This document shows, one piece after another, positions 1 through 64,000 of a stretch of DNA of 64,000 nucleotides. Position numbers and translations under genes: made by a program. Source of the stretch: Patescibacteria group bacterium (lineage in GTDB: Bacteria > Patescibacteriota > JACPGU01); NCBI GenBank assembly GCA_041675145.1, contig JBAYUK010000002.1, positions 280,530-344,529 on the forward strand, written 5' to 3'. A model generated the notes under the pieces. It worked only from the letters and a program-made list of their open reading frames with translations, was not told where the DNA came from and made no database searches. The first letter of the stretch is position 1. Each line of letters opens with the position of its first letter.

Positions 1-3000
1 CTGTTAATGGTAACTGGATCACGGGTGCTAATAATACTTTCGACAATGGTGGTTTCACTATTACTATCAAAGGTAATGTGACAAATAGTGGAACCCATTC
101 TAATCTCACGGGCACGATCCTGCTTACCGGTGGATCGACAACTCATACAGTTGCAGGTACTGGTAGTTACGGTAACATTGAACTTAACGACAGTAACGGT
201 GTGACGCAGTCAGCAGCTTTGACTGCGAGTGGTAGTTTAACAATCACGGCTGGAACTTGGACAGTGGGAGCTAATGTCATGAATGTTACCGGCACTACAT
301 CGGTTTCTGGCACACTTCTTTTTAGTAGTGCTACTGGTACGAAGACACTAGGGGATTTAACTGTTAATGCAGGGGGTGTAGTAAGTTTTGCCACAGCTCC
401 CGCGGTGGTCATGAACGGAAGCTTGACTGTGAATGGTACGGGAGCTATCACGGGCACAAACGGTACCTGGACCTTTCAAAAAGTGGGCGGTGGCGGGACG
501 ATTGGCGGAACGGCGAGTGGATTAAGTTTCGCTAGTACCGTCACTGTTTCTACGAGTTATACCTTGAGTATTCCTGCTTCTTTTCTGACACTTACGGTTA
601 ATACACCAGCTACTTTTACTAACAGCTCTACTGCCACTGTCTCGACTGCATTATCTGGAACTGGTGGATTTACCCAGGGTAATACTGGAGTGCTAAATAT
701 TGGCGGCACTAACACAATAACTACATTAACTGCTTCTGCTACTGGAAATACTATAAACTTTACCAGTACGACTGCCGGTCAAACGATTCAGGGAGTGTCG
801 TACTATAATATAGGTATCACCAAGAGTGCGCAGACTGCGACACTAGGTGGCGCTATTACGGTAAACGGCAACCTTATAGTGACGAGTGGAAATGTGACTG
901 ACGCTGGGTTCCAGATTACTGGTAACGCTAGTGGTACCTTTAGTCTTGGTGCTGGGTCAACACTCACGCTCGGAACAGTAGCGACTGCTACTAGTTTTCC
1001 GACAGCATTTATTACTGCCAACACATCACTTAATGCGACCAGTACCGTTATTTACAATTCAAGCTTAGCTCAGACTATCTCAGGTGTACCTGCATCGTAT
1101 GGTAATCTCACGCTCACTTCAACGCTTGCCGTTGTGAAGACAGCCGATGGGGCGATCGTGGTTAATGGCAACCTCGCTAATAACGCTAATAATAACTTTG
1201 CCAATGGTGGCTTCGATATCACCGTCAAGGGCAATACCACTATGGTAACCTCAAGTAGTATCACCGGTACTGGTATTACGAGGTTCACTGGAGGCTCAGG
1301 ACTACATACTCTCAACGGGATTAGCAACATCAGTAATGTTGAACTTAATGATAGCAATGGTGCGACCGAAGCTGCGGGAGCCGATTTGAACGTTTCCGGA
1401 ACTTTTACTATCACGGCGGGTACCTGGACTGTAGGGGCGAACAACCTAGCGATTACAGGGGCATCTAGTATTTCAGGATCGCTCGCAATCAACAGTGCCA
1501 CTGGTACAAAAACTTTTGACGGCATTACCATTAACACTGGCGGTACTATGGCCTTTACCGCTGCTGAAGCAGTTACTACTAATGGAAGTCTTGCGATTAA
1601 TGGCACTGGAGCTATCACCGGTACGACCGGACTCTGGACCTTCCAAAAAGTTGGTGGTGGTACGATTAGTGGTACAGCAGCCAGCATCAGTCTTGGCTCG
1701 AGTACCTTTAGTACGGACTATACCATCTCAATTCCTTTTACATCACCAACTGTAACAGTAGGTGCTGCTGTGGTGGTAACGAATAACACCACCATGACTG
1801 TCGATACTGCGCTGGCAGGCGCGACTGGTACTTTGGTGCAGGGAGTAGGTACTACACTTAACCTTGGAGGAACTTCTACTATTGGTACGCTAACTGCTAC
1901 TGCTAATCCAAATACGGTCAAGTATACGAGTACTACCGGTGCTCAAACTCTTCACGCCAATGATTACTATCATCTAATTATCGATAAAGCTGGACAAACG
2001 GGAACATCCCCAACAGCAACTTTCGTTGTGAATGGAAACTTGACCGTTCAAGCAGGTATTTTAAATAATGCTGGCGCAGACATGACTGTTGAGGGGACTA
2101 CTAGTATATTTGGATCGTATACTGACTCATCGGCGACTGGAATAAACCACTTTCACGGACCAGTGATAATTCAAACAGGGGCAACCTGGGACTTGAGTGG
2201 AGGTAATGACGCAACTCATTTTCACCAAGGCTTGACCAATAACGGCGCGAGTTTTACATCTGGAACAGGTATATATACTTTTCACGGTGTCAATAATCAG
2301 ACGTTTAGTGGGACAGCTATCTCGGTTTCTAGTTTAACCGTTGATAGTATCACACTAACTAATAACTCTGGCATTACTGTCTTGACCGCTCTTGCTGGAA
2401 CGGGTACATATATCCAAGGAACAGGAGGTTCGTCACTTACATTAGGTGGAACAAACACCGTTACGAACTTTGATGCAAGTGCTGTTAATAATACTGTTAC
2501 CTATAACGGTGCAGCGCAGACAATCGTAGCTGGCACTTACCATCATTTAAACTTAAGTACGAGTGGAATCAAGACATTTGGTGGTGCCCTGACCGTTAAT
2601 GGAGACTTTAGTCTGAATGATACAGCCTCTGTTGCGCTGGGAACTTCGCTCACTCACACCTTTAAAGGTAACTTCACTATAAATACTACAGCTGCTACTC
2701 CGTTTGCTTTTACGACTAGTAGTACCTTGAACTTTGATACTCCAGGAACTCCAGTGGCTACCACTATAGGTGGAACTACACCATCAACCCTAGGCTTTAA
2801 TATTGTGAACTTCAATAACACGAGCGGGGTATCACTAAATGTTCCGATAGATGCCTCTGGTGTAATGATAGTAAGTGCAGGTGTTACACTAACACCAGGA
2901 GCGACAGTTGTGATCAATAGTGCAGGAGCGGCAGGTACTATCACAGGAGCAGGTAATCTTAAGGTAACGCGTACCGCTGCCACAGCTGACTATAGTAGTC

Positions 3001-5345
3001 AGTATAAATTCACTACTAATTCAATCTCAGGTATGGTAGTTGAGTATGCCGGTACGAGTGCTCAGGTACTATCAGCTCTCACCTATGGTGGTCTCAAGAT
3101 TAACAACACTAGTGGCGTAACCACAGCCGGTAATCTTACAGTAAATAGTGTCCTTGAGCTTACTGCCGGTATTGTTACGACCGGAGCAAACACGGTTACG
3201 GTTGGTACAACTGGTTCAGTCTCAAGGACGAGCGGATATATTATTGGAAATCTTGCTAAAAATACTGGTACCGGAACTGTTACTAAGACTTTTGAAGTTG
3301 GTACTGCTACAGCTTATGCACCAGCCACAATTCAGTTTGGTAATGTGACCACTAGCGGTATTTTAACTGCTACCACAACTGATGGTGATCACGCCAGTAT
3401 TACCGGAGCAGGTGTGTTATCAACTAAGAGTGCAAATCGTGTGTGGACAATTACCAACTCTGGTACAGTTTTTGACAACTATAGTGCGACACTTACTTTT
3501 GTCCCAGCTGATCTTGATGCAGGAGTTAATACATCAAGTCTCATTGTTGCTAAAAAAGATGGTTCGGTTTGGACTCGTCCGACAATAGGTACTCGTACAG
3601 CAACCACTACTCAAGCAACTGGAATGACGAGTTTTAGTGATTTCATTGTTGCTGAAGTAGATGCGAATGCCCCTGTCACTACTATTACTGCACCAACAAA
3701 AACAAGTACTGGTGCTGCAATTACAAACACCACAATTCACGTGACAGATAACACTGCAGTACTGGCTGCCAACGTGACGGTTTCTGGTACCTCAACTGCT
3801 GCAAATAATAGTTTTGCTTGTATTCAAACAAATGTCTCAACTGTAGATTGTACAATCAACATCACTTCAACAGGGGATTTAGTAATTTCTGCTACAGATA
3901 ATGCAGCTACCACAAGCTTGCAAGGGGAGACGGGGTATATTATCGACTCAACTCCAGCACCGGTGGTGACAAATGTTACCTCTACTCTCGGTAATACTTC
4001 ATATGGTATAGGTACGCAGGTTCCTGTACTTATAGCTTTTAACAAGGTAGTAGTTGTGACTGGCAGTCCTTTAATTGCTCTTGAAACAGGAGTAGTTGAC
4101 CAGAGTGCTCTCTATTCTTCTGGCTCTGGGACAAGTCAGTTAACATTTATATATACAGTTCAGACCAACGACTCTACTACTGATCTTGACTATATTGCAA
4201 CCTCTTCACTGTCTCTTAATGGCGGTACTATAAAAGATCAGGTAGGAAATAACGCTGTTCTCACTCTCGCAACCCCAGGTGCTGCTGGTTCACTTGCTAA
4301 TAATAAAGATATTGTTATTGTGGCTCCAGGTACAGGTTCTGGTGGTTCAAGTGGCGGAGGGTCATCAGGTGGCAGTACAACTCCAGTTCCAACTCCAACT
4401 CCAACTCCAACGCCTACCCCTGTACCAGTACCAGTTCCTGTTCCAGTGCCAACCCCTACTCCGACTCCAACACCTACACCAGTTCCTACTCCTACTCCAG
4501 CTCCAACGGTACCTGTGACTGATTTAAAAACAGCGTATAACTATGAATTCGTTTCTCAGACACCGTACCTTACACTTAACGTCGGAGAAGTAAAAAGAGT
4601 AGAAGTAACCCTCAAAAATACCGGTACAGAAAGTTGGAAGAAGGATGGTTCAAGCCCTGTTCATTTAGGTACCTCACATAAACAAGATAGAGATAGTCTT
4701 TTTACTAATGCCACCTGGTTATCTAAAAATCGTATTGGAATGCTGGAATCAGAAGTGCGACCAGGGGAGACTGCTACCTTTAGCTTCGATGTTACAGGTG
4801 CTACAAAAGAGGGGATATATAAAGAATACTTCCAGCCAGTAGTTGAGGGTCTTTTATGGATGAGGGATATTGGTGTGTATTGGGAGTTCAAGGTAGGTAC
4901 GAGTACAGAGATTATTGCTTCTGATGTTTCTCAAGAAGCACCGGCGCCAGCCCAGTTTAACCCTAACCAGTATCAATATGCGTTTATCGGAACAGATGCT
5001 AATCCTGTCGTTATCGCCCCTGGGCAAACAAAGACTATTAATCTTCAGATTCGCAACATAGGTTCTGCGACATGGTACAATACTGGCGCTAACCCTATCA
5101 GGCTTGGTGCGAATCAACCCTTTGACCGTTCTAGTATATTCTTTACTCCTGGATCATGGGTTTCTTCTAACCGTCCAGCAAACATGAAAGAGGCTGTTGT
5201 GAAGCCGGGAGAAGTGGCGACCTTTAGTTTTGAAATCACCGCTCCTACTGTAGGCGGGACACATCAAGAGTCATTTAACCCTGTTGTAGAGGGGTTAACG
5301 TGGATGCCATATATTGGAATTTTTTGGACTATTTATGTGAGATAG
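1..5345 (+). CDS. Giant secreted/surface repeat protein, 5'-truncated by the window edge (over 1755 aa in window). It has tandem ~380-aa Thr/Gly/Asn-rich beta-helix-like repeats, a Pro-Thr linker and two C-terminal ~110-aa four-Trp (FW-like) domains.
   Basis: The reading frame stays open from nt 3, so the upstream residues continue the repeat pattern. An internal duplication is visible: aa ~34-150 (NIELNDSNG...[11 protein letters not shown]) versus aa ~413-527 (NVELNDSNG...[10 protein letters not shown]). A (TP/VP)n linker lies at nt 4378-4510. Two C-terminal domains each carry four conserved Trp. Confidence 0.6.
4378..4510 (+). repeat. Low-complexity (ACTCCA/GTTCCA)n nucleotide repeat encoding a Pro-Thr/Pro-Val linker inside the giant surface protein gene.
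   Basis: A direct hexanucleotide periodicity is visible and translates to [43 protein letters not shown]. Confidence 0.8.
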
Positions 5346-5390
5346 GTGTGGGGGATAGAGTTTTTCCACAATTCAACTAGTTCAAATAAA

Positions 5391-5418
5391 AAAGTAGCTC
5401 AAAGGAGCTACTTTTTTA
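5391..5418 (+). terminator. Intrinsic terminator after the giant surface protein gene.
   Basis: Hairpin GTAGCTC-AAAG-GAGCTAC followed by TTTTTT, 46 nt after the stop codon. Confidence 0.6.
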
Positions 5419-5470
5419 TTTATATAATCTTATTGCAAGTCAATCCTAAAAAGCCTAGAATAAAGGAACT

Positions 5471-5511
5471 AGTGGAGAAAAGTGGATATAAGTGGGAACT
5501 AGTGGTATATT
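5471..5511 (+). promoter_or_regulatory. Putative MraZ operator and mraZ promoter. It has four direct AGTGG repeats at exact 10-bp spacing, overlapping an extended -10 (TGGTATATT).
   Basis: AGTGG occurs at 5471, 5481, 5491 and 5501. TGGTATATT lies at 5503-5511 and the mraZ ATG at 5518. MraZ family repressors are known to bind phased GTGG-type direct repeats in their own promoter. Confidence 0.5.
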
Positions 5512-5517
5512 GTACAT

Positions 5518-5949
5518 ATGTTTATAGGAGAATACGCGTACACAATCGACGAGAAGGGACGGGCAACATTGCCTCCTAAATATCGCAATCTTCTTGCTGA
5601 AGGGGTTGTTGTAACTCGCGGACTCGATAACTGTTTGTTCTTATATACCAAAAAGGACTGGGAAGAGATAGCGGGTAAGCTCGGTGCAATGCCTACAACA
5701 GATAAGGCAGCTCGAGATTACGCACGTCTAATGCTCGCAGGAGCTATGGACGCACAGCCAGATAAGTTAGGGCGAATCGTTTTACCACAATATTTGCGGG
5801 ATTTTGCAGGCTTGAAAAAAGATATCGTTGTCGCAGGCTTGTACAATCGTATGGAGATCTGGGAGGCAGGGGAATGGAAGAAGTATGAAGCCCAGATAGA
5901 GAAGAATTCTGCAGATATTGCGGAGAAACTTACCTCACTCGGGGTATAG
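5518..5949 (+). CDS. mraZ: Division/cell-wall cluster transcriptional regulator MraZ.
   Basis: 143 aa. N-terminus MFIGEYAYTIDEKGRATLPPKYR and the duplicated MraZ domain pattern are present. It is followed by rsmH. Confidence 0.85.
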   Translation: MFIGEYAYTIDEKGRATLPPKYRNLLAEGVVVTRGLDNCLFLYTKKDWEEIAGKLGAMPTTDKAARDYARLMLAGAMDAQPDKLGRIVLPQYLRDFAGLKKDIVVAGLYNRMEIWEAGEWKKYEAQIEKNSADIAEKLTSLGV

Positions 5950-6113
5950 CCGCAGGCGAGTAAGCTGGAGGGCTAAAAGGTTGGTCTTTAAAAGTCCGGA
6001 GTGCAAGGATTGCCCGCAAGGGTACACACAAACAGTATCTTTTTGGATACACAAAAAAATCTCACACAAACACTCTTGGACTCCGGGCTTTTGCAATTTA
6101 ATGTTTTATTCCT

Positions 6114-7001
6114 ATGCCAGAATCGCATCATATTCCAGTACTGCTTGATGAAGTCATCACAGGGCTTCAAATTAAGCCAGATGGGGTATATGTCGATGGG
6201 ACATTCGGATACGGCGGGCACAGTTTTGCCATTGCAAGTCGCCTCAAAAAAGGCAAAGTAATAGGTTTTGAAGTAGATAAAAATGTTTATGAACACACAA
6301 AGCATTCATCTAAACTTGGTAAAAATGTATTTCTATACAATCGTCACTTTGTCGATGCTTTTGAGTCTTTTCTACCATATAGCATCGATCAAGTGGATGG
6401 CATTTTATTCGACTTGGGGACGAATGTTGTACAAATAAAAGAAAGTGGCAGGGGATTCTCTTTTGTAGGGGACGAGCCACTGGACATGAGGCTTGATCTT
6501 AGTCAAAGAACAACTGCCGCAGATATTGTCAATTCGTATACCAGATCGCAGCTTGAAGAAATACTACAGAAAGTAGACGAGTCATTTTACAAACAGATTG
6601 CGAAATCAATTGTTGAGACTCGTGCAAAGAAAAAAATCCTAACGAGTCAGCAGTTAGTAGAAGTAGTAGAGAGAGTGAAGTTTCGTCGTGGTAAGATCCA
6701 CCCTGCTACACTCACCTTTATGGCACTGCGTATTGAAACGAATGATGAGTTAGGGGTAATAGAAAAAGTACTACCACTTGCATTTGAAAGGCTAAAGCCA
6801 GGCGGTAGACTCGCAGTCATCTCATTTCACTCAGGAGAGGATACGATCGTAAAACATTTTTTTAAAGAAAAGAAACAAGAGCGTGAAGCGATACTGATCA
6901 ACAAAAAGGTGATCATCGCAACCAGAGAAGAAGAGAGAAGGAACCCACCCTCTCGCAGTGCAAAGCTTAGAATATTAGAAAAGACAGACACATCAATATA
7001 A
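6114..7001 (+). CDS. rsmH: 16S rRNA (cytosine1402-N4)-methyltransferase RsmH (MraW).
   Basis: IPVLLDEVI...DGTFGYGGHS SAM-binding motif, and the conserved position after mraZ. Confidence 0.85.
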   Translation: MPESHHIPVLLDEVITGLQIKPDGVYVDGTFGYGGHSFAIASRLKKGKVIGFEVDKNVYEHTKHSSKLGKNVFLYNRHFVDAFESFLPYSIDQVDGILFDLGTNVVQIKESGRGFSFVGDEPLDMRLDLSQRTTAADIVNSYTRSQLEEILQKVDESFYKQIAKSIVETRAKKKILTSQQLVEVVERVKFRRGKIHPATLTFMALRIETNDELGVIEKVLPLAFERLKPGGRLAVISFHSGEDTIVKHFFKEKKQEREAILINKKVIIATREEERRNPPSRSAKLRILEKTDTSI

Positions 7002-7017
7002 AGGAGATTAGCGCCGT

Positions 7018-7386
7018 ATGAAATTCACACTTCAAAACACAAATCGCCGTAAATCGGCAGTTCGCACTCAGCAGCAGTCTTTATATAAGAGAAAAGGTTT
7101 GCAGTTTGGTCCTGTATCGCTTGGGTTCATTACGGTGTTTTTGTTTTCTCTTGTGAGCTTGTTCTACCTTGCACAGTCAAACCAGATAACTACTAAGGGA
7201 TATGTCTTACAAGACTTAGACCGTGAGAAGTCAAAGGTGGTTTCAGAGAACGAAAGACTTCAAGTTGAAGCGGCTCGTCTTGAGTCACTAACCAAGGTGA
7301 GTGAGAAAGCAGGGGAGCTCTCTATGACCCCTACTAAGACACTTCAGTACTTTGAAGATCACAACTCAGCTCTCGTTAAGAAATAG
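7018..7386 (+). CDS. ftsL: Cell division protein FtsL-like (single TM plus coiled coil).
   Basis: 122 aa. One TM helix (ITVFLFSLVSLFYLA) is followed by a leucine-zipper-like coiled coil. Position is between rsmH and ftsI. Confidence 0.55.
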   Translation: MKFTLQNTNRRKSAVRTQQQSLYKRKGLQFGPVSLGFITVFLFSLVSLFYLAQSNQITTKGYVLQDLDREKSKVVSENERLQVEAARLESLTKVSEKAGELSMTPTKTLQYFEDHNSALVKK

Positions 7387-7412
7387 GTGGAAAAACTCGC
7401 AAATATGTGCTT

Positions 7413-7451
7413 AAAACACAGGTTCTCGTGCCCTGTGTTTTTTAGTATAAT
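7413..7451 (+). promoter_or_regulatory. Internal intrinsic terminator hairpin plus extended -10 promoter between ftsL and ftsI.
   Basis: ACACAGG-TTCTCGTGC-CCTGTGT followed by TTTTT (7416-7443). Then TAGTATAAT lies at 7443-7451, 7 nt before the ftsI ATG. Confidence 0.5.
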
Positions 7452-7457
7452 ACCTCT

Positions 7458-9236
7458 ATGTATATAGCTCCCAGGATAGAAGAGCATGGCGCACTGAAAT
7501 TCAGGATCACAATGGTCCTCGTCTTTTTTATTGTCCTTTTCTTGGTTGTGGTGGTACGACTTTTTGAAAAACAGGTAGTACAACATGAGTATTACAGTAC
7601 TATGGCGTATAACCAGCGCTATCGTGAGGAGAGACTGAAGCCAGTTCGAGGTGAGATCTTCGTTTCTGATGTGTATAGCGACACGAAGTATCCGTTGGTT
7701 GCCAACAAGACTCTTTGGGCTGTGATGATTATTCCAAACCAGATTATAGATAACGAGGAGCTCGCACGAGGACTCGGACCAATTATTGGGATGGAGCCAG
7801 TGGAAATCTTGCAAAAACTTGAAAACGATCCTGTATATATTCCGCCGTTAAAGCATAAGCTCTCTGATGACCAGAGAAAGGCAATTGAAGCGCTCCACAT
7901 GCACGGTATCGTGTTAATACCTGAAGCGCACCGTTACTATCCAGAGGGTACAATGGGGGCAAAATTCCTGGGATTTGTAGATAACGACGGAGAGGGAAGA
8001 TATGGTATAGAAGGGTACCTGAATGAAGAGCTGAAAGGAGAGCAAGGTAAGCTTATTGCAGAAAGAGATGTATTAGGGCGCCAGATAACCGTTGTAGATA
8101 ACAAACTCGTATTACCTAAGAACGGACAGGATATAGTCTTAACAGTTGATCGTGTGATCCAGTTTATATCTGAGAACGCCATTAAAAAGGCAGTGGAACT
8201 GCATAAAGCTGACAGTGGCTCGGTGGTGGTTATGGACCCGAAAACGGGTGGGATTCTCGCTCTTGCTGAGTTTCCAAGCTTTAATCCTGAAGAATACGAC
8301 AAAGTAGAAGAAAAAGACTACAGTATCTTTAAGTGTATGGCAGTTACCGATGCCTACGAGTCAGGATCTATTTTTAAGCCAATAGCGATGGGAATGGGGC
8401 TAGATACGGGAGAAGTTACCCCTGATACTGGTGAATATTTTGATGCGAATGTAAAGGTAGATGACTACACGATCTGGAACTCTCAGAGAAAGCCATATGG
8501 GTACGAGACTATGACCCAGGTTTTGGAGAACTCAGATAACGTGGGAATGGTGTGGATGATAAAAAAGGTTGGTAAGAACCGTCTCTACGACTATTTAGAC
8601 AAGTTTAAGTTCGGTCAACCTACAGGAATAGAGATAGAAGGTGAGTCTATAGGGTCTGTTCAGGACAAGGACTATGTGCCAGAGGTGGGTATAGCGACCA
8701 CATCATTTGGTCAGGGTATCTCTGTAACTGAGATGCAAATGTTGCAGGCTATGGGGGCTATTGCGAATAACGGCCTTATGGTTCAGCCTCACTTGGTGAA
8801 GCAATACATTAATCGCGACGGGTCAGTCAAAGATGTAGAACCGAATATTGTCGGAAGAGCTTTCTCGGATAAGACTTCAAAAGAACTACAAGAGATGTTG
8901 GTGAGCGTAGTAGAAAGAGGTCACGGAAAGATGGCAAAAGTTAAAGGGTACAAGATAGGTGGCAAGACAGGAACTGCCCAGATTCCATTACAAGATCGAC
9001 GTGGTTACGAGACAGATAAATTTACCGGTTCGTTCCTTGGTCTTGGACCAACTGATGATCCGTTATTTGTGATGATCACGCGTATTAACGTGCCACGCGA
9101 TGTAATCTGGGCTGAGACTGTTGCTGCTCCTACTTTTGGCGAGATTGCCAAAGGAATACTCGATTACTATCAGGTTCCTCCAGATAAGGAGTGGGCAAAA
9201 GAGCAGACTGATCGTGAAAAAGGTAAGATAAAATAA
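7458..9236 (+). CDS. ftsI: Penicillin-binding protein transpeptidase FtsI (PBP2/PBP3 class B).
   Basis: N-terminal TM and dimerisation domain. Transpeptidase motifs SxxK (GSIFKP), SxN (SDN) and KTG (GKTGT) are present. Confidence 0.85.
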   Translation: MYIAPRIEEHGALKFRITMVLVFFIVLFLVVVVRLFEKQVVQHEYYSTMAYNQRYREERLKPVRGEIFVSDVYSDTKYPLVANKTLWAVMIIPNQIIDNEELARGLGPIIGMEPVEILQKLENDPVYIPPLKHKLSDDQRKAIEALHMHGIVLIPEAHRYYPEGTMGAKFLGFVDNDGEGRYGIEGYLNEELKGEQGKLIAERDVLGRQITVVDNKLVLPKNGQDIVLTVDRVIQFISENAIKKAVELHKADSGSVVVMDPKTGGILALAEFPSFNPEEYDKVEEKDYSIFKCMAVTDAYESGSIFKPIAMGMGLDTGEVTPDTGEYFDANVKVDDYTIWNSQRKPYGYETMTQVLENSDNVGMVWMIKKVGKNRLYDYLDKFKFGQPTGIEIEGESIGSVQDKDYVPEVGIATTSFGQGISVTEMQMLQAMGAIANNGLMVQPHLVKQYINRDGSVKDVEPNIVGRAFSDKTSKELQEMLVSVVERGHGKMAKVKGYKIGGKTGTAQIPLQDRRGYETDKFTGSFLGLGPTDDPLFVMITRINVPRDVIWAETVAAPTFGEIAKGILDYYQVPPDKEWAKEQTDREKGKIK

Positions 9237-9240
9237 TTGC

Positions 9241-10464
9241 ATGAAAAAGCACATAAAGAAAGGTATCAAACAAGCTATTTGGTTTTTTGCACTTACGAGG
9301 ATAAAAAGAAATAACCCTCTGATTATTGGCGTTGGAGGAAGTGTGGGTAAGACTACCACGAAGGATGCTATCTATGAAGTAGTGAGAGTTTATGATTCAT
9401 CTGCAATAAAGAGTGAAAAGAGCTACAACACAGACATAGGTGTTCCGTTGGCGATACTTCAGTTAAAAACATCGGTTTCGATCTTGGTCTGGGCTTATCG
9501 GATTACTGTCCTATTCTTTCAGCGCATACTAGGACTAGAATCTCGTTTTTCTAGTATTGTCCTTGAAATGGGTATTGATAAACTTGGAGACTTAGATTTT
9601 CTCACTTCTCGCGTTAAACCCAAGATAGCAGTGCTGACTAAGATTGGTCCAGAGCATCTCGAGTTTCTGGGGTCTATGAAAAATGTTATTTCAGAAGAGA
9701 CGAAACTTATCTCATGTCTTGATAAACACGATACTGCAATTCTCAATGCAGACGATACACTTATCGTTCAGATGGCCAAGAAGACCAAGGCACACGTTGT
9801 CTGGTATGGCCAAGCAAAGAACTCTGATGTTAGGGCGGACAGTATTGAAGTAAGACGTGATGGTATCCATTTTATTATCAGGTATGCGGGGCAAGTAGTA
9901 CCGGTGAGCGTACCTTCTTTTGGTCGTCATCATATCTATCCAGTATTGGCGGCTTTCTCAGTGGGTGCGTCACTTGGGATGAAGATAAATGATATCGTAA
10001 AGGGCCTTAAAGCATTCCATTTGCCAGAAGGAAGAGGGGTGGTGTTACAGGGATCTCATGATACAATTATTATAGATGACACTTATAACGCTAGTCCTGC
10101 TAGTGTGGTTGCGTCTATTTCGGCACTACAGGATGTAAAGATACTCTCTCCGTATGGTAGAAGCATAGTTGTTATCGGTGATATGCTAGAGCTTGGACGT
10201 TATTCGACCCAGATGCACCAGGAAGTAGGTGAGGAGATAGTAAAGAGAGCAGATGTAGTTATCGCGGTTGGAAATGAGTCAAAGCACATTTATGAGATAA
10301 CTAAGAAGAAGCTAAAGAGTAACGCCTTTTGGTTTGAAGATTCTACTCAGGCAGCGCAAGTTATTGGATCGATTATACAGAAGAACGATATTATCTTAGT
10401 TAAAGGATCTCGGGGGATGAAGATGGAAAGAGTAGTTGAGTCGCTTTCGGTTAGTAGTAATTAA
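9241..10464 (+). CDS. murF: UDP-MurNAc-tripeptide--D-Ala-D-Ala ligase (MurF), short form.
   Basis: Mur ligase P-loop GVGGSVGKTTTKD and the MurF-type C-terminal motif DDTYNASP. Position is between ftsI and mraY. Confidence 0.65.
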   Translation: MKKHIKKGIKQAIWFFALTRIKRNNPLIIGVGGSVGKTTTKDAIYEVVRVYDSSAIKSEKSYNTDIGVPLAILQLKTSVSILVWAYRITVLFFQRILGLESRFSSIVLEMGIDKLGDLDFLTSRVKPKIAVLTKIGPEHLEFLGSMKNVISEETKLISCLDKHDTAILNADDTLIVQMAKKTKAHVVWYGQAKNSDVRADSIEVRRDGIHFIIRYAGQVVPVSVPSFGRHHIYPVLAAFSVGASLGMKINDIVKGLKAFHLPEGRGVVLQGSHDTIIIDDTYNASPASVVASISALQDVKILSPYGRSIVVIGDMLELGRYSTQMHQEVGEEIVKRADVVIAVGNESKHIYEITKKKLKSNAFWFEDSTQAAQVIGSIIQKNDIILVKGSRGMKMERVVESLSVSSN

Positions 10465-10475
10465 CGAGGTATATC

Positions 10476-11489
10476 ATGGAGAATATTACACCAATTGTAG
10501 ATGTATTTGTTTTTACCTTTATGGCATTTGTTGTGTCTATGATTTGGACGCCTTTTCTAACGAATCTTTTATATAAATTTAAGATAGCAAAACAAATTGC
10601 TGAGAAATCGTGGGATGGTGCTGAAGTACCAGTTTTTCAAAAGTTCCATGGTCACAAAGCAGGAACTCCAACTATGGGAGGTTTGATAGTAGTAGTTACT
10701 ACTTTTATTTTGACGTTACTCTTTAACCTTGATCGTAACCAGACCTGGCTACCTCTTTTTGTTTTAGTAGCTACCGGTATCCTCGGTGCATTTGATGATA
10801 TTTCAAATATTCGTGGCAAGGGATCAATTAAGGGTATGGGTATTCGTTCAAAGATGCTGTGGCAACTAGTTATCACTGCACTAGGTGCATGGTGGTTTTA
10901 TAGTAAATTAGGATTTGATTCTATTCACTTTCCAGGAGTAGGTGATTTTCACCTAGGCTTTTGGTATGTGCCATTCTTTATATTCTTTGTAGTTGGCTTT
11001 ATGAATTGTGTAGATATAACTGATGGCCTCGATGGCCTCTCTGGTGGGACTCTCTCAATTGCCTTTGCTGCCTTTGGGGTTATTGCGTACTCGCAAGGGA
11101 ACATACTGCTTGCTATTTTCTGTGCCACTATTATTGGGTCTCTGATTACCTTCTTGTGGTTTAATATCCATCCGGCACGGTTTTTTATGGGGGGAACCGG
11201 AGCCTACGCATTAGGGGCAACTCTGGCTGTTATCGCGTTTCTTACTAATTCGGTTGTGGCGCTATGTATTATCGGGGCACTCTTTATTCTTGAAGGTTCT
11301 TCTTCGCTTATCCAACGGTTTAGTAGGAAGTTTTTTAAGAAGAAAGTATTCATCTCTGCTCCATTTCACCATCACCTCCAGGCTCTCGGTTGGCCGGAAA
11401 CAAAAATCGTAATGCGTGCATGGTTGCTTGCTGCAGTTTTGGCTATTATCGGTATGGCGATTGGTATTATTGGTATGGGAGTTCACTAA
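10476..11489 (+). CDS. mraY: Phospho-N-acetylmuramoyl-pentapeptide transferase MraY.
   Basis: Polytopic membrane protein with DD-containing cytoplasmic loops (GAFDDISN, VDITDGLDGL) and conserved dcw position. Confidence 0.85.
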   Translation: MENITPIVDVFVFTFMAFVVSMIWTPFLTNLLYKFKIAKQIAEKSWDGAEVPVFQKFHGHKAGTPTMGGLIVVVTTFILTLLFNLDRNQTWLPLFVLVATGILGAFDDISNIRGKGSIKGMGIRSKMLWQLVITALGAWWFYSKLGFDSIHFPGVGDFHLGFWYVPFFIFFVVGFMNCVDITDGLDGLSGGTLSIAFAAFGVIAYSQGNILLAIFCATIIGSLITFLWFNIHPARFFMGGTGAYALGATLAVIAFLTNSVVALCIIGALFILEGSSSLIQRFSRKFFKKKVFISAPFHHHLQALGWPETKIVMRAWLLAAVLAIIGMAIGIIGMGVH

Positions 11490-11499
11490 ACAAACATCA

Positions 11500-12618
11500 A
11501 TGAAGAGATTTTCTTTCAAGAAACCAAAATCCGATCTTATACTGTCATTTACAGTATTTTTCCTCCTGTTGTTTGGGCTTATTATGATGTCGTCTGCATC
11601 TGCAGTTGTAAGTTATGAGACCTTTGGGTATAACAACTACTTTTTGTATCGTCAGATAGTATACGTGATCGTTGGATTAGTTGGACTAGTGATTGCTCAG
11701 AAACTACCATATAGTTTTTGGAAAAGCATAGCACTTCCTTTTTTGGGTGTATCGTTTGCTTTGAATGTCTTGGTTATGATACCAGGAATCGGAGTTAATC
11801 ATGGTGGAGCCCAGTCTTGGATAAATCTTGGATTCTTTCAATTTCAGCCTTCTGAAATCTTAAAGCTAGCACTTATAGTGTATTTAGCTAGTTGGCTTGA
11901 TGCTAAAAGAAAAGATATTCATTCATTTAAAAATGTCTTTATACCGTTTTGTATCTTGCTCGGCGTGGTAGCAGGAATTTTGATGAAACAACCCGATCTC
12001 GGATCTCTTTTGGTTATCGCTTTTTCAATGATTAGTATTTACTTTGTAGCTGGCGTTCCACTTATTTACTTAGGACTCATTTCTGGAGGGGGAGTGATGG
12101 CTACCTTCTTGCTGATTAAAGCTGCTCCATATCGTCTTGCTCGTCTTATGACTTTTTTACACCCAGAGCAGGATCCGCTTGGAGTAGGCTTCCATATTAA
12201 CCAAGCGTTGATTGCAGTTGGTTCAGGAGGGTTATGGGGAAGAGGTTTTGGTAAGTCGGGTCAGAAGTATACCGGATATATTCCAGAGACTCCTAACGAC
12301 TCAATTTTTGCAATCATTGCTGAGGAGCTTGGTTTTATAAAGCTACTGATAGCACCGATACTGCTCTTTATTATCTTCGCATGGCGAGGACTCGTTATTG
12401 CAAGCCACGCCTCAGACTTCTTTGGTAAGTTATTGGCCTTCGGCATTACAAGCTGGATTACTATGCAGGCGCTACTGAATATGGCTACCATGTTATCTCT
12501 CGTACCGCTTACGGGCCTCACATTACCGTTTATTAGTTACGGTGGTACATCAATTATTGTATCTCTCGTAGCTGTTGGAATATTGCTCAACATTTCTAAA
12601 TATCAGGCGGCATCATAA
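11500..12618 (+). CDS. ftsW: SEDS-family peptidoglycan glycosyltransferase FtsW.
   Basis: Start moved to the internal ATG at 11500, just after the mraY stop. SEDS motifs SEILKLALIVYLA and PDLGS are present. Confidence 0.8.
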   Translation: MKRFSFKKPKSDLILSFTVFFLLLFGLIMMSSASAVVSYETFGYNNYFLYRQIVYVIVGLVGLVIAQKLPYSFWKSIALPFLGVSFALNVLVMIPGIGVNHGGAQSWINLGFFQFQPSEILKLALIVYLASWLDAKRKDIHSFKNVFIPFCILLGVVAGILMKQPDLGSLLVIAFSMISIYFVAGVPLIYLGLISGGGVMATFLLIKAAPYRLARLMTFLHPEQDPLGVGFHINQALIAVGSGGLWGRGFGKSGQKYTGYIPETPNDSIFAIIAEELGFIKLLIAPILLFIIFAWRGLVIASHASDFFGKLLAFGITSWITMQALLNMATMLSLVPLTGLTLPFISYGGTSIIVSLVAVGILLNISKYQAAS

Positions 12619-12619
12619 C

Positions 12620-13759
12620 ATGCAACATAGAAACTTACGGATAGCTTTTGTCGGAGGGGGATCTGTTGGACATATCGCACCAAACATTGCGGTAATAGAT
12701 GCGTTGTATAAAAAAACGAAAAAAGAAAAGATACCGTTATCTGTTTACTATATTGGCCGTAGAAATACATTTGAGCGGGGTATTGTAGAGAAGGAGAATA
12801 TACACTACTACGGCATCTTTACTGGAAAGCTTCGTCGCTACTGGGATGTACGTCACCTAAGTGACCCTTTTTTAATCGCAATCGGATTCTTCCAATCACT
12901 TTTTATACTTCTATATGCACGACCTGACATGGTTTTTCTAAAAGGAGGGTTTGTGACAGTACCGGTTGCCCTTGCGTGTAAGCTACTTTTTGTACCTATG
13001 ATGGCACATGAATCAGATATTGAGCCGGGCATGGCAAACAAGCTTGCGTGTAAGCTTGGCGCATATATGGCGCTTGGGTTTAATACCTCACTGTATCCTA
13101 CTAGTATTCAAAAGAAGAGTTTCTTCTCGGGTAATCCAATTAGGCCAGATATAACTGGAAAGCTATTGGATCGAAAACAGTTATCAAAAAAATACAACCT
13201 AGATTCTAAACTACCAATTGTTCTTTTTATCGGTGGAAGCCAGGGTTCGGCAAAGATGAACAGCCTACTAGAAAGTATTCTCCCTAAACTTACAAAGAAG
13301 TTTGTTGTGATACATAGTGTTGGCAAGAATGACTATGGGCACTTTGAAGGTCTAAAAAAGGACCTAGATAGTAAATACATACAGAACTATGTAGTGTATC
13401 CATATATAGAACATGATCTAGGGTCTTTTTTACAAAACGCAAGTCTTATTGTGTCTCGAGCTGGAGTAGGGGGGATTACGGAGATTATGTATTTCAAAAA
13501 ACCGTCTATTATTATCCCGATATCCAGTAATGGTGGTCATCAAGTAACTAATGCTAACTATTTAGCTAAGAATAAAATAGCTTCAGTGTTGGATGAAAAT
13601 GTAGCTGATGGAACTATGCTGTATCGTGAAATAGAATTTGTTATTTCAAACAGAGGATTGAAAGACAGAATTACAAAAGTCGCGCCAACGTTGTTTCCAT
13701 CAAATAGCGCTCAGATAATTAGCGACGAGATAATACGTTACCTTGGTTATAGTAACTAG
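12620..13759 (+). CDS. murG: UDP-GlcNAc:lipid I GlcNAc transferase MurG.
   Basis: Start at the internal ATG 12620, 2 nt after the ftsW stop. Glycine-rich GGGSVGHIAP motif and GT28 C-terminal domain. Confidence 0.8.
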   Translation: MQHRNLRIAFVGGGSVGHIAPNIAVIDALYKKTKKEKIPLSVYYIGRRNTFERGIVEKENIHYYGIFTGKLRRYWDVRHLSDPFLIAIGFFQSLFILLYARPDMVFLKGGFVTVPVALACKLLFVPMMAHESDIEPGMANKLACKLGAYMALGFNTSLYPTSIQKKSFFSGNPIRPDITGKLLDRKQLSKKYNLDSKLPIVLFIGGSQGSAKMNSLLESILPKLTKKFVVIHSVGKNDYGHFEGLKKDLDSKYIQNYVVYPYIEHDLGSFLQNASLIVSRAGVGGITEIMYFKKPSIIIPISSNGGHQVTNANYLAKNKIASVLDENVADGTMLYREIEFVISNRGLKDRITKVAPTLFPSNSAQIISDEIIRYLGYSN

Positions 13760-13803
13760 TCTGGTTAGTGTGAATATACTCCCCGTGTTACAATAAAAGC
13801 CTT

Positions 13804-15279
13804 ATGAATACATTACCCGCAACAATTTATGGAGGACTGAAGAAGAGACTGAGACTCTTCTTGCACCCCTATGACCAGCTTTTTATCAATCCCAATACCC
13901 ATTTCCACTTTATCGGAATAGGTGGTATTGGTATGTCTGCCATCGCGTTTCTTCTGAAAGATAGGGGATATGTCGTGACTGGTTCAGACATGAAAGAATC
14001 AGACCTAACACATAAGCTTCAGGAAGCCGGAATTGAAGTAGTGGTTGGTCATGCAGAGGGTAACATCACTCAAGCAATTGATGTTGTAGTGGTCTCTTCT
14101 GCAATACCTAAAGCAAATCCCGAGATTGTTGCTGCGATAAAATCAGGAATCCCGATAGTAAAGAGATCCTTCGTACTTGGAAAGCTCATGCAGTCTAAGA
14201 AGGGTATAGCCGTTTCAGGTACTCATGGAAAGACTACTACGACTACTATGATCACGCTCATTCTTCAAGGAGGAGGGTTAGACCCATCAGCACTCATTGG
14301 TGGTGAAGTCAAAAACATTGGCGGAAACTTCCTGAGTGGAAAAGGGGATACGGTAGTAGTTGAAGCGTGTGAGTATGACCGCTCCTTCTTAGACCTCTAT
14401 CCATATATTGCAGTTATTACCAATATTGAAGCTGATCACCTCGATTATTACAGAGATATCCATGAGATAAAAAAGGCTTTTGAGAAGTTTGTTAAAAAAA
14501 TTCCAAAAGACGGCTTACTTATTATTCCATCTGATGACATGAACGCGGTAGAAGTAGCAAAGGTAGCTACCTGTAAGGTAGTAGCGTTTGGCTTTGGCGG
14601 TCGTAGTCAAATGGCAAAGGAGCTGTTTGCTCTCTACTGGGAAGTAGAAGAAGTTTCACAACGAAAAGGGGTAACTACATTTAGTTTAAGTAACGGATCG
14701 AAAACGCACGAGTTTAGTTTGAAAATTCCAGGTAAACATAATGTTTCTGATGCATGTGCTGCAATTATTGCATCTGATTTTCTAGGAGTGTCCATGGACG
14801 TTGCAGGAGAAGTGCTAAAAGGATTTGAAGGAACAAATAGAAGGTTTCAAATTAAGGGAGAGAAGAAGGATATAGTGGTGGTAGACGACTACGCTCATCA
14901 CCCAACTGAGATTCGAGCAACCCTTGAAGGTGCAAAGAAGTTCTATAAAGGCAAGAAAATAATTGCTATCTTTGAGCCCCATCAATACAGCAGAACGCAT
15001 ATGTTGTTATCTGAGTTTAGTCACTCATTTAGTAATGCGGATCTCATAATTATCCCAGACATATATCCAGTCAGAGACACGAAGGAGGATATGAAAAAGG
15101 TAAGTGCTCAGGATCTTGTTACTGCAATTAACAAGAACGGAGTAGATGCACTGTATATAAAAGACTACGATGAGATAGTTGCGTATTTACAAAAAAATAT
15201 AAAGGAAGACTCGCTAATTATGACAATAGGCGCGGGTAATGTGTATAAAATAGGCGAGATGTTTTTACAATCAAAATAG
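13804..15279 (+). CDS. murC: UDP-N-acetylmuramate--L-alanine ligase MurC.
   Basis: HFIGIGGIGMSAIA N-terminal motif and Mur ligase central/C-terminal domains. Confidence 0.85.
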   Translation: MNTLPATIYGGLKKRLRLFLHPYDQLFINPNTHFHFIGIGGIGMSAIAFLLKDRGYVVTGSDMKESDLTHKLQEAGIEVVVGHAEGNITQAIDVVVVSSAIPKANPEIVAAIKSGIPIVKRSFVLGKLMQSKKGIAVSGTHGKTTTTTMITLILQGGGLDPSALIGGEVKNIGGNFLSGKGDTVVVEACEYDRSFLDLYPYIAVITNIEADHLDYYRDIHEIKKAFEKFVKKIPKDGLLIIPSDDMNAVEVAKVATCKVVAFGFGGRSQMAKELFALYWEVEEVSQRKGVTTFSLSNGSKTHEFSLKIPGKHNVSDACAAIIASDFLGVSMDVAGEVLKGFEGTNRRFQIKGEKKDIVVVDDYAHHPTEIRATLEGAKKFYKGKKIIAIFEPHQYSRTHMLLSEFSHSFSNADLIIIPDIYPVRDTKEDMKKVSAQDLVTAINKNGVDALYIKDYDEIVAYLQKNIKEDSLIMTIGAGNVYKIGEMFLQSK

Positions 15280-15280
15280 C

Positions 15281-16165
15281 ATGCTACCATTATTTAAAAA
15301 GAAAAATAAATTCTTTCTCTCTAGACGCAAAAGGTTGCGAGCTATAGAGCAAGAGGATTCAAAACAGAAATTTGGGTTTAGTCTCAAAGCTCCTATTGCT
15401 ATGGCACGAAATATTCCAAAGCAATACTCAGGTGCACTTTTTGGTCGCCCGTTTCGCAAGATTCATTTTTCTTTTACGCAAATAGGAATTGGGTTGTTAC
15501 TAATGGTTGTCGTAGCATACTTAATGTTTTTTTCTTCTCTATTTAAGATTAAAAAAATAGAGATAGTGAACAACAAAGTTTTAATCGCAGATGATGTTGC
15601 TCATTTCTTAGAAGATAGAAATATAAAAGAGAAGAACATTTTCTTACTTAATGTTAACCAGACTAGGGATATTCTTAAGCAATACTACCGGCGCATTGAT
15701 GATGTGAGAATATATAAGGTAGTACCAAATAAACTAAAAATAAAGATACAAGAAAAGCCGAGCACAATTTTGTGGCAGATAGAAGATAGGAAATACCTTA
15801 TAGATACCCAAGGGTATGTACTAGGGGAGGCAACTCCAAATGAGACAAGTATGCCAGTTGTAAAAGATGAAGCGAAGATTCCAGTTCATGAAAAAGATCG
15901 TATTGTGACTAAGGCGTTTATTAACTTTGTTAATACGGTGGATGAGAGTCTAAAAAAGAGAGTAGGACTCGGAGTAGATGGATATAGTATTGACCAAACT
16001 ACCTTCGAACTTAAAGCACACATTAATAGTGGTTTTTATTTGGTCTTTGATACAACTAAAGATCCAGCTGAACAGTTGGATAAACTCATGAAGGTATATG
16101 AGAAAGGTGAAATAATTCGTGAGTATGTGATACTCTCTATTGAAGGAAAGGTGATAGTAAAATAA
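15281..16165 (+). CDS. ftsQ: Cell division protein FtsQ/DivIB-like (TM plus POTRA).
   Basis: Basic N-terminus, one TM helix, then a POTRA-like domain (KIKKIEIVNNKVL...). Position is after murC. Confidence 0.55.
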   Translation: MLPLFKKKNKFFLSRRKRLRAIEQEDSKQKFGFSLKAPIAMARNIPKQYSGALFGRPFRKIHFSFTQIGIGLLLMVVVAYLMFFSSLFKIKKIEIVNNKVLIADDVAHFLEDRNIKEKNIFLLNVNQTRDILKQYYRRIDDVRIYKVVPNKLKIKIQEKPSTILWQIEDRKYLIDTQGYVLGEATPNETSMPVVKDEAKIPVHEKDRIVTKAFINFVNTVDESLKKRVGLGVDGYSIDQTTFELKAHINSGFYLVFDTTKDPAEQLDKLMKVYEKGEIIREYVILSIEGKVIVK

Positions 16166-16182
16166 GGTAACTACGGTGGTGT

Positions 16183-17901
16183 ATGAAGAAGTGGGTGATA
16201 GCGGACAGAGTAGATGAGGATTATATGAAAACAATAGCTGAGGAGGATGATATCCTTGCTCAGATTTTTTTTAATAGAAACATAACAACTGAACAAGAAA
16301 AAAACGACTTCTTAAATCCTGAGTATGAGCAACTACGCGATCCATTTTTACTTAAAAATATGGATATAGCAGTTAGTCGTTTAGTTTTGGCGCTGAAGGA
16401 AAAGCATCGTATCGTTATTTTTGGAGACTATGATGTTGATGGGTGTACTGCGACAGCAATCCTATATCGAGCACTTAGATCGTATGGAGGTTCTGTTAGC
16501 TACTATATACCTGACCGCATGAAGGAGGGGTATGGTATGACCAAGGTTGCAATTGATCACCTCATTGATCGTGGTACCGACTTGATTATCACTGTAGATA
16601 ACGGTACCGCAAGCTACGACGAAGTAGGGTATGCTAAAGAACATAATATTGATGTCATCATTACCGACCATCATGAAGTAACGAAAGAGGTACCGCAGGC
16701 ACTGGCGGTTATTAACCCTAAGCAACTCGATGACCCATACCCATTTGAGGGCATATGTGGAGCTACCGTGGCTTTTAAGCTTGTGTGTGCGCTAACTATG
16801 CGGTTAGGGGAGAAGGATGATTCTATACGGCTTGAGCAGCTGAAGTGGTACTTAGATCTTGTGGCTATTGGTACAGTTGCTGATGTAATGCCTCTTATAG
16901 ACGAAAATAGAATTCTGGTTAAGTATGGCCTGATGGTTCTCAAGAAGACGAGAAACCCCGGCATTAAGGCAATTGCAAAAGTTGCAGGCATTGAGTTAGA
17001 AAAAGTTGATGTAAGGACTATAGGCTTTGCATTTGCTCCCAGAATCAATGCCGCTGGGCGTATGACTCATGCAGAAAACGCTCTAAAGTTACTCCTCACG
17101 GATAATCCTGCCGAAGCAGAGATGTTAGCACTTCGTCTCGAGCAGTTGAATCGTCAAAGACAGGAGACAGTAAAGTCACATATAGATAATGTAAAACTTG
17201 AGCTATATAGTCGGGACAAGATTGACTCAGTATTAGTGCTGCATGATGCGTCGTGGACTTCAGGAATATTAGGACTCATTGCAGGACGTGTGTCTGAGGA
17301 ATTTTCTAGACCAGTTTTTTGTCTGGCAGAGGAGGGTGGTATGTTTAAAGGTTCTGCTCGTTCTTCAGTAGACTTCCATATTGTTGAGGCTATGAAGGCA
17401 GTATCAGAAACACTTGTAAAATTTGGCGGACATAAACAAGCGGGAGGGTTTACGGTTACACATGATCATTATGAAATATTTAAACAGTCTCTTATTTCAT
17501 ACGGGGATTTAGTATTGCATGACGACAACAAAGTACGAGAAATCCAAGTAGATGCAGAGATAGATACTTCAAGGATAACAAAAAAACTTTTTAGAGATTT
17601 ACAAAAACTCCAGCCTTTTGGACAAAAAAATCCTGATCCAGTATTTGCAGCGCATGCCATGCTCGTTACTGAGACAAAGCTTGTAGGAGCTGACCTAAAA
17701 CACCTTAAGATTACACTAAAGGATTCTCATAATAATACCTGGAAAGGGATCGCCTTTAGTGTTGAAGATGAGATAAAGGAAATAGAAAGAGGAGAGAGGG
17801 TAGATATAGCTTTTTCGATACAGGAAAACGAGTGGAAAGGAGTAACAAACCTTGAATGTATGATACATGACATCAGGAGGTCAAAGCAGGAGACTACATA
17901 A
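16183..17901 (+). CDS. recJ: Single-stranded-DNA-specific exonuclease RecJ.
   Basis: DHH motifs (IFGDYDVDGCTA, ITDHHE) and a DHHA1 domain with GGH motif. Confidence 0.85.
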   Translation: MKKWVIADRVDEDYMKTIAEEDDILAQIFFNRNITTEQEKNDFLNPEYEQLRDPFLLKNMDIAVSRLVLALKEKHRIVIFGDYDVDGCTATAILYRALRSYGGSVSYYIPDRMKEGYGMTKVAIDHLIDRGTDLIITVDNGTASYDEVGYAKEHNIDVIITDHHEVTKEVPQALAVINPKQLDDPYPFEGICGATVAFKLVCALTMRLGEKDDSIRLEQLKWYLDLVAIGTVADVMPLIDENRILVKYGLMVLKKTRNPGIKAIAKVAGIELEKVDVRTIGFAFAPRINAAGRMTHAENALKLLLTDNPAEAEMLALRLEQLNRQRQETVKSHIDNVKLELYSRDKIDSVLVLHDASWTSGILGLIAGRVSEEFSRPVFCLAEEGGMFKGSARSSVDFHIVEAMKAVSETLVKFGGHKQAGGFTVTHDHYEIFKQSLISYGDLVLHDDNKVREIQVDAEIDTSRITKKLFRDLQKLQPFGQKNPDPVFAAHAMLVTETKLVGADLKHLKITLKDSHNNTWKGIAFSVEDEIKEIERGERVDIAFSIQENEWKGVTNLECMIHDIRRSKQETT

Positions 17902-19516
17902 GAGAATCGATAAGGGAAGTTCCGGTCATCTCTTTTGGTTTTTTAATATGCATGAGGTCAAGAATGGTTGGTGCAACATCTGAGAGGGTTCCAGCAGGTT
18001 CAGCTATCATATCTTTATACGAAAGACCTGGTTTACTTTTTTTCAACGCTTGAGAAATTACCATAAACGGAACGGGATAAATGTTATGTTCCGTATCGGG
18101 TCCGTTAGATTCAAAGTTAAACATCTCTTCACTGTTACCGTGGTCTGAAGTAATACAAACAGCCCCTCCTAGTTCAAGAGTCTTAGCAGTAATAGACCCA
18201 ACACAGGTGTCTATGATTTCAATTGCTTTTTTTGTTGCTTCAAAATCACCGGTATGACCAACCATATCTGGGTTCGCAAAATTTAGTACAATAAAGTCAT
18301 ACTTCTTTTCAGATAGTGAGATAAGAACTTGTTTTGTTATTTCCTCAGCGCTCATGGCTGGTTTCTCATTAAAGTGTTTTACTTTCAGAGATGGAATAAG
18401 AATTCTTTTCTCACCCATGTAGGGTCTCTCGTTTCCTCCGTTAAAGAAGTATGTTACATGGGCATACTTTTGAGTTTCTGCAATATGAAGTTGTGTGAGT
18501 TTGTGGTCAGAAATTACTTGAGCTAAGGGATTGGTAATATTTTCTTCAGGTAGTACGACTGAGACGGGGAGTTTTGAATCGTATTCTGTTAGAGTTGCAA
18601 TGTGAAGGTTTGAAATCTTAACTCTTTTAAAAGGAGCAAACTTGGGACTAGCAAATGCAGATACAATCTGACGAGAACGGTCTGGGCGAATATTGAAGAA
18701 AAGTATAGCGTCGTTATTCTGTACTGCTCCAACTGGCACATCTTTTTTGTCTACTATTGTGTATGGCTCCACAAACTCGTCACTTTGGTTTTTGGCATAT
18801 GCAGCGAGAATAGGGGTTTTAATAACCTGTGTTTTTTTGCCTTTTCCGAGAATAGCCATGTATGCGAGCTTTGTTCGTTCCCATATCTTGTCTCGGTCCA
18901 TAGTATAGAGGCGACCAGCAATACTGGCGATTTTTGCGTTACAGTTTAGCTCTGCTATTTTTGCTTCAAGATCAGTTATAAATGTTTGGGCAACGGCAGG
19001 TAGGCTATCGCGTCCGTCACACACAACGTGAATAAATATTTTTTCTATATTCCTTTTTTTACACCATGCAAGAATTTCAAAGAGGTGCTCTATGTGTGAG
19101 TGAACTCCACCAGCAGAAACCAGCCCAATTAAATGAAGAGCTCCGTGGTGTTGCTTGATATGCTTTTCAACTTTACCCATTGCCTCGTTGCGAATAAGTC
19201 CATCGCCTGCGATACCGCGACTAACACGAAGCAGTGGCTGGTAGACGATACGACCCGAGCCTATATTAATATGTCCTACTTCACTATTTCCAGCTTCTCC
19301 ATACGGAAGCCCTACTTCATTTCCACTTGCGTGGAGTAGTACCTTCGGGTAGTTTTTTTGTAAGTAGTCGAGATTTGGAGAGAGCGCTGCTCGAACTGCA
19401 TTGCCGTCTGTAATAGGTGAGACACCAAAACCGTCCAGTATCATAAGAACTACTGGGTTTAATCTCTTGGGAATTTTTTCTTTAAATGTTGTTTTTGTTT
19501 GTTTGAAGAAAAGCAT
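17894..19516 (-). CDS. gpmI: 2,3-bisphosphoglycerate-independent phosphoglycerate mutase.
   Basis: ILDGFGVSP, NSEVGHINIGSGR and DHGN motifs of iPGM. Confidence 0.85.
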   Translation of the reverse strand: MLFFKQTKTTFKEKIPKRLNPVVLMILDGFGVSPITDGNAVRAALSPNLDYLQKNYPKVLLHASGNEVGLPYGEAGNSEVGHINIGSGRIVYQPLLRVSRGIAGDGLIRNEAMGKVEKHIKQHHGALHLIGLVSAGGVHSHIEHLFEILAWCKKRNIEKIFIHVVCDGRDSLPAVAQTFITDLEAKIAELNCNAKIASIAGRLYTMDRDKIWERTKLAYMAILGKGKKTQVIKTPILAAYAKNQSDEFVEPYTIVDKKDVPVGAVQNNDAILFFNIRPDRSRQIVSAFASPKFAPFKRVKISNLHIATLTEYDSKLPVSVVLPEENITNPLAQVISDHKLTQLHIAETQKYAHVTYFFNGGNERPYMGEKRILIPSLKVKHFNEKPAMSAEEITKQVLISLSEKKYDFIVLNFANPDMVGHTGDFEATKKAIEIIDTCVGSITAKTLELGGAVCITSDHGNSEEMFNFESNGPDTEHNIYPVPFMVISQALKKSKPGLSYKDMIAEPAGTLSDVAPTILDLMHIKKPKEMTGTSLIDSLM

Positions 19517-19524
19517 ATAACCGT

Positions 19525-20574
19525 TTATTTCTTGAGATGTTTTTTATAAAACTCGATGTTGTCTATGTAGTGAGGATTTTCTTTTTTAAGGAGTGCGGCA
19601 TAGTAACTTACATAGTCAAAGAAGGATAACCCGTAAAGCAACTGAGAGAGTAGTGTCTTTCCTTCGAGCTGTACCGTAATATACGGTATGCCGTCTCTCT
19701 CTAAGCCTTTTTGAATAGCAGTAAATGCGTGATCTATAAAGCGGTCTTCAAAAGAACTGCGTACAATAACATAGTAAAAAGGATTTTCCTTTTCACGAGC
19801 CTCTATCATGTTGTGAGCAAATTCTGAGACTGGGTAATAGAATGCATATGACTTTGCGTTTTCGTTCATGCTTTGTGCAAAGCGCAGTGACGTAGAAGAT
19901 ATCCCAGGAGCAGACAAAATGAGTGGAATCTTGCCGTGAAGAGTAGTGGCAAGTTGTTTCGCGTTGTTTTCTTGCGTTATCTTCGTGGGTTTAATCTGCT
20001 CACGAAGAGTGGTAAGTTCACTTGAAGCAGTTGTAAGGTTTTTGGATACTTCAGATAACGCTCCAACCCGGTCGAGAATAATAAGAATCGGAACAAGGAG
20101 GTTAGCCGTTGCAAAGCGTGGAGGCTCAGGACTGGTAACGTGAAATACTGGGAGGTTATGTTCAATTGAGAGTATGTCTAACGGTGAATCTTCGTGACAT
20201 ATAAGTACAGTTGGTGCTCCTTGCTCAATAGCTTTTTTAACAGAAATAAGTGTCTCTGCAGTAGAGCCTGAGAAACTCACACCAATTACCAGCGTCTGTT
20301 GGTCAATATAGTTAGGAAGGCTCGTATCATGAATAGAGGTGACAGGGATTGACCCTTCGAAGTCTACGATATTTTTTGCTATTTCACCGGCAATACCAGA
20401 ACCACCCATACCGAGTATGACTACGCGGTTAATGTGTTGCCAGGTTTTGAGTTTCTTTATCTTCTCTGCAGTCTTAATAAAAGCAGCAATTTCTTCTGGT
20501 AGAGCACGAAGTCTCTCAGAAACTCTTTGGCGATCTAAGTGTTCAATGGCTTTAAGGGAGTCTAAATCAAACAT
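19525..20574 (-). CDS. Bifunctional phosphoglucose/phosphomannose isomerase (SIS domain, archaeal-type PGI/PMI).
   Basis: SIS domain GMGGSGIAGE...GVSFSGST. Size ~350 aa is typical of the bifunctional PGI/PMI family. Confidence 0.65.
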   Translation of the reverse strand: MFDLDSLKAIEHLDRQRVSERLRALPEEIAAFIKTAEKIKKLKTWQHINRVVILGMGGSGIAGEIAKNIVDFEGSIPVTSIHDTSLPNYIDQQTLVIGVSFSGSTAETLISVKKAIEQGAPTVLICHEDSPLDILSIEHNLPVFHVTSPEPPRFATANLLVPILIILDRVGALSEVSKNLTTASSELTTLREQIKPTKITQENNAKQLATTLHGKIPLILSAPGISSTSLRFAQSMNENAKSYAFYYPVSEFAHNMIEAREKENPFYYVIVRSSFEDRFIDHAFTAIQKGLERDGIPYITVQLEGKTLLSQLLYGLSFFDYVSYYAALLKKENPHYIDNIEFYKKHLKK

Positions 20575-20712
20575 AGGCGTAATTTAGTATTGGTACTAGT
20601 ATACCTTTTTACGGCTGTATTGTGAAGTCGGTCACAAAAACCGCCAACCTTGTAAATATGAGCTAAAAACGCTACAATACTGGGATATAACCCTATTGCA
20701 TTAACCATTGGT

Positions 20713-22425
20713 ATGGCCGACTTCCAAAAGATCAAAAACTTTATTTCAAAGAAACGCTTCATAATCCTTGCGGTGATTGTAGTAGTAGGAGGCTTTTTGT
20801 TTAACAAAAGTAGACAAGTTCCGCAATATGAGCTGTTTACGGTAAGCCGCGAACAGAGCCTAACTCAGGAAGTGGCATCGACGGGTCGCGTTCAAGCTGC
20901 CAATAGCGTGGACCTCGCATTTGAGACGAGTGGAAGAGTAGAGAAACTTAACTTTAAAGTAGGCCAGAAAGTTACTGCCGGTAAGACTCTGGCTACGTTA
21001 TCGAGTGCAGACCTCTCGGCGCAGTTATCTCAGTCTCAGTCGAGCGTAGAGAGTGCACAGGCTGCGCTTCAAATACAGCAAGCAAAACTTGCTGAAGTAA
21101 AAAATGGTTCAAGACCAGAAGATATTACTATTGCCCAAACAAAGCTTAGTAACGCTCAAAAGTCATACGAGGATGCGCAGCAAAATGCTACTTCAGTGCA
21201 GAATAAAGCAGATCTCGACTTGGATAATCTCTATACAGGTATTCCATCTATCGCTCAAGACGCGTATGCAAAAGCAGACGATGCGTTAAATAAACAAATA
21301 GATGAAATTTTTTCAGACGATACCACAACGAACCCGCAGCTTACGATTCTCGTTGTAAGTGCACAGGCAAAATATAATGCAGAGTCAGGAAGAGTTATAG
21401 CGCAGAATGCATTTGTGGATCTAAAAAGGGAAGTGGATACGCTTCCAATAAAACGCGAGGATCAGGAAGCAGCACTCCTGCGAATCGCCGGAAAGTTAAA
21501 GGTTATCCGTGACTTCATGACTTCGGTAGGAGAAGCAGTAAATGTGGCGGTAGGTTTAACATCTACTACACAAAATATATACCGAGCAAATGTTGGTACT
21601 GCGCGCTCACAAAGTGTTGCAGCACTATCTGCCGTTGAAGGAAGAAGCCAGGCTATTGCAAATCAAAAAGTAACCAATATAAACGCTATTACTGCTGCAC
21701 GAACTGCATTGAATACTGCGCAGAGCACTGTAACGCTTGCTCAAAATGAACTCTCTCTTAAACAGGCAGGGTCACTGCCTGAGCAAGTTAAAGCTCAGGA
21801 AGGGTATGTAGCTCAAGCTGCAGCTCAGGTGCGTCTCGCACAAGCGAATGTGCGTAGTATCCAGGCGAACATTGCCAAGGCAAGTATTGTCTCTCCCGTA
21901 GACGGTATTGTATCTGCTCAGGATATTAAAGTGGGTGAGATTGCTTCAGCGTATAAGAACGTTATCTCTATTGTAACGGTTGCTCAATTTGAAATTGAAT
22001 CTAATATTCCTGAGGTAGATATTGCACAGGTGCATATTGGACAGACTGCTACCGTGACGTTGGATGCCTATGGCAATAACACTTTGTTCGATGCTACTAT
22101 TACCGGGATAGACCCTGCAGAGACAGTAGTAAATAACGTTACAACCTATAAGGTAACGTTCCATTTTAATAAAGAAGATGAACGCATCAAGCCTGGTATG
22201 ACCGCTAATATTTCTATCCTTGCAGACAAGCACGATAAAGCGTTGGCAATCCCTGTGCGTGCTATCACAAAAAAAGGCTCACAAGGGGTAGTGCGAGTAC
22301 TCATGCCAGATAATAAAGTAGAGGAGAGACTAGTAATTACCGGTCTTCAAGCAACCAACGGACTTGTTGAGGTAGTGGCAGGTGTTGAGGAGGGGGAGAA
22401 GGTAATCCTCGGTGACCAAAAGTAG
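20713..22425 (+). CDS. HlyD/MacA-family periplasmic efflux adaptor (membrane fusion protein).
   Basis: N-terminal TM, biotinyl/lipoyl-like segment, very long coiled coils, and a C-terminal beta-barrel and MP domain pattern. Confidence 0.6.
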   Translation: MADFQKIKNFISKKRFIILAVIVVVGGFLFNKSRQVPQYELFTVSREQSLTQEVASTGRVQAANSVDLAFETSGRVEKLNFKVGQKVTAGKTLATLSSADLSAQLSQSQSSVESAQAALQIQQAKLAEVKNGSRPEDITIAQTKLSNAQKSYEDAQQNATSVQNKADLDLDNLYTGIPSIAQDAYAKADDALNKQIDEIFSDDTTTNPQLTILVVSAQAKYNAESGRVIAQNAFVDLKREVDTLPIKREDQEAALLRIAGKLKVIRDFMTSVGEAVNVAVGLTSTTQNIYRANVGTARSQSVAALSAVEGRSQAIANQKVTNINAITAARTALNTAQSTVTLAQNELSLKQAGSLPEQVKAQEGYVAQAAAQVRLAQANVRSIQANIAKASIVSPVDGIVSAQDIKVGEIASAYKNVISIVTVAQFEIESNIPEVDIAQVHIGQTATVTLDAYGNNTLFDATITGIDPAETVVNNVTTYKVTFHFNKEDERIKPGMTANISILADKHDKALAIPVRAITKKGSQGVVRVLMPDNKVEERLVITGLQATNGLVEVVAGVEEGEKVILGDQK

Positions 22426-22431
22426 CACCTG

Positions 22432-22440
22432 TGGTATAAT
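22432..22440 (+). promoter_or_regulatory. Extended -10 promoter (TGGTATAAT) for tRNA-Leu.
   Basis: TGGTATAAT lies 14 nt upstream of the tRNA 5' end. Confidence 0.5.
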
Positions 22441-22454
22441 TTGTTTTACAACCT

Positions 22455-22537
22455 GGCCGGGTGGCGGAATTGGTAGACGCGCACGACTCAAAATCGTGTG
22501 GGGCAACTCATGCGGGTTCGATTCCCGCCCCGGCCAT
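22455..22537 (+). tRNA. tRNA-Leu (anticodon CAA), class II with long variable arm. CCA is not encoded.
   Basis: 7-bp acceptor stem GGCCGGG/CCCGGCC, D-arm GGCGGAATTGGTAGACGC, anticodon loop CTCAAAA, long variable arm, and T-arm GCGGGTTCGATTCCCGC. Confidence 0.85.
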
Positions 22538-22567
22538 TAGGAAATAACTTCGATAGCAACAACAGAC

Positions 22568-23350
22568 ATGCCAGATATAGACCCAATAAAAACACAGGAA
22601 GAGGTAAGCACTACTAAGCCATACGCACGTCCTCCATTGCTACCGCACTGGATCCGTCGCGAGATGGCTATTTTTGGTGGTATGTTCATAGAGAGCGCGA
22701 AGTTCATCTTCGTGAGTCTTGCAGTGTTTATTACGATCTACGGTATCATTAACGGTCCAGCGGTCTGGAACAATGTTCGTTGGTGGTGGTATGTAAACTA
22801 TGCCAAAGACCATACCGGTAGTTGGTGGGGGATTAAGCTTCCTACTGTTGGCGAGAGTGCAGAACCAAACCACACGCTCTTTATTCCAAAGATTGGCGTA
22901 GAAGCACCGGTAGTATATGCAGAGACCAAGATTACTTCAGAAATAGACCAACTTCTTCTTAAAGGAGTAGTGCACTATGCAGATACAGCCTACCCTGGTC
23001 AGCGCGGTAATGTGTTTATTACCGGGCACTCTTCATTTTACTGGTGGAGTAAGGGTGAATATAACAATGTCTTTAGTATCTTAGATAAGCTGGTAGTTGG
23101 GGACGTTGCATATATTAACTTCAACAATGTACGCTACACATATAAGGTAGAGGACATAAAAGTGGTATCACCAAAAGAAATATCAGTCCTCGAACAAGGT
23201 GATGACTCAATCCTAACGCTTATGACATGTACGCCAGTTGGTACTAACTACCGTCGTTTAATAGTTCGTTTCAAACAGACGAGTCCTGACCCAAAAAACA
23301 ATACGGGGCGTAAAACGCCACCGCAACTGCCAAAGACACCGATAAACTAA
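22568..23350 (+). CDS. Sortase-family transpeptidase.
   Basis: N-terminal TM anchor, His motif (VFITGHSS), catalytic TLxTC motif (LTLMTCTP) and a downstream Arg. Confidence 0.65.
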   Translation: MPDIDPIKTQEEVSTTKPYARPPLLPHWIRREMAIFGGMFIESAKFIFVSLAVFITIYGIINGPAVWNNVRWWWYVNYAKDHTGSWWGIKLPTVGESAEPNHTLFIPKIGVEAPVVYAETKITSEIDQLLLKGVVHYADTAYPGQRGNVFITGHSSFYWWSKGEYNNVFSILDKLVVGDVAYINFNNVRYTYKVEDIKVVSPKEISVLEQGDDSILTLMTCTPVGTNYRRLIVRFKQTSPDPKNNTGRKTPPQLPKTPIN

Positions 23351-23357
23351 AGTCTTA

Positions 23358-24755
23358 CTAGGGGAGTAGTGTGAATCTTTCAACTACCGTCTTTCCTTTT
23401 GTGTTTGAGATAGTAACAACGGTGTTGTCATCGGCTATGAAGAACCCAGAGAGATCATCGAAGTTTGCAATAACGGTATCATTGGTACCGTTATTTTTTA
23501 TCATTTTAAGTTGGTTGTTACGATTACGATACACAATATACGGAGTTCCATCGTACATCTCAGGGTTTTGTATTGCCTGGTTAAAATGAGTAAGTAGTTT
23601 CTTTTCTTTTTTATCAAAACTGTACTGCCACAATTCACCTGATGCTTCCTTAAAATAGTAGAGAGCGTTGTACTTAGCAGAGTAGGTAACGGTTGTCACA
23701 TCGGTATCTACACTATAGGCGCGAGTTGGGTTAAGATCTGTTACGAGGTTGCCTGCTGCAATATACGCACTATTGTTCTTATCAAAGTACTGTAGAGATA
23801 GATTAGTGGGTGGATAGATGCTTGCATCTGTTACTACCTGTGTGTTGTCGGAATCAAAAGAAAGTTTCTTGTAGGTTTTTGTATTTTCCACGAAGTATGA
23901 AATGCCTGAGTCGTCTTGTGAGTACCAGGTAATATTCTGATCTACTGGTGTGGTGGTACGGTTTGCGGTATCTAGTTTGAAAAGAGTATCAGATGTTCCA
24001 GTGTGGGAAATAGCGTAGATCATGTTGTTGTTACTGTGGGTGAAGAATACTTTTTCAATAGTTGGGAAGAATGAAAAATCATTCTTAATTGAACGAACGG
24101 TTGGCGTGTTGTCGGTTGAGATAACGAGTACATCACGACTTGGCGTAGCGTCTACCACAAGAGCTAGCGTACGATCATCTTCGTTCCATGTGAGTTCGTG
24201 GATAATCACACCTGGCTTAATAGGGAGGGTAATAACCTGTTGACCTTTTGAGTTGAAGTCAAAGACGACGAGTTCTGTTTGAGACCTGACATAGGCCATC
24301 TTTCTTTTGCTCGGTGAGACAGCGTAGTTAATAATTGAATCCTCTAATATTCTCTCAGGCTCTAGCTTTTGAGAGATAAAGACAATAGGTTCCACTTTGG
24401 TTATGAGTTCTGGCTGAATGGTAACTTCCTCTGAATAGGGTAGGAAACCGTTTTTAACAATAGTAAGGTGGTACTGGCCTGGGATAAGCACGAGACTTGC
24501 AGAACTTGGGATAAAGTTCGGTAGGTTGCTGGTTTTTACGTCAGCTACCTTGCCATCAATTAAAACCTGCGCATCAGTAGTGTAGTTATTGATGACCAAA
24601 AGGCCAGTCTTTTTAAGGGTTCTTGTCTTTACATCGAGGCGGTAGCCTGAAGCATAGTAAATAAGACTGACAGCAATCAGACAGAAGACGATAAACAGTA
24701 TGATGTAGAGGATAGCTCGCAGTATTTTACGAGCCAGGCTAACGGGTTTTTTCAT
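23358..24755 (-). CDS. Membrane-anchored hypothetical protein with a PEGA-like domain followed by a probable beta-propeller.
   Basis: N-terminal TM. A PEGA-like segment (VLIDGKV...PGQYHLTIVKNGFLPYSEEV) precedes repetitive beta-strand-rich sequence. Confidence 0.35.
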   Translation of the reverse strand: MKKPVSLARKILRAILYIILFIVFCLIAVSLIYYASGYRLDVKTRTLKKTGLLVINNYTTDAQVLIDGKVADVKTSNLPNFIPSSASLVLIPGQYHLTIVKNGFLPYSEEVTIQPELITKVEPIVFISQKLEPERILEDSIINYAVSPSKRKMAYVRSQTELVVFDFNSKGQQVITLPIKPGVIIHELTWNEDDRTLALVVDATPSRDVLVISTDNTPTVRSIKNDFSFFPTIEKVFFTHSNNNMIYAISHTGTSDTLFKLDTANRTTTPVDQNITWYSQDDSGISYFVENTKTYKKLSFDSDNTQVVTDASIYPPTNLSLQYFDKNNSAYIAAGNLVTDLNPTRAYSVDTDVTTVTYSAKYNALYYFKEASGELWQYSFDKKEKKLLTHFNQAIQNPEMYDGTPYIVYRNRNNQLKMIKNNGTNDTVIANFDDLSGFFIADDNTVVTISNTKGKTVVERFTLLP

Positions 24756-24819
24756 TGATATATATTATATCATAGAGTCTCTTTGCGACCAACTCACAGA
24801 TAGGGTATACTCATACTAT

Positions 24820-25965
24820 ATGGAGAAAAGACCAGTTATAGGCTATGACGCGAGCCGGATATCTATAAAAATGAAAACAGGAGTAGAGTTTTATGCTACT
24901 CAGCTTTTTCGTGGCTTACAAAAGGTAGATACTGAGCACGACTACTTAGTATATACACCGAGTGCTTCCGATCCTGAGTTTTCAAACCTTGCGCCTCATT
25001 GGAAGTTGCGTGTTATTCCTATGAAGTATTTATGGTCTCAGATTCGTCTAGCGCTGCAGCTAACTCGTGATAAGCCAGACTTTCTGTTTGTCCCAGCAGC
25101 GGCAATGCCGTTTTTAACCACTACTCCAGTAGTAACTGCAATTCATGACGTAGCGTTCTGGCACTTTCCAGAAAGCTACTCACCGTTTTCTCGCTGGTAT
25201 TTAGACATTGCTACTCGAGTGGCAGTAAAACGAGCGATACATATTGTAACTATTTCGCACTCAACAAAGCACGACTTAATTCGTCTCTACGACGCTGATC
25301 CAGAAAAGATTTCTGTTATCTATTTGGGATTTGAAACGGGTATTGAAAAAAAGTTTCTGGATAATCGTACGTGGAGCAATATCTCAGAGAAGTTTGGTAT
25401 TACCAAGCCGTACTTTGTGACAGTCGGACGAGTAGAGCGCAAAAAAAATGTAGCACAACTGGTCAAAGCTTTTTACCAGGTATTATCTGCCGGGCATGAT
25501 ATGCAGTTGGTGATAGCTGGTAAGTCGGGACATGGGTATGAGGAAATAAAAGCAATTATAGATCACTACAATATTGCAGATCGTGTGGTAGTAACTGGGT
25601 ATGTTACTGAAGAAGAGAAGAGATATCTCATGCACTACGCCAAAGCATTTGTTTTTGTGCCAATAGCCGAAGGATTTGGTATTCCAATCTTAGAAGCCTT
25701 TGCGGCAGGACTGCCAGTAGTAGCCAGTGACATTCCTGTTTTCCGTGAGTTATATGAAGGGGGAGTATTCTTTGCGAAGCCGCGGGATACTGAAATGATT
25801 GCGCAACAAATGATGCTGGTCATAGACCGCCCAGAGCGCAACCGCGAGATGCAACTGCGCCGTCGTGAAATTATGCAGATGTTCACCTGGGATCAATGTA
25901 CACGGGGAACATACGACCTCTTCAAAGAAGTAATTACAGCACTCAAAGAAAGACACCAGCCCTAG
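24820..25965 (+). CDS. Glycosyltransferase family 4 (GT-B, group 1).
   Basis: EGFGIPILEAFAAGLPVVASD motif of GT4 retaining glycosyltransferases. Confidence 0.75.
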   Translation: MEKRPVIGYDASRISIKMKTGVEFYATQLFRGLQKVDTEHDYLVYTPSASDPEFSNLAPHWKLRVIPMKYLWSQIRLALQLTRDKPDFLFVPAAAMPFLTTTPVVTAIHDVAFWHFPESYSPFSRWYLDIATRVAVKRAIHIVTISHSTKHDLIRLYDADPEKISVIYLGFETGIEKKFLDNRTWSNISEKFGITKPYFVTVGRVERKKNVAQLVKAFYQVLSAGHDMQLVIAGKSGHGYEEIKAIIDHYNIADRVVVTGYVTEEEKRYLMHYAKAFVFVPIAEGFGIPILEAFAAGLPVVASDIPVFRELYEGGVFFAKPRDTEMIAQQMMLVIDRPERNREMQLRRREIMQMFTWDQCTRGTYDLFKEVITALKERHQP

Positions 25966-25974
25966 GGCTGGTGT
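25952..25974. terminator. Perfect palindromic hairpin overlapping the convergent stop codons of the GT4 and DedA genes. Likely a bidirectional terminator.
   Basis: ACACCAGCC-CTA-GGGCTGGTGT, a 10-bp stem. Confidence 0.45.
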
Positions 25975-26624
25975 CTTGTTGTGTACTTGTTCTTTTCTGC
26001 GCGCCTTAAGAGCCTCTTTTCTTTTTTGTGCGCTAGGTATCGTGTAGTGTGGTTGATGATACTCGGAATAAAGGAAATAAAGAGAATACCGATAACAATT
26101 AAGAAGAGGTACTTCTCGATAGTGTCAGTTGAAAGCTGGCTCCCAAAGAAGTATCCAAGAAGAGTAAAAATAGTTACCCAAATGAAGGCCCCGATTCCGG
26201 CAAAAAGAACAAACGGCAGGCGTTTCATTTTAGTTGACCCAGCAATAAAGGGACCAAAGGTACCAAGACCCGGGATAAAGCGAGAGAACAACATAACGCG
26301 TGGTCCGAACTTTTCGAAGAAGTCTTGAATAGAGCGTAGTTGTTTCTGATTTAAGAACAACAAGCGGTGACGAGTTAAAAACCGATGACCATAGCGGCTC
26401 CCAAATTCGTACCCGAGGTTATCTCCCACCATTGCACCTACACCCATAACCACAATCAAAATTGAGAGAGTAAAAAAATGCTGAGAGGCCAGAAGCCCTG
26501 CCGTAAAGAGGAGAGTATCTCCCGGTATTAAAAAACCGGCAAAAAGACCAGATCCTGCAAAGATAGCAGCAAAAAGTCCGATGTACCTTAGGGATACAAT
26601 GAGACCAAGTAAATCGAATGTCAT
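25962..26624 (-). CDS. DedA/SNARE-associated (TVP38/TMEM64) family membrane protein.
   Basis: The start is chosen at the internal ATG at 26624. The conserved DedA motif is F..RFIPG.GTF.P..AG, seen as FSRFIPGLGTFGPFIAGST. Confidence 0.7.
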   Translation of the reverse strand: MTFDLLGLIVSLRYIGLFAAIFAGSGLFAGFLIPGDTLLFTAGLLASQHFFTLSILIVVMGVGAMVGDNLGYEFGSRYGHRFLTRHRLLFLNQKQLRSIQDFFEKFGPRVMLFSRFIPGLGTFGPFIAGSTKMKRLPFVLFAGIGAFIWVTIFTLLGYFFGSQLSTDTIEKYLFLIVIGILFISFIPSIINHTTRYLAHKKEKRLLRRAEKNKYTTRHQP

Positions 26625-26830
26625 ATAGCTATAATAAGTCTTTGTTTCGAAATAACAAGTATAAGATATGCACATATTTGATTTTTCTTTTAATCTATGC
26701 TATTTTTTAAGTAAACCTCTTGACAGGTATCGATCTTTAAAAACTGCACAGTACATCTTGTTTCAAGGCATCGAGAAAGTGAGACGATGCTTTTAAAGAA
26801 GAACTCAAAAAAGGAAAAAGGAGGTGGGAT

Positions 26831-28816
26831 ATGACCCACTTGCAAACAAATATCACACGAGTCGTATTTTTACTCGTGCTCTTGTGTTCTGTAAAGCCAG
26901 CGCACGCGCTCAACTGTAACCTGGACGGAGTAGGGGGGTCTCTCCCTACTGTCTCGGATTCAGAACAGCTACTTTCCTGGATTATGGACAACTCCTGGAC
27001 TCAGTGTCTCTCTGGAAAATGCAACTTTGACCAGAGGGTCGGAGGAGACCTTGCAGACGTAGGGGATGTTTCAAGGCTAGTAGAGATTGCTGCTTCAGGG
27101 TCAGATCCAAATGGTATCTGTATCCAGCCGGTAGTAAACCAACCACCGGTAGTTTCATCTCTTACCTTCAGCCAGAACCTGGTGAACGAAAACGCCAGGA
27201 ACTTTTCAGCACAAGCCTCAGACCCAGAGGGGACCGTGGTGTCCTGCGAGCTAACCTGCTATGCAGGAGCACCCACGTTTACCAACTTGGACTGCGAAAT
27301 TGGAGCAACCTGCACCTATCCAGGTACGGGGAGTTACATTTCAACACTCTCTGCTAAAGACCGAGATGGTGTCGTAAGTTCTGTGGTAACAGCAAGTGTT
27401 ACCTTGTCTCAGTTCACCAACCATCCGCCGACTCTTACCGGTTCAATTTGCACTGCCACTAGTGGTGATGCGGTTTTCCAAACCCAGTGTTATGCGACGG
27501 GGCAAGCAGACTCGGATGGTGACGTAGTTACCTGTACGACATCGTGCGGGAACGGAGATACGCCAACGCAAAACGTTTCTTGCTCACAACCTGTGGCATG
27601 CACCTATCTAGATGCCGGCACCTACACTGTCACTACTACTCCTTACGACAGCCACGGGCAAGTAGGACAAAGTAGAACAACTTCAGTTACCGTAAACTCT
27701 GGGACAAACAACCAGTTTTGCGGTAATAGCACTACAGACTCAGGGGAAACCTGTGACGACGGCAACGCCATCACTGAGTCTTGCACCTATGGCCTGACTT
27801 CATGTTCGGTGTGCAACGCAACCTGCCAACAAGTAGCAGGAAACACCGCGTATTGCAGTAACCACATCGTGGACGCACAAGAACAATGCGATGATGGCAA
27901 CGCACTGAGCAATGACGGGTGTTCTAACACCTGCCAAAACGAGATTCCATCGTATACCACACCGTCCTTTACTTTGAAGTTTGGTGGAGGAATCCTCAAC
28001 AACCCCAGAGACCTGGATATTGATCCGGCAACTGGCAATGTTGCGGTGCCTGACTCAAACAACCACCGTGTTGTGTTCTTTAACCCGAATACCGGCGCGG
28101 TAGTTTCAACACTAGGACCATCTATCCCAGGAACCAACAGCCTTGTGTTTCCAGAATCCATCTGTTTCAGCCCCGTCTCTTCTAGGTTTGCAATTGTAGA
28201 CCAAGGAAACTCACGGGTAGTAGTGATGAGTTCTTCAATACAGCTCTCACATATCGTTGGAAGTTTTGGACAAGGCGATGGCGAATTCGACCAGCCGGAA
28301 GGCTGTGTGTTTGATAGGAACGAGAACTTGTATATTGTGGATGACACAGATAGGGTCGACGAAGTCGTTAATCATAGAGTTGAAAAGTTCAACCCTATCG
28401 GGGTGTACCAAAACTCATGGGGAAGACGCGGAGTCCAGCCTGGAGAGTTTAGGGGTCCAAGAGGTATTGCAGTAGATGCCGAAGGGCTGTTATACGTTAC
28501 GGACTTAGAAAACAACAGGATTCAGAAGTTTACTCAAGATGGCACTTCGGTGCGATTTTGGGATGGAACTTTCTTTCTTCCGGTGAATCAACCAGCCTAT
28601 GTTGCGGTTGATGCGAATGATCGCATTTACGCAGTGGAGTTTGGTTTAAGCCAGATTCGTTCTTGGACGCAGTCAGGAGTTGACGCCCACACGATTGGAT
28701 CCATAGGAGATGGAGATGGTCAGTTCCATGACACAGTTGGAATAGGGGTTACGCCAAATGGAGTAATCTTTACTTCTGACTTCACAAGAGACGACATCCA
28801 AAAATTCAGTCCCTAG
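26831..28816 (+). CDS. Secreted protein with cysteine-rich CxxCxDGN-type repeats and a C-terminal NHL-repeat beta-propeller.
   Basis: Signal peptide. Repeated C..C(D/N)DGN motifs are present. The C-terminal half has NHL-like repeats (NNHRVVFFNP, YVTDLENNRIQKF). Confidence 0.55.
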   Translation: MTHLQTNITRVVFLLVLLCSVKPAHALNCNLDGVGGSLPTVSDSEQLLSWIMDNSWTQCLSGKCNFDQRVGGDLADVGDVSRLVEIAASGSDPNGICIQPVVNQPPVVSSLTFSQNLVNENARNFSAQASDPEGTVVSCELTCYAGAPTFTNLDCEIGATCTYPGTGSYISTLSAKDRDGVVSSVVTASVTLSQFTNHPPTLTGSICTATSGDAVFQTQCYATGQADSDGDVVTCTTSCGNGDTPTQNVSCSQPVACTYLDAGTYTVTTTPYDSHGQVGQSRTTSVTVNSGTNNQFCGNSTTDSGETCDDGNAITESCTYGLTSCSVCNATCQQVAGNTAYCSNHIVDAQEQCDDGNALSNDGCSNTCQNEIPSYTTPSFTLKFGGGILNNPRDLDIDPATGNVAVPDSNNHRVVFFNPNTGAVVSTLGPSIPGTNSLVFPESICFSPVSSRFAIVDQGNSRVVVMSSSIQLSHIVGSFGQGDGEFDQPEGCVFDRNENLYIVDDTDRVDEVVNHRVEKFNPIGVYQNSWGRRGVQPGEFRGPRGIAVDAEGLLYVTDLENNRIQKFTQDGTSVRFWDGTFFLPVNQPAYVAVDANDRIYAVEFGLSQIRSWTQSGVDAHTIGSIGDGDGQFHDTVGIGVTPNGVIFTSDFTRDDIQKFSP

Positions 28817-28839
28817 AAAGGGGAGTAAATAACAAAAAA

Positions 28840-28876
28840 AGAACGGGCGGTCCATTTGGACCGCCCGCTTTTGTTT
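28840..28876. terminator. Bidirectional intrinsic terminator between the convergent NHL-repeat protein and PilX-like genes.
   Basis: ACGGGCGGTCC-ATTT-GGACCGCCCG hairpin flanked by A-run and T-run. Confidence 0.65.
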
Positions 28877-29839
28877 CTATTTCGTAAGTGCGCTTTCACT
28901 ATATATTACGTTGTCGAAGATGCTGATAATGTTTCCAGATGTGCGATCAAGTGTGGCTGTTATTTTCCTCGCAACACCACCGTAGTATCCAACAGACTCA
29001 ATGTTGGTAACAGGGGAGCCGAGAAGATTTGAAGTCGAGCTACTGCTGATATTTAGGTTTATAGACGGTACTGGTAATCCTGGGGTAACGTTCGGTGCTC
29101 CTTGATCTTCGTTTGTGCTTTTTACTACGTTCCAGGGCTTGATGCGAAATATCTTCTTACCCGATCCAACTTGGTTTTGTAGTAGTATTTTTTTTGAGTC
29201 TACCGTTCTAGTAAAGAATCTGCCGAGTGGAGGAGGAATAATACTGCCGTCACTGTTATATCCAATTATCTCAACCCTCATCCCTGTATTTGCAGGAGTA
29301 TTTAGTGAACTCCAATCAAGAGTTACGTCACTAGTCATATTCGGAACCTCAAGTTCATATACCTCATCTTTTTTTACAACTTGATTCGCAATTACTGGTT
29401 GTTTGTACCACATACGTACGCCGTAGTAGCGCGTATTGCTGTTACGGTTATTTGAGCAGGTTGTAGCTGGTATACGCTGACTGTTATCTAGGTTTACGCA
29501 TCGAGGTGTATTGTTTCTGTTTCCAGTGAATTGAGCTGCGGGTACTTCCGGTCCGATAACATTAGTACTATCTGCACTAGTATCTTTGTCGTTCTCATCA
29601 GATATCTCAGTAGGGGAGTTGCTACTAACTGCATCCCGCCATTCTAGTAGTGCATCTTCTAACCCTGCTTCAGCTGCATAGTAGGCTATCATACTGTTAT
29701 CTATACGAGTAGCGTTACGGATTTCATCTACCATCTCACGAGAAAAAGCCGTGACAGACACGAGCATGATAGCTGAGATGATGAGGGTGATAAGGAGTGC
29801 AACACCTCGTTCAGATTGTCTTGATGTTTGTTTTAACAT
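28877..29839 (-). CDS. PilX-like minor pilin/pseudopilin (type IV pilus-associated).
   Basis: The start is chosen at ATG 29839. The N-terminus MLKQTSRQSERGVALLITLIISAIMLVSVTAF...YYAAEAGLE matches the PilX N-terminal domain pattern (RG, a hydrophobic helix, then yyaAEAG). Confidence 0.5.
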   Translation of the reverse strand: MLKQTSRQSERGVALLITLIISAIMLVSVTAFSREMVDEIRNATRIDNSMIAYYAAEAGLEDALLEWRDAVSSNSPTEISDENDKDTSADSTNVIGPEVPAAQFTGNRNNTPRCVNLDNSQRIPATTCSNNRNSNTRYYGVRMWYKQPVIANQVVKKDEVYELEVPNMTSDVTLDWSSLNTPANTGMRVEIIGYNSDGSIIPPPLGRFFTRTVDSKKILLQNQVGSGKKIFRIKPWNVVKSTNEDQGAPNVTPGLPVPSINLNISSSSTSNLLGSPVTNIESVGYYGGVARKITATLDRTSGNIISIFDNVIYSESALTK

Positions 29840-29945
29840 ATTAAGATCATTGTAGCGGTTTGCACACAGAGAGGCAAGCACGCAAAAGAAACAAAAAAAC
29901 AACCCCATGACGATGGAGTTGTTTGAAGAGATTTTTCGTTTGAAA

Positions 29946-30611
29946 TCAGTTGAGAGGTTTGGTGTCGTGGCAGTTGCCACAATACGGCTTGCCCTCTGAA
30001 CTGTGATGGCGAATCTTGAGTTTAGTTTTGCAACCAGTGCATGGTGCGCGTTTTGCTTCATTTCCGTCGTAGCAAGGGCGGCATAGGTCTGCTTTTGTTC
30101 CTGGTCCTTTTTGTGATCTATACATTAGAAACGCAGACTCCTTACAGGAGACACATATGCCGTTGAAAAACTCCTTTTTGTTGACGAGGCATTTTGTGCA
30201 TACCTTCTTCTTCCCTGAATTCGTTTCAACTGTTCTTACCTGTGATATCGTGGAAAAATTTTTACACGAGATACACTGTACCAGGTTGGCTTTAGCGTAG
30301 CAGGTGAAGCAGGTCTTAAGCCTCCGCCCTTCTTTACTGATGCTGTAGCTGCCGACTGGGTTGTTGTTGCAAGCCTGGCAGAGTTGAGAGTAAGAGTGTG
30401 GTTCAGAAGGGAAGTGTTCCAGGCAGTAGAATCGCTTGTTTTTTGCCGAGTAAGAGATTGTTTCGCCGGTAGCAAAGCATCGGGAGCATCGCTTCTCCAC
30501 TTGAAGTAGCGCCATAGGTGGGAACACCTTGCGGCGAGGGTGGACTGGTTCCAAGATGACCACAGTTGGGTCGGTTGGTGGTGGTTCTGATATCCCTGTT
30601 AAAGTGCTCAC
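29946..30611 (-). CDS. Cysteine-rich protein with about ten CxxC pairs (multiple zinc-ribbon repeats), hypothetical.
   Basis: GTG start preceded by AAGGAG with 8-nt spacing. CxxC motifs recur regularly through the protein. Confidence 0.5.
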   Translation of the reverse strand: MSTLTGISEPPPTDPTVVILEPVHPRRKVFPPMALLQVEKRCSRCFATGETISYSAKNKRFYCLEHFPSEPHSYSQLCQACNNNPVGSYSISKEGRRLKTCFTCYAKANLVQCISCKNFSTISQVRTVETNSGKKKVCTKCLVNKKEFFNGICVSCKESAFLMYRSQKGPGTKADLCRPCYDGNEAKRAPCTGCKTKLKIRHHSSEGKPYCGNCHDTKPLN

Positions 30612-30787
30612 TGTTCACGCTCCTTGTGTATTTTTTGGAAAGTTTATTGTAAACCAAAATAATACTTTATTCAATAGTAAATAACTTCTATATAAGCATA
30701 AGTGAGCTGTTTGCTGATATAGGATGTTTGAATAGATGTAAAGTAATTACCTACTTACTAATAACATTTCCACTGGGTAGTTTATTT

Positions 30788-30796
30788 GGTATAATA
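30788..30796 (+). promoter_or_regulatory. Extended -10 promoter (TGGTATAAT) of the Type I R-M operon.
   Basis: It lies in an AT-rich 210-nt intergenic region, 28 nt upstream of the hsdM ATG. Confidence 0.5.
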
Positions 30797-30823
30797 AGCG
30801 TTATAACATCTCATGGATAGTAA

Positions 30824-32374
30824 ATGTTAAAGGTAAAAAAAGAGCAAAAATCTGAACCACTTGAGAAACAGCTTTTTAAAGCGGCGGATAAGCTTCGTAA
30901 GAATATTGATGCAGCAGAGTACAAGAATATTGTGCTTGGTTTGATTTTTTTGAAATATATCTCTGATTCGTTTGAAGAGAAATACAGACAGCTGACACTA
31001 GAAAAAGAACAGGGAACTGGAGCCGATCCAGAAAGTATCGACGAATATCGAGCTGAGAATGTGTTCTTTGTACCAACCGAGGCACGTTGGCAGTATCTCC
31101 ATGGTCGCTCAAAGCTCCCATCTATTGGTGAAGATCTTGATAAGGCCATGGAATCAATCGAGAAAATCAACCCAACGCTCAAAGGTATCTTGCCAAAGGT
31201 ATTTGCTCGCCCAAATCTGGACAAAGCAGCGCTTGGCGGACTGATTGACCTCGTGAGCGATATCGCGCTCGGTGACGAGGAAGCCAAATCAAAAGATATT
31301 CTTGGTCGAGTCTATGAATATTTTCTTGGTGAGTTTGCCAATGCCGAAGGAAAAAAGGGAGGGCAGTTTTATACCCCAAAATCGATCGTGAAGCTGATGG
31401 TTGAAATGATTGAACCATACAAGGGCCGCATCTATGACCCGTGTTGTGGTAGTGGCGGCATGTTTATTATGTCGGAAAAATTTGTGCAGTCTCATGCAGG
31501 CCGTATTGATGACCTTGCTATCTATGGGCAGGAGAGTAATCAAACGACCTATCGTCTCGCTCGAATGAACCTAGCGATTCGCGGCATTGATGGATCGGGT
31601 GTGAAATGGAACACCGAAGGATCGTTTCTCAAGGACGAGCACAAAGATCTCAAAGCAGATTTTATTCTCGCCAACCCACCGTTTAACGTTTCCGATTGGA
31701 GCGGGGAGTTGCTACAAACTGATCCACGTTGGCAATATGGCAAACCACCAGCAGGCAATGCGAACTTTGCTTGGTTACAACATATGGTCTATCATCTCTC
31801 GCCAAATGGTATTATGGCCTGCGTGTTGGCCAATGGTTCTCTTTCATCACAATCGAGCGGGGAAGGAGAAATCAGAAAGGCACTTGTCGACGCTGATCTA
31901 GTAGATTGTATCGTCGTGCTGCCAAAGCAACTTTTTTATAACACAGGTATCCCGGCGTGTATCTGGTTTCTGTCTCGCAAACGAATTGGTAACGGTGACC
32001 GTAAGCGTACAGGTGAGATACTATTTATCGACGCGTCCGACACTGGCTATATGGCAGACCGCACTCATCGTGAGTTCACCGACGAAGATGTCACCATGAT
32101 TGCCGACACCTATCATGAATGGCGCAAAGTTGGCGGTAAATACGAAGACCAAAAGGGTTTCTCAAAATCCGCAACACTCGCTGATATCAAAAAACACAAC
32201 TATGTCCTCATCCCTGGTAGCTATGTCGGCATCAAAGCCGCCGAGGACGACGGAATATCGTTTGAAGAAAAGATGAAAAAGTTGACAGGAGAGCTGAAGG
32301 AACAGATAAAAGAGGAAGAGAGGTTAAATGAGGAGATTAAGAAGCAGCTGAATAAAATTGGAATTAAATTATAG
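30824..32374 (+). CDS. hsdM: Type I restriction-modification system methyltransferase subunit HsdM (N6-adenine).
   Basis: HsdM N-terminal domain, SAM motif ([10 protein letters not shown]), catalytic NPPF (ANPPFN), and a C-terminal coiled coil. Confidence 0.9.
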
Positions 32375-32376
32375 AT

Positions 32377-33009
32377 ATGGGTTTAATCTTTACACCTCCT
32401 AAGTACCAAGCTAGTTCGTTTAATTGTCCTCACTGTAGGGCGTTTTCTCAGATGATTTGGAGTAACACCCATTATAATAGTGGAAGGTATACGGTTGATA
32501 ACCTTGAAATCTCTCACTGCTTTCACTGTAAAGACTTTTCTTTATGGCTAAATGCGAAAATGATTTACCCAGCAAAAATACTTGTAGATTCCCCAAACTC
32601 TGATTTGCCAGAAGATATAAAGAAAGACTACCTAGAAGCAGCTAGTATTTTAAGTGAGTCATCGCGTGGTTCATCTGCGTTGCTCCGTATTGCTATTGAG
32701 AAGCTGGTAAATTATCTTGGGGCATTAGGAAGTAATCTTAATGCTAAGATTGGGTTCTTGGTTTCTGATAGAAATCTTAATCCAAAGATTCAAAAATCTT
32801 TAGATGTAGTGCGGGTGATTGGAAATAATGCGGTTCATCCCGGATTGATTGATTTAACTGACGATCGCTCTACGGCAGAATTGCTTTTTAAGTTAGTAAA
32901 TATTATAGCAAAAGAAATGATAACTGAACCAAATGAAGTTGACTCAATATATAGTGAACTAGTACCAGAAAAAAATAAAATTGCGATCAAGAAGCGAGAC
33001 ACAAAATAA
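32377..33009 (+). CDS. DUF4145-like protein with an N-terminal CxxC...CxxC zinc ribbon, embedded in the R-M operon.
   Basis: Conserved block KIQKSLDVVRVIGNNAVHPG, an R..GN..H signature as in DUF4145. It starts 3 nt after the hsdM stop. Confidence 0.5.
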   Translation: MGLIFTPPKYQASSFNCPHCRAFSQMIWSNTHYNSGRYTVDNLEISHCFHCKDFSLWLNAKMIYPAKILVDSPNSDLPEDIKKDYLEAASILSESSRGSSALLRIAIEKLVNYLGALGSNLNAKIGFLVSDRNLNPKIQKSLDVVRVIGNNAVHPGLIDLTDDRSTAELLFKLVNIIAKEMITEPNEVDSIYSELVPEKNKIAIKKRDTK

Positions 33010-33013
33010 CTAT

Positions 33014-33586
33014 ATGAATAGAAAAGAAGTTATAAATAAGATTGAAGAATTCCGTCAAACTTGTAAAGAATACAGCAAGCTTCTTTTGGATTCTCGCGAT
33101 AGTGTTGTGCCTGAGATCGTTCGTAATCATGATTCAATTGATGAGGCAAAGGCAGATTTGAGCAGATCCTTTGCTTTTTTGGAAGAATATATTATTAAGT
33201 TTGGTAATAACCCTAGAATGAGTGACGGTGTTTGGAATGTCACATACTCTCCTTATAGTAACGCATTTAGCACTGATACACTTGTTCGTGTTGCCCCATC
33301 ATTAGACAGAGTTGTTGACGATCTTAATATTGTCTTGGGTAGAATCGAAGCTACTACTGACAGTGAATTCGCAGAGAAGATGAACCCTTTACCACAAAAT
33401 AGCAGTGGAGAGAGCGACAGTAAGGAAGTAACAATCAATGATATAGAAAAACCTCATAAAGAGTACTGGAATATGGTCTTCGCATCACTTATGGGCTGGG
33501 CGAGGTCACATGTTTCTACGGTGATCGCAGGTGTTATAATTACACTAATTGCTGGCTTCTTACTTTTTAAACTTGGCTGGAACTAA
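33014..33586 (+). CDS. Hypothetical protein with a C-terminal transmembrane anchor, embedded in the R-M operon.
   Basis: The start is chosen at ATG 33014, 5 nt after the upstream stop. The body is acidic and helical, and the C-terminus has a TM helix (VSTVIAGVIITLIAGFLLF). Confidence 0.45.
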   Translation: MNRKEVINKIEEFRQTCKEYSKLLLDSRDSVVPEIVRNHDSIDEAKADLSRSFAFLEEYIIKFGNNPRMSDGVWNVTYSPYSNAFSTDTLVRVAPSLDRVVDDLNIVLGRIEATTDSEFAEKMNPLPQNSSGESDSKEVTINDIEKPHKEYWNMVFASLMGWARSHVSTVIAGVIITLIAGFLLFKLGWN

Positions 33587-33587
33587 A

Positions 33588-34733
33588 ATGACGTTCACAT
33601 CTTCGAAAAATTGGAAGACAGTAGACTTGTCAGAATTGGCAGCTTTTTCGAATGGGAAAAGTTCCCCAGATAGGCTTGAGAGCGGACAGTATCCAGTTTA
33701 CGGAGCTAATGGAATTATTGGTTTTACTGATATAAAGAATTCTGATAAAGAATCAATTATTATCGGTAGAGTCGGATCGTATTGTGGAAGTCTATATTTC
33801 TCAGAAAATGAGTCATGGGTTACTGATAATGCTATTATCTGTAAAGCAAAAGATAATTCTGATCCAAAATTTATTTTTTATTTACTAAATACATTAGGCT
33901 TAAACTCTCGTGCAGCAGGATCTGGTCAACCACTAATAAACCAGTCAATTTTAGGGTCTATAGAAGTCATTATCCCACAAAAGAAGGAGGAGCAAAAAGA
34001 AGTTGCGGCGGTGTTAGGGTGTTTGGATGACAAGATTGAGCTGTTGCGGCGAGAGAATAAAACGCTCGCAAGCATCGCGCAAGCGATATTTAAAGAATGG
34101 TTTGTAGATTTCCGATTTCCTGGGCACGAAAAGGTAAAGATGATTGATGGACTGCCTGAGGAGTGGAAGGTTGGTAAGTTAGGGGAGTTTTGCAATATCT
34201 CAATTGGACGAACTCCACCACGAAAAGAAGAAGAATGGTTTTCGAAATATCCAAGTGATGTAAAATGGATTTCTATTAAAGACATGGGAACAAGCGGGGC
34301 TTATATTTTTAATACTTCAGAATATTTAACCCAAGAAGCAGTGGATAATTTTAATATTCCTGTGATTCCAGAAAATACTGTGATTATTAGTTTCAAGATG
34401 ACGCTTGGACGTGTTGCAATTACAACCGAAGAAATGCTTTCAAATGAAGCGATTGCACACCTAAAACCAAAAGATAATCTTTCGCCAGAATTTCTGTATC
34501 TAACCATGAAGAATTTTGATTTTAATTCTATGGGTAGTACTTCATCTATTGCAAGTGCTGTAAATTCACAATCGATCAAGGATATGGAAATTGTAGCTGG
34601 AGGTGATCATATAATGAAATTATTTAGCCAAATTACTAGCCCTATTTTTGAGAGATTAAAAAACGGAGCAAAAGAAATCCAAACCCTGTCCAGGTTGAGG
34701 GATGATTTGTTGAATAAGATTTTTAATGTATGA
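33588..34733 (+). CDS. hsdS: Type I R-M specificity subunit HsdS (two target-recognition domains).
   Basis: Start is at ATG 33588, 1 nt after the upstream stop. A central conserved coiled-coil region (EVAAVLGCLDDKIELLRRENKTLASIAQAIFKEWF) and a matching C-terminal repeat are present. Confidence 0.85.
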   Translation: MTFTSSKNWKTVDLSELAAFSNGKSSPDRLESGQYPVYGANGIIGFTDIKNSDKESIIIGRVGSYCGSLYFSENESWVTDNAIICKAKDNSDPKFIFYLLNTLGLNSRAAGSGQPLINQSILGSIEVIIPQKKEEQKEVAAVLGCLDDKIELLRRENKTLASIAQAIFKEWFVDFRFPGHEKVKMIDGLPEEWKVGKLGEFCNISIGRTPPRKEEEWFSKYPSDVKWISIKDMGTSGAYIFNTSEYLTQEAVDNFNIPVIPENTVIISFKMTLGRVAITTEEMLSNEAIAHLKPKDNLSPEFLYLTMKNFDFNSMGSTSSIASAVNSQSIKDMEIVAGGDHIMKLFSQITSPIFERLKNGAKEIQTLSRLRDDLLNKIFNV

Positions 34734-36232
34734 GAAATATTCTGGACTTTACGAATGTGGAGGCAAGAAGCTTTCTTCTCAAGGGAGATAGTTATGTTAA
34801 CTTTGATCTCCCAAAGTATTTTACATTCGATGATTTAATCAAAAAAATATCAAATAAGATTGATAATAAAGAGTTATCAGATTTTTATGCAACTACTAAG
34901 CCTAATCATCCAAAGACTTTTGATGAAGTTAATTATGTTTTGCTAAATAATAAAGATGGTAGGTATGCATGGAGGCCATTTGAAATAATCCATCCGACAA
35001 TATATGTCTACTTAGTTCATCGGATTACAGAGATAAATAATTGGCAAACTATATTGAATAGATTTAGATGCTTCAAAGAACATACGGTAATATCTTGCAT
35101 GAGTCTACCTATTGAATCAGAAAATAGCGACAGTGATAAGGCTAGCCAAGTTATTAATTGGTGGAATGAAGTCGAACAGCGGTCTCTTGAATGTGCCCTG
35201 GAATATGAGTATGTATATCATACTGATATTAGCGACTGCTATCCTTCGATATATACTCATTCGGTTGTCTGGGCTTTACATACAAAAGAAGTAGCTAAAA
35301 GAGAAATAAGAAACAATAGTTTATTAGGGAATATTATTGATGGATGTCTTCAATCAATGTCTTACGGTCAAACAAATGGGATACCTCAGGGTAGCGTTCT
35401 GATGGATCTTTTGGCGGAACTTGTACTTGGGTATGTAGATGAACTAGTAACAGAAAGAATGAGTCAGATTGATGTTTGTGAATATAAGATAATTAGGTAT
35501 AGAGATGATTATCGTGTCTTTGTGAATAGTCCAGAAATAGCGGAAAGAATATTAAAAATACTTACAGAGGTTCTTATTGGCCTGGGTCTAAAGTTAAATA
35601 GTAGTAAAACGGTATTATCGGTAAATGCCATAGAGTCATCCATCAAACCAGATAAGTCACATTGGATTCAGTATGGTAGTGAATTAGGGTCATTATTGGT
35701 TTTTGTCAAGCGATTACATAGCTTTTCAGGTCAATTTCCTAATTCTGGCACATTAGTTAAAATGCTCCAAAGGTTTTATAAAAAGATCGAGAACTTAGAT
35801 TCTTTAGATGACTATATTAATCCTGTAGTTATGATTAGCTATTTAGCCGATATTGCCTATAGGAATCCCAGAACTTATCCAATAGCAATAGCAGTTATTA
35901 GTAAGTTGATTCTATTTATTAAGCAAGAAGATCGCCAGGCTCTTATTGATAAAATAAGGAAGAAATTTTCTAGAATTCCCAATACAGGCCACTTAGACTT
36001 ATGGCTTCAAAGAATGACTATTAAGATTTATCCAGGTATACTATATCCAGAAAAGTTATGTAGAAGAGTCTTTGATTCAAATATTAAGATTTGGAATAGT
36101 GATTGGCTTTGTAAAGATATGCAAGATTTAATACAATCTACACCTTTAGTTGATTTCGGAGTAATCAACTCTTTTGGAGACTTTATTTCTTCACAAGAGG
36201 TAGCATTATTTAGGCAGCTACAGGACTCGTAA
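34730..36232 (+). CDS. Stand-alone reverse transcriptase (Abi/UG-like defence RT candidate), translationally coupled to hsdS.
   Basis: ATGA start/stop overlap with hsdS. RT motif 1 is RPFEIIHPTIYVY. Motif A is YHTDISDCYPSI. Motif B' is NGIPQGSVLMDLLAELVL. Motif C is IRYRDDYRVF, with YRDD at nt 35498-35509. Motif D/E is GLGLKLNSSKTVL. A ~200-aa alpha-helical C-terminal region follows. No endonuclease or maturase domain is present. Confidence 0.8.
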   Translation: MRNILDFTNVEARSFLLKGDSYVNFDLPKYFTFDDLIKKISNKIDNKELSDFYATTKPNHPKTFDEVNYVLLNNKDGRYAWRPFEIIHPTIYVYLVHRITEINNWQTILNRFRCFKEHTVISCMSLPIESENSDSDKASQVINWWNEVEQRSLECALEYEYVYHTDISDCYPSIYTHSVVWALHTKEVAKREIRNNSLLGNIIDGCLQSMSYGQTNGIPQGSVLMDLLAELVLGYVDELVTERMSQIDVCEYKIIRYRDDYRVFVNSPEIAERILKILTEVLIGLGLKLNSSKTVLSVNAIESSIKPDKSHWIQYGSELGSLLVFVKRLHSFSGQFPNSGTLVKMLQRFYKKIENLDSLDDYINPVVMISYLADIAYRNPRTYPIAIAVISKLILFIKQEDRQALIDKIRKKFSRIPNTGHLDLWLQRMTIKIYPGILYPEKLCRRVFDSNIKIWNSDWLCKDMQDLIQSTPLVDFGVINSFGDFISSQEVALFRQLQDS

Positions 36233-36235
36233 TTT

Positions 36236-39200
36236 ATGAAAATTATAAATGAATCCACAATTGAACAACTTACAATCGATCTTCTTCGCGAAGCGGGGTT
36301 TTTGTATAAAAGCTCTGAGGAATTAGAACTTCAGAGACCAGATTTATCGCAGGTTGTTTTGCGAGTATGGCTTATTGCGGCTATTAAGAGGCTCAATTCT
36401 GGTTTGCCAGTTGAGGCACATAATTTTGTAATAAATCAGATCACTAATACAGTGAGTCTAACTGACAAAGTAGTCGAGAATAATAGAGCAGTACATCGAC
36501 TGCTTGTCGAAGGTGTGCCAGTAGAGATATCGGAAGACGGGCATATGCGCGGATATAACGTGCGAGTCATCGATTGGGATGACATGTCTAAAAATGAGTT
36601 TGTAGTAACGAATCAATTTTATATAAAGGGTCTGGAGCGAGATAAGATCCCCGATATTGTATTGTTTGTAAACGGATTGCCTTTGGTGGTGATAGAGCTC
36701 AAGGATGCGAAGAACGAAGACGCGACGGTACATAAGGCGTTTACTCAACTGACGAACTATCAGAAAGCTATTCCTGATTTGTTTGCCTATAATGGTATAC
36801 TCGTTGTCTCTGATGGTCTCGATGCTCGAGCGGGTACGATCACGAGCGGTTTTGATCGTTTCCTGGCATGGAAATCAGTAGATGGAACGAAGGATGCGCA
36901 GCGGACAACACCAGAGATTGAGACTTTGGTGCTTGGCATGTTGCGACCCGAAGTATTGCTGGATCTGATCCGAAACTTTACTGTGTATGAAGAGGAAAAA
37001 AAGACGTTGGATGACGGATCTTTGGAAATTCGCACGATTAAGAAAACGGCGGCGTATCATCAATATTTTGCAGTACAAAAGGCGATTGATTCAACCATTC
37101 ACGCGACTGAGTCTGATCACAGAGCTGGTGTGGTGTGGCACACGCAGGGATCAGGGAAATCGCTTTCGATGGTCTTTTACGCTGGGAAGATTATCCAGAG
37201 ATTGGGAAATCCGACTATTGTGGTGCTGACTGATCGCAATGACCTGGATCAGCAGTTATTTGATACTTTTGCGGGAGCCAAGGATTTGTTGCGCCAAGAC
37301 CCGGTGCAGGCAGAAGACCGCGCTCATTTGAAAAAGTTACTCGCAACCAGTGGTGGCGGGGTGATATTTACTACGATTCAAAAATTCTCACTCGAAGAAG
37401 GTGAGAAGGAATACCCGATGTTGTCTGACAGATCAAATATTATCGTCATGGCCGATGAGGCGCACCGATCGCAGTATGGATTTGATGCAAAGGTGCGGGA
37501 GGTGCGTGGTGTGGATGGGATTACGAATGGGGCGATCGTTTCGTATGGATTTGCCAAATATGTCCGGGACGCATTGCCAAATGCTTCTTTCCTTGGATTT
37601 ACCGGGACGCCGATCGAAAAGGGTGATGCGAATACTAGGGCGGTCTTTGGTGACTATGTTGACGTGTATGATATTCAAGCGGCGGTAGAAGACGGTGCGA
37701 CTGTGCCGATTAGCTACGAGTCGCGACTGGTAAAGCTCGAATTTAACGATACCGAAAAAGCTGAACTCGACCGAGCAGTAGATGAAGTGCTGGAAAGTGA
37801 AGAAACAAGTGTAACGGAAAAAGCAAAGGCTAAGTGGGCGCAGCTCGAGGCCGTGGTTGGGCATAGGGCGAGACTACGCGACATTGCAAAGGACCTGGTA
37901 ACGCACTTTGAAGTCCGCCAAGAAGCATTTGATGGAAAGGCGATGATTGTCGTGATGAGCCGTCGTATCGCTGTTGAGCTCTATGATGAGATTATTAAAC
38001 TACGACCACAGTGGCATGATGATAGTAAGAAAGGTGGTGTGATTAAGGTTGTGATGACAGCTGCCTCATCTGACCCGGTGGGCTTTCAGCCTCATCATAC
38101 AACTAAGGATGATCGCAAAGAGTTGGCGCTACGATTTAAAGATACGAAAGACTCCTTGAAGCTGGTGATTGTGCGGGATATGTGGCTGACAGGTTTTGAT
38201 GTGCCGTGTTTGCATACAATGTACATTGATAAGCCGATGCGGGGTGCAAATCTGATGCAGGCGATTGCCCGCGTCAATCGGGTCTATAAAGATAAGCCAG
38301 GCGGATTGATCGTTGATTATATTAGTATTGCTTCGGACCTTAAAGAAGCATTGGCTGTCTATACGGAGAGTGGCGGAAAGGGAGGTGTGATTGCCGATCA
38401 AGCAGTAGATACACTGCCACATATGTTGGCAAAATTTGAAATAGTACAAGGGATTTTGGATGGAGTGAACTATGATAAATACTTTAAAGATGATGCAAGA
38501 GGAAAACTAGAAGCGATCTTAGAAGTAGAAGATTTCTTACTTGGAAACGAAGAACGCAAAGAACGGTTTTTGAAAGAAGTAGTGGCGCTGTCAAAGCTCT
38601 TTGCCCTGGCAATGCCAAACTTGCGAGCTATTGAGATCCGTGATGAGGTGGCATTTTTCCAAGCAGTAAAGGCGCGGATTATGAAGCTCGCGAGCGACGG
38701 CGGCGGTCGCGATATAGATATTGAGACGACTATTCGACAGTTAGTTGATAAGGCGGTCGTCTCACAAGGCATTATCGATATCTTTGATGCAGCTGGGATT
38801 AAGAAGCCAGATATTTCAATTTTGTCTGACGAGTTCCTGGAAGAAATTCGAACCATGGAGCGACAGAATATTGCACTCGAATTGCTGAAAAAAATCCTCA
38901 ACGATGAATTGCGTTCACGAGGCAAGAAAAATGCAGCGCAAATGAAGAAGTTTTCAGAGATGTTGCACAATGCGATCAAGAAATATCAGAATAATCTACT
39001 GACTGCTGCGCAGGTGATTGATGAATTGATCAAGCTGGCGAAAGACGTGAAGGAGGCCGACAAGCGGGGTGAGACACTAGGGCTGACTGAAGACGAAATT
39101 GCATTTTATGATGCTCTATCGCAAAACGAAAGTGCGGAAAAAGTGCTAGGTGACGACAAGCTCAAGGAGTTGGCACGAATTCTGGTAGGAAGGGTGCGTG

Positions 39201-39367
39201 AAAACGCCACGATCGACTGGAGTTTGCGAGAGACTTCACGAGCACGCATGCGAGTGATGGTGAGACGATTACTGAATCAATATGGCTACCCGCCAGATTT
39301 TCAAGAGATCGCCACCGAAACGGTGTTGGAGCAAGCGGAGTTGTTTGCGAAGGAAGAGATAAGATAG
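36236..39367 (+). CDS. hsdR: Type I restriction enzyme endonuclease/translocase subunit HsdR.
   Basis: PD-(D/E)xK nuclease motif ([18 protein letters not shown]), SF2 helicase motifs ([15 protein letters not shown]), and a C-terminal helical domain. It starts 3 nt after the RT stop. Confidence 0.9.
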
Positions 39368-39415
39368 CTACTTTTAAATAGAGCCGTATGGCTATATTTT
39401 TGTTATAATACACTT

Positions 39416-39688
39416 ATGCTAGAGCAAAAAGAAATGTATGTCGATCAGTACCTAAGGGAGAACGGCAGGCTGCTTGAGGAGCGGCCCGCCACTGGTCAGG
39501 CGTTTGAGCTTAATGGAGCTTATTATTGGACCTGCTATTTGCTGACGGTAAAGATACCGCAAGGTGAGCATAAGAAGAGAATATTTCTTCATATTGGTGC
39601 ATTCTTGCCATTTGATTGGCGCCCAGTTGATGAGTACGATGTTCCTGGCTTGATAGATTTCTTAAACATGTATTACCGTAAGAGCTAG
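39416..39688 (+). CDS. Hypothetical 90-aa protein (possible antitoxin partner of the downstream zeta-like kinase).
   Basis: Its own TTGTTATAAT promoter is at 39398-39407. No recognisable motifs. Confidence 0.35.
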   Translation: MLEQKEMYVDQYLRENGRLLEERPATGQAFELNGAYYWTCYLLTVKIPQGEHKKRIFLHIGAFLPFDWRPVDEYDVPGLIDFLNMYYRKS

Positions 39689-39690
39689 CT

Positions 39691-39750
39691 ATGCCAAAAT
39701 ACTACAACTCACAACGGAAAAAAAAGAGCTGTATCAGCCTGCAGAGATAA
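39691..39750 (+). pseudogene. Degenerate duplicate of the 5' end of the Cas4-like nuclease gene (19-codon remnant MPKYYNSQRKKKSCISLQR*).
   Basis: 39691-39745 aligns with 40709-40762: ATG(C/T)CAAAATACTACA...CACAACG...CTGTAT. The reading frame is disrupted at an A8 run. Confidence 0.5.
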
Positions 39751-39768
39751 CTTCTCGACAGGCTCGAA

Positions 39769-40485
39769 GTGACCCATAACTCAACCATGACAGACGAACA
39801 AATACAAAAAAATGCGGACCAATATTTAAAAGATCACAAGGCAGATATCCTAGAGATGTTTGCGAGTCCAGAACACTATTTTCCGACTGAAACACCGGTT
39901 ACTATCTTTATGGCTGGTTCTCCTGGAGCAGGTAAGACTGAAGTCGCTAGCGCTTTGTTTGATGAGTTGAGGAGCATGAAGAGTCCTCCTGTTAGAATAG
40001 ATGCAGATATGATTAGGTCTATGCTGCCCGGGTATGTAGGCGGGAACGCTCATGTATTCCAAAAAACAGCTAGTACGGGAGTGCATATATTGTTTGACTA
40101 TGCGTTAAAGCATAACCTGAACGTTATCCTCGATGGTACTTTTTCACATAGTAGTGCATCGCAAAACATCGAAAGGTCTTTGAAGCGAGGTAGGACGGTT
40201 ATTATTTATTTTGTATACCAGGATCCTCTTATTGCCTGGCGTTTTACACAGGCGCGCGAAGCTATCGAAGGGAGACGGGTAACAAAGGAGACGTTTATCA
40301 ATGCATTTTTAAAGTCGCGGGATAATGTTCGACTAGTTAAGGAACAATTTGGCTCAGAGATTAGGCTCGACGTTATACTAAAAGACTTCACGCACGACAT
40401 CGGACAGGTATTTACTGATGTAGCTGAAATTGACCAGTTCCTCCCAAAGGCATATACTAAAGAAGAACTAGAGACTCTTATATGA
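39769..40485 (+). CDS. Zeta-toxin-like P-loop kinase (AAA/zeta_toxin family).
   Basis: Walker A MAGSPGAGKT, then RIDADMIRS, which corresponds to the zeta IDGD catalytic Asp region, then NVILDGTF. Confidence 0.55.
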   Translation: MTHNSTMTDEQIQKNADQYLKDHKADILEMFASPEHYFPTETPVTIFMAGSPGAGKTEVASALFDELRSMKSPPVRIDADMIRSMLPGYVGGNAHVFQKTASTGVHILFDYALKHNLNVILDGTFSHSSASQNIERSLKRGRTVIIYFVYQDPLIAWRFTQAREAIEGRRVTKETFINAFLKSRDNVRLVKEQFGSEIRLDVILKDFTHDIGQVFTDVAEIDQFLPKAYTKEELETLI

Positions 40486-40682
40486 TGAAAATACAAGCAA
40501 TAAAACATATAGTACAAAAGGCTAAGAAAGATACAAAGCAGGAGTTCTCTGACTTCTTTCGTAATGCACCAAAAGAAGAGCAAATAGCGCTCCTTAAACG
40601 AGTAGCTCAGAAAGCAAATAAAGAACAAAAAGCAGTAGTAGATAAATATAAAAAAACATTAGCTAGAAAAATCGCTCGTTAA
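40482..40682 (+). CDS. Small Lys-rich basic protein (66 aa), hypothetical, overlapping the zeta-like gene by ATGA.
   Basis: 4-nt overlap with the upstream gene. A terminator hairpin overlaps its stop codon. Confidence 0.4.
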   Translation: MMKIQAIKHIVQKAKKDTKQEFSDFFRNAPKEEQIALLKRVAQKANKEQKAVVDKYKKTLARKIAR

Positions 40683-40696
40683 GAGCGGTTTTTTGG
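40669..40696 (+). terminator. Small intrinsic terminator (CGCTC-GTTAA-GAGCG followed by TTTTTT) after the zeta-like cassette.
   Basis: A 5-bp GC-rich stem plus T6. It overlaps the next gene's TGGTATAAT promoter (40694-40702). Confidence 0.4.
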
Positions 40697-40708
40697 TATA
40701 ATACATTC

Positions 40709-41509
40709 ATGTCAAAATACTACACAGCACAACGAGATAAAGGACTGTATGAACCAGGGGGTACCAAGCCCTTTAAGTTGTCGCGCTCAAAGATTGACCT
40801 TTTTATTTCATGTCCTCGGTGCTTCTATTTAGATCGCAGGCTCGGAGTTGGGCGCCCTCCAGGGTTTCCGTTTGCCTTGAACTCCGCTGTGGATACTCTT
40901 TTAAAACAGGAGTTTGATACCCACCGCGTGGCAGGTACTCGCCACCCTCTCATAGAACAGTACGGCGTTAATGCTCGGCCTGTTGCTCATGAGAACCTCG
41001 AACAATGGAGACATAACTTCACGGGAGTGCAGTACTTGCACGAGAAAACAAACTTCCAAGTATTTGGAGCAATCGACGACCTTTGGATAAATGAGGCAGG
41101 GGAATATATTGTGGTGGACTACAAGGCTACCGCGAAAGAAGAGGCCATCACTACTCTCGACAAAGACTGGCATGATGGATACAAGCGTCAGATGGAGATA
41201 TACCAGTGGTTATTGCGCCACAACGGGCATAAGGTATCAGATACGGGGTATTTCGTATACTGTAATGGTCGAGCAGATCGTGCTGCCTTTGATAAAAAGC
41301 TCGAATTTGATGTCACCCTTATCCCGTACAAGGGATCAGATGAGTGGGTAGAGGGTAAAATCAATGAGGCGTATGGGTGTCTCAACTCAGATGAGGTGCC
41401 AGTTTCATACCCTGAGTGTGACTACTGCTCATATATTAAGGCTGTGGAGTCTCACGAAGGTGCAAAAGGAGCTTCAGCTAGTAAGAAAGCACAGGGGAAG
41501 CTCTTCTAG
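40709..41509 (+). CDS. PD-(D/E)xK nuclease, Cas4/RecB-like family, with four Cys (possible Fe-S cluster). Stand-alone, with no CRISPR nearby.
   Basis: Motifs IDDLWINEAGEYIVVDYKAT (D...E.K with the DYK signature), N-terminal CPRC and C-terminal CDYC. Confidence 0.5.
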   Translation: MSKYYTAQRDKGLYEPGGTKPFKLSRSKIDLFISCPRCFYLDRRLGVGRPPGFPFALNSAVDTLLKQEFDTHRVAGTRHPLIEQYGVNARPVAHENLEQWRHNFTGVQYLHEKTNFQVFGAIDDLWINEAGEYIVVDYKATAKEEAITTLDKDWHDGYKRQMEIYQWLLRHNGHKVSDTGYFVYCNGRADRAAFDKKLEFDVTLIPYKGSDEWVEGKINEAYGCLNSDEVPVSYPECDYCSYIKAVESHEGAKGASASKKAQGKLF

Positions 41510-41587
41510 GTTGAAATTTGTTGACGAGAGTAAGATTTGGTATAATAGATACATAACGGAGGGCGGTATATCACTAGCCCTTTTTGT

Positions 41588-42319
41588 ATGTCTCAAAGAC
41601 ATTTGCCTCCTGTGAGTCTGTTCATTGCTATTATGATGCTAATTGCCATCCTAATCCCGGTAGCAGCCTTTGCGGCAGACCTATCCGGACCTTTAGAAAC
41701 GCATGTTGGTAGTGACCTGGATACGCCAGTAGATGAGATAGTCTTAGTGCCACAGGTACCAAAGGTTTTTACTACTACCTGTACGCAAATAACTAATGTA
41801 AATCCCGACTATATCCCGTATGCCCAGGCAGCAGCAGCCAAGTGGCTCGGAGGGGATACCAATATCTTGTACGCCCTAATCCAAGTAGAATCGAAATGGG
41901 ATGCGAGTGCAAAGAACAGGGTGTCTTCAGCTTCAGGTCTTGGCCAGTTTATTACCGGTACTGCTCGTGGATATACTGAGCTTACTGGTGGGTCAGATGT
42001 GATGCGTCGTGGCAAGAAGATCTCGGCTGCTCCCGAGCGTATCTGGGAACCCGCAACTGTCTTTGATGATCCTAAGAGCCACTTCCCAGAAGATGCCCGG
42101 TTCAACCCTGAACGAGCAATCTTCGCAGTAGCACATAAGATGTCTGGAGCACTCTCAGGTGGCCGTTCACTCCTTGATGCGTATGCAGTTAGCTACCATG
42201 GCTTTAACGCTAATGACGAACGAGGGAGAAGTATTGCATATGGAGCAGGGAATAAGTTTGTTTCTGTATACAAACAACTAGAAAAAAATGGCGGATGCCA
42301 GATTATAGAGAAGAAATAG
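41588..42319 (+). CDS. Membrane-anchored lytic transglycosylase (SLT domain).
   Basis: N-terminal TM. SLT catalytic block ALIQVESKWDASAKNRVSSASGLGQF (E-S...A.S..G.GL.Q). Promoter TTGACG plus TGGTATAAT at 41521-41547. Confidence 0.6.
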   Translation: MSQRHLPPVSLFIAIMMLIAILIPVAAFAADLSGPLETHVGSDLDTPVDEIVLVPQVPKVFTTTCTQITNVNPDYIPYAQAAAAKWLGGDTNILYALIQVESKWDASAKNRVSSASGLGQFITGTARGYTELTGGSDVMRRGKKISAAPERIWEPATVFDDPKSHFPEDARFNPERAIFAVAHKMSGALSGGRSLLDAYAVSYHGFNANDERGRSIAYGAGNKFVSVYKQLEKNGGCQIIEKK

Positions 42320-42326
42320 GGAAGTA

Positions 42327-42360
42327 CAAAAAAGAGGAGCCGAATGGCTCCTCTTTTTAT
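42327..42360. terminator. Bidirectional intrinsic terminator between the SLT gene and convergent PBP1A.
   Basis: AGAGGAGCC-GAAT-GGCTCCTCT hairpin flanked by A6 and T5. Confidence 0.7.
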
Positions 42361-42395
42361 GTCTCTCGTATCTTTCTCTATATCTCTACAACTCT

Positions 42396-44963
42396 CTACA
42401 ACGAAAAGGCTTTCTCATTTACTGCTGTTATACCTGCCTTATCTGTCACGATAGCTTTAAGAGTGAATTTACCTTTAAGGGTTGAGGGAAGGGGGAGACC
42501 TTCAAGGTTGTATGGGGTAACTGCTACCTCACCGATCTTCTCCTCACCGAGGAAGTATTCCACCTTTGCAATGTCCTTTGGCGCAATTACAGATACCGTT
42601 ACAAAGAGCTTACCGTCTTTAACTAAGTCGGTTGCCTGGCTGGTAATAGAAATGGTAGGACGGTCTTTAGCAAGATCTGAACAGTCAGACTTTTCTGTCG
42701 GTACATTATTGAGTCCCGCAGCTTTAGCCCAGTTAGTAACCGCATCTTCCCATGGCTTGTAGTTTGGCAAGATTGAATGGTATTCAAAGAAGATTTTGTT
42801 TTCAGTGAGATCCACAGGACACTTGTCGTCTGCGAGCTTTAATGGTTGTCCTTCAGGAACTTTAACGACACGAACAATCTTATGTACATCGTCATGAGTA
42901 GTTGGTTCTTTTCCTTTTATAAAGTACGCATCCACGATAGGGAGTTTGTCTGCTAACTCTGGTGGGATATTCTCTAGAGGTAACTTACCAGTAAGGGCAT
43001 CGATCTTAACCGTGGTAATTCCTGGTGTGATGTTGAACTGCTCAACCGGAGTTCCAGCCAGCACCTTTCGCATATAGCTGTTCCAGATTGGAGCAGCAGC
43101 CATGGCACCACCACCACGCACCATAGGGGAGTTGTCGTTGTTACCAACCCATACTCCTGTCACAACACTTGGTGTGTAGCCAACAGTCCATGCGTCACGG
43201 TATTCGTCTGTTGTACCAGTCTTCACTGCTACCGGGCGACCAGGAAGTGTAAGAGGGCCACCAAGGCCAAAGATCTCAGCACGAGCAGCATCATCCGATA
43301 GTACATTGGCGGTAAGGAACGCGACATTCTCGTCGAGTACCCGAACTGGCTTGTGTTCATCTGCTTTGTATTCGTAGAGGCTCTTTCCAGACCCGTCTTC
43401 GATTTTGAGGATTGAGACAGGGTCGGTATGCATACCGTAAGTTGCAAATGCAGAGTATGCATTAGCGAGTTCAAGAAGCTTTACATCTCCACCTCCTAGT
43501 ACCAGTGAAAGGCCATAGCGTTGTGGGTCAGTTAGAGAGGTAAGTCCCATCTTGCGTGCAAGAGAAGCTGCTTCATCTACTCCCACTAGGTTGAGAGCCT
43601 CGACAGCAGGAATATTGAGTGAGTTCTGAAGTGCACGGCGTACGGTAACAGGACCTCTAAAGTGTCCGTCATAGTTTTGTGGTTTGTAGTTACCAAAGTC
43701 TGTTTCTACATCCATCAGCATCGTGGTCGGGGCATAGCCCTTGTCGAATAGGGCAGCGTAGATGATCGGCTTCAAAGACGAACCTGGCTGGCGCAGACGA
43801 GTAGCTACATTCACGTTACCGTCGTTTTCGGTATTGAAGTAGTCAACAGACCCTACCATAGCTAGCACCTCACCGGTTTTTGGATCCATAGATACGAGGC
43901 TCGCGTTTTTTGCTCCCAGCGCGTTAATGTTCTTAACAGCAGCTGTTACTGACTCCTCAGCAATCTTTTGTTTGTCTAGATCGAGGGTAGTAGTAACAAT
44001 AAGGCCACCTTCTTCGAGTCGTTGTTCCCCGTATTGTTCTGCCAGTTTTTCTCGTACATACATGACGAAGTGAGGAGCGAGGATTCCGGTGTCTTTGGCT
44101 TCAAATTTAATCACTTCTTTTTTGGCAGCTTCAGCTTCATCTTTTGTGATGAGATCAAGACTTACCATCTGGTCCAAGGCATAGTCCTTACGACGCATCA
44201 GCGCATCAGTATTAGAACCATACGGGTTATAGTAGGTAGGTGCTTGCGGAAGGGCCGCAAGGAGAGCTGCTTCTGCCAGTGACACATCTTTTACATCTTT
44301 ATTAAAATATGTCTTAGAGGCTGCTTCTACACCATAGGCGTTGTTGCCATACGGAATCTCATTTAGGTAGAGAGAGAAAATCTCGTTCTTGTTATATATA
44401 CGCTCCATTTCAATAGATAAGATAAGCTCCTTAATCTTACGAGAAATGACCTGGTCAGACGTAAGAAGGGCTCGTTTTACATACTGCTGGGTAATAGTTG
44501 ACCCTCCCTGAGTGGAGTCACGGTTGAATATATTGAAAATAGCAGCTCGTAAAATACCCTTCAGGTTAAAGCCTGAGTGCTTGTAAAATTCCTGGTCCTC
44601 GAGGGCAATAGTTGCTTTCTTCACTGAATCAGGGATGTCTTCAAACTTTACCAAGGTTCTCTTTTCTTCACCATGGATCTCGTAGAGGAGCTTTCCGTTA
44701 CGGTCAACGATTTTACTCGACTGTACGGCAGTCTGGTTGTTGATCTTGTATGGATTTGGTAAATCCCGGCTAAACCATGCGAAGAGGGTAGCAGTCAGCA
44801 ATACAAAAACAAGCACGGTATATATAGTGGCCTTCTTCCAGGAAACATCCTGCAGGAAACCAGGAAGGCGAAGAAGCCCTTTTTTATTCGAGTAGCCAAA
44901 ATACGTGCCAGCAACTTTCTTGCGACGACGGAAAAAGATTGATTTACGAGGTGGTTGATACAT
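42396..44963 (-). CDS. Class A penicillin-binding protein (PBP1A, bifunctional glycosyltransferase/transpeptidase) with a C-terminal Ig-like extension.
   Basis: GT51 motifs (ALEDQEFYKHSGF, GGSTITQQ). TP motifs SxxK (GSSLKP), SxN and KTG (VKTGTT). N-terminal TM. Confidence 0.85.
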   Translation of the reverse strand: MYQPPRKSIFFRRRKKVAGTYFGYSNKKGLLRLPGFLQDVSWKKATIYTVLVFVLLTATLFAWFSRDLPNPYKINNQTAVQSSKIVDRNGKLLYEIHGEEKRTLVKFEDIPDSVKKATIALEDQEFYKHSGFNLKGILRAAIFNIFNRDSTQGGSTITQQYVKRALLTSDQVISRKIKELILSIEMERIYNKNEIFSLYLNEIPYGNNAYGVEAASKTYFNKDVKDVSLAEAALLAALPQAPTYYNPYGSNTDALMRRKDYALDQMVSLDLITKDEAEAAKKEVIKFEAKDTGILAPHFVMYVREKLAEQYGEQRLEEGGLIVTTTLDLDKQKIAEESVTAAVKNINALGAKNASLVSMDPKTGEVLAMVGSVDYFNTENDGNVNVATRLRQPGSSLKPIIYAALFDKGYAPTTMLMDVETDFGNYKPQNYDGHFRGPVTVRRALQNSLNIPAVEALNLVGVDEAASLARKMGLTSLTDPQRYGLSLVLGGGDVKLLELANAYSAFATYGMHTDPVSILKIEDGSGKSLYEYKADEHKPVRVLDENVAFLTANVLSDDAARAEIFGLGGPLTLPGRPVAVKTGTTDEYRDAWTVGYTPSVVTGVWVGNNDNSPMVRGGGAMAAAPIWNSYMRKVLAGTPVEQFNITPGITTVKIDALTGKLPLENIPPELADKLPIVDAYFIKGKEPTTHDDVHKIVRVVKVPEGQPLKLADDKCPVDLTENKIFFEYHSILPNYKPWEDAVTNWAKAAGLNNVPTEKSDCSDLAKDRPTISITSQATDLVKDGKLFVTVSVIAPKDIAKVEYFLGEEKIGEVAVTPYNLEGLPLPSTLKGKFTLKAIVTDKAGITAVNEKAFSL

Positions 44964-45066
44964 ATTTTAAATGGAACTAGTAAATAAGAGATATATCCGG
45001 AAGAGACGGTTATTTACAATTATATACCATAAGGGTAAAATCAGGAAGAGGTAACACAATAATTAT

Positions 45067-46257
45067 ATGAAAAAAATTACAGATCGTGAAATAGATTCAC
45101 TGCTCGCAGGGTCTGAGGAGACCCCTACCAGAAATAGCCTGATTAAGAAGCTCAAAAGTGGCAAGAAACTTCGTATTAAGTATGGAGTGGACCCTTCAGG
45201 GACGGATCTGCATATTGGACATGCGGTAAACTATGAGAAGCTGCGACAGTTTCAAGAACTGGGGCACCAGGTAGTCTTTGTTATTGGTGACTTCACTGCT
45301 CGTTTTGGTGACCCAACAGATAAGGGAACGATGCGTACTATGAAGACTAAGAAGGAAACTATGGCGGCAGCCAAGAACTATCTTAAGCAGATTGGTTCTA
45401 TTATTGATCTTAAAAAGACTGAAGTACGATACAACGGAGAGTGGTACGACAAAATGTCAGCAGAAGACCTGGCTCGTCTTATGAGTCGTTTTACTCATGC
45501 ACAGCTCATCCAAAGAGACATGTTCCAGCGCCGTATGGCAGATGAACAAGAAATCGGGATGCACGAGATGATCTACCCGATTCTACAAGGGTACGACAGT
45601 GTGGTACTAGAGGCAGATATTGCGTTATCTGGATCTGACCAGCTTTTTAATGAAATGCAGGGAAGAAAGCTCCAGGAACAATACGGCCAAATTCCGCAAG
45701 ATATTATTACGATGCCTATTTTACTAGGTACGGATGGTCAGTTGAAGATGGGGAAGAGCAATAACAACTATATTGCTTTAAATGATAGTGCCGACGATAT
45801 GTTTGGAAAAGTCATGTCTATTCCAGATCAACTCATGCCCCAGTACTTTAGATTACTTACTCGTATTTCAGATAAACAAATGAGCGCATATATTGAGGCT
45901 GTAGAGAAAAAAGAGAATATGCGTGAGATCAAGTTTGTGCTCGCTACTGAAGTTACGAAAAACTATCATGGCGAAAAGAAGGCAGAAGCAGCAGGGAAGC
46001 GGTTTAATGCCGTCTTTCGAGATAAGCAGATGCCCAGCAACATGCCAGAAGTTACTTACGACCTTATTCCAACAGGAGTAGTGGAGTTCGTACACGGCCT
46101 TGGGATAACTACTTCAAAGGGTGAAGCTCGTCGCCTGATCGAACAAGGAGGCTTGTCCCTAGATAGCGCGAAAATCACAGATCCCAAGGCTGTTATCACC
46201 CCACACAAGGGGATGGTGGTACAGGCCGGTAAAAAGAAATTCATCAAAATCAAATAA
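45067..46257 (+). CDS. tyrS: Tyrosyl-tRNA synthetase.
   Basis: HIGH (LHIGHAV) and KMSKS (KMGKS) motifs. C-terminal S4-like RNA-binding domain. ~396 aa. Confidence 0.75.
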   Translation: MKKITDREIDSLLAGSEETPTRNSLIKKLKSGKKLRIKYGVDPSGTDLHIGHAVNYEKLRQFQELGHQVVFVIGDFTARFGDPTDKGTMRTMKTKKETMAAAKNYLKQIGSIIDLKKTEVRYNGEWYDKMSAEDLARLMSRFTHAQLIQRDMFQRRMADEQEIGMHEMIYPILQGYDSVVLEADIALSGSDQLFNEMQGRKLQEQYGQIPQDIITMPILLGTDGQLKMGKSNNNYIALNDSADDMFGKVMSIPDQLMPQYFRLLTRISDKQMSAYIEAVEKKENMREIKFVLATEVTKNYHGEKKAEAAGKRFNAVFRDKQMPSNMPEVTYDLIPTGVVEFVHGLGITTSKGEARRLIEQGGLSLDSAKITDPKAVITPHKGMVVQAGKKKFIKIK

Positions 46258-47870
46258 TGCAAAAGAATATTGAGAAGGTAATCTCCGATGTAATCATAAA
46301 GCTCTATAAGCTGAAGGGTATTTCAGTTGACTTAACTGTGCCTTCAAATACATCCCATGGGGACTTCTCAACTAATATTGCTTTCGCTCTAGCAAAGAAA
46401 CTTGGCAAGAATCCCAGAGACATTGCAGGGGAGTTAGCTACCGAGCTATATACGAGAAGAATATTTACTAAATGCGAGGTGGCAGCTGGCGGTTTTGTTA
46501 ATTTGTTTTTAGGGGATATTCTTTTTGCTCAGACAGTGGCGGATGTTATCAAAAAGAAAGACCATTACGGATCATCTACTTTAGGTAAGAAACAAAAGGT
46601 TCAGGTTGAGTTCATCTCGGCTAACCCTACAGGACCGCTTACACTGGGAAACGGTCGCGGAGGATTTTCTGGAGATACGCTAGCACATGTCCTTAAAAAG
46701 GTAGGGTACGATGTTACCCGCGAGTACTATGTGAATGATGCCGGGCACCAGATAGAAGTTCTCGCAAAAGCAATTAAAAAGTCATGCAAACTCCCGTATC
46801 CTGAAAAAGAAGGGGAAGATATCTATGGTGGACCATATATCGATGAACTAGCGCATCAGATCAAAAAGAAGAAGGGACTTAGGTTCCTTGAGAAAGAATA
46901 CATGAAGGTAGGGGAACTGGCATCTCAGATGATCTTAAAGGATCTTATTAAGAAGGATATCAAAAAGTGTGGCATTAACTTTGATACCTTCTTTAGTGAA
47001 AAAAGTTTGCATACATCAGGGCTCATTAAAAAGACTTGGCAGTACTTGATAAAACAGCACGCTATTTATGAGAATGAGGGAGCGGAGTGGTTGAAAACCA
47101 CCAACTTCGGCGACGATAAAGATCGTGTTGTACAAACGAGCGAAGGTCAGCCCACTTACTTTATGGGTGACCTCGCATATCTCTATGAGCGGTTCCAGAT
47201 GCGTAAGTTTAAAAAGATCATCATGATCTTAGGAGCAGACCATCATGGGTATGTGGGACGTATTCAGGCAGGTTCAGCTTTAATGGGTCATCCAGGAGAT
47301 CTCTCAGTACTCATTATGCAGCTGGTACGGGTTATCCGTGACGGCGTTGAGGTAAGGATGAGTAAAAGAAAGGGGACTTTCATAACCTTGACTGAAGTAG
47401 TGGACGAGATCGGACTAGACGCTGCTCGCTACTTTTTTATATCTAGAGATCTAAATACCCATATGGATATTGATCTAGATATTGCCAAAGCAAAGAACAA
47501 CAAGAACCCAATCTTCTATATCCAGTACGCAAGTGCCAGGATTAACAGCGTAATGGATAAGGCTAAGAAACAAAAAACAAAAACTAGAAATAATAAAGGT
47601 AGCTACGAGTATAGCGAATACGAGAAGACTCTTATTAAACAACTGATGCAATTCCCAGTAATAATTGAGGAGATTGCAAGTAGTCATCAAGTATACCGCC
47701 TTGCACACTATACCTATGAGTTAGCTTCTGCTTTCCATAAATTCTACGATACCAGTCGTGTACTAGGAGATCCTAATGAAACTATCCGTCTAGATCTAAT
47801 CCGTGCTACTCAAACAGTATTGACTGAGTCACTGGGGCTTATGGGGATTAAGGCAGTTAAGAAGATGTAG
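46257..47870 (+). CDS. argS: Arginyl-tRNA synthetase.
   Basis: FISANPTGPLTLGNGRGG (degenerate HIGH), MSKRKG, N-terminal Arg-tRNA-binding domain and C-terminal DALR domain. 1-nt overlap with tyrS. Confidence 0.8.
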   Translation: MQKNIEKVISDVIIKLYKLKGISVDLTVPSNTSHGDFSTNIAFALAKKLGKNPRDIAGELATELYTRRIFTKCEVAAGGFVNLFLGDILFAQTVADVIKKKDHYGSSTLGKKQKVQVEFISANPTGPLTLGNGRGGFSGDTLAHVLKKVGYDVTREYYVNDAGHQIEVLAKAIKKSCKLPYPEKEGEDIYGGPYIDELAHQIKKKKGLRFLEKEYMKVGELASQMILKDLIKKDIKKCGINFDTFFSEKSLHTSGLIKKTWQYLIKQHAIYENEGAEWLKTTNFGDDKDRVVQTSEGQPTYFMGDLAYLYERFQMRKFKKIIMILGADHHGYVGRIQAGSALMGHPGDLSVLIMQLVRVIRDGVEVRMSKRKGTFITLTEVVDEIGLDAARYFFISRDLNTHMDIDLDIAKAKNNKNPIFYIQYASARINSVMDKAKKQKTKTRNNKGSYEYSEYEKTLIKQLMQFPVIIEEIASSHQVYRLAHYTYELASAFHKFYDTSRVLGDPNETIRLDLIRATQTVLTESLGLMGIKAVKKM

Positions 47871-47879
47871 ATACTTGAA

Positions 47880-48656
47880 ATGTTCCAGCCAAAAACAGAT
47901 AAAATCCAAGTTATATCTGAAGGTAAAAAGCAATTGATAGATCAGTTGGAGAGTATTTTTGACTTAAGAACTAAAGTATATATAGACTATGCTAATGTTA
48001 GGCCATGGAGTAACAAACTAGGATGGCATATTGACCTTAAGCGACTCAAGCAGTTCCTTGATTCATTCACTACGGTTGAGTCCGTTAATTTTTATAATGG
48101 ATATCTGGAAGAAGACGAAAAATCAAGAATAGAGCAGGCTATCTTAAAAGAGAGTAACTATGTTTTATGCACAAAACCGGTTAAGGTAATGAGGTTTTCT
48201 ATAGATACATCCAGTATTCCAAGCGACTCTACTGCATTACTGGATCACTTTGTTAAGAGATCTCTTTTAAGGAGATATGAAATAAAGACAGTTGAGTACC
48301 TTAATGATAGGTTTAGAGATATGAACGCACGAGGTGAGCTTTATATTGAGGATAGAAAATGCAACTTTGATGTGGAAATAGGAGTTGATATGTTATTGGA
48401 CAGTGAAAGAGATAGTGCGGATAGCTTTGTGTTATGGAGTGGAGATAGTGATTTTGCAGATCCGGTAAAACGACTTATTGAATCTGGCAAGAAGGTGGTT
48501 TTGTTTGCTACAGCACGTAGAATTTCAAAAGAGTTAGCTGACCTCACGTCAACTGGGTTATATATTTTTGATATCCAAAAGATAAAAGACTTTATTTGTT
48601 GGAAAAAAGAAATGGGATGCAAAAAGGACCCCGGTAAAGGGGCCCTCAAGCTCTAG
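47880..48656 (+). CDS. NYN-domain (LabA-like PIN-fold) protein.
   Basis: IDYANVRP... and DVEIGVDMLLDS...VLWSGDSDFADPV...GKKVVLFA, a NYN signature. Confidence 0.6.
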   Translation: MFQPKTDKIQVISEGKKQLIDQLESIFDLRTKVYIDYANVRPWSNKLGWHIDLKRLKQFLDSFTTVESVNFYNGYLEEDEKSRIEQAILKESNYVLCTKPVKVMRFSIDTSSIPSDSTALLDHFVKRSLLRRYEIKTVEYLNDRFRDMNARGELYIEDRKCNFDVEIGVDMLLDSERDSADSFVLWSGDSDFADPVKRLIESGKKVVLFATARRISKELADLTSTGLYIFDIQKIKDFICWKKEMGCKKDPGKGALKL

Positions 48657-48729
48657 AGTCAGCGATCTTTCGATCGTGAACTAAGTATAGCACCAATGTG
48701 TATATTTGTCAATTGGCTCTAATAGGCCA

Positions 48730-49608
48730 CTATTGCGTTGGTGTGGATAATTTCAGTCTTCTTGAAGACTTATGAAAATCACGCCATGCATCGCCCTTTT
48801 TAGATATACGAGCAAAGATATTTTTGATAGTAAACTTCTGAGGATGCATGCCGGGTTGCGCTAACTCCTTCCAGGTAATTGGGGTGGCAACCGGTGCACC
48901 TGCTAGAGCGCGAAGGGAGTAAGGGGCAATGCCGGTCTGGGCATAGGAGTTTCTCAGGTAGTCTATAAAGATCCGTTTACCACGGTTCTTTTTTTGCATC
49001 TGGGTTGTATATTGTGAAGGGTATGTATCGGCTAGGCTCTGGGCAATTTCTTTTGCCCAGTTATGAACATCATCAAAGCTATGTTCAGGTTTAACGGGGG
49101 CAACAATATGGTATCCACGAGATCCTGTTGTCATAACAAAAGGGACCAGGCCATGTTCTTCTAGTATACCTTTCAGTCTCACGGCTGCTAACTTTAAAGA
49201 AGAGGTGTTGTTGCTTGTGGGATCAAGGTCGAAGATGACTTTATCTGGGTAGTTAAGTTTTTTCTTATTAGAAAGCCAGGTATGGAAACAAAGTACTCTT
49301 TGGCTCGCCAGGTATACGAGGTCTGAGGCTTTGTGTAGTAAGACTAGATCTTCTTTCTCATTTCTGCCCTTAAGGGTAACAGTTACTCTCTTAATAGAGC
49401 TAGGGAAGTAACTAGGTACTTCTTTTTGGTAGAAGCCTGCTTGGGTAATGTCTTCTGGGAATCTCTGCATTACTGTTGGTCTTTCCTTGGCGTGGGCAAG
49501 TAGATAGGGAGCAACCTTTTCATAATAAGAGACAACCTCTTTTTTGGTGATTGTATCCTTGGGATACATCACAGCGGATCCATGTGGTATCTCTAATTTC
49601 TTTTGCAT
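48730..49608 (-). CDS. Stand-alone LigD-like primase-polymerase (Prim-Pol/NHEJ polymerase domain).
   Basis: RPTVMQRFPEDI, FYQKEVP, VIFDLDP, TTGSRGYHIVAPV, GKRIFIDYLRNSYAQTGIAPYSLRALAGAPVATPITWKEL. These match the conserved LigD Pol-domain blocks. Confidence 0.7.
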   Translation of the reverse strand: MQKKLEIPHGSAVMYPKDTITKKEVVSYYEKVAPYLLAHAKERPTVMQRFPEDITQAGFYQKEVPSYFPSSIKRVTVTLKGRNEKEDLVLLHKASDLVYLASQRVLCFHTWLSNKKKLNYPDKVIFDLDPTSNNTSSLKLAAVRLKGILEEHGLVPFVMTTGSRGYHIVAPVKPEHSFDDVHNWAKEIAQSLADTYPSQYTTQMQKKNRGKRIFIDYLRNSYAQTGIAPYSLRALAGAPVATPITWKELAQPGMHPQKFTIKNIFARISKKGDAWRDFHKSSRRLKLSTPTQ

Positions 49609-49696
49609 AAAAAAAGTATACCAGATAATTCTACTTGCAAATACCAGGAGAAAAAAACTACAATAAGGTCAATACTAGACTAAAGAAGGGAGAATT

Positions 49697-50224
49697 ATGG
49701 CAGAGAGTCAAGGACATATGACGTATTACATTGTAGCGGTTGTGCTCGTAGTGGGTCTTGCAGCTGGTATGTATTTGATCCAGAAGAGTAACGCAGCAGG
49801 GGTAAGTGCTGAAGTGAAGTCACAAGAACAAGTTGCGGCAGACCAGAAGGCAGCCAAGGAGCTTAAATTACAGGAAAATGTAACTCAACCAACTATGACA
49901 GCACTAACACATGAGGTTCTTACGGAAGGTAAGGGAGTAGCGGCTAAGAAAGGTGATACAGTGACCGTAAACTATACCGGTACCTTCACTAATGGTAATA
50001 AGTTCGATTCATCACTTGATGCTGGTCGTGAGCCATTTGTTTTCACGCTTGGAGCAGGGCAAGTAATTAAAGGATGGGACGAGGGAGTAGCAGGTATGAA
50101 GGTAGGCGAGAAGCGTAAGCTTATGATTCCTTTCGCTCTGGCATATGGAGAAAGTGGATTTGGTCCTATCCCGCCAAAAGCAGACCTTGTTTTTGAAGTC
50201 GAGCTACTTAAAATTGGGAAATAA
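49697..50224 (+). CDS. Membrane-anchored FKBP-type peptidyl-prolyl cis-trans isomerase.
   Basis: N-terminal TM, then an FKBP domain ([16 protein letters not shown]...[25 protein letters not shown]). Confidence 0.8.
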
Positions 50225-50225
50225 T

Positions 50226-50621
50226 ATGTCATACCAAACTAATATTGTAGAAAAGACAGAAGGTAATACGAACTTTAGAACCGTTCTTTTTACAGGAAAG
50301 AAGTCTCAGTTGGTTGTTATGGATATCAAGCCAGGGGAGGAGATTGGAGAAGAAACTCACGACCATGTAGAGCAGACTCTTTTCTTTCTTTCAGGGACTG
50401 GTAAGGCAATTCTTAATGGAGTAGAGTCAGTTGTCTCCGAGGGTGAGGTAGTAGTGGTTACTCCTGGTACTAAACATAACTTCATAAATACTGGAGATAC
50501 CTCTCTTAAGGTGTATACCATCTATGCACCAGCCAACCATATAGACGGGCGCATCCATGTAACACCTGCTGACGCGATGGCAGATGATGAAGATGAGAAC
50601 TTCGGACATGCAGTTGTCTAA
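50226..50621 (+). CDS. Cupin-domain protein.
   Basis: The start is at ATG 50226, 1 nt after the FKBP stop. Cupin motifs G..IGEETHDHVEQT and PGTKHNFINTG are present. Confidence 0.6.
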   Translation: MSYQTNIVEKTEGNTNFRTVLFTGKKSQLVVMDIKPGEEIGEETHDHVEQTLFFLSGTGKAILNGVESVVSEGEVVVVTPGTKHNFINTGDTSLKVYTIYAPANHIDGRIHVTPADAMADDEDENFGHAVV

Positions 50622-50624
50622 TAA

Positions 50625-50650
50625 AAAAGAGCCCAGAAGGGCTCTTTTTT
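50625..50650. terminator. Bidirectional intrinsic terminator between the cupin gene and the convergent dockerin-repeat gene.
   Basis: AGAGCCC-AGAA-GGGCTCT flanked by A6 and T6. Confidence 0.75.
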
Positions 50651-50673
50651 AGTGCGCACATAATTACAATGTA

Positions 50674-51771
50674 TTATTTCAAACGAGTCATAGTAGCTAA
50701 GCGAGAAAGCATAATAACATCGTTACTTAAAATTTCGCCATTACCGTCCATGTCTCCAAGGTTCAGATTCATAGGAATTGAACCAGTAGACATTTTAGCA
50801 AGCACGGTGACATCTTCACTATCGAGCTGACCATTCTGGTTCATGTCTCCCTTAAATAGCTGGTTTAGGAGTACTACATCGTTAACCATTACCTTGCCGT
50901 CATTATCCATATCGGCAAGTAATAGGTTTGGAGTAGTGTATCCTGCTGCTTGAGAAAGCACAGCAAGAAGATCCGAGCGGTCAATTATTCCGTCCTGGTT
51001 CATATCTCCCTTGAGTTTCTTATCTAGTAGGACAACATCATTAACCATAATCTTCCCGTCGTTGTCCATGTCTCCAAGGACAAGGTTAGGAGTAGTGTTG
51101 TTAGCGGCCATTGAAGCAAGAATAACGAGGTCCATCTGATCGATCTTACCGTTCTTATTCATGTCTCCCTTTGTTGCGTTAGCGCGGACAATGTTTTCAA
51201 CAATGACTGCGTCATCGATGTTTACAAAACCATCGCCGTTAATATCTGCTGCAAGGTCGGTAGGGATAAGCTGGGCTGACATCTGAGTGATCATAACAGC
51301 ATCCTCAGTGGTAACCTTACCATCTTTGTTGATATCGCTCTTAGCAAGGTTTGCTGCGTTAACGATACCTTTTACCAGAACAACATCAGAATCAAGAACC
51401 TTACCATCACCATCCATATCTGCGCGTCCAGTATCAACTGGAGCAAGACCGAGGGACATTTTAATCATAAGGGCTACATCAGCATCGGTAATCTTTCCGT
51501 CCTGAGTTACATCACCCTTTAAAGGGATAATGATAGCTGCCTGACGAGTGGGAGTAGTTTTAACGGGAGTAGGTTTTGAGGTTACGGCTTTTACTGGTGC
51601 CTTTGCCTTTACTACTGGCTTCGCAGGAGTTTTGATCTGTGTTACAACGGGCTTTTTGTTCGAGTAGTTAAGACGAACAGTTGCCGCCTGAACAGCAGAA
51701 AATGGGGTAGCAAGTACTCCCAAAACAACAGCTGACAGAACGATAGCACTAGTTATATTTGGACGAATCAT
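50674..51771 (-). CDS. Secreted protein composed of about twelve dockerin-type (EF-hand-like Ca-binding) repeats, with a Lys/Pro/Thr-rich N-terminal linker.
   Basis: Signal/TM N-terminus. Repeats D(M/I)(N/D)xDGK(I/V)xxxDxxLxxxxxxG follow about every 22-30 aa. Confidence 0.6.
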   Translation of the reverse strand: MIRPNITSAIVLSAVVLGVLATPFSAVQAATVRLNYSNKKPVVTQIKTPAKPVVKAKAPVKAVTSKPTPVKTTPTRQAAIIIPLKGDVTQDGKITDADVALMIKMSLGLAPVDTGRADMDGDGKVLDSDVVLVKGIVNAANLAKSDINKDGKVTTEDAVMITQMSAQLIPTDLAADINGDGFVNIDDAVIVENIVRANATKGDMNKNGKIDQMDLVILASMAANNTTPNLVLGDMDNDGKIMVNDVVLLDKKLKGDMNQDGIIDRSDLLAVLSQAAGYTTPNLLLADMDNDGKVMVNDVVLLNQLFKGDMNQNGQLDSEDVTVLAKMSTGSIPMNLNLGDMDGNGEILSNDVIMLSRLATMTRLK

Positions 51772-51871
51772 GTGTGTATGCCTCCTAGTTAGGGTGGTTA
51801 GTATTACCTACATACTAGCACAATATATGACAAATGTCAATAGATATAACTATAATATGGCCTAAATGCCT

Positions 51872-51896
51872 AAAAAGCCCCGGATGGGGCTTTTTA
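51872..51896. terminator. Palindromic intrinsic terminator downstream of the 776-aa membrane protein gene on the minus strand.
   Basis: AAAAAGCCCC-GGAT-GGGGCTTTTT. Confidence 0.65.
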
Positions 51897-51931
51897 GGTA
51901 GCATTGTAGATATTATACCGTTAGATCTTTC

Positions 51932-54262
51932 TTACAGTGGAAGCTCGAAGACTTCTGTACCAGATAGGACAAAGAGTTTACGGTTGTTCGAATCTACCCA
52001 GATATCTTTCATATCTGTAAACTTATCTGAAATAAACTGGCGCTGGTAGACACCTTCTTTATTGAAAATAACTACTCTCCTGGCGCCAGAATCGGCTACA
52101 TAGATCATGCCAGCATCCTTTTCTACTACGAGCTTAATCGGGCTTATAAGGCCTGAGATACCAACCTTGTTTGGGTCAGAGCTTTTACTTACCGCTGGCA
52201 TACCGGTGATCTGGAACGGGGTCTTGGCTCCAGATAGGAATTGGGCAACCTGTCCATCTGAAGTAAGTGCAAAGACAGACCCATCAATTGCTATATCTAC
52301 TACCTTAGAGAGGTCAAGTCCTCCTGCATCTACTATATAGGGAGTTTTTGATCCGAAGTTACCAGCAAGACCGTTGAACTTGTAGATCTGCTTCTCTTCA
52401 GGGACTGCAAGATATATGTTAGTAAAGTAGGTAGCAATAGCGCTTGCTTTTGGCCAGGTATCTCCAGAGACCTGTGTTCCCTGAGATATCGAGTTGTTTG
52501 TTGCGTTGTATGAATATACCTCGTTTGGAGTAGTAGTCGCAAAGTAAGCGTTACCATCATCAGTAGCTACTAGGTCCTTATACGTACCTTCAAAGTAGAG
52601 TCCTTCTATTTTCTCGACTGCGTTGGTGGCTCCGTTATAAAACAGTGCACCTGCTCGCTCGCGATCAAAGGTAATAAAACCATCTCCCTTCTTGTATAGT
52701 CCATCTACCTTAACAGTGGGGTCTACCTGGTTGAAGTTTACCACTACCTTCGGGTCAGCTACTCGGGCAATATTAAAGAGTTGCTCTACATACGTATCTA
52801 TTTGAGCAGAAAGCTCTTTGATGTCTTTTTGCATGTAGGCGCTTGAGAGAATACCCTGAATACTCGTTTGAGCTTCAGAGAGAAGTGCACGCGCCTTCAC
52901 ATCGTCCCCAAGTTTTTGAGCCTTCATCGCTCCTTCAGACTTGGTTTTGATAGCCTGGTATTGGTCAGATATTTCCTGCTTTTTCGTTTCCGTTTTTTTA
53001 CTCTGGTATGAATAGCCACCAGAAGCAACAAGCGCTACGATAAGGAGTAGTGAGACAAGCACAAACAGCTGACTGCGTTCACGACTCGCGTTTACATAGT
53101 CACGAGCCTTCTTTGAAACTACTTTCGCTTTTTCAAAGATGGGGATAAGGGGATTCTGTTTTGGTACCGAAAACAGATCTTGCTGGGGGACTGGCTTAAG
53201 TGCATCATTTCCGAAGATTGGCGGAACGGTACTTGTTTCTTGAGTAGCATCATTTTTGGACTCTTTTTCTTCGGTATTTTTCTTTTGGAAGTCCTGAATT
53301 TTTTCACTTACACGGCGACTTGCTTCCTGGCTAAACTTATTCACACCTACGGAAATTTGTTCCTGGTACACGACCTTAGATTTCTCGAGAGATTTTTCTA
53401 TAGTTTCTTGAGACCGGCGGACAAAGAACTGGATAATAGGGGTGATCTTCTGTGTAACCTGAGAGGGGTTTGCCTTTGGAAGGGTAATAGCTGGAGCTTC
53501 TTCTTCACCAAACCAGGCAGCATCATTAGGGTTTTCTGCTTGTCCTAATACTTCGTTTTCGGGAACAAGCTCGAGAATAAGGGCGTTGATTGATTCCACT
53601 TCTTCACGACGCAGGCTTTTTACGATATATGACGCAGCGGCTGCTGGAGTAAACTTAGCAATAATACGACGCAGGTCGTCGATTGAGAAATGGTAGAACA
53701 ATTCAGAGGTAGAGACGATTACGCGATCTGCTAACTCTAAGTTACCTGACGCAATGTTGATAAAAGTAGTGAGGGGATTCGGTTTTTCTGAGGCAGTGGA
53801 AAGGTTCTCGGTAACATGAGTGATGCGCTCATCACGCACTAAGTATGCCTCGCTCGTTCCAGATTGCGTAATATGTAAAATATTTCCTTCAAGAGCAGCG
53901 ATGACGCCGTTGATCTTGCCAATCCAGCCTACTTCACCTTCGTCGGCCAAGTAGGTGAGGCGTTCATTTACTTTTTTAAGTGCCATTTCAAGACTGTCTA
54001 TACCAGAAGTTAAGTCCTGGTAGTACTCCTCGATAACGGTTGTTTCAATCATCTTAATGACCCGTGCCATCGCGGGGTCAGGGGACATGATTTCAAGTAC
54101 AAAATAGAGCATCCCATGTTCCTTCTCGGCGTTATCACGCGGCTTGAAAAGGGAGACTAAGGTGTGGCGATCTGGAGTCTTTTGTTTCGAGAGGATTTTA
54201 CCTACAAGAGTAATGTAATTCATATATCTGTGTTTCAGTGTTTTTTGATTAAGAGAAAACAA
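51932..54262 (-). CDS. Bitopic membrane protein with an N-terminal cytoplasmic PP2C-like (possibly degenerate) domain, one TM, and a C-terminal extracellular beta-propeller-like domain.
   Basis: GNILHITQSGTSEAYLVRDERITHV and DRVIVSTSELFYH resemble PPM motifs with GTS in place of GDS. The TM helix is LFVLVSLLLIVALVASGG. The C-terminal half is a beta-rich repeat region. Confidence 0.35.
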   Translation of the reverse strand: MFSLNQKTLKHRYMNYITLVGKILSKQKTPDRHTLVSLFKPRDNAEKEHGMLYFVLEIMSPDPAMARVIKMIETTVIEEYYQDLTSGIDSLEMALKKVNERLTYLADEGEVGWIGKINGVIAALEGNILHITQSGTSEAYLVRDERITHVTENLSTASEKPNPLTTFINIASGNLELADRVIVSTSELFYHFSIDDLRRIIAKFTPAAAASYIVKSLRREEVESINALILELVPENEVLGQAENPNDAAWFGEEEAPAITLPKANPSQVTQKITPIIQFFVRRSQETIEKSLEKSKVVYQEQISVGVNKFSQEASRRVSEKIQDFQKKNTEEKESKNDATQETSTVPPIFGNDALKPVPQQDLFSVPKQNPLIPIFEKAKVVSKKARDYVNASRERSQLFVLVSLLLIVALVASGGYSYQSKKTETKKQEISDQYQAIKTKSEGAMKAQKLGDDVKARALLSEAQTSIQGILSSAYMQKDIKELSAQIDTYVEQLFNIARVADPKVVVNFNQVDPTVKVDGLYKKGDGFITFDRERAGALFYNGATNAVEKIEGLYFEGTYKDLVATDDGNAYFATTTPNEVYSYNATNNSISQGTQVSGDTWPKASAIATYFTNIYLAVPEEKQIYKFNGLAGNFGSKTPYIVDAGGLDLSKVVDIAIDGSVFALTSDGQVAQFLSGAKTPFQITGMPAVSKSSDPNKVGISGLISPIKLVVEKDAGMIYVADSGARRVVIFNKEGVYQRQFISDKFTDMKDIWVDSNNRKLFVLSGTEVFELPL

Positions 54263-54336
54263 ATCATAGGACTGGTTGAGTCTTCGATAATTGTAATACG
54301 AGGAGCGTATTTTGCAAGAGACAAATCAGTGGAAAA

Positions 54337-54918
54337 TTACAAAATAGAGAGTACCAGCGAGAGGATATATACCATAATCACAATGAGTACGATAGTTCTT
54401 TGGCGTTTTTTGACAATCGCCAAGATAATAAACATCAGTGGAAGCACCGCCAGAGCCGAGATAAGGTTCACTGCAGCTTCAGGTGTGATGTTTAGAAGAT
54501 CAGAAAGGTTGGTTTCAAGGTGGAGACCCGCATATGATTTCGTTAACAGTACTCCTGAGACCAGGAAAATAGTCATACCAATTGCAATATAGGTAATAGT
54601 AAAGACATTACGGCGAGTAAGTACTGGTTCGCGACCTTCTCTCTTGTTGTGCCACTTAGTAACAAGACTAGGTATATAGATAGTATAGAACCAGCTATAC
54701 AGGTTTTTTACTCTTTCAATCTTATTATTAGCCTTAGTGAACTCAATAAAAGAATGAAAGAGTTTGTTTTCAATCTCTAGTAAGCTACCACCCAGGACTA
54801 GGAAGATTACTCCTGGCATAACGGGAGCAATCACGCCAATTACCCCCAGGGTAATGAGGGCGATTCCGGCACCGCGCCGGAGGGATCTGTTATGTTTTGC
54901 CTTGGTAAGTATTGCCAT
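54337..54918 (-). CDS. Hypothetical polytopic membrane protein.
   Basis: Five or six predicted TM helices. No recognisable motif. Confidence 0.4.
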   Translation of the reverse strand: MAILTKAKHNRSLRRGAGIALITLGVIGVIAPVMPGVIFLVLGGSLLEIENKLFHSFIEFTKANNKIERVKNLYSWFYTIYIPSLVTKWHNKREGREPVLTRRNVFTITYIAIGMTIFLVSGVLLTKSYAGLHLETNLSDLLNITPEAAVNLISALAVLPLMFIILAIVKKRQRTIVLIVIMVYILSLVLSIL

Positions 54919-54934
54919 AGTTTTTACATAATAA

Positions 54935-55097
54935 CAGCCACCGTTGAACGGGGCGATAAGACAAAGATCGAGGACCTATACGAGATAGGTGGGTGTCCTC
55001 AGAGCGATATCGCGAACGAATCGCCAACATCACAGAATTTGGACTCCCGTTAAAAAAGTGTAGGTCGATCTAAGCGTCGTCCCGTTCAACCGTGGCT
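54935..55097. ncRNA. Candidate structured ncRNA, about 160 nt, closed by a 21-nt near-perfect long-range helix. Strand and identity unknown; 6S-like is one possibility.
   Basis: CAGCCACCGTTGAACGGGGCG (54935-54955) pairs with CGTCGTCCCGTTCAACCGTGGCTG (55074-55097). Internal nested hairpins are AGGAC-CCTAT...ATAGG...GTCCT, GCGATATCGC, and GCGA-ACGAA-TCGC. The gap of about 215 nt is non-coding in a compact genome. Confidence 0.35.
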
Positions 55098-55133
55098 GTA
55101 TACTAAGGTGCGATGTATAGCTTTATTATATTC

Positions 55134-55814
55134 CTAGCTAAATAGGAGAACAATAGATTTTATTACAACAGTAATAGGATACATCACAAGAAACTCTAAG
55201 AACCGAGTTACTGCAAAGAGAAGAGGGGAAAGAACGGGGATATTAAGAAGTATCTCAAATAACACTGCTCCGAGAAGAACGAGCGGTCCGTATTTCTCGA
55301 ACTGATTGACTGACTCTTCCCATGAGGCAGGAGCAAGGGAGCGAATAATCGTAGCGCCATCCAGCGGTGGGATAGGAAGGAGGTTGATAGCCGTCATCCA
55401 AAGAGTAATCTGGAAGATGATATTGAAGATATACAGAATCACGTTGCTATCTGATCCAAGTCCAAAAAATCCCCGAGCAATACTAAATGGTATCGCCACT
55501 ACCACTGCGAGTAGAATTTGTGCTGCAATGCCGGCCAGTGCTATTTTGGCTCTATCATACTTATGTGAAAGCGCACTGATGTTAATAGGAATAGGCTTTG
55601 ACCATCCGAACCCAAACAGCACCAGAAATACCGTCCCAGTCGGGTCAAAGTGGCGAGAGGGGTTTAGGCTCATACGTCCTGCAAAGCGGGCAGTATGGTC
55701 GCCGAGTCTGGCTGCCATCCAGGCTTGCGCATAGGCGTGGAGCGTTAAGCTTAAGATAATTCCAATAATGAATCCAGTAAAATCAAGTGGGCTTTTAATC
55801 AAAGAAAATAGCAT
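55134..55814 (-). CDS. Site-2 protease (peptidase M50B)-like membrane protein with a degenerate HExxH motif (HAYAQ).
   Basis: Motifs LNPSRHFDPTGT and LPIPPLDGA, characteristic of small M50B proteins. The catalytic HExxH position reads LHAYAQAW. Confidence 0.5.
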   Translation of the reverse strand: MLFSLIKSPLDFTGFIIGIILSLTLHAYAQAWMAARLGDHTARFAGRMSLNPSRHFDPTGTVFLVLFGFGWSKPIPINISALSHKYDRAKIALAGIAAQILLAVVVAIPFSIARGFFGLGSDSNVILYIFNIIFQITLWMTAINLLPIPPLDGATIIRSLAPASWEESVNQFEKYGPLVLLGAVLFEILLNIPVLSPLLFAVTRFLEFLVMYPITVVIKSIVLLFS

Positions 55815-55894
55815 AGGTTTGTTTAGGGGGTGACAGGGTTAGTAATTCGTGGTATACTCGTCTTATTGTCTAATAGTACGGTAAGTAAATTCGT

Positions 55895-56083
55895 ATGTCA
55901 AAGATCTGTCTTTTTTGTTCTAAAACCCGGGCAACCGGAAATAATGTTTCTCACTCAAACCGCAAAACTCGTCGGGTTTTTAATCCGAACTTGCAGGTTG
56001 TATCTGTCGTGCGCGATGGTCAGAAGATTCAACTAAAGGCCTGTACGAAATGTATCAAAACGATGGGAAAGAAACTTAAGTAA
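55895..56083 (+). CDS. rpmB: 50S ribosomal protein L28.
   Basis: CLFCSKTRATGNNVSHSNRKTRRVFNPNLQ is highly conserved L28 sequence. Extended -10 TGGTATACT at 55848-55856. Confidence 0.85.
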   Translation: MSKICLFCSKTRATGNNVSHSNRKTRRVFNPNLQVVSVVRDGQKIQLKACTKCIKTMGKKLK

Positions 56084-56084
56084 A

Positions 56085-56113
56085 AAATACACCCCCAGGG
56101 GTGTATTTTTTTT
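56085..56113. terminator. Bidirectional intrinsic terminator after rpmB and the convergent Zn-ribbon gene.
   Basis: ACACCCC-CA-GGGGTGT flanked by A6 and T8. Confidence 0.75.
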
Positions 56114-56414
56114 AGCTCTCAATAGCAGTTGCGACTTCTTGTTTTACATAACAATCCAGACACATTGCTTCCTCATCTGGAGAAACTTCAGTAGAAGTGG
56201 TACCGGTCTTGCCACAGACAAGGCAGGTGAGCTCCTTTTCCTTAGATTTTTCAATCTCTTGCTCTATTTTCTTTTTCGCTCGACACGCACGACAACGCCG
56301 TGGGACTTCTTTAAATCCCTTTTTCTTGTAGTAGGCTTGTTCGGCTACATCCCAGATAAAGGTAGTGCCACAGTCCTGACATTCGAGTGGTTTGTCTTTG
56401 AGTACTTCGCTCAT
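56112..56414 (-). CDS. Small zinc-ribbon protein (four CxxC pairs), hypothetical.
   Basis: CQDC...CRAC...CLVC...CLDC. Confidence 0.45.
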   Translation of the reverse strand: MSEVLKDKPLECQDCGTTFIWDVAEQAYYKKKGFKEVPRRCRACRAKKKIEQEIEKSKEKELTCLVCGKTGTTSTEVSPDEEAMCLDCYVKQEVATAIES

Positions 56415-56490
56415 AGTATATATAACTAATGTAATTACACCTTTATTATACCATACCAGTCAAGATACCCTGTCGTGGTATAGTAGATAT

Positions 56491-57435
56491 ATGAATCAGG
56501 TAGTTAAAAGTCCTCAGTACCACATGCTTATTACCTCGTACCTGGCGGGGTATAATTCTCATGCCTACTTATTTCACGGACCCGATACCCAGACACAGTA
56601 CGCAGTAGCCTATGCCTATGCTCATTTTCTTTCCTGCACAGACAAGAAAGAAGGAGAAGTTTGTGGAACATGTCCTGCGTGCCGGGCAGCTATAGAAGGC
56701 CAGATTCTGTATAGCGAGATTATCGGAGAGGACCCTAACGAGAGCATTAAGATTGAGGCAATTCACGAAATTCAGAGGTTTTTAAGCCTTAAGCAAGCCG
56801 AGGGGTCATTCAAGATCGTTATTATTAGGAATTCCCAGCAGATTGCTCGTGAAGCTCGTGAGGTGTTACTTAAGACACTCGAGGAGCCGAGCCCAGGATC
56901 GGTGATCTTTTTATTGACCACGGATCGCAATGCGTTAACCAAAACCATTCTTTCTCGGTGTCAGAGTCTCTATTTTCCCGTGTACCCGGTTATCGGGATA
57001 GTAGATGAAGAAGAGGCATTCTGGCGAGCGGTATATAGGGATAACGAGGCACTGGTGAAAGAGGTTATGTCTATAACTGCTAAAAAAAGAGAGGGCAAGA
57101 AGGATATACTCCTTAGTAGACTGGCATCACTAGTTTCAAACGATGAGTACCGTCTTATGCTTGTAGCCTATGACCTATCCACAGGGGATGATGCGGTAGA
57201 GGAGATTCGTCAGTTAATCGGAGTACTGGGAATGCTATGGCAGGGGAGTTTACTTAAAAAACCGGTTTCTGGGGTCTTTAAAACTCTCCAATTGGAAGAA
57301 AAAAATATATATGATATAATACCTCGAGTCATCACAGTCTTGATTGAAACCCAGCAGAAGTTGGTATCAACAGCAGGGAATCAGCGGTTGATACTGGAAT
57401 CTGGGATGCTTCAGGTTTCTGGCACTGTGCGCTAA
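56491..57435 (+). CDS. holB: DNA polymerase III delta-prime subunit (clamp-loader AAA+).
   Basis: The start is at ATG 56491. Zinc module CGTCPACRA, HAYLFHGP, and the delta-prime domain pattern. TGGTATAGT lies upstream. Confidence 0.65.
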   Translation: MNQVVKSPQYHMLITSYLAGYNSHAYLFHGPDTQTQYAVAYAYAHFLSCTDKKEGEVCGTCPACRAAIEGQILYSEIIGEDPNESIKIEAIHEIQRFLSLKQAEGSFKIVIIRNSQQIAREAREVLLKTLEEPSPGSVIFLLTTDRNALTKTILSRCQSLYFPVYPVIGIVDEEEAFWRAVYRDNEALVKEVMSITAKKREGKKDILLSRLASLVSNDEYRLMLVAYDLSTGDDAVEEIRQLIGVLGMLWQGSLLKKPVSGVFKTLQLEEKNIYDIIPRVITVLIETQQKLVSTAGNQRLILESGMLQVSGTVR

Positions 57436-57452
57436 TATTCGTATTACGATAC

Positions 57453-58124
57453 ATGATAGAACTTATTATCTTTTTGGCAGCAGCTGCATCACTGGTTATT
57501 ATCGTTGCTCGTCGCTTTCCTGATCTTCAAAACTACATTCGCTCATTGTCGGGTGGAGTTGATGAAGAGGTAAAAATGCACCGTTTTGAGACTTCATCTC
57601 AAAAGCCAGGGAGATTGCAAAAGGTAACTTCAGGTCCTACGGATGACATCTTGCGTGCTGTGTTTGACCAGGTAAAGATACTGGTTGCTGAAAGAAAGTT
57701 CAAAGAAGCGGAGTCGCTTTTAATAGAACAGATTGAGCACGACCCGAAGAATCCTAAGATCTATAACGAACTTGGGGTGGTGTATCTTGAGGATGAGAAT
57801 TTCTCAGATGCAAAGGAAGCGTTTAAGACTGCACTTAAGTACGACAAGCATAACGACCTGTTCTATAACAACCTTGGACTTGCACTTTTTAACCAAGGTC
57901 GCTATATTGAAGCGATCGAGGCATACCAGCGTTCAATTCAATTGAATGGTTTGGTTCCTCATAGATACATCAATCTTGGCCTTGCGTATGCGGCACTTCG
58001 CCAATATGAGAAGGCACTGGATATGTATAAGAAGGCGAGAGTGCTCGATAAAGATAATGAACAGTACGAGCAGCTGATTGCAGAAGTATCTGATAAGATT
58101 GCAGAACTGAGGGGAATGGAGTAG
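57453..58124 (+). CDS. Membrane-anchored TPR-repeat protein.
   Basis: N-terminal TM, then three or four TPR repeats (YNELGVVYLEDENFSDAKEAFKTALKYD...). Confidence 0.6.
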   Translation: MIELIIFLAAAASLVIIVARRFPDLQNYIRSLSGGVDEEVKMHRFETSSQKPGRLQKVTSGPTDDILRAVFDQVKILVAERKFKEAESLLIEQIEHDPKNPKIYNELGVVYLEDENFSDAKEAFKTALKYDKHNDLFYNNLGLALFNQGRYIEAIEAYQRSIQLNGLVPHRYINLGLAYAALRQYEKALDMYKKARVLDKDNEQYEQLIAEVSDKIAELRGME

Positions 58125-58158
58125 TTTTTCATATACTATGGGCTCTCTCACGCTTTGA

Positions 58159-58197
58159 GCCGATGTAGCTCAGTTGGTAGAGCGTCACCATGGTAAT
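58159..58197 (+). pseudogene. Degenerate 5' fragment of a tRNA-Thr-like gene (acceptor 5' strand, D-arm and anticodon-arm 5' half only).
   Basis: 35 of 39 nt identical to the 5' part of the intact tRNA-Thr at 58341. No matching 3' half. It is followed by GTAGCTCAGT/ACTGAGCTAC inverted repeats (58165-58174 and 58234-58243) plus T6. Confidence 0.5.
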
Positions 58198-58340
58198 AAA
58201 CAAACCCCATATGGGGTCGCGAAAATTGCCTCGACTGAGCTACTTTTTTGGTCTTTATAGTCTCGATGAGCACTCTTCTAGTATTAAACAGGTCACTGGC
58301 TACTAGCATTTTTTGTAGTCACTACGATACAACGAGTAGT

Positions 58341-58413
58341 GCCGATGTAGCTCAGATGGTAGAGCGCAACCATGGTAAGGTTGAGGTAACGGGTTCGATT
58401 CCCGTCATCGGCT
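58341..58413 (+). tRNA. tRNA-Thr (anticodon GGU).
   Basis: Acceptor GCCGATG/CATCGGC, D-arm GCTCAGATGGTAGAGC, anticodon stem CAACC/GGTTG with loop ATGGTAA, and T-arm ACGGGTTCGATTCCCGT. Confidence 0.85.
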
Positions 58414-58452
58414 TTGATGAATTAACTGCTGTAATAAGCGGTTTTTTTATTT

Positions 58453-59349
58453 ATGGAGATAGAAAACTTACTTACGCAGTTTTGTGACTACTCGCTGCAT
58501 ATTCGCGGATATACGCCCGATACAATCAAGCGCTACAAGTTCGCCATTCGTTTTTTCTGGAAACATGCTCAACCTGTAAATGTTGGTGCGGTTACTCCTA
58601 CTATGGTTCAGGACTGGTTTTTGTGGGGTAGGGTACAGCGTCACTGGTCAGCATCGGGGTGTGTAACCTATCATAAATCGCTACTTGTATTTTTTCGGTG
58701 GTGCGTACAGAGGGGCTATATTAAGGAAAATCCCGCCAGTGATCTCGAACTACCAAAGCACGAGAAGCGACTGCCGCCAAAGCTTACCAAGCAAGAAGCG
58801 CTTCGGATCTTAGAGGCGGCCTATAATTATCCTTATACATACACACACCTGCGCTATCGGGATCATGCGATCATGGCGATGTTTATTTATGCTGGCCTGA
58901 GAAAGACCGAATTGATCAAACTGCAGTATGGTGATGTTGACCTCGAAAATATGTCGATTTTTATCAGAAGGGGAAAGGGGAATAAGGACCGTGTCGTGCC
59001 CATCTGCCACAACCTCGCTGTGACCCTGCATCGGTACGATAAAGAGCGGCGCAGGCTGAACAAGACTTGTCCGCAGTTTTTTGCGTCGCTGATCCGAGAT
59101 ATGGGCATCACTGAAATAAGCCTCAGACGCATTGTATTGCGCGTACAGAAGGCTTCAAAGATAAAGTTTGGGGTGCACAAGCTCAGGCACACATTTGCGA
59201 CCCTGATGCTTGAGGGAGGTTGTGACATCTATTCCTTGTCTCGCATGATGGGGCACAGTGATATTAAAACCACTACCATCTACCTGGCTGCCAGCGCTGA
59301 GCATCTCAGAAGCCAGATTATGAAGCATCCGCTGAATGAGGGGATGTGA
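58453..59349 (+). CDS. Tyrosine site-specific recombinase/integrase (XerC/D-like), immediately downstream of tRNA-Thr.
   Basis: N-terminal SAM-like domain. Catalytic residues in HKLRHTFATLM and GHSDIKTTTIYL (R..H..R...Y). Confidence 0.8.
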   Translation: MEIENLLTQFCDYSLHIRGYTPDTIKRYKFAIRFFWKHAQPVNVGAVTPTMVQDWFLWGRVQRHWSASGCVTYHKSLLVFFRWCVQRGYIKENPASDLELPKHEKRLPPKLTKQEALRILEAAYNYPYTYTHLRYRDHAIMAMFIYAGLRKTELIKLQYGDVDLENMSIFIRRGKGNKDRVVPICHNLAVTLHRYDKERRRLNKTCPQFFASLIRDMGITEISLRRIVLRVQKASKIKFGVHKLRHTFATLMLEGGCDIYSLSRMMGHSDIKTTTIYLAASAEHLRSQIMKHPLNEGM

Positions 59350-59379
59350 TACTATGGTAGAGAAAAGTAATCTTAAGAT

Positions 59380-60306
59380 ATGGGGTACAAAGAGCCAGCA
59401 GGAAGAAAAATAGCTAGGATCTCTAAAAATGCTACGCAAAGTATTGTACTTGCAGGGGCAGATATTGCCATGAGCTTTTTTACTTCACCAGATCCGTCGA
59501 CTGCTGTCAATATCTCTTTTGCAAAGGCAGTGCAGGGCGCAATTGGTGTCTATCAGGAAATCAAGCAAGGGGAGGCGTACGAATTCGTTGACTTCATAAA
59601 GAACCACAAGAAGGTATTTGTTCAGAATATCGTTGCTACTAAGGCTTTTCAAGACGGTGTTGTTGTCACGATAGAGGCGTATATTAGACAGAGAGTAGTA
59701 GAGAAACGCTTCATTATCCAGCAGGTGTTTTTAGGCTTCACTGATAGCCAAGACAAAGGAGTATTTGAGCTTGAGCGTTTTTATAGTGCAGTAAATAATA
59801 TCTCTCTTGGCAGCGTAGAATACCTTGTGCATGCCGTAAGAGACATATTGCCAGTATTGGAAAGTGACTTACGAGAACAGGCGGGAAGGTCACATGAAGG
59901 AAACGGTCATACCATAGAACATGAGATGGATCTGTGGCGAGACAATGCAATATTCTCTCTCTCGAGATACTCTGATAAATGGATAGAAGATAATTTTGGT
60001 TCCCAAAGCTCAGTTGTGAGGAAAAGGCACAACTACGACGGTGCTGATAATGAGATCCTGCGTAAAATCTTAGATGAAAGAAGCCCATATGTAGTAAGAG
60101 CCCAGGAAGCTTTGGCCGAACTTGTTAGTTTGGGTATATGTAGGATTGTCAATGAAGGAGGAGCAGGAGGCTTTGGCGCAGGCGTACCCTCTATTTCAGT
60201 TGCTCTAACTGATTTTGGTCGAAGATTCATCCATTACACTTCAAGCGCTCAAGAATTATTATCTACTTATAAGATAAATATAAAAAATGAGGCAGTAGCC
60301 CCGTAA
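59380..60306 (+). CDS. Hypothetical 308-aa protein (island cargo), no recognisable domain.
   Basis: ORF immediately downstream of the integrase. C-terminal Gly-rich GGAGGFGAG segment. Confidence 0.4.
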   Translation: MGYKEPAGRKIARISKNATQSIVLAGADIAMSFFTSPDPSTAVNISFAKAVQGAIGVYQEIKQGEAYEFVDFIKNHKKVFVQNIVATKAFQDGVVVTIEAYIRQRVVEKRFIIQQVFLGFTDSQDKGVFELERFYSAVNNISLGSVEYLVHAVRDILPVLESDLREQAGRSHEGNGHTIEHEMDLWRDNAIFSLSRYSDKWIEDNFGSQSSVVRKRHNYDGADNEILRKILDERSPYVVRAQEALAELVSLGICRIVNEGGAGGFGAGVPSISVALTDFGRRFIHYTSSAQELLSTYKINIKNEAVAP

Positions 60307-60310
60307 TGCC

Positions 60311-60529
60311 CTAGTCCTTTTTACCTGTTACCAGGTCGTTGAGGGACTTAGTACCTTGTTGGGCAAGGTACGTATCTAGGTGCATGTCTGACCTGACCTT
60401 GAGGTCGATTCCGTACTGCTTCTCAATAGTCCCGACATGAGTGTCACCGCGTTTTGCGCGGAGTGGACCAGTTGAGTTGCGAGAACGAATTCCTCGCATG
60501 CCAGGTGCATCTTTTACAGGCTGTGCCAT
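60311..60529 (-). CDS. Hypothetical 72-aa protein.
   Basis: ORF only. The perfect palindrome GCTGCGTACGCAGC lies in its upstream region (~60589-60602). Confidence 0.3.
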   Translation of the reverse strand: MAQPVKDAPGMRGIRSRNSTGPLRAKRGDTHVGTIEKQYGIDLKVRSDMHLDTYLAQQGTKSLNDLVTGKKD

Positions 60530-60729
60530 GATGGCCTCCTAATACCATTAAACTTGATATTGAGAAGTATCGACCAGTCTTCTCGCTGCGTACGCAGCCG
60601 CGCCGTTTCAGCTGACAGCGGGAAGCAGTGATCGAATGCTTGTAAGAGATGCAGTAGGGGCTACGCCTCATTTTTAATTGGAACCGCATATATTATAGCG
60701 ATTTTTCGCAGGCAATGGAATGTACTTTT

Positions 60730-61104
60730 TTAGAAAATATCCGTGAGTAGCATCGCTCCTACGAGGATGCCGCACAGATCACCTATGAGCGACCCTATCT
60801 CCAAATCAACATTTGTACCTCGCTGGATTCTCTTAACGTCATTGAACGCAAAGCCGATAGCAAGAATGAGGAAGAGAGGTAAGCCAGGCTCTATGTTCAT
60901 CCACGAGAATATCACGGTAGCAAACCAAAACGAAACAAAGCTAGAGAGCAGGCTGCAGAATGTGAATAGCGATACCATTTCAATCCTGCTGTCCGCTTCG
61001 AGATCAAGCGCATTGGCAATTACAGGCAATAGAAGGTAGGAAATTGCCCCTACTGTTGGAGTTATGAATAGGGCAAGAACATGTGCAATGGTTTCGATGA
61101 TCAT
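60730..61104 (-). CDS. Hypothetical small polytopic membrane protein (124 aa).
   Basis: Three or four predicted TM helices. Confidence 0.4.
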   Translation of the reverse strand: MIIETIAHVLALFITPTVGAISYLLLPVIANALDLEADSRIEMVSLFTFCSLLSSFVSFWFATVIFSWMNIEPGLPLFLILAIGFAFNDVKRIQRGTNVDLEIGSLIGDLCGILVGAMLLTDIF

Positions 61105-61199
61105 GTTATTAGGTTTTATTGCCAGTGCTTGAGGAATATATTTTTTTTGAACGATAAGGCTGTTATATCTTCAGCAGCTAAGTAAAAAATCATATCTCC

Positions 61200-62438
61200 C
61201 TATAGTTGGCTCACTAAGTAGTGTAAATCTAGAATGAAGCCAATTTTACCTCTTCCCGCACTTGGTATACCAAGGATACAGCCCGTGTTGCTGACTGCGA
61301 GACCTCCTGATACTCCGTGATCCATGACTGCATCTGTTTTGAAGTACCTGTTCTTGCCAATAAACTCAAAGCCCGACATTATACCTCGTGTTACCGTGAT
61401 GAGCTCTCCGCCGACAGTTGGATATCCTAATATATTAATTGATTCGCCCAGCTGAATAGAGCATTGAGGCATAGCCTTTGAGCTGATAGAGGCTTCTTCA
61501 AGATCACCAATTGTACCGTTGTATAGTGGCTGATTAGCATTTTCGAAGGGGATGGGGGTCAGCATGGCCAGGTCAGTCTCTGAGTCAATATACTTATAGC
61601 TAAGTGTTCTGAAAAACTTAACCGAGAGGAGGTTTGACGGATCCTTGAAGAGCTCAACAAGGCACCACGATGCGGATCCATCTTCGGTTTCTACGACATG
61701 GAGGTTGGAGAGTATTATAAAGGAGTCACCGCTCTTTACGAGTGTGCCCGATCCTCCCATTTTGCCTCCGCGCTTATTCACTGAGCAGGTAAGCTTTACT
61801 ACGGCACGAGAAGCTTTAGTAACTGTTAGGGGATTAATATTTTGAGTGGGTTGTTGAATCGGCTGGGCGGGGGTAGGCGGGGTTACCGTGGGTTGCGGTG
61901 TGGTGGCGACTGGGGATTGCATGGGTGCGGTAGCGATGATTTTCCAGAATATGCCCATATCCTTCATCCACATAAGTCCATCAACTACAGGCGTAAAGAA
62001 GGCCTTATATTCTCCTTGAGATGCAGGTACTTTGATATAAAACTGAAACCGTGTGTGATATCCAGGAGGGACAACTGCATCGAGCATAGCAGCAGGGCGA
62101 TTTGCCGATGGCCAACTATCGTTTGAGAATTCGGACGAGTAGTCTCTTTGTTGGCTATAGGTGCCGTATTGAGACCCTGATCCGAGCCGCACGGTATTTG
62201 TGCCCGTGTTGTACCATGTGGCAGTACCAGTATTTTTCACCTCGATCCAGACGTTCGTCAGTGAGCCGACAGGTAGCGAAGCAGGGTATGGTGATTGGGT
62301 AATGAGCTGATAATCATAGGCGGGCACCGTAGGTTTCGCAGGAGCTTTTTTCTTGACAACCGCGCTGGCTGAGTTAGGGGCTACTAGGGTAGTAGCGATT
62401 AAGCCAATAACAAGTAAAAGTTTTAGTGAGTTATTCAT
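61200..62438 (-). CDS. Secreted trypsin-like serine protease with an N-terminal four-Trp (FW-like) domain and a Pro/Thr-rich linker.
   Basis: Signal peptide. The FW-like domain (NVWIEVKNTGTATWYNTG...FFTPVVDGLMWMKDMGIFWKI) is homologous to the two C-terminal domains of the giant protein. Catalytic triad context: H (ILSNLHVVE), D (SETDLAML) and S (DHGVSGGLA). Confidence 0.65.
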   Translation of the reverse strand: MNNSLKLLLVIGLIATTLVAPNSASAVVKKKAPAKPTVPAYDYQLITQSPYPASLPVGSLTNVWIEVKNTGTATWYNTGTNTVRLGSGSQYGTYSQQRDYSSEFSNDSWPSANRPAAMLDAVVPPGYHTRFQFYIKVPASQGEYKAFFTPVVDGLMWMKDMGIFWKIIATAPMQSPVATTPQPTVTPPTPAQPIQQPTQNINPLTVTKASRAVVKLTCSVNKRGGKMGGSGTLVKSGDSFIILSNLHVVETEDGSASWCLVELFKDPSNLLSVKFFRTLSYKYIDSETDLAMLTPIPFENANQPLYNGTIGDLEEASISSKAMPQCSIQLGESINILGYPTVGGELITVTRGIMSGFEFIGKNRYFKTDAVMDHGVSGGLAVSNTGCILGIPSAGRGKIGFILDLHYLVSQL

Positions 62439-62764
62439 TAGTCTCCTTTCTGATTAGTATTTTTTGAGTTTTTTTGACCGATCTTGTATCCGACGAACAG
62501 TAAAAGTAAGATTAATAGTATTGCGATTGAAATAAAAAAGGTAAAAGGTGCTTGTGATTGCGATGTATCGGGGATAGCAAGACCTGTAGATGTCGGCGAA
62601 GGGGCTTGCAGTACTTGTTGGGGGTCAGCCTCGGCTGTAAGGTGCTTTAGCTCGCTTTGTGATGGAGAGTAAAGATATTTGGAGCTCTCTATGAAGCGCG
62701 CCGTCGCCTCCTCGTCAGCACCAGTAGGTTTGCTCACATGGTCTTGATCGATTATTACTGCCAT
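62438..62764 (-). CDS. Hypothetical 108-aa protein with a C-terminal TM helix.
   Basis: ATG overlaps the downstream gene's stop by 1 nt. The body is proline-rich and acidic, with a hydrophobic C-terminus. Confidence 0.4.
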   Translation of the reverse strand: MAVIIDQDHVSKPTGADEEATARFIESSKYLYSPSQSELKHLTAEADPQQVLQAPSPTSTGLAIPDTSQSQAPFTFFISIAILLILLLLFVGYKIGQKNSKNTNQKGD

Positions 62765-62839
62765 ATTTGTCCTCCCAGGCCTAGGCTAATATTAGGGCTG
62801 AATTAGTATTAATGTGTTTTGAAATACAAAAAACCAACC

Positions 62840-63055
62840 AAAGTAATACTCGGGTTGGCTATATATCAAATTCAATAAAATAAATATGGATCATTTGCGT
62901 GGTTGGATTTGCTCGTGAAAACACAAAGCTCTTCACGAGTGCGGCTCTTGCGAACCCGTTAACCTTTCGGCTAACGACCAACCACGGAACACTCAGTGAA
63001 GAGTTCTCTATCGTGGTTGGTTTTTTGCCATGAATAGCCATTTAGTGGCTAATTT
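62840..63055. promoter_or_regulatory. Highly structured non-coding region with a five-fold repeated GGTTGG/CCAACC ((C)GTGGTTGG) motif and several hairpins. Candidate integrase arm-type sites and/or a small RNA ending in a T6 terminator.
   Basis: CGTGGTTGG at 62898-62906. Its complement CCAACCACG at 62978-62986. CGTGGTTGG plus TTTTTT at 63012-63026. CCAACC...GGTTGG hairpin at 62842-62868. 8-bp hairpin CTCGTGAA/TTCACGAG at 62912-62939. The whole gap 62765-63361 is about 600 nt non-coding. Confidence 0.4.
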
Positions 63056-63361
63056 TAGGCGATAATCAATTGTGCGCATATTATATACTATTGCTATTTT
63101 TTTCACAAATAATCTCTGGTGCGGGAGAATCGTTTGACTATATGTGGTCAGGGTGATATTTTTTGGGGTGTAAGGAGTCCCTACCTCCTTTTAGTCAACA
63201 TGACACCTTCAACCCCGCCCCCTTCGGAGGTGGTGCGGTACGGGGCTGATGAATTATATAACTAGCAAAACAAAATAGATCAGATATTAGCAATTAATAT
63301 CGGTCAGCTTTTGTTTTGCTTTTTTATTTGCAACTACATGGCAGATCGTAGGGTTATTAAC

Positions 63362-64000
63362 AATGAAAAAAGATATAAAGGTATTATTCTCGGAGTTCAT
63401 CAAAGAGTGCCGTCACGCATCGCGGCTCTCTTCGGAAACAATCAGAGGATACGAGCACGCATTTAAATTGATTCTGAGCCTCTATCCAGACCTCGACTGT
63501 GATTCGGTCACTCCACAGGTCATGACGCGCTTCTTTGAGCATTTAAATACGCGTCAGAGGCTTGTCGGTAGGGGAGATATCCGTACGGGAGTCAGAAAAA
63601 GTACGGTGGCAACATATCGTAGTAAGCTGTATAAGTTTTTTGAGTGGCTCAAAAGGTATGGGCATATCAAGGAGAACCCCTTTCGCCTGATGGAGTATCC
63701 TGATGTGCAGTATGAGGACAGAAAGTACCTGAGTAAGGATGATGTTGAAAAAATCTTTACTACCGTAGCGTTTCATATGGATTGGAAAAATACGTTAGTC
63801 AAGAAGCGCAACATACTCATTTTCCAGCTGCTCCTTAGCTGTGGCTTGCGGAAAGGGGAGTTGTTAGCGCTGAAGCTGCTAGATATCGATTTTGAGCGAA
63901 AGATACTCACCGTACAGGCTGAAACGTCCAAATCGAAGCGTAAGAGGCTGATACCGCTAAACCAGAAGGTGCTCCTAGATCTAAAGGACTATGTAGAGGA
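63362..64000 (+). CDS. Second tyrosine recombinase/integrase, 3'-truncated by the window end.
   Basis: ATG at 63362, open to the end of the window. Phage-integrase N-terminal SAM-like domain (MTRFFEHLNTRQRL...TYRSKLYKFFEWLKRYGHIKENP) and the start of the catalytic domain (LSCGLRKGELLALKL). Confidence 0.65.

Follow-up and report, generated by a model that had tools for sequence, protein, structure and literature searches.

A zeta-fold kinase module enclosed by a direct repeat of a nuclease gene start in Patescibacteria

How does a module of two genes come to lie between two copies of the beginning of its neighbour, and by which route could it have entered? The question is raised by a Patescibacteria group bacterium (JACPGU01; assembly GCA_041675145.1), in whose contig JBAYUK010000002.1 a stretch of 64,000 nt (positions 280,530-344,529, forward strand), hereafter the window, carries a zeta-toxin-fold kinase gene and a small overlapping gene directly upstream of a nuclease gene, with a fragment resembling the nuclease gene's own 5' end on the other side of the module. 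Upstream of this fragment lies a type I restriction-modification (R-M) operon (hsdM, hsdS, hsdR) with an embedded AbiP2-type reverse transcriptase (RT). The locus is not an assembly artefact, because the region 39300-40800 is 100% identical in two further public assemblies (ENA, Logan), which makes three identical assemblies in all. The features concerned are listed in window coordinates, U and D being the upstream and downstream copies of the repeat.

39399..39415, + strand: TTTGTTATAATACACTT, a promoter-like box (extended -10) that stops 6 nt ahead of the orf90 ATG
39416..39688, + strand: orf90, an orphan ORF of 90 aa between hsdR and the remnant, outside the conserved module
39691..39739, + strand: U, a dead, frameshifted fragment of the PD-(D/E)XK nuclease gene 5' end
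39733..39767, + strand: hairpin, an imperfect inverted repeat where U ends on the right, 20 nt before the kinase start codon
39787..40485, + strand: P-loop kinase of the zeta-toxin fold, 232 aa, with Walker A GSPGAGKT and a RIDAD motif; putative toxin
40482..40682, + strand: small Lys-rich partner, 66 aa, in ATGA overlap with the kinase stop; motif (D/E)FSxFF...KAN(K/E)(D/E)Q
40662..40697, strand unspecified: intrinsic-terminator-like hairpin overlapping the partner stop codon, with an A-run and a U-run on either side
40692..40708, + strand: TTTGGTATAATACATTC, a second promoter-like box (extended -10), which stops 6 nt ahead of the nuclease ATG
40709..40755, + strand: D, the 5' end of the intact nuclease gene
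40709..41509, + strand: intact PD-(D/E)XK nuclease gene, 266 aa

The repeat and the nuclease gene it copies

Local alignment of 39600-39800 against 40600-40830 pairs 39691-39734 with 40709-40750 at 35 of 44 identical positions with two 1-nt gaps, and the match extends to 39739 and 40755 at 38/49, giving a repeat of 47-49 nt that is 78-80% identical. The SW score of 39 exceeds the maximum of 31 found in 2000 shuffles (mean 17.3), and the next-best match of U in the window, on either strand, scores 24, so that the repeat is unique and not dispersed. The direct repeat of the nuclease 5' end reported in the initial annotation is thus borne out by pairwise alignment, at a length somewhat below the approximately 55 nt given there. 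The repeat begins exactly at the nuclease ATG; an extension 5' of this codon (CGTAAGAGC against CGTTAAGAGC) was rejected as not significant.

The upstream copy forms a 19-codon ORF, MPKYYNSQRKKKSCISLQR and a stop (39691-39750), which, when read with a frameshift, continues to ...LYQP and matches the N-terminus of the nuclease family, MS[QEK]YY[NT][SA]QR..GLY.P, the family motif being encoded in U as MPKYYNSQR..LY.P. At the two variable positions U has the commonest family residues, NS, and the resident copy has TA. Weak similarity possibly continues to about 39775. There is support for reading U as a dead piece of the nuclease gene 5' end that an insertion or exchange left behind, and with it for the earlier description of a frameshifted 19-codon remnant. 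Over the first 26 nt, U and D agree at 22 positions, and D agrees with its ortholog in L171, the closest known relative, at 22 of 26 as well, so that a foreign ortholog resembles D just as closely as U does. Across 13 codons, U and D are separated by 6.5 nonsynonymous and 0.5 synonymous differences, plus two indels.

A second short match pairs 39740-39757 with nuclease codons 100-105 (WRHNFTG) at 15/18 identical positions, collinear with the first fragment; its significance is marginal (P 0.025 by shuffling, 0.06 empirically), and an extension of the remnant into a second nuclease fragment was not adopted. The inverted repeat at 39733..39767 belongs to a fold of 39689-39790 with -21.1 kcal/mol (z -3.1) and the stem AGCCUG...CAGGCU; it lies at the presumed illegitimate junction and could be a feature of that junction or an operator.

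The intact nuclease contains a PDDEXK_1 domain (1.3e-13) and has more than 8000 homologs, the 120 listed being 69-76% identical. It is a member of a very highly conserved, near-universal Patescibacteria family rather than a Cas4 of a defence system: with the NCBIfam cas4 model, whose cutoff is 65 bits, it scores only 30.9, PADLOC matches to Cas4 are weak and partial, and CRISPR or cas genes are found neither beside the nuclease in three homologous loci inspected nor in the neighbourhood of this locus. The Cas4-like nuclease of a defence island that had initially been proposed is therefore abandoned. Three nuclease neighbourhoods inspected for an ancestral left neighbour all differ from each other.

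Between hsdR and the remnant, orf90 has no match in Pfam, NCBIfam or PADLOC, matches only itself among 5.8 billion clustered proteins, gives two weak partial matches among 1.8 billion representatives, has no homolog in 80 genome (GTDB) module loci, and bears no relation to the ORF of 88 aa in front of the closest nuclease homolog. As an orphan in both protein databases that is absent from related loci, it was rejected both as an epsilon-like antitoxin and as a marker of the empty site. The box at 39399..39415 probably drives a leaderless transcript that reads also into the remnant and the kinase gene. The sequence TTTGnTATAATA occurs only five times in the 64 kb, at 30785, 39399, 40692 and 41536 on the + strand and at 32912 on the - strand; the occurrence at 40692..40708, before the nuclease gene, lies within the inserted segment, and no such box is present upstream of U.

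No integrase or transposase is encoded among the ORFs of 24.8-42.3 kb, in or near the locus, no tRNA gene lies near it, and 39-42 kb has neither an Rfam match nor a structured site. The GC content of the module (0.42) against that of nearby sequence (0.42-0.46) is uninformative, and composition was rejected as a sign of foreign origin; only the hsdS/RT portion of the R-M operon is clearly AT-rich. Direct repeats bracketing the whole R-M island were also sought (30.0-30.9 kb against 39.35-41.7 kb), and only a shared promoter box was found.

The enclosed module and its relatives

The kinase matches Pfam Zeta_toxin (PF06414) over residues 31-191 with an E value of 5.8e-38 and 130.8 bits against a cutoff of 22.3. 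It has 1943 homologs, the closest of which are 50-55% identical and about 232 aa long. Its AF2 model (pLDDT 91.3) finds zeta (1gvn, E 8e-10) and PezT (2p5t, TM 0.69-0.73) as top Foldseek matches in the PDB, and the profile of the kinase family matches PezT at 2.8e-4, placing GSPGAGKT on GGQSGAGKT of PezT and RIDADEIR on IDGDSFR; the Walker A and IDxD-motif residues are invariant in 30 homologs. A phmmer search of PDB sequences with the kinase gives no direct match, so the link to PezT and zeta comes only through profile and fold searches, and identity to the solved toxins is only 15-20%. A dcw/Mur peptidoglycan cluster is encoded in the genome, and the canonical target pathway of zeta toxins therefore exists there.

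The stop codon of the kinase gene overlaps the start of the partner gene, whose product has no Pfam family above threshold and is a putative antitoxin or regulator. A canonical antitoxin of the epsilon or PezA type is absent upstream of the kinase, where the ORF present is the orphan orf90; the conserved partner is encoded downstream, in reversed order compared with canonical systems. The pair probably acts as a toxin-antitoxin (addiction) module. The hairpin that overlaps the partner stop codon has -16.7 kcal/mol (z -5.3), none of 200 shuffles being as stable, and a terminator-like site is also called on the - strand (40687-40673). The initial annotation of this segment, a kinase gene and a Lys-rich 66-aa ORF overlapping by ATGA and followed by a terminator hairpin, holds in these respects, the hairpin having the U-run of a terminator; its zeta-toxin label is confirmed by the HMM search and the fold, and fails with regard to the upstream antitoxin of the canonical systems.

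Kinase and small ORF, adjacent or overlapping, recur among neighbours that differ between loci, with a homolog of the partner (47-66 aa) following the kinase in 76/80 loci from genomes and in 69/77 from metagenomes. The pair is a conserved mobile unit across Patescibacteria, found in unrelated genomic contexts; this and the dead fragment uphold the earlier view that a cassette was inserted or exchanged here. Direct repeats of 25-334 nt, specific to each locus, flank the module in 26 of 110 testable loci (about 24%) from two independent collections, that is, in 17/71 genome loci and in 9/39 independent metagenome loci. Other genes in the same genome loci, taken as a control, have flanking repeats in 10 of 133 cases (7.5%), an enrichment of the module over neighbouring genes with a Fisher OR of 3.8 (p 5e-4). 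The repeats of the relatives are 71-100% identical, and an all-against-all comparison of the repeats of the 26 loci gives 0 cross-locus matches. Terminal sequences borne by the element itself, an idea prompted by an apparent hairpin shared by two loci (L005 and L007), were dropped after this comparison.

In 12 loci, including the window, one repeat copy lies within an intact neighbouring gene, and in 11 of these 12 it sits at the 5' or 3' end of that gene, the other copy being truncated. In three loci, namely the window, L062 and L030, the repeat ends on its outer side precisely at a start or stop codon. In one locus (L140), a mosaic identity pattern suggests later gene conversion.

How the module may have entered

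The best explanation, to which moderate confidence can be given, is a recombinase-free insertion of the module into the 5' end of the nuclease gene, homology-facilitated illegitimate recombination (HFIR) being the most likely route. The segment 39740-40708 would be foreign DNA, made up of a short leader, the zeta-fold kinase, its partner, the terminator and an outward promoter, which would have entered the 5' end of the resident nuclease gene without any recombinase, and the 49 nt at 39691-39739 would be what remains of the displaced resident 5' end. By HFIR, or by an equivalent single crossover of a circularised fragment, donor DNA carrying the module next to a homologous nuclease gene would have undergone homologous recombination at its right end, within or beyond the nuclease gene, and the illegitimate joint would have formed at its left end, a few dozen bases inside the resident copy. 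This would leave a dead 5' stub upstream of the module and, downstream of it, a nuclease gene that functions. Addiction to the kinase-partner pair may then hold the insertion in place, and an addiction module would explain how insertions flanked by direct repeats, normally lost by recombination between the repeats, can persist.

Evidence for HFIR comes from the module family. Pooled over 13 coding repeats, pN/pS is 0.27, with at least 0.5 expected for a dead duplicate (P = 0.001-0.003); this is too low for the decay of dead duplicates and favours HFIR over duplication at insertion. One locus alone (L062) has a pS of 0.29 and a pN of 0.04. If donor and recipient were homologous in the gene only, the repeat should start at the ATG and have an unrelated upstream flank. 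The window is compatible with this geometry, homology lying inside the gene from the ATG onwards and the stub ending abruptly. Natural competence has been described in Saccharibacteria, which are Patescibacteria (PMC10633639), and HFIR has been invoked for a similar displacement of toxin modules (PMC5361080). Homology facilitation, one of the two mechanisms first suggested for this locus, has thus become the best supported one at the level of the module family, through the selection signature and the boundaries on start and stop codons. The window's own repeat has no signature of purifying selection and is equally compatible with an old, decaying duplicate, which counts against HFIR at this site; it is too short to discriminate between HFIR and target duplication. 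In the collections searched, which hold no close relative, no empty site was found (a single repeat copy and no module); neither was a donor-type locus, with the module directly upstream of the nuclease gene and no remnant. The nearest database matches of the source genome are 76% identical for the nuclease and 55% for the kinase, orf90 being an orphan. Further points against the explanation are the opposite gene order in L072, the mosaic pattern at L140, the flanking repeats at 7.5% of the control genes, and the missing canonical antitoxin.

A true insertion with long target duplication (Nobusato/Furuta), in which about 50-85 bp of the nuclease 5' end would have been duplicated upon insertion, say through replication or through breaks with a wide stagger, and U would have decayed since, is rather unlikely. 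It would give the architecture known from R-M systems, with unique repeats above 30 bp, no mobility genes and mostly competent species (PMC2853133), and would fit both the pseudogene-like pattern of the window repeat, where the differences are mostly nonsynonymous and accompanied by two indels, and the repeat of 30/30 identical positions at L030. With one copy dead, the pooled pN/pS should be higher than it is (P about 0.001-0.003), and the duplication boundary would have to hit a start or stop codon exactly in three loci. Moreover, the promoter of the intact copy is inside the insert and missing upstream of U, a poor fit to the duplication of a promoter plus gene. Many flanking repeats of the relatives are non-coding, and there HFIR and true target duplication are indistinguishable.

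It is improbable that two full nuclease copies, arisen by tandem duplication or as xenologs, once flanked the module, or that the module once lay downstream of the nuclease gene, with most of the upstream copy deleted later. The latter arrangement exists in L072, the only other locus with the nuclease beside the module, where the order is opposite and a full nuclease gene directly precedes the kinase; the collinear match to codons 100-105 would also point this way. Yet that second fragment is only marginally significant, the remnant has no similarity to the L072 nuclease or to the spacer between nuclease and kinase (P 0.42-0.46), more steps are needed, and the short remnants at gene ends throughout the family would be left unexplained.

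Site-specific integration of a cassette, integron-like or att-based, with repeats that are recombination sites partly borne by the element, is largely refuted and very improbable. Direct repeats around a two-gene cassette that looks promoterless would suggest it, as would the position of the module beside a tRNA-Cys gene at L003/L009 and a 91-nt intergenic unit repeated five times at L026, which resembles a cassette array. Against it, the window region has no integrase or recombinase, the repeats differ wholly between loci, with lengths from 25 to 334 nt, and they are the ordinary coding ends of neighbouring genes, with no Rfam match or structured site. The integron-like event also offered in the initial annotation thus finds no integrase, no similarity between the locus-specific repeats of the 26 loci and no attC-like consensus. 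Finally, it is hardly credible that U is a functional leader peptide or uORF controlling the kinase operon, as an intact 19-codon ORF with an ATG between orf90 and the kinase, followed by a hairpin, might suggest, or a chance resemblance rather than a scar, given that relatives have no such leader ORF and each a different locus-specific repeat, that the frameshifts against the nuclease reading frame argue for decay, and that the similarity of U and D is far beyond chance.

A further, tentative proposal is that the kinase-partner pair may be a minimal, recombinase-free selfish element with a life cycle of its own in Patescibacteria, which enters by HFIR or long target duplication, is held by addiction against the deletion that its flanking repeats would otherwise bring about, and possibly exits as a circle via these repeats. 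If this were true, long target duplication would be a general mode of mobility for addiction modules that does not depend on cleavage of DNA by the cargo, and streamlined, competent bacteria would gain a significant share of their genes in this way.

Comparison with known systems

With the type II toxin-antitoxin systems epsilon/zeta and PezAT, whose toxins are UDP-GlcNAc kinases (1gvn, 2p5t), the module shares the Zeta_toxin domain, the P-loop fold, the Walker A and IDxD-type motifs, and a small co-transcribed partner. It differs from them in that the partner is downstream and unrelated to epsilon or PezA, that the kinase has only 15-20% identity to the known toxins, and that toxicity is putative here. 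In having its partner downstream, the module is reminiscent of AvrRxo1-ORF1:ORF2, itself one of the fold matches of the kinase. The locus thus defines an uncharacterised family of zeta-like kinases and partners with reversed gene order, a candidate toxin-antitoxin system.

In the minimal mobile elements of Neisseria, cassettes are swapped by transformation and recombination in conserved flanking genes. The present case would be like them in that competent bacteria exchange small accessory cassettes, lying between conserved genes, with no recombinase, but there the replacement is clean, proceeding via two homologous flanks and leaving no partial duplicates, whereas here one side would be illegitimate and a stub remains.

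HFIR was described in natural transformation (de Vries & Wackernagel 2002; Prudhomme et al. 2002; Meier & Wackernagel 2003, as cited in PMC5361080 and PMC3240628), and it has been proposed to displace T6SS effector-immunity modules in Vibrio (PMC5361080). These cases would be similar in having one homologous anchor and one illegitimate joint, foreign genes next to a conserved gene, toxin-type cargo and no recombinase, and in leaving orphaned pieces of the previous occupant. In the Patescibacteria module, the event is read from sequence scars only, and what is left behind is part of a second copy of the anchor gene, not an immunity gene that has been orphaned.

The closest precedent is the insertion with long target duplication of R-M systems (described in 2000, as cited in Furuta, Abe & Kobayashi 2010, PMC2853133). 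Of the features used as criteria by Furuta et al. 2010, the window has direct repeats above 30 bp (47-49 nt), a unique repeat, and no mobility gene within or beside the insert. In both cases a module of addiction type, putatively so in Patescibacteria, without transposase or integrase is bounded by unique, locus-specific repeats of tens to hundreds of bp, which sometimes overlap the ends of neighbouring genes and are commoner than at average genes, and the R-M cases come mostly from naturally competent lineages, as may also hold here. Unlike the R-M cases, the cargo is a toxin-like pair of the kinase type and the hosts are Patescibacteria, and the repeats are more diverged (71-100%), the coding ones with a signature of purifying selection that points to donor and recipient copies and away from duplication upon insertion. 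Since the cargo is not an R-M system, the DNA breakage proposed as the cause for R-M systems cannot apply. Selfish modules that move without a transposase or integrase are already known but poorly understood, and the scar of the kinase module, at the window itself an ordinary evolutionary scar, matches them. Nearly all documented long flanking duplications around selfish modules concern R-M systems, and breakage of DNA by the cargo was tentatively proposed as their cause. Roughly one in four Patescibacteria loci of the present module, a toxin-like one of the kinase type, has this same arrangement, and the selection signature in the repeats suggests that the two copies of a gene came from donor and recipient. 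An insertion mechanism driven by transformation and independent of the cargo is thereby indicated, and with it a concrete route by which ultra-small, competent bacteria with few classical mobile elements may gain accessory genes.

The repeated nuclease gene start and its surroundings

In the window, a two-gene module consisting of a zeta-toxin-fold kinase gene and a small partner ORF lies between two direct repeat copies, downstream of a type I restriction-modification (R-M) operon.

Features of the locus
30824-39367, type I R-M operon: hsdM, DUF4145, unknown ORF, hsdS, AbiP2-type reverse transcriptase, hsdR
32377-33009, DUF4145 protein, between hsdM and hsdS
32981-33586, unknown ORF, between hsdM and hsdS
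34730-36232, + strand, AbiP2-type defence reverse transcriptase, 500 aa (PADLOC AbiP2 E 2.9e-191; Pfam RVT_1)
39787-40485, kinase ORF, 232 aa, Zeta_toxin domain (E 5.8e-38)
40482-40682, partner ORF, 66 aa, ATGA overlap with the kinase stop
40709-41509, + strand, PD-(D/E)XK nuclease gene, by domain match

The repeat reported in the initial annotation at 39691 and 40709 is borne out by pairwise alignment, in which 39691-39734 and 40709-40750 are identical at 35 of 44 positions with two single-base gaps, extension to 39739/40755 giving 38/49. Its Smith-Waterman score of 39 exceeds those of all 2000 shuffles (mean 17.3, maximum 31), and the next-best match of the upstream copy on both strands of the whole 64-kb window scores 24. 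The repeat starts exactly at the ATG of the nuclease gene, and similarity just 5' of this ATG (CGTAAGAGC vs CGTTAAGAGC) is not significant. The upstream copy is a 19-codon ORF with an ATG start, MPKYYNSQRKKKSCISLQR*, which continues as ...LYQP once a frameshift is allowed and then reads as the N-terminal motif typical of this nuclease family, MS[QEK]YY[NT][SA]QR..GLY.P...PFKLSRSKIDLF. The locus is not an assembly artefact, since 39300-40800 is found at 100% identity in two further public assemblies, from ENA and Logan respectively. An imperfect palindrome, AGCCTGCAGAGATAACTTCTCGACAGGCT, at 39733-39767, exactly at the repeat end and 20 nt 5' of the kinase ATG, may be either a hairpin tied to the junction or an autoregulation operator.

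The nuclease gene had been taken for a Cas4-like defence gene, a reading that does not hold: it scores 30.9 bits against NCBIfam cas4 (cutoff 65), and its family is among the most conserved in Patescibacteria, with at least 8000 homologs, of which the 120 matches listed come from several candidate phyla and are 69-76% identical. No gene neighbourhood is conserved, and the surroundings are housekeeping-type and non-syntenic in the three homologous loci that were looked at. Family members are ~250 aa long and their N-terminus, MSxYYxxQR...PFKLSRSKIDLFxxCPRCFY, is nearly invariant.

The zeta-toxin-like kinase of the initial annotation is confirmed by its domain match. Its AlphaFold model, built with 30 homologs, is confident (pLDDT 91), with zeta 1gvn (E 8e-10) and PezT 2p5t (TM ~0.72) as best PDB matches, followed by Neisseria zeta_1 and AvrRxo1; plain sequence search found no PDB relative. 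In the family profile, the Walker A and RIDAD motifs align with those of PezT. Canonical zeta toxins target peptidoglycan synthesis, and the organism makes peptidoglycan, given the complete-looking dcw cluster at 6114-16165 (mraW, ftsI, Mur ligases, mraY, ftsW, murG, murC and ftsQ), after which comes recJ. A strong hairpin with a U-run (-16.7 kcal/mol, z -5.3) lies 3' of the partner ORF.

In the R-M operon, the reverse transcriptase gene sits between hsdS and hsdR and overlaps hsdS by 4 nt, and the hsdS/reverse transcriptase segment is markedly AT-rich (GC 0.33-0.38 vs ~0.45 around). The operon is followed by a 90-aa orphan ORF (orf90). An extended -10 box, TTTGnTATAATA, ends 6 nt 5' of the ATG of both orf90 and the nuclease gene, which suggests leaderless transcripts in these two cases; a similar box lies ~40 nt 5' of the ATG of the SLT gene, and none was found ahead of the remnant (the upstream repeat copy) or the kinase. 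Only five copies of this box occur in 64 kb, at 30785, 39399, 40692 and 41536 on the + strand, preceding hsdM, orf90, the nuclease gene and the SLT gene, and at 32912 on the - strand.

The kinase module and its flanking repeats in other genomes

Kinase homologs number 1943 (E ≤ 0.001); the best 120 are mostly ~232 aa long and mostly from Patescibacteria, the closest non-self ones being 50-57% identical. Loci were sampled from 80 species-representative genomes and from 80 metagenome contigs; in 76/80 of the former and 69/77 of the latter, the kinase has a homologous small ORF with the motif DFSxFF...KANxDQ on its 3' side, usually overlapping it by 4 nt. Because this pairing recurs while the neighbours vary between loci, kinase and partner are a conserved, mobile two-gene unit.

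By raw count, R-M genes lie no more than a few kb from the module in at least 13/160 loci; the module often adjoins hsdR, hsdS or MmeI-type genes (e.g. L085 105-3221, L102 1841-2986, L116 5-625, L005 183-2547 and L072 292-1413). Competence-related neighbours occur in two loci, ComF-like in L030 and TfoX_N in L021. In a Moraniibacteriota genome (L003/L009), the module, with its kinase at 1512, is directly 3' of a candidate Cys (GCA) tRNA gene, judged by eye, at ~1420-1495; no significant repeat was detected in the tested flanks.

Repeats were sought between 500 nt 5' of the kinase and 600 nt 3' of the partner in loci with enough flank, and counted at a direct-repeat score of at least 38. They were present in 17/71 genome loci and, with duplicates of genome loci removed, 9/39 metagenome loci, or 26/110 in all (23.6%), and in 10/133 controls, other 0.5-1.5-kb ORFs of the same genome loci, some of which are tandem paralogs (Fisher OR 3.8, p 5e-4). 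Several of these control genes have significant flanking repeats scoring 50-140 (L079 1949-3206, L044 4156-4840, L031 7319-7910, L022 7123-7825); a part of them may have been inserted in the way proposed for the module, and others, e.g. L085 6981-7722, are tandem paralogs. In the 26 loci, the repeats are 25-334 nt long (median 67), 71-100% identical and a median of ~58 nt from the module end. All-vs-all comparison found no similarity between repeats of different loci. The repeats are sequence of the target; they are neither attC sites nor ends of an element.

Twelve loci, including the window, have one repeat copy inside a neighbouring gene that is intact. In 11 of them this copy is the 5' or 3' end of the gene, with a truncated stub as its counterpart; in the twelfth, L044, it is internal to a regulator-like gene. 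The genes holding repeat ends encode a Wzt-type ABC ATPase, GH43, YgjP-like, AMP-binding enzyme, ComF-like, hsdS, MmeI and TfoX products and one without a Pfam match (L126). One locus, L062, has the architecture of the window, with a 182-nt, 91%-identical repeat starting on the start codon. In L026 (Wolfebacteria), a 91-nt terminator-plus-promoter unit occurs in five same-orientation copies in 8.7 kb (1346-1407, 2606-2696, 3876-3966, 4884-4974, 7068-7158), separating single genes or small units, the kinase module included, with the look of a cassette array and no integrase in view. The longest flanking repeat, in L140 (1687-2019 vs 3060-3393), is 334 nt, 95% identical and non-coding; its differences form a mosaic, nearly all in the first ~100 nt, the other ~230 nt being almost identical, a pattern suggestive of recombination or gene conversion involving both copies.

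Origin of the repeats

The cassette insertion initially proposed, possibly homology-facilitated, is supported. Across the module family, the signatures read from sequence comparison point to one-ended homologous recombination. Foreign DNA already carrying the module beside a homolog of the neighbouring gene would recombine at one end (homology-facilitated illegitimate recombination, cf. PMC5361080), and the two repeat copies would be the donor's and the recipient's. Pooling 13 coding repeats gives a pN/pS of 0.27 (sd 37.5/S 145, nd 36.5/N 533; P = 0.001-0.003), and L062 alone 0.14. In three loci (window, L062, L030) the module-proximal repeat boundary coincides exactly with a start or stop codon, and in 10/11 it lies between -30 and +20 nt of one, as expected if donor-recipient homology were limited to the gene. 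Duplication of the target at insertion, described for R-M systems as insertion with long target duplication (PMC2853133), remains as the alternative, but one copy would then be dead from the start and pN/pS therefore at least ~0.5; for the module family, both pN/pS and boundaries favour one-ended recombination.

The window repeat, short and decayed, is compatible with either route; over the 13 codons that can be compared it shows 6.5 nonsynonymous vs 0.5 synonymous differences. Its start at the ATG and a putative working promoter inside the insert fit one-ended recombination, and the identity between its copies (22/26) equals that of the downstream copy to the orthologous gene in the nearest relative known (also 22/26); that the upstream copy is no closer than this ortholog would also fit this route. 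Saccharibacteria have been shown to be naturally competent (PMC10633639). We infer that the module, as a putative addiction (toxin-antitoxin) pair, is retained despite its flanking direct repeats: its deletion by recombination between them would kill the cell, which would explain the repeat enrichment relative to ordinary genes.

A rival explanation, in which a whole upstream nuclease copy decayed, draws on a marginal match of 39740-39757 to nuclease codons 100-105 (P 0.025-0.06), a candidate second fragment of the gene, and on one relative, L072, with a full nuclease gene 5' of the kinase. The remnant shows no similarity to L072. The searched collections yielded no empty site or donor-type locus, as they contain no close relative of this genome. 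The integron-like origin suggested initially, like any att-type integration, is excluded, since the window locus has no integrase, transposase or tRNA and the repeats are locus-specific.

At this locus the scar is an ordinary one, left by a known type of recombinase-free insertion; what is added here is family-wide, namely a Patescibacteria zeta-fold kinase/partner module with long locus-specific repeats at ~24% of its sites.
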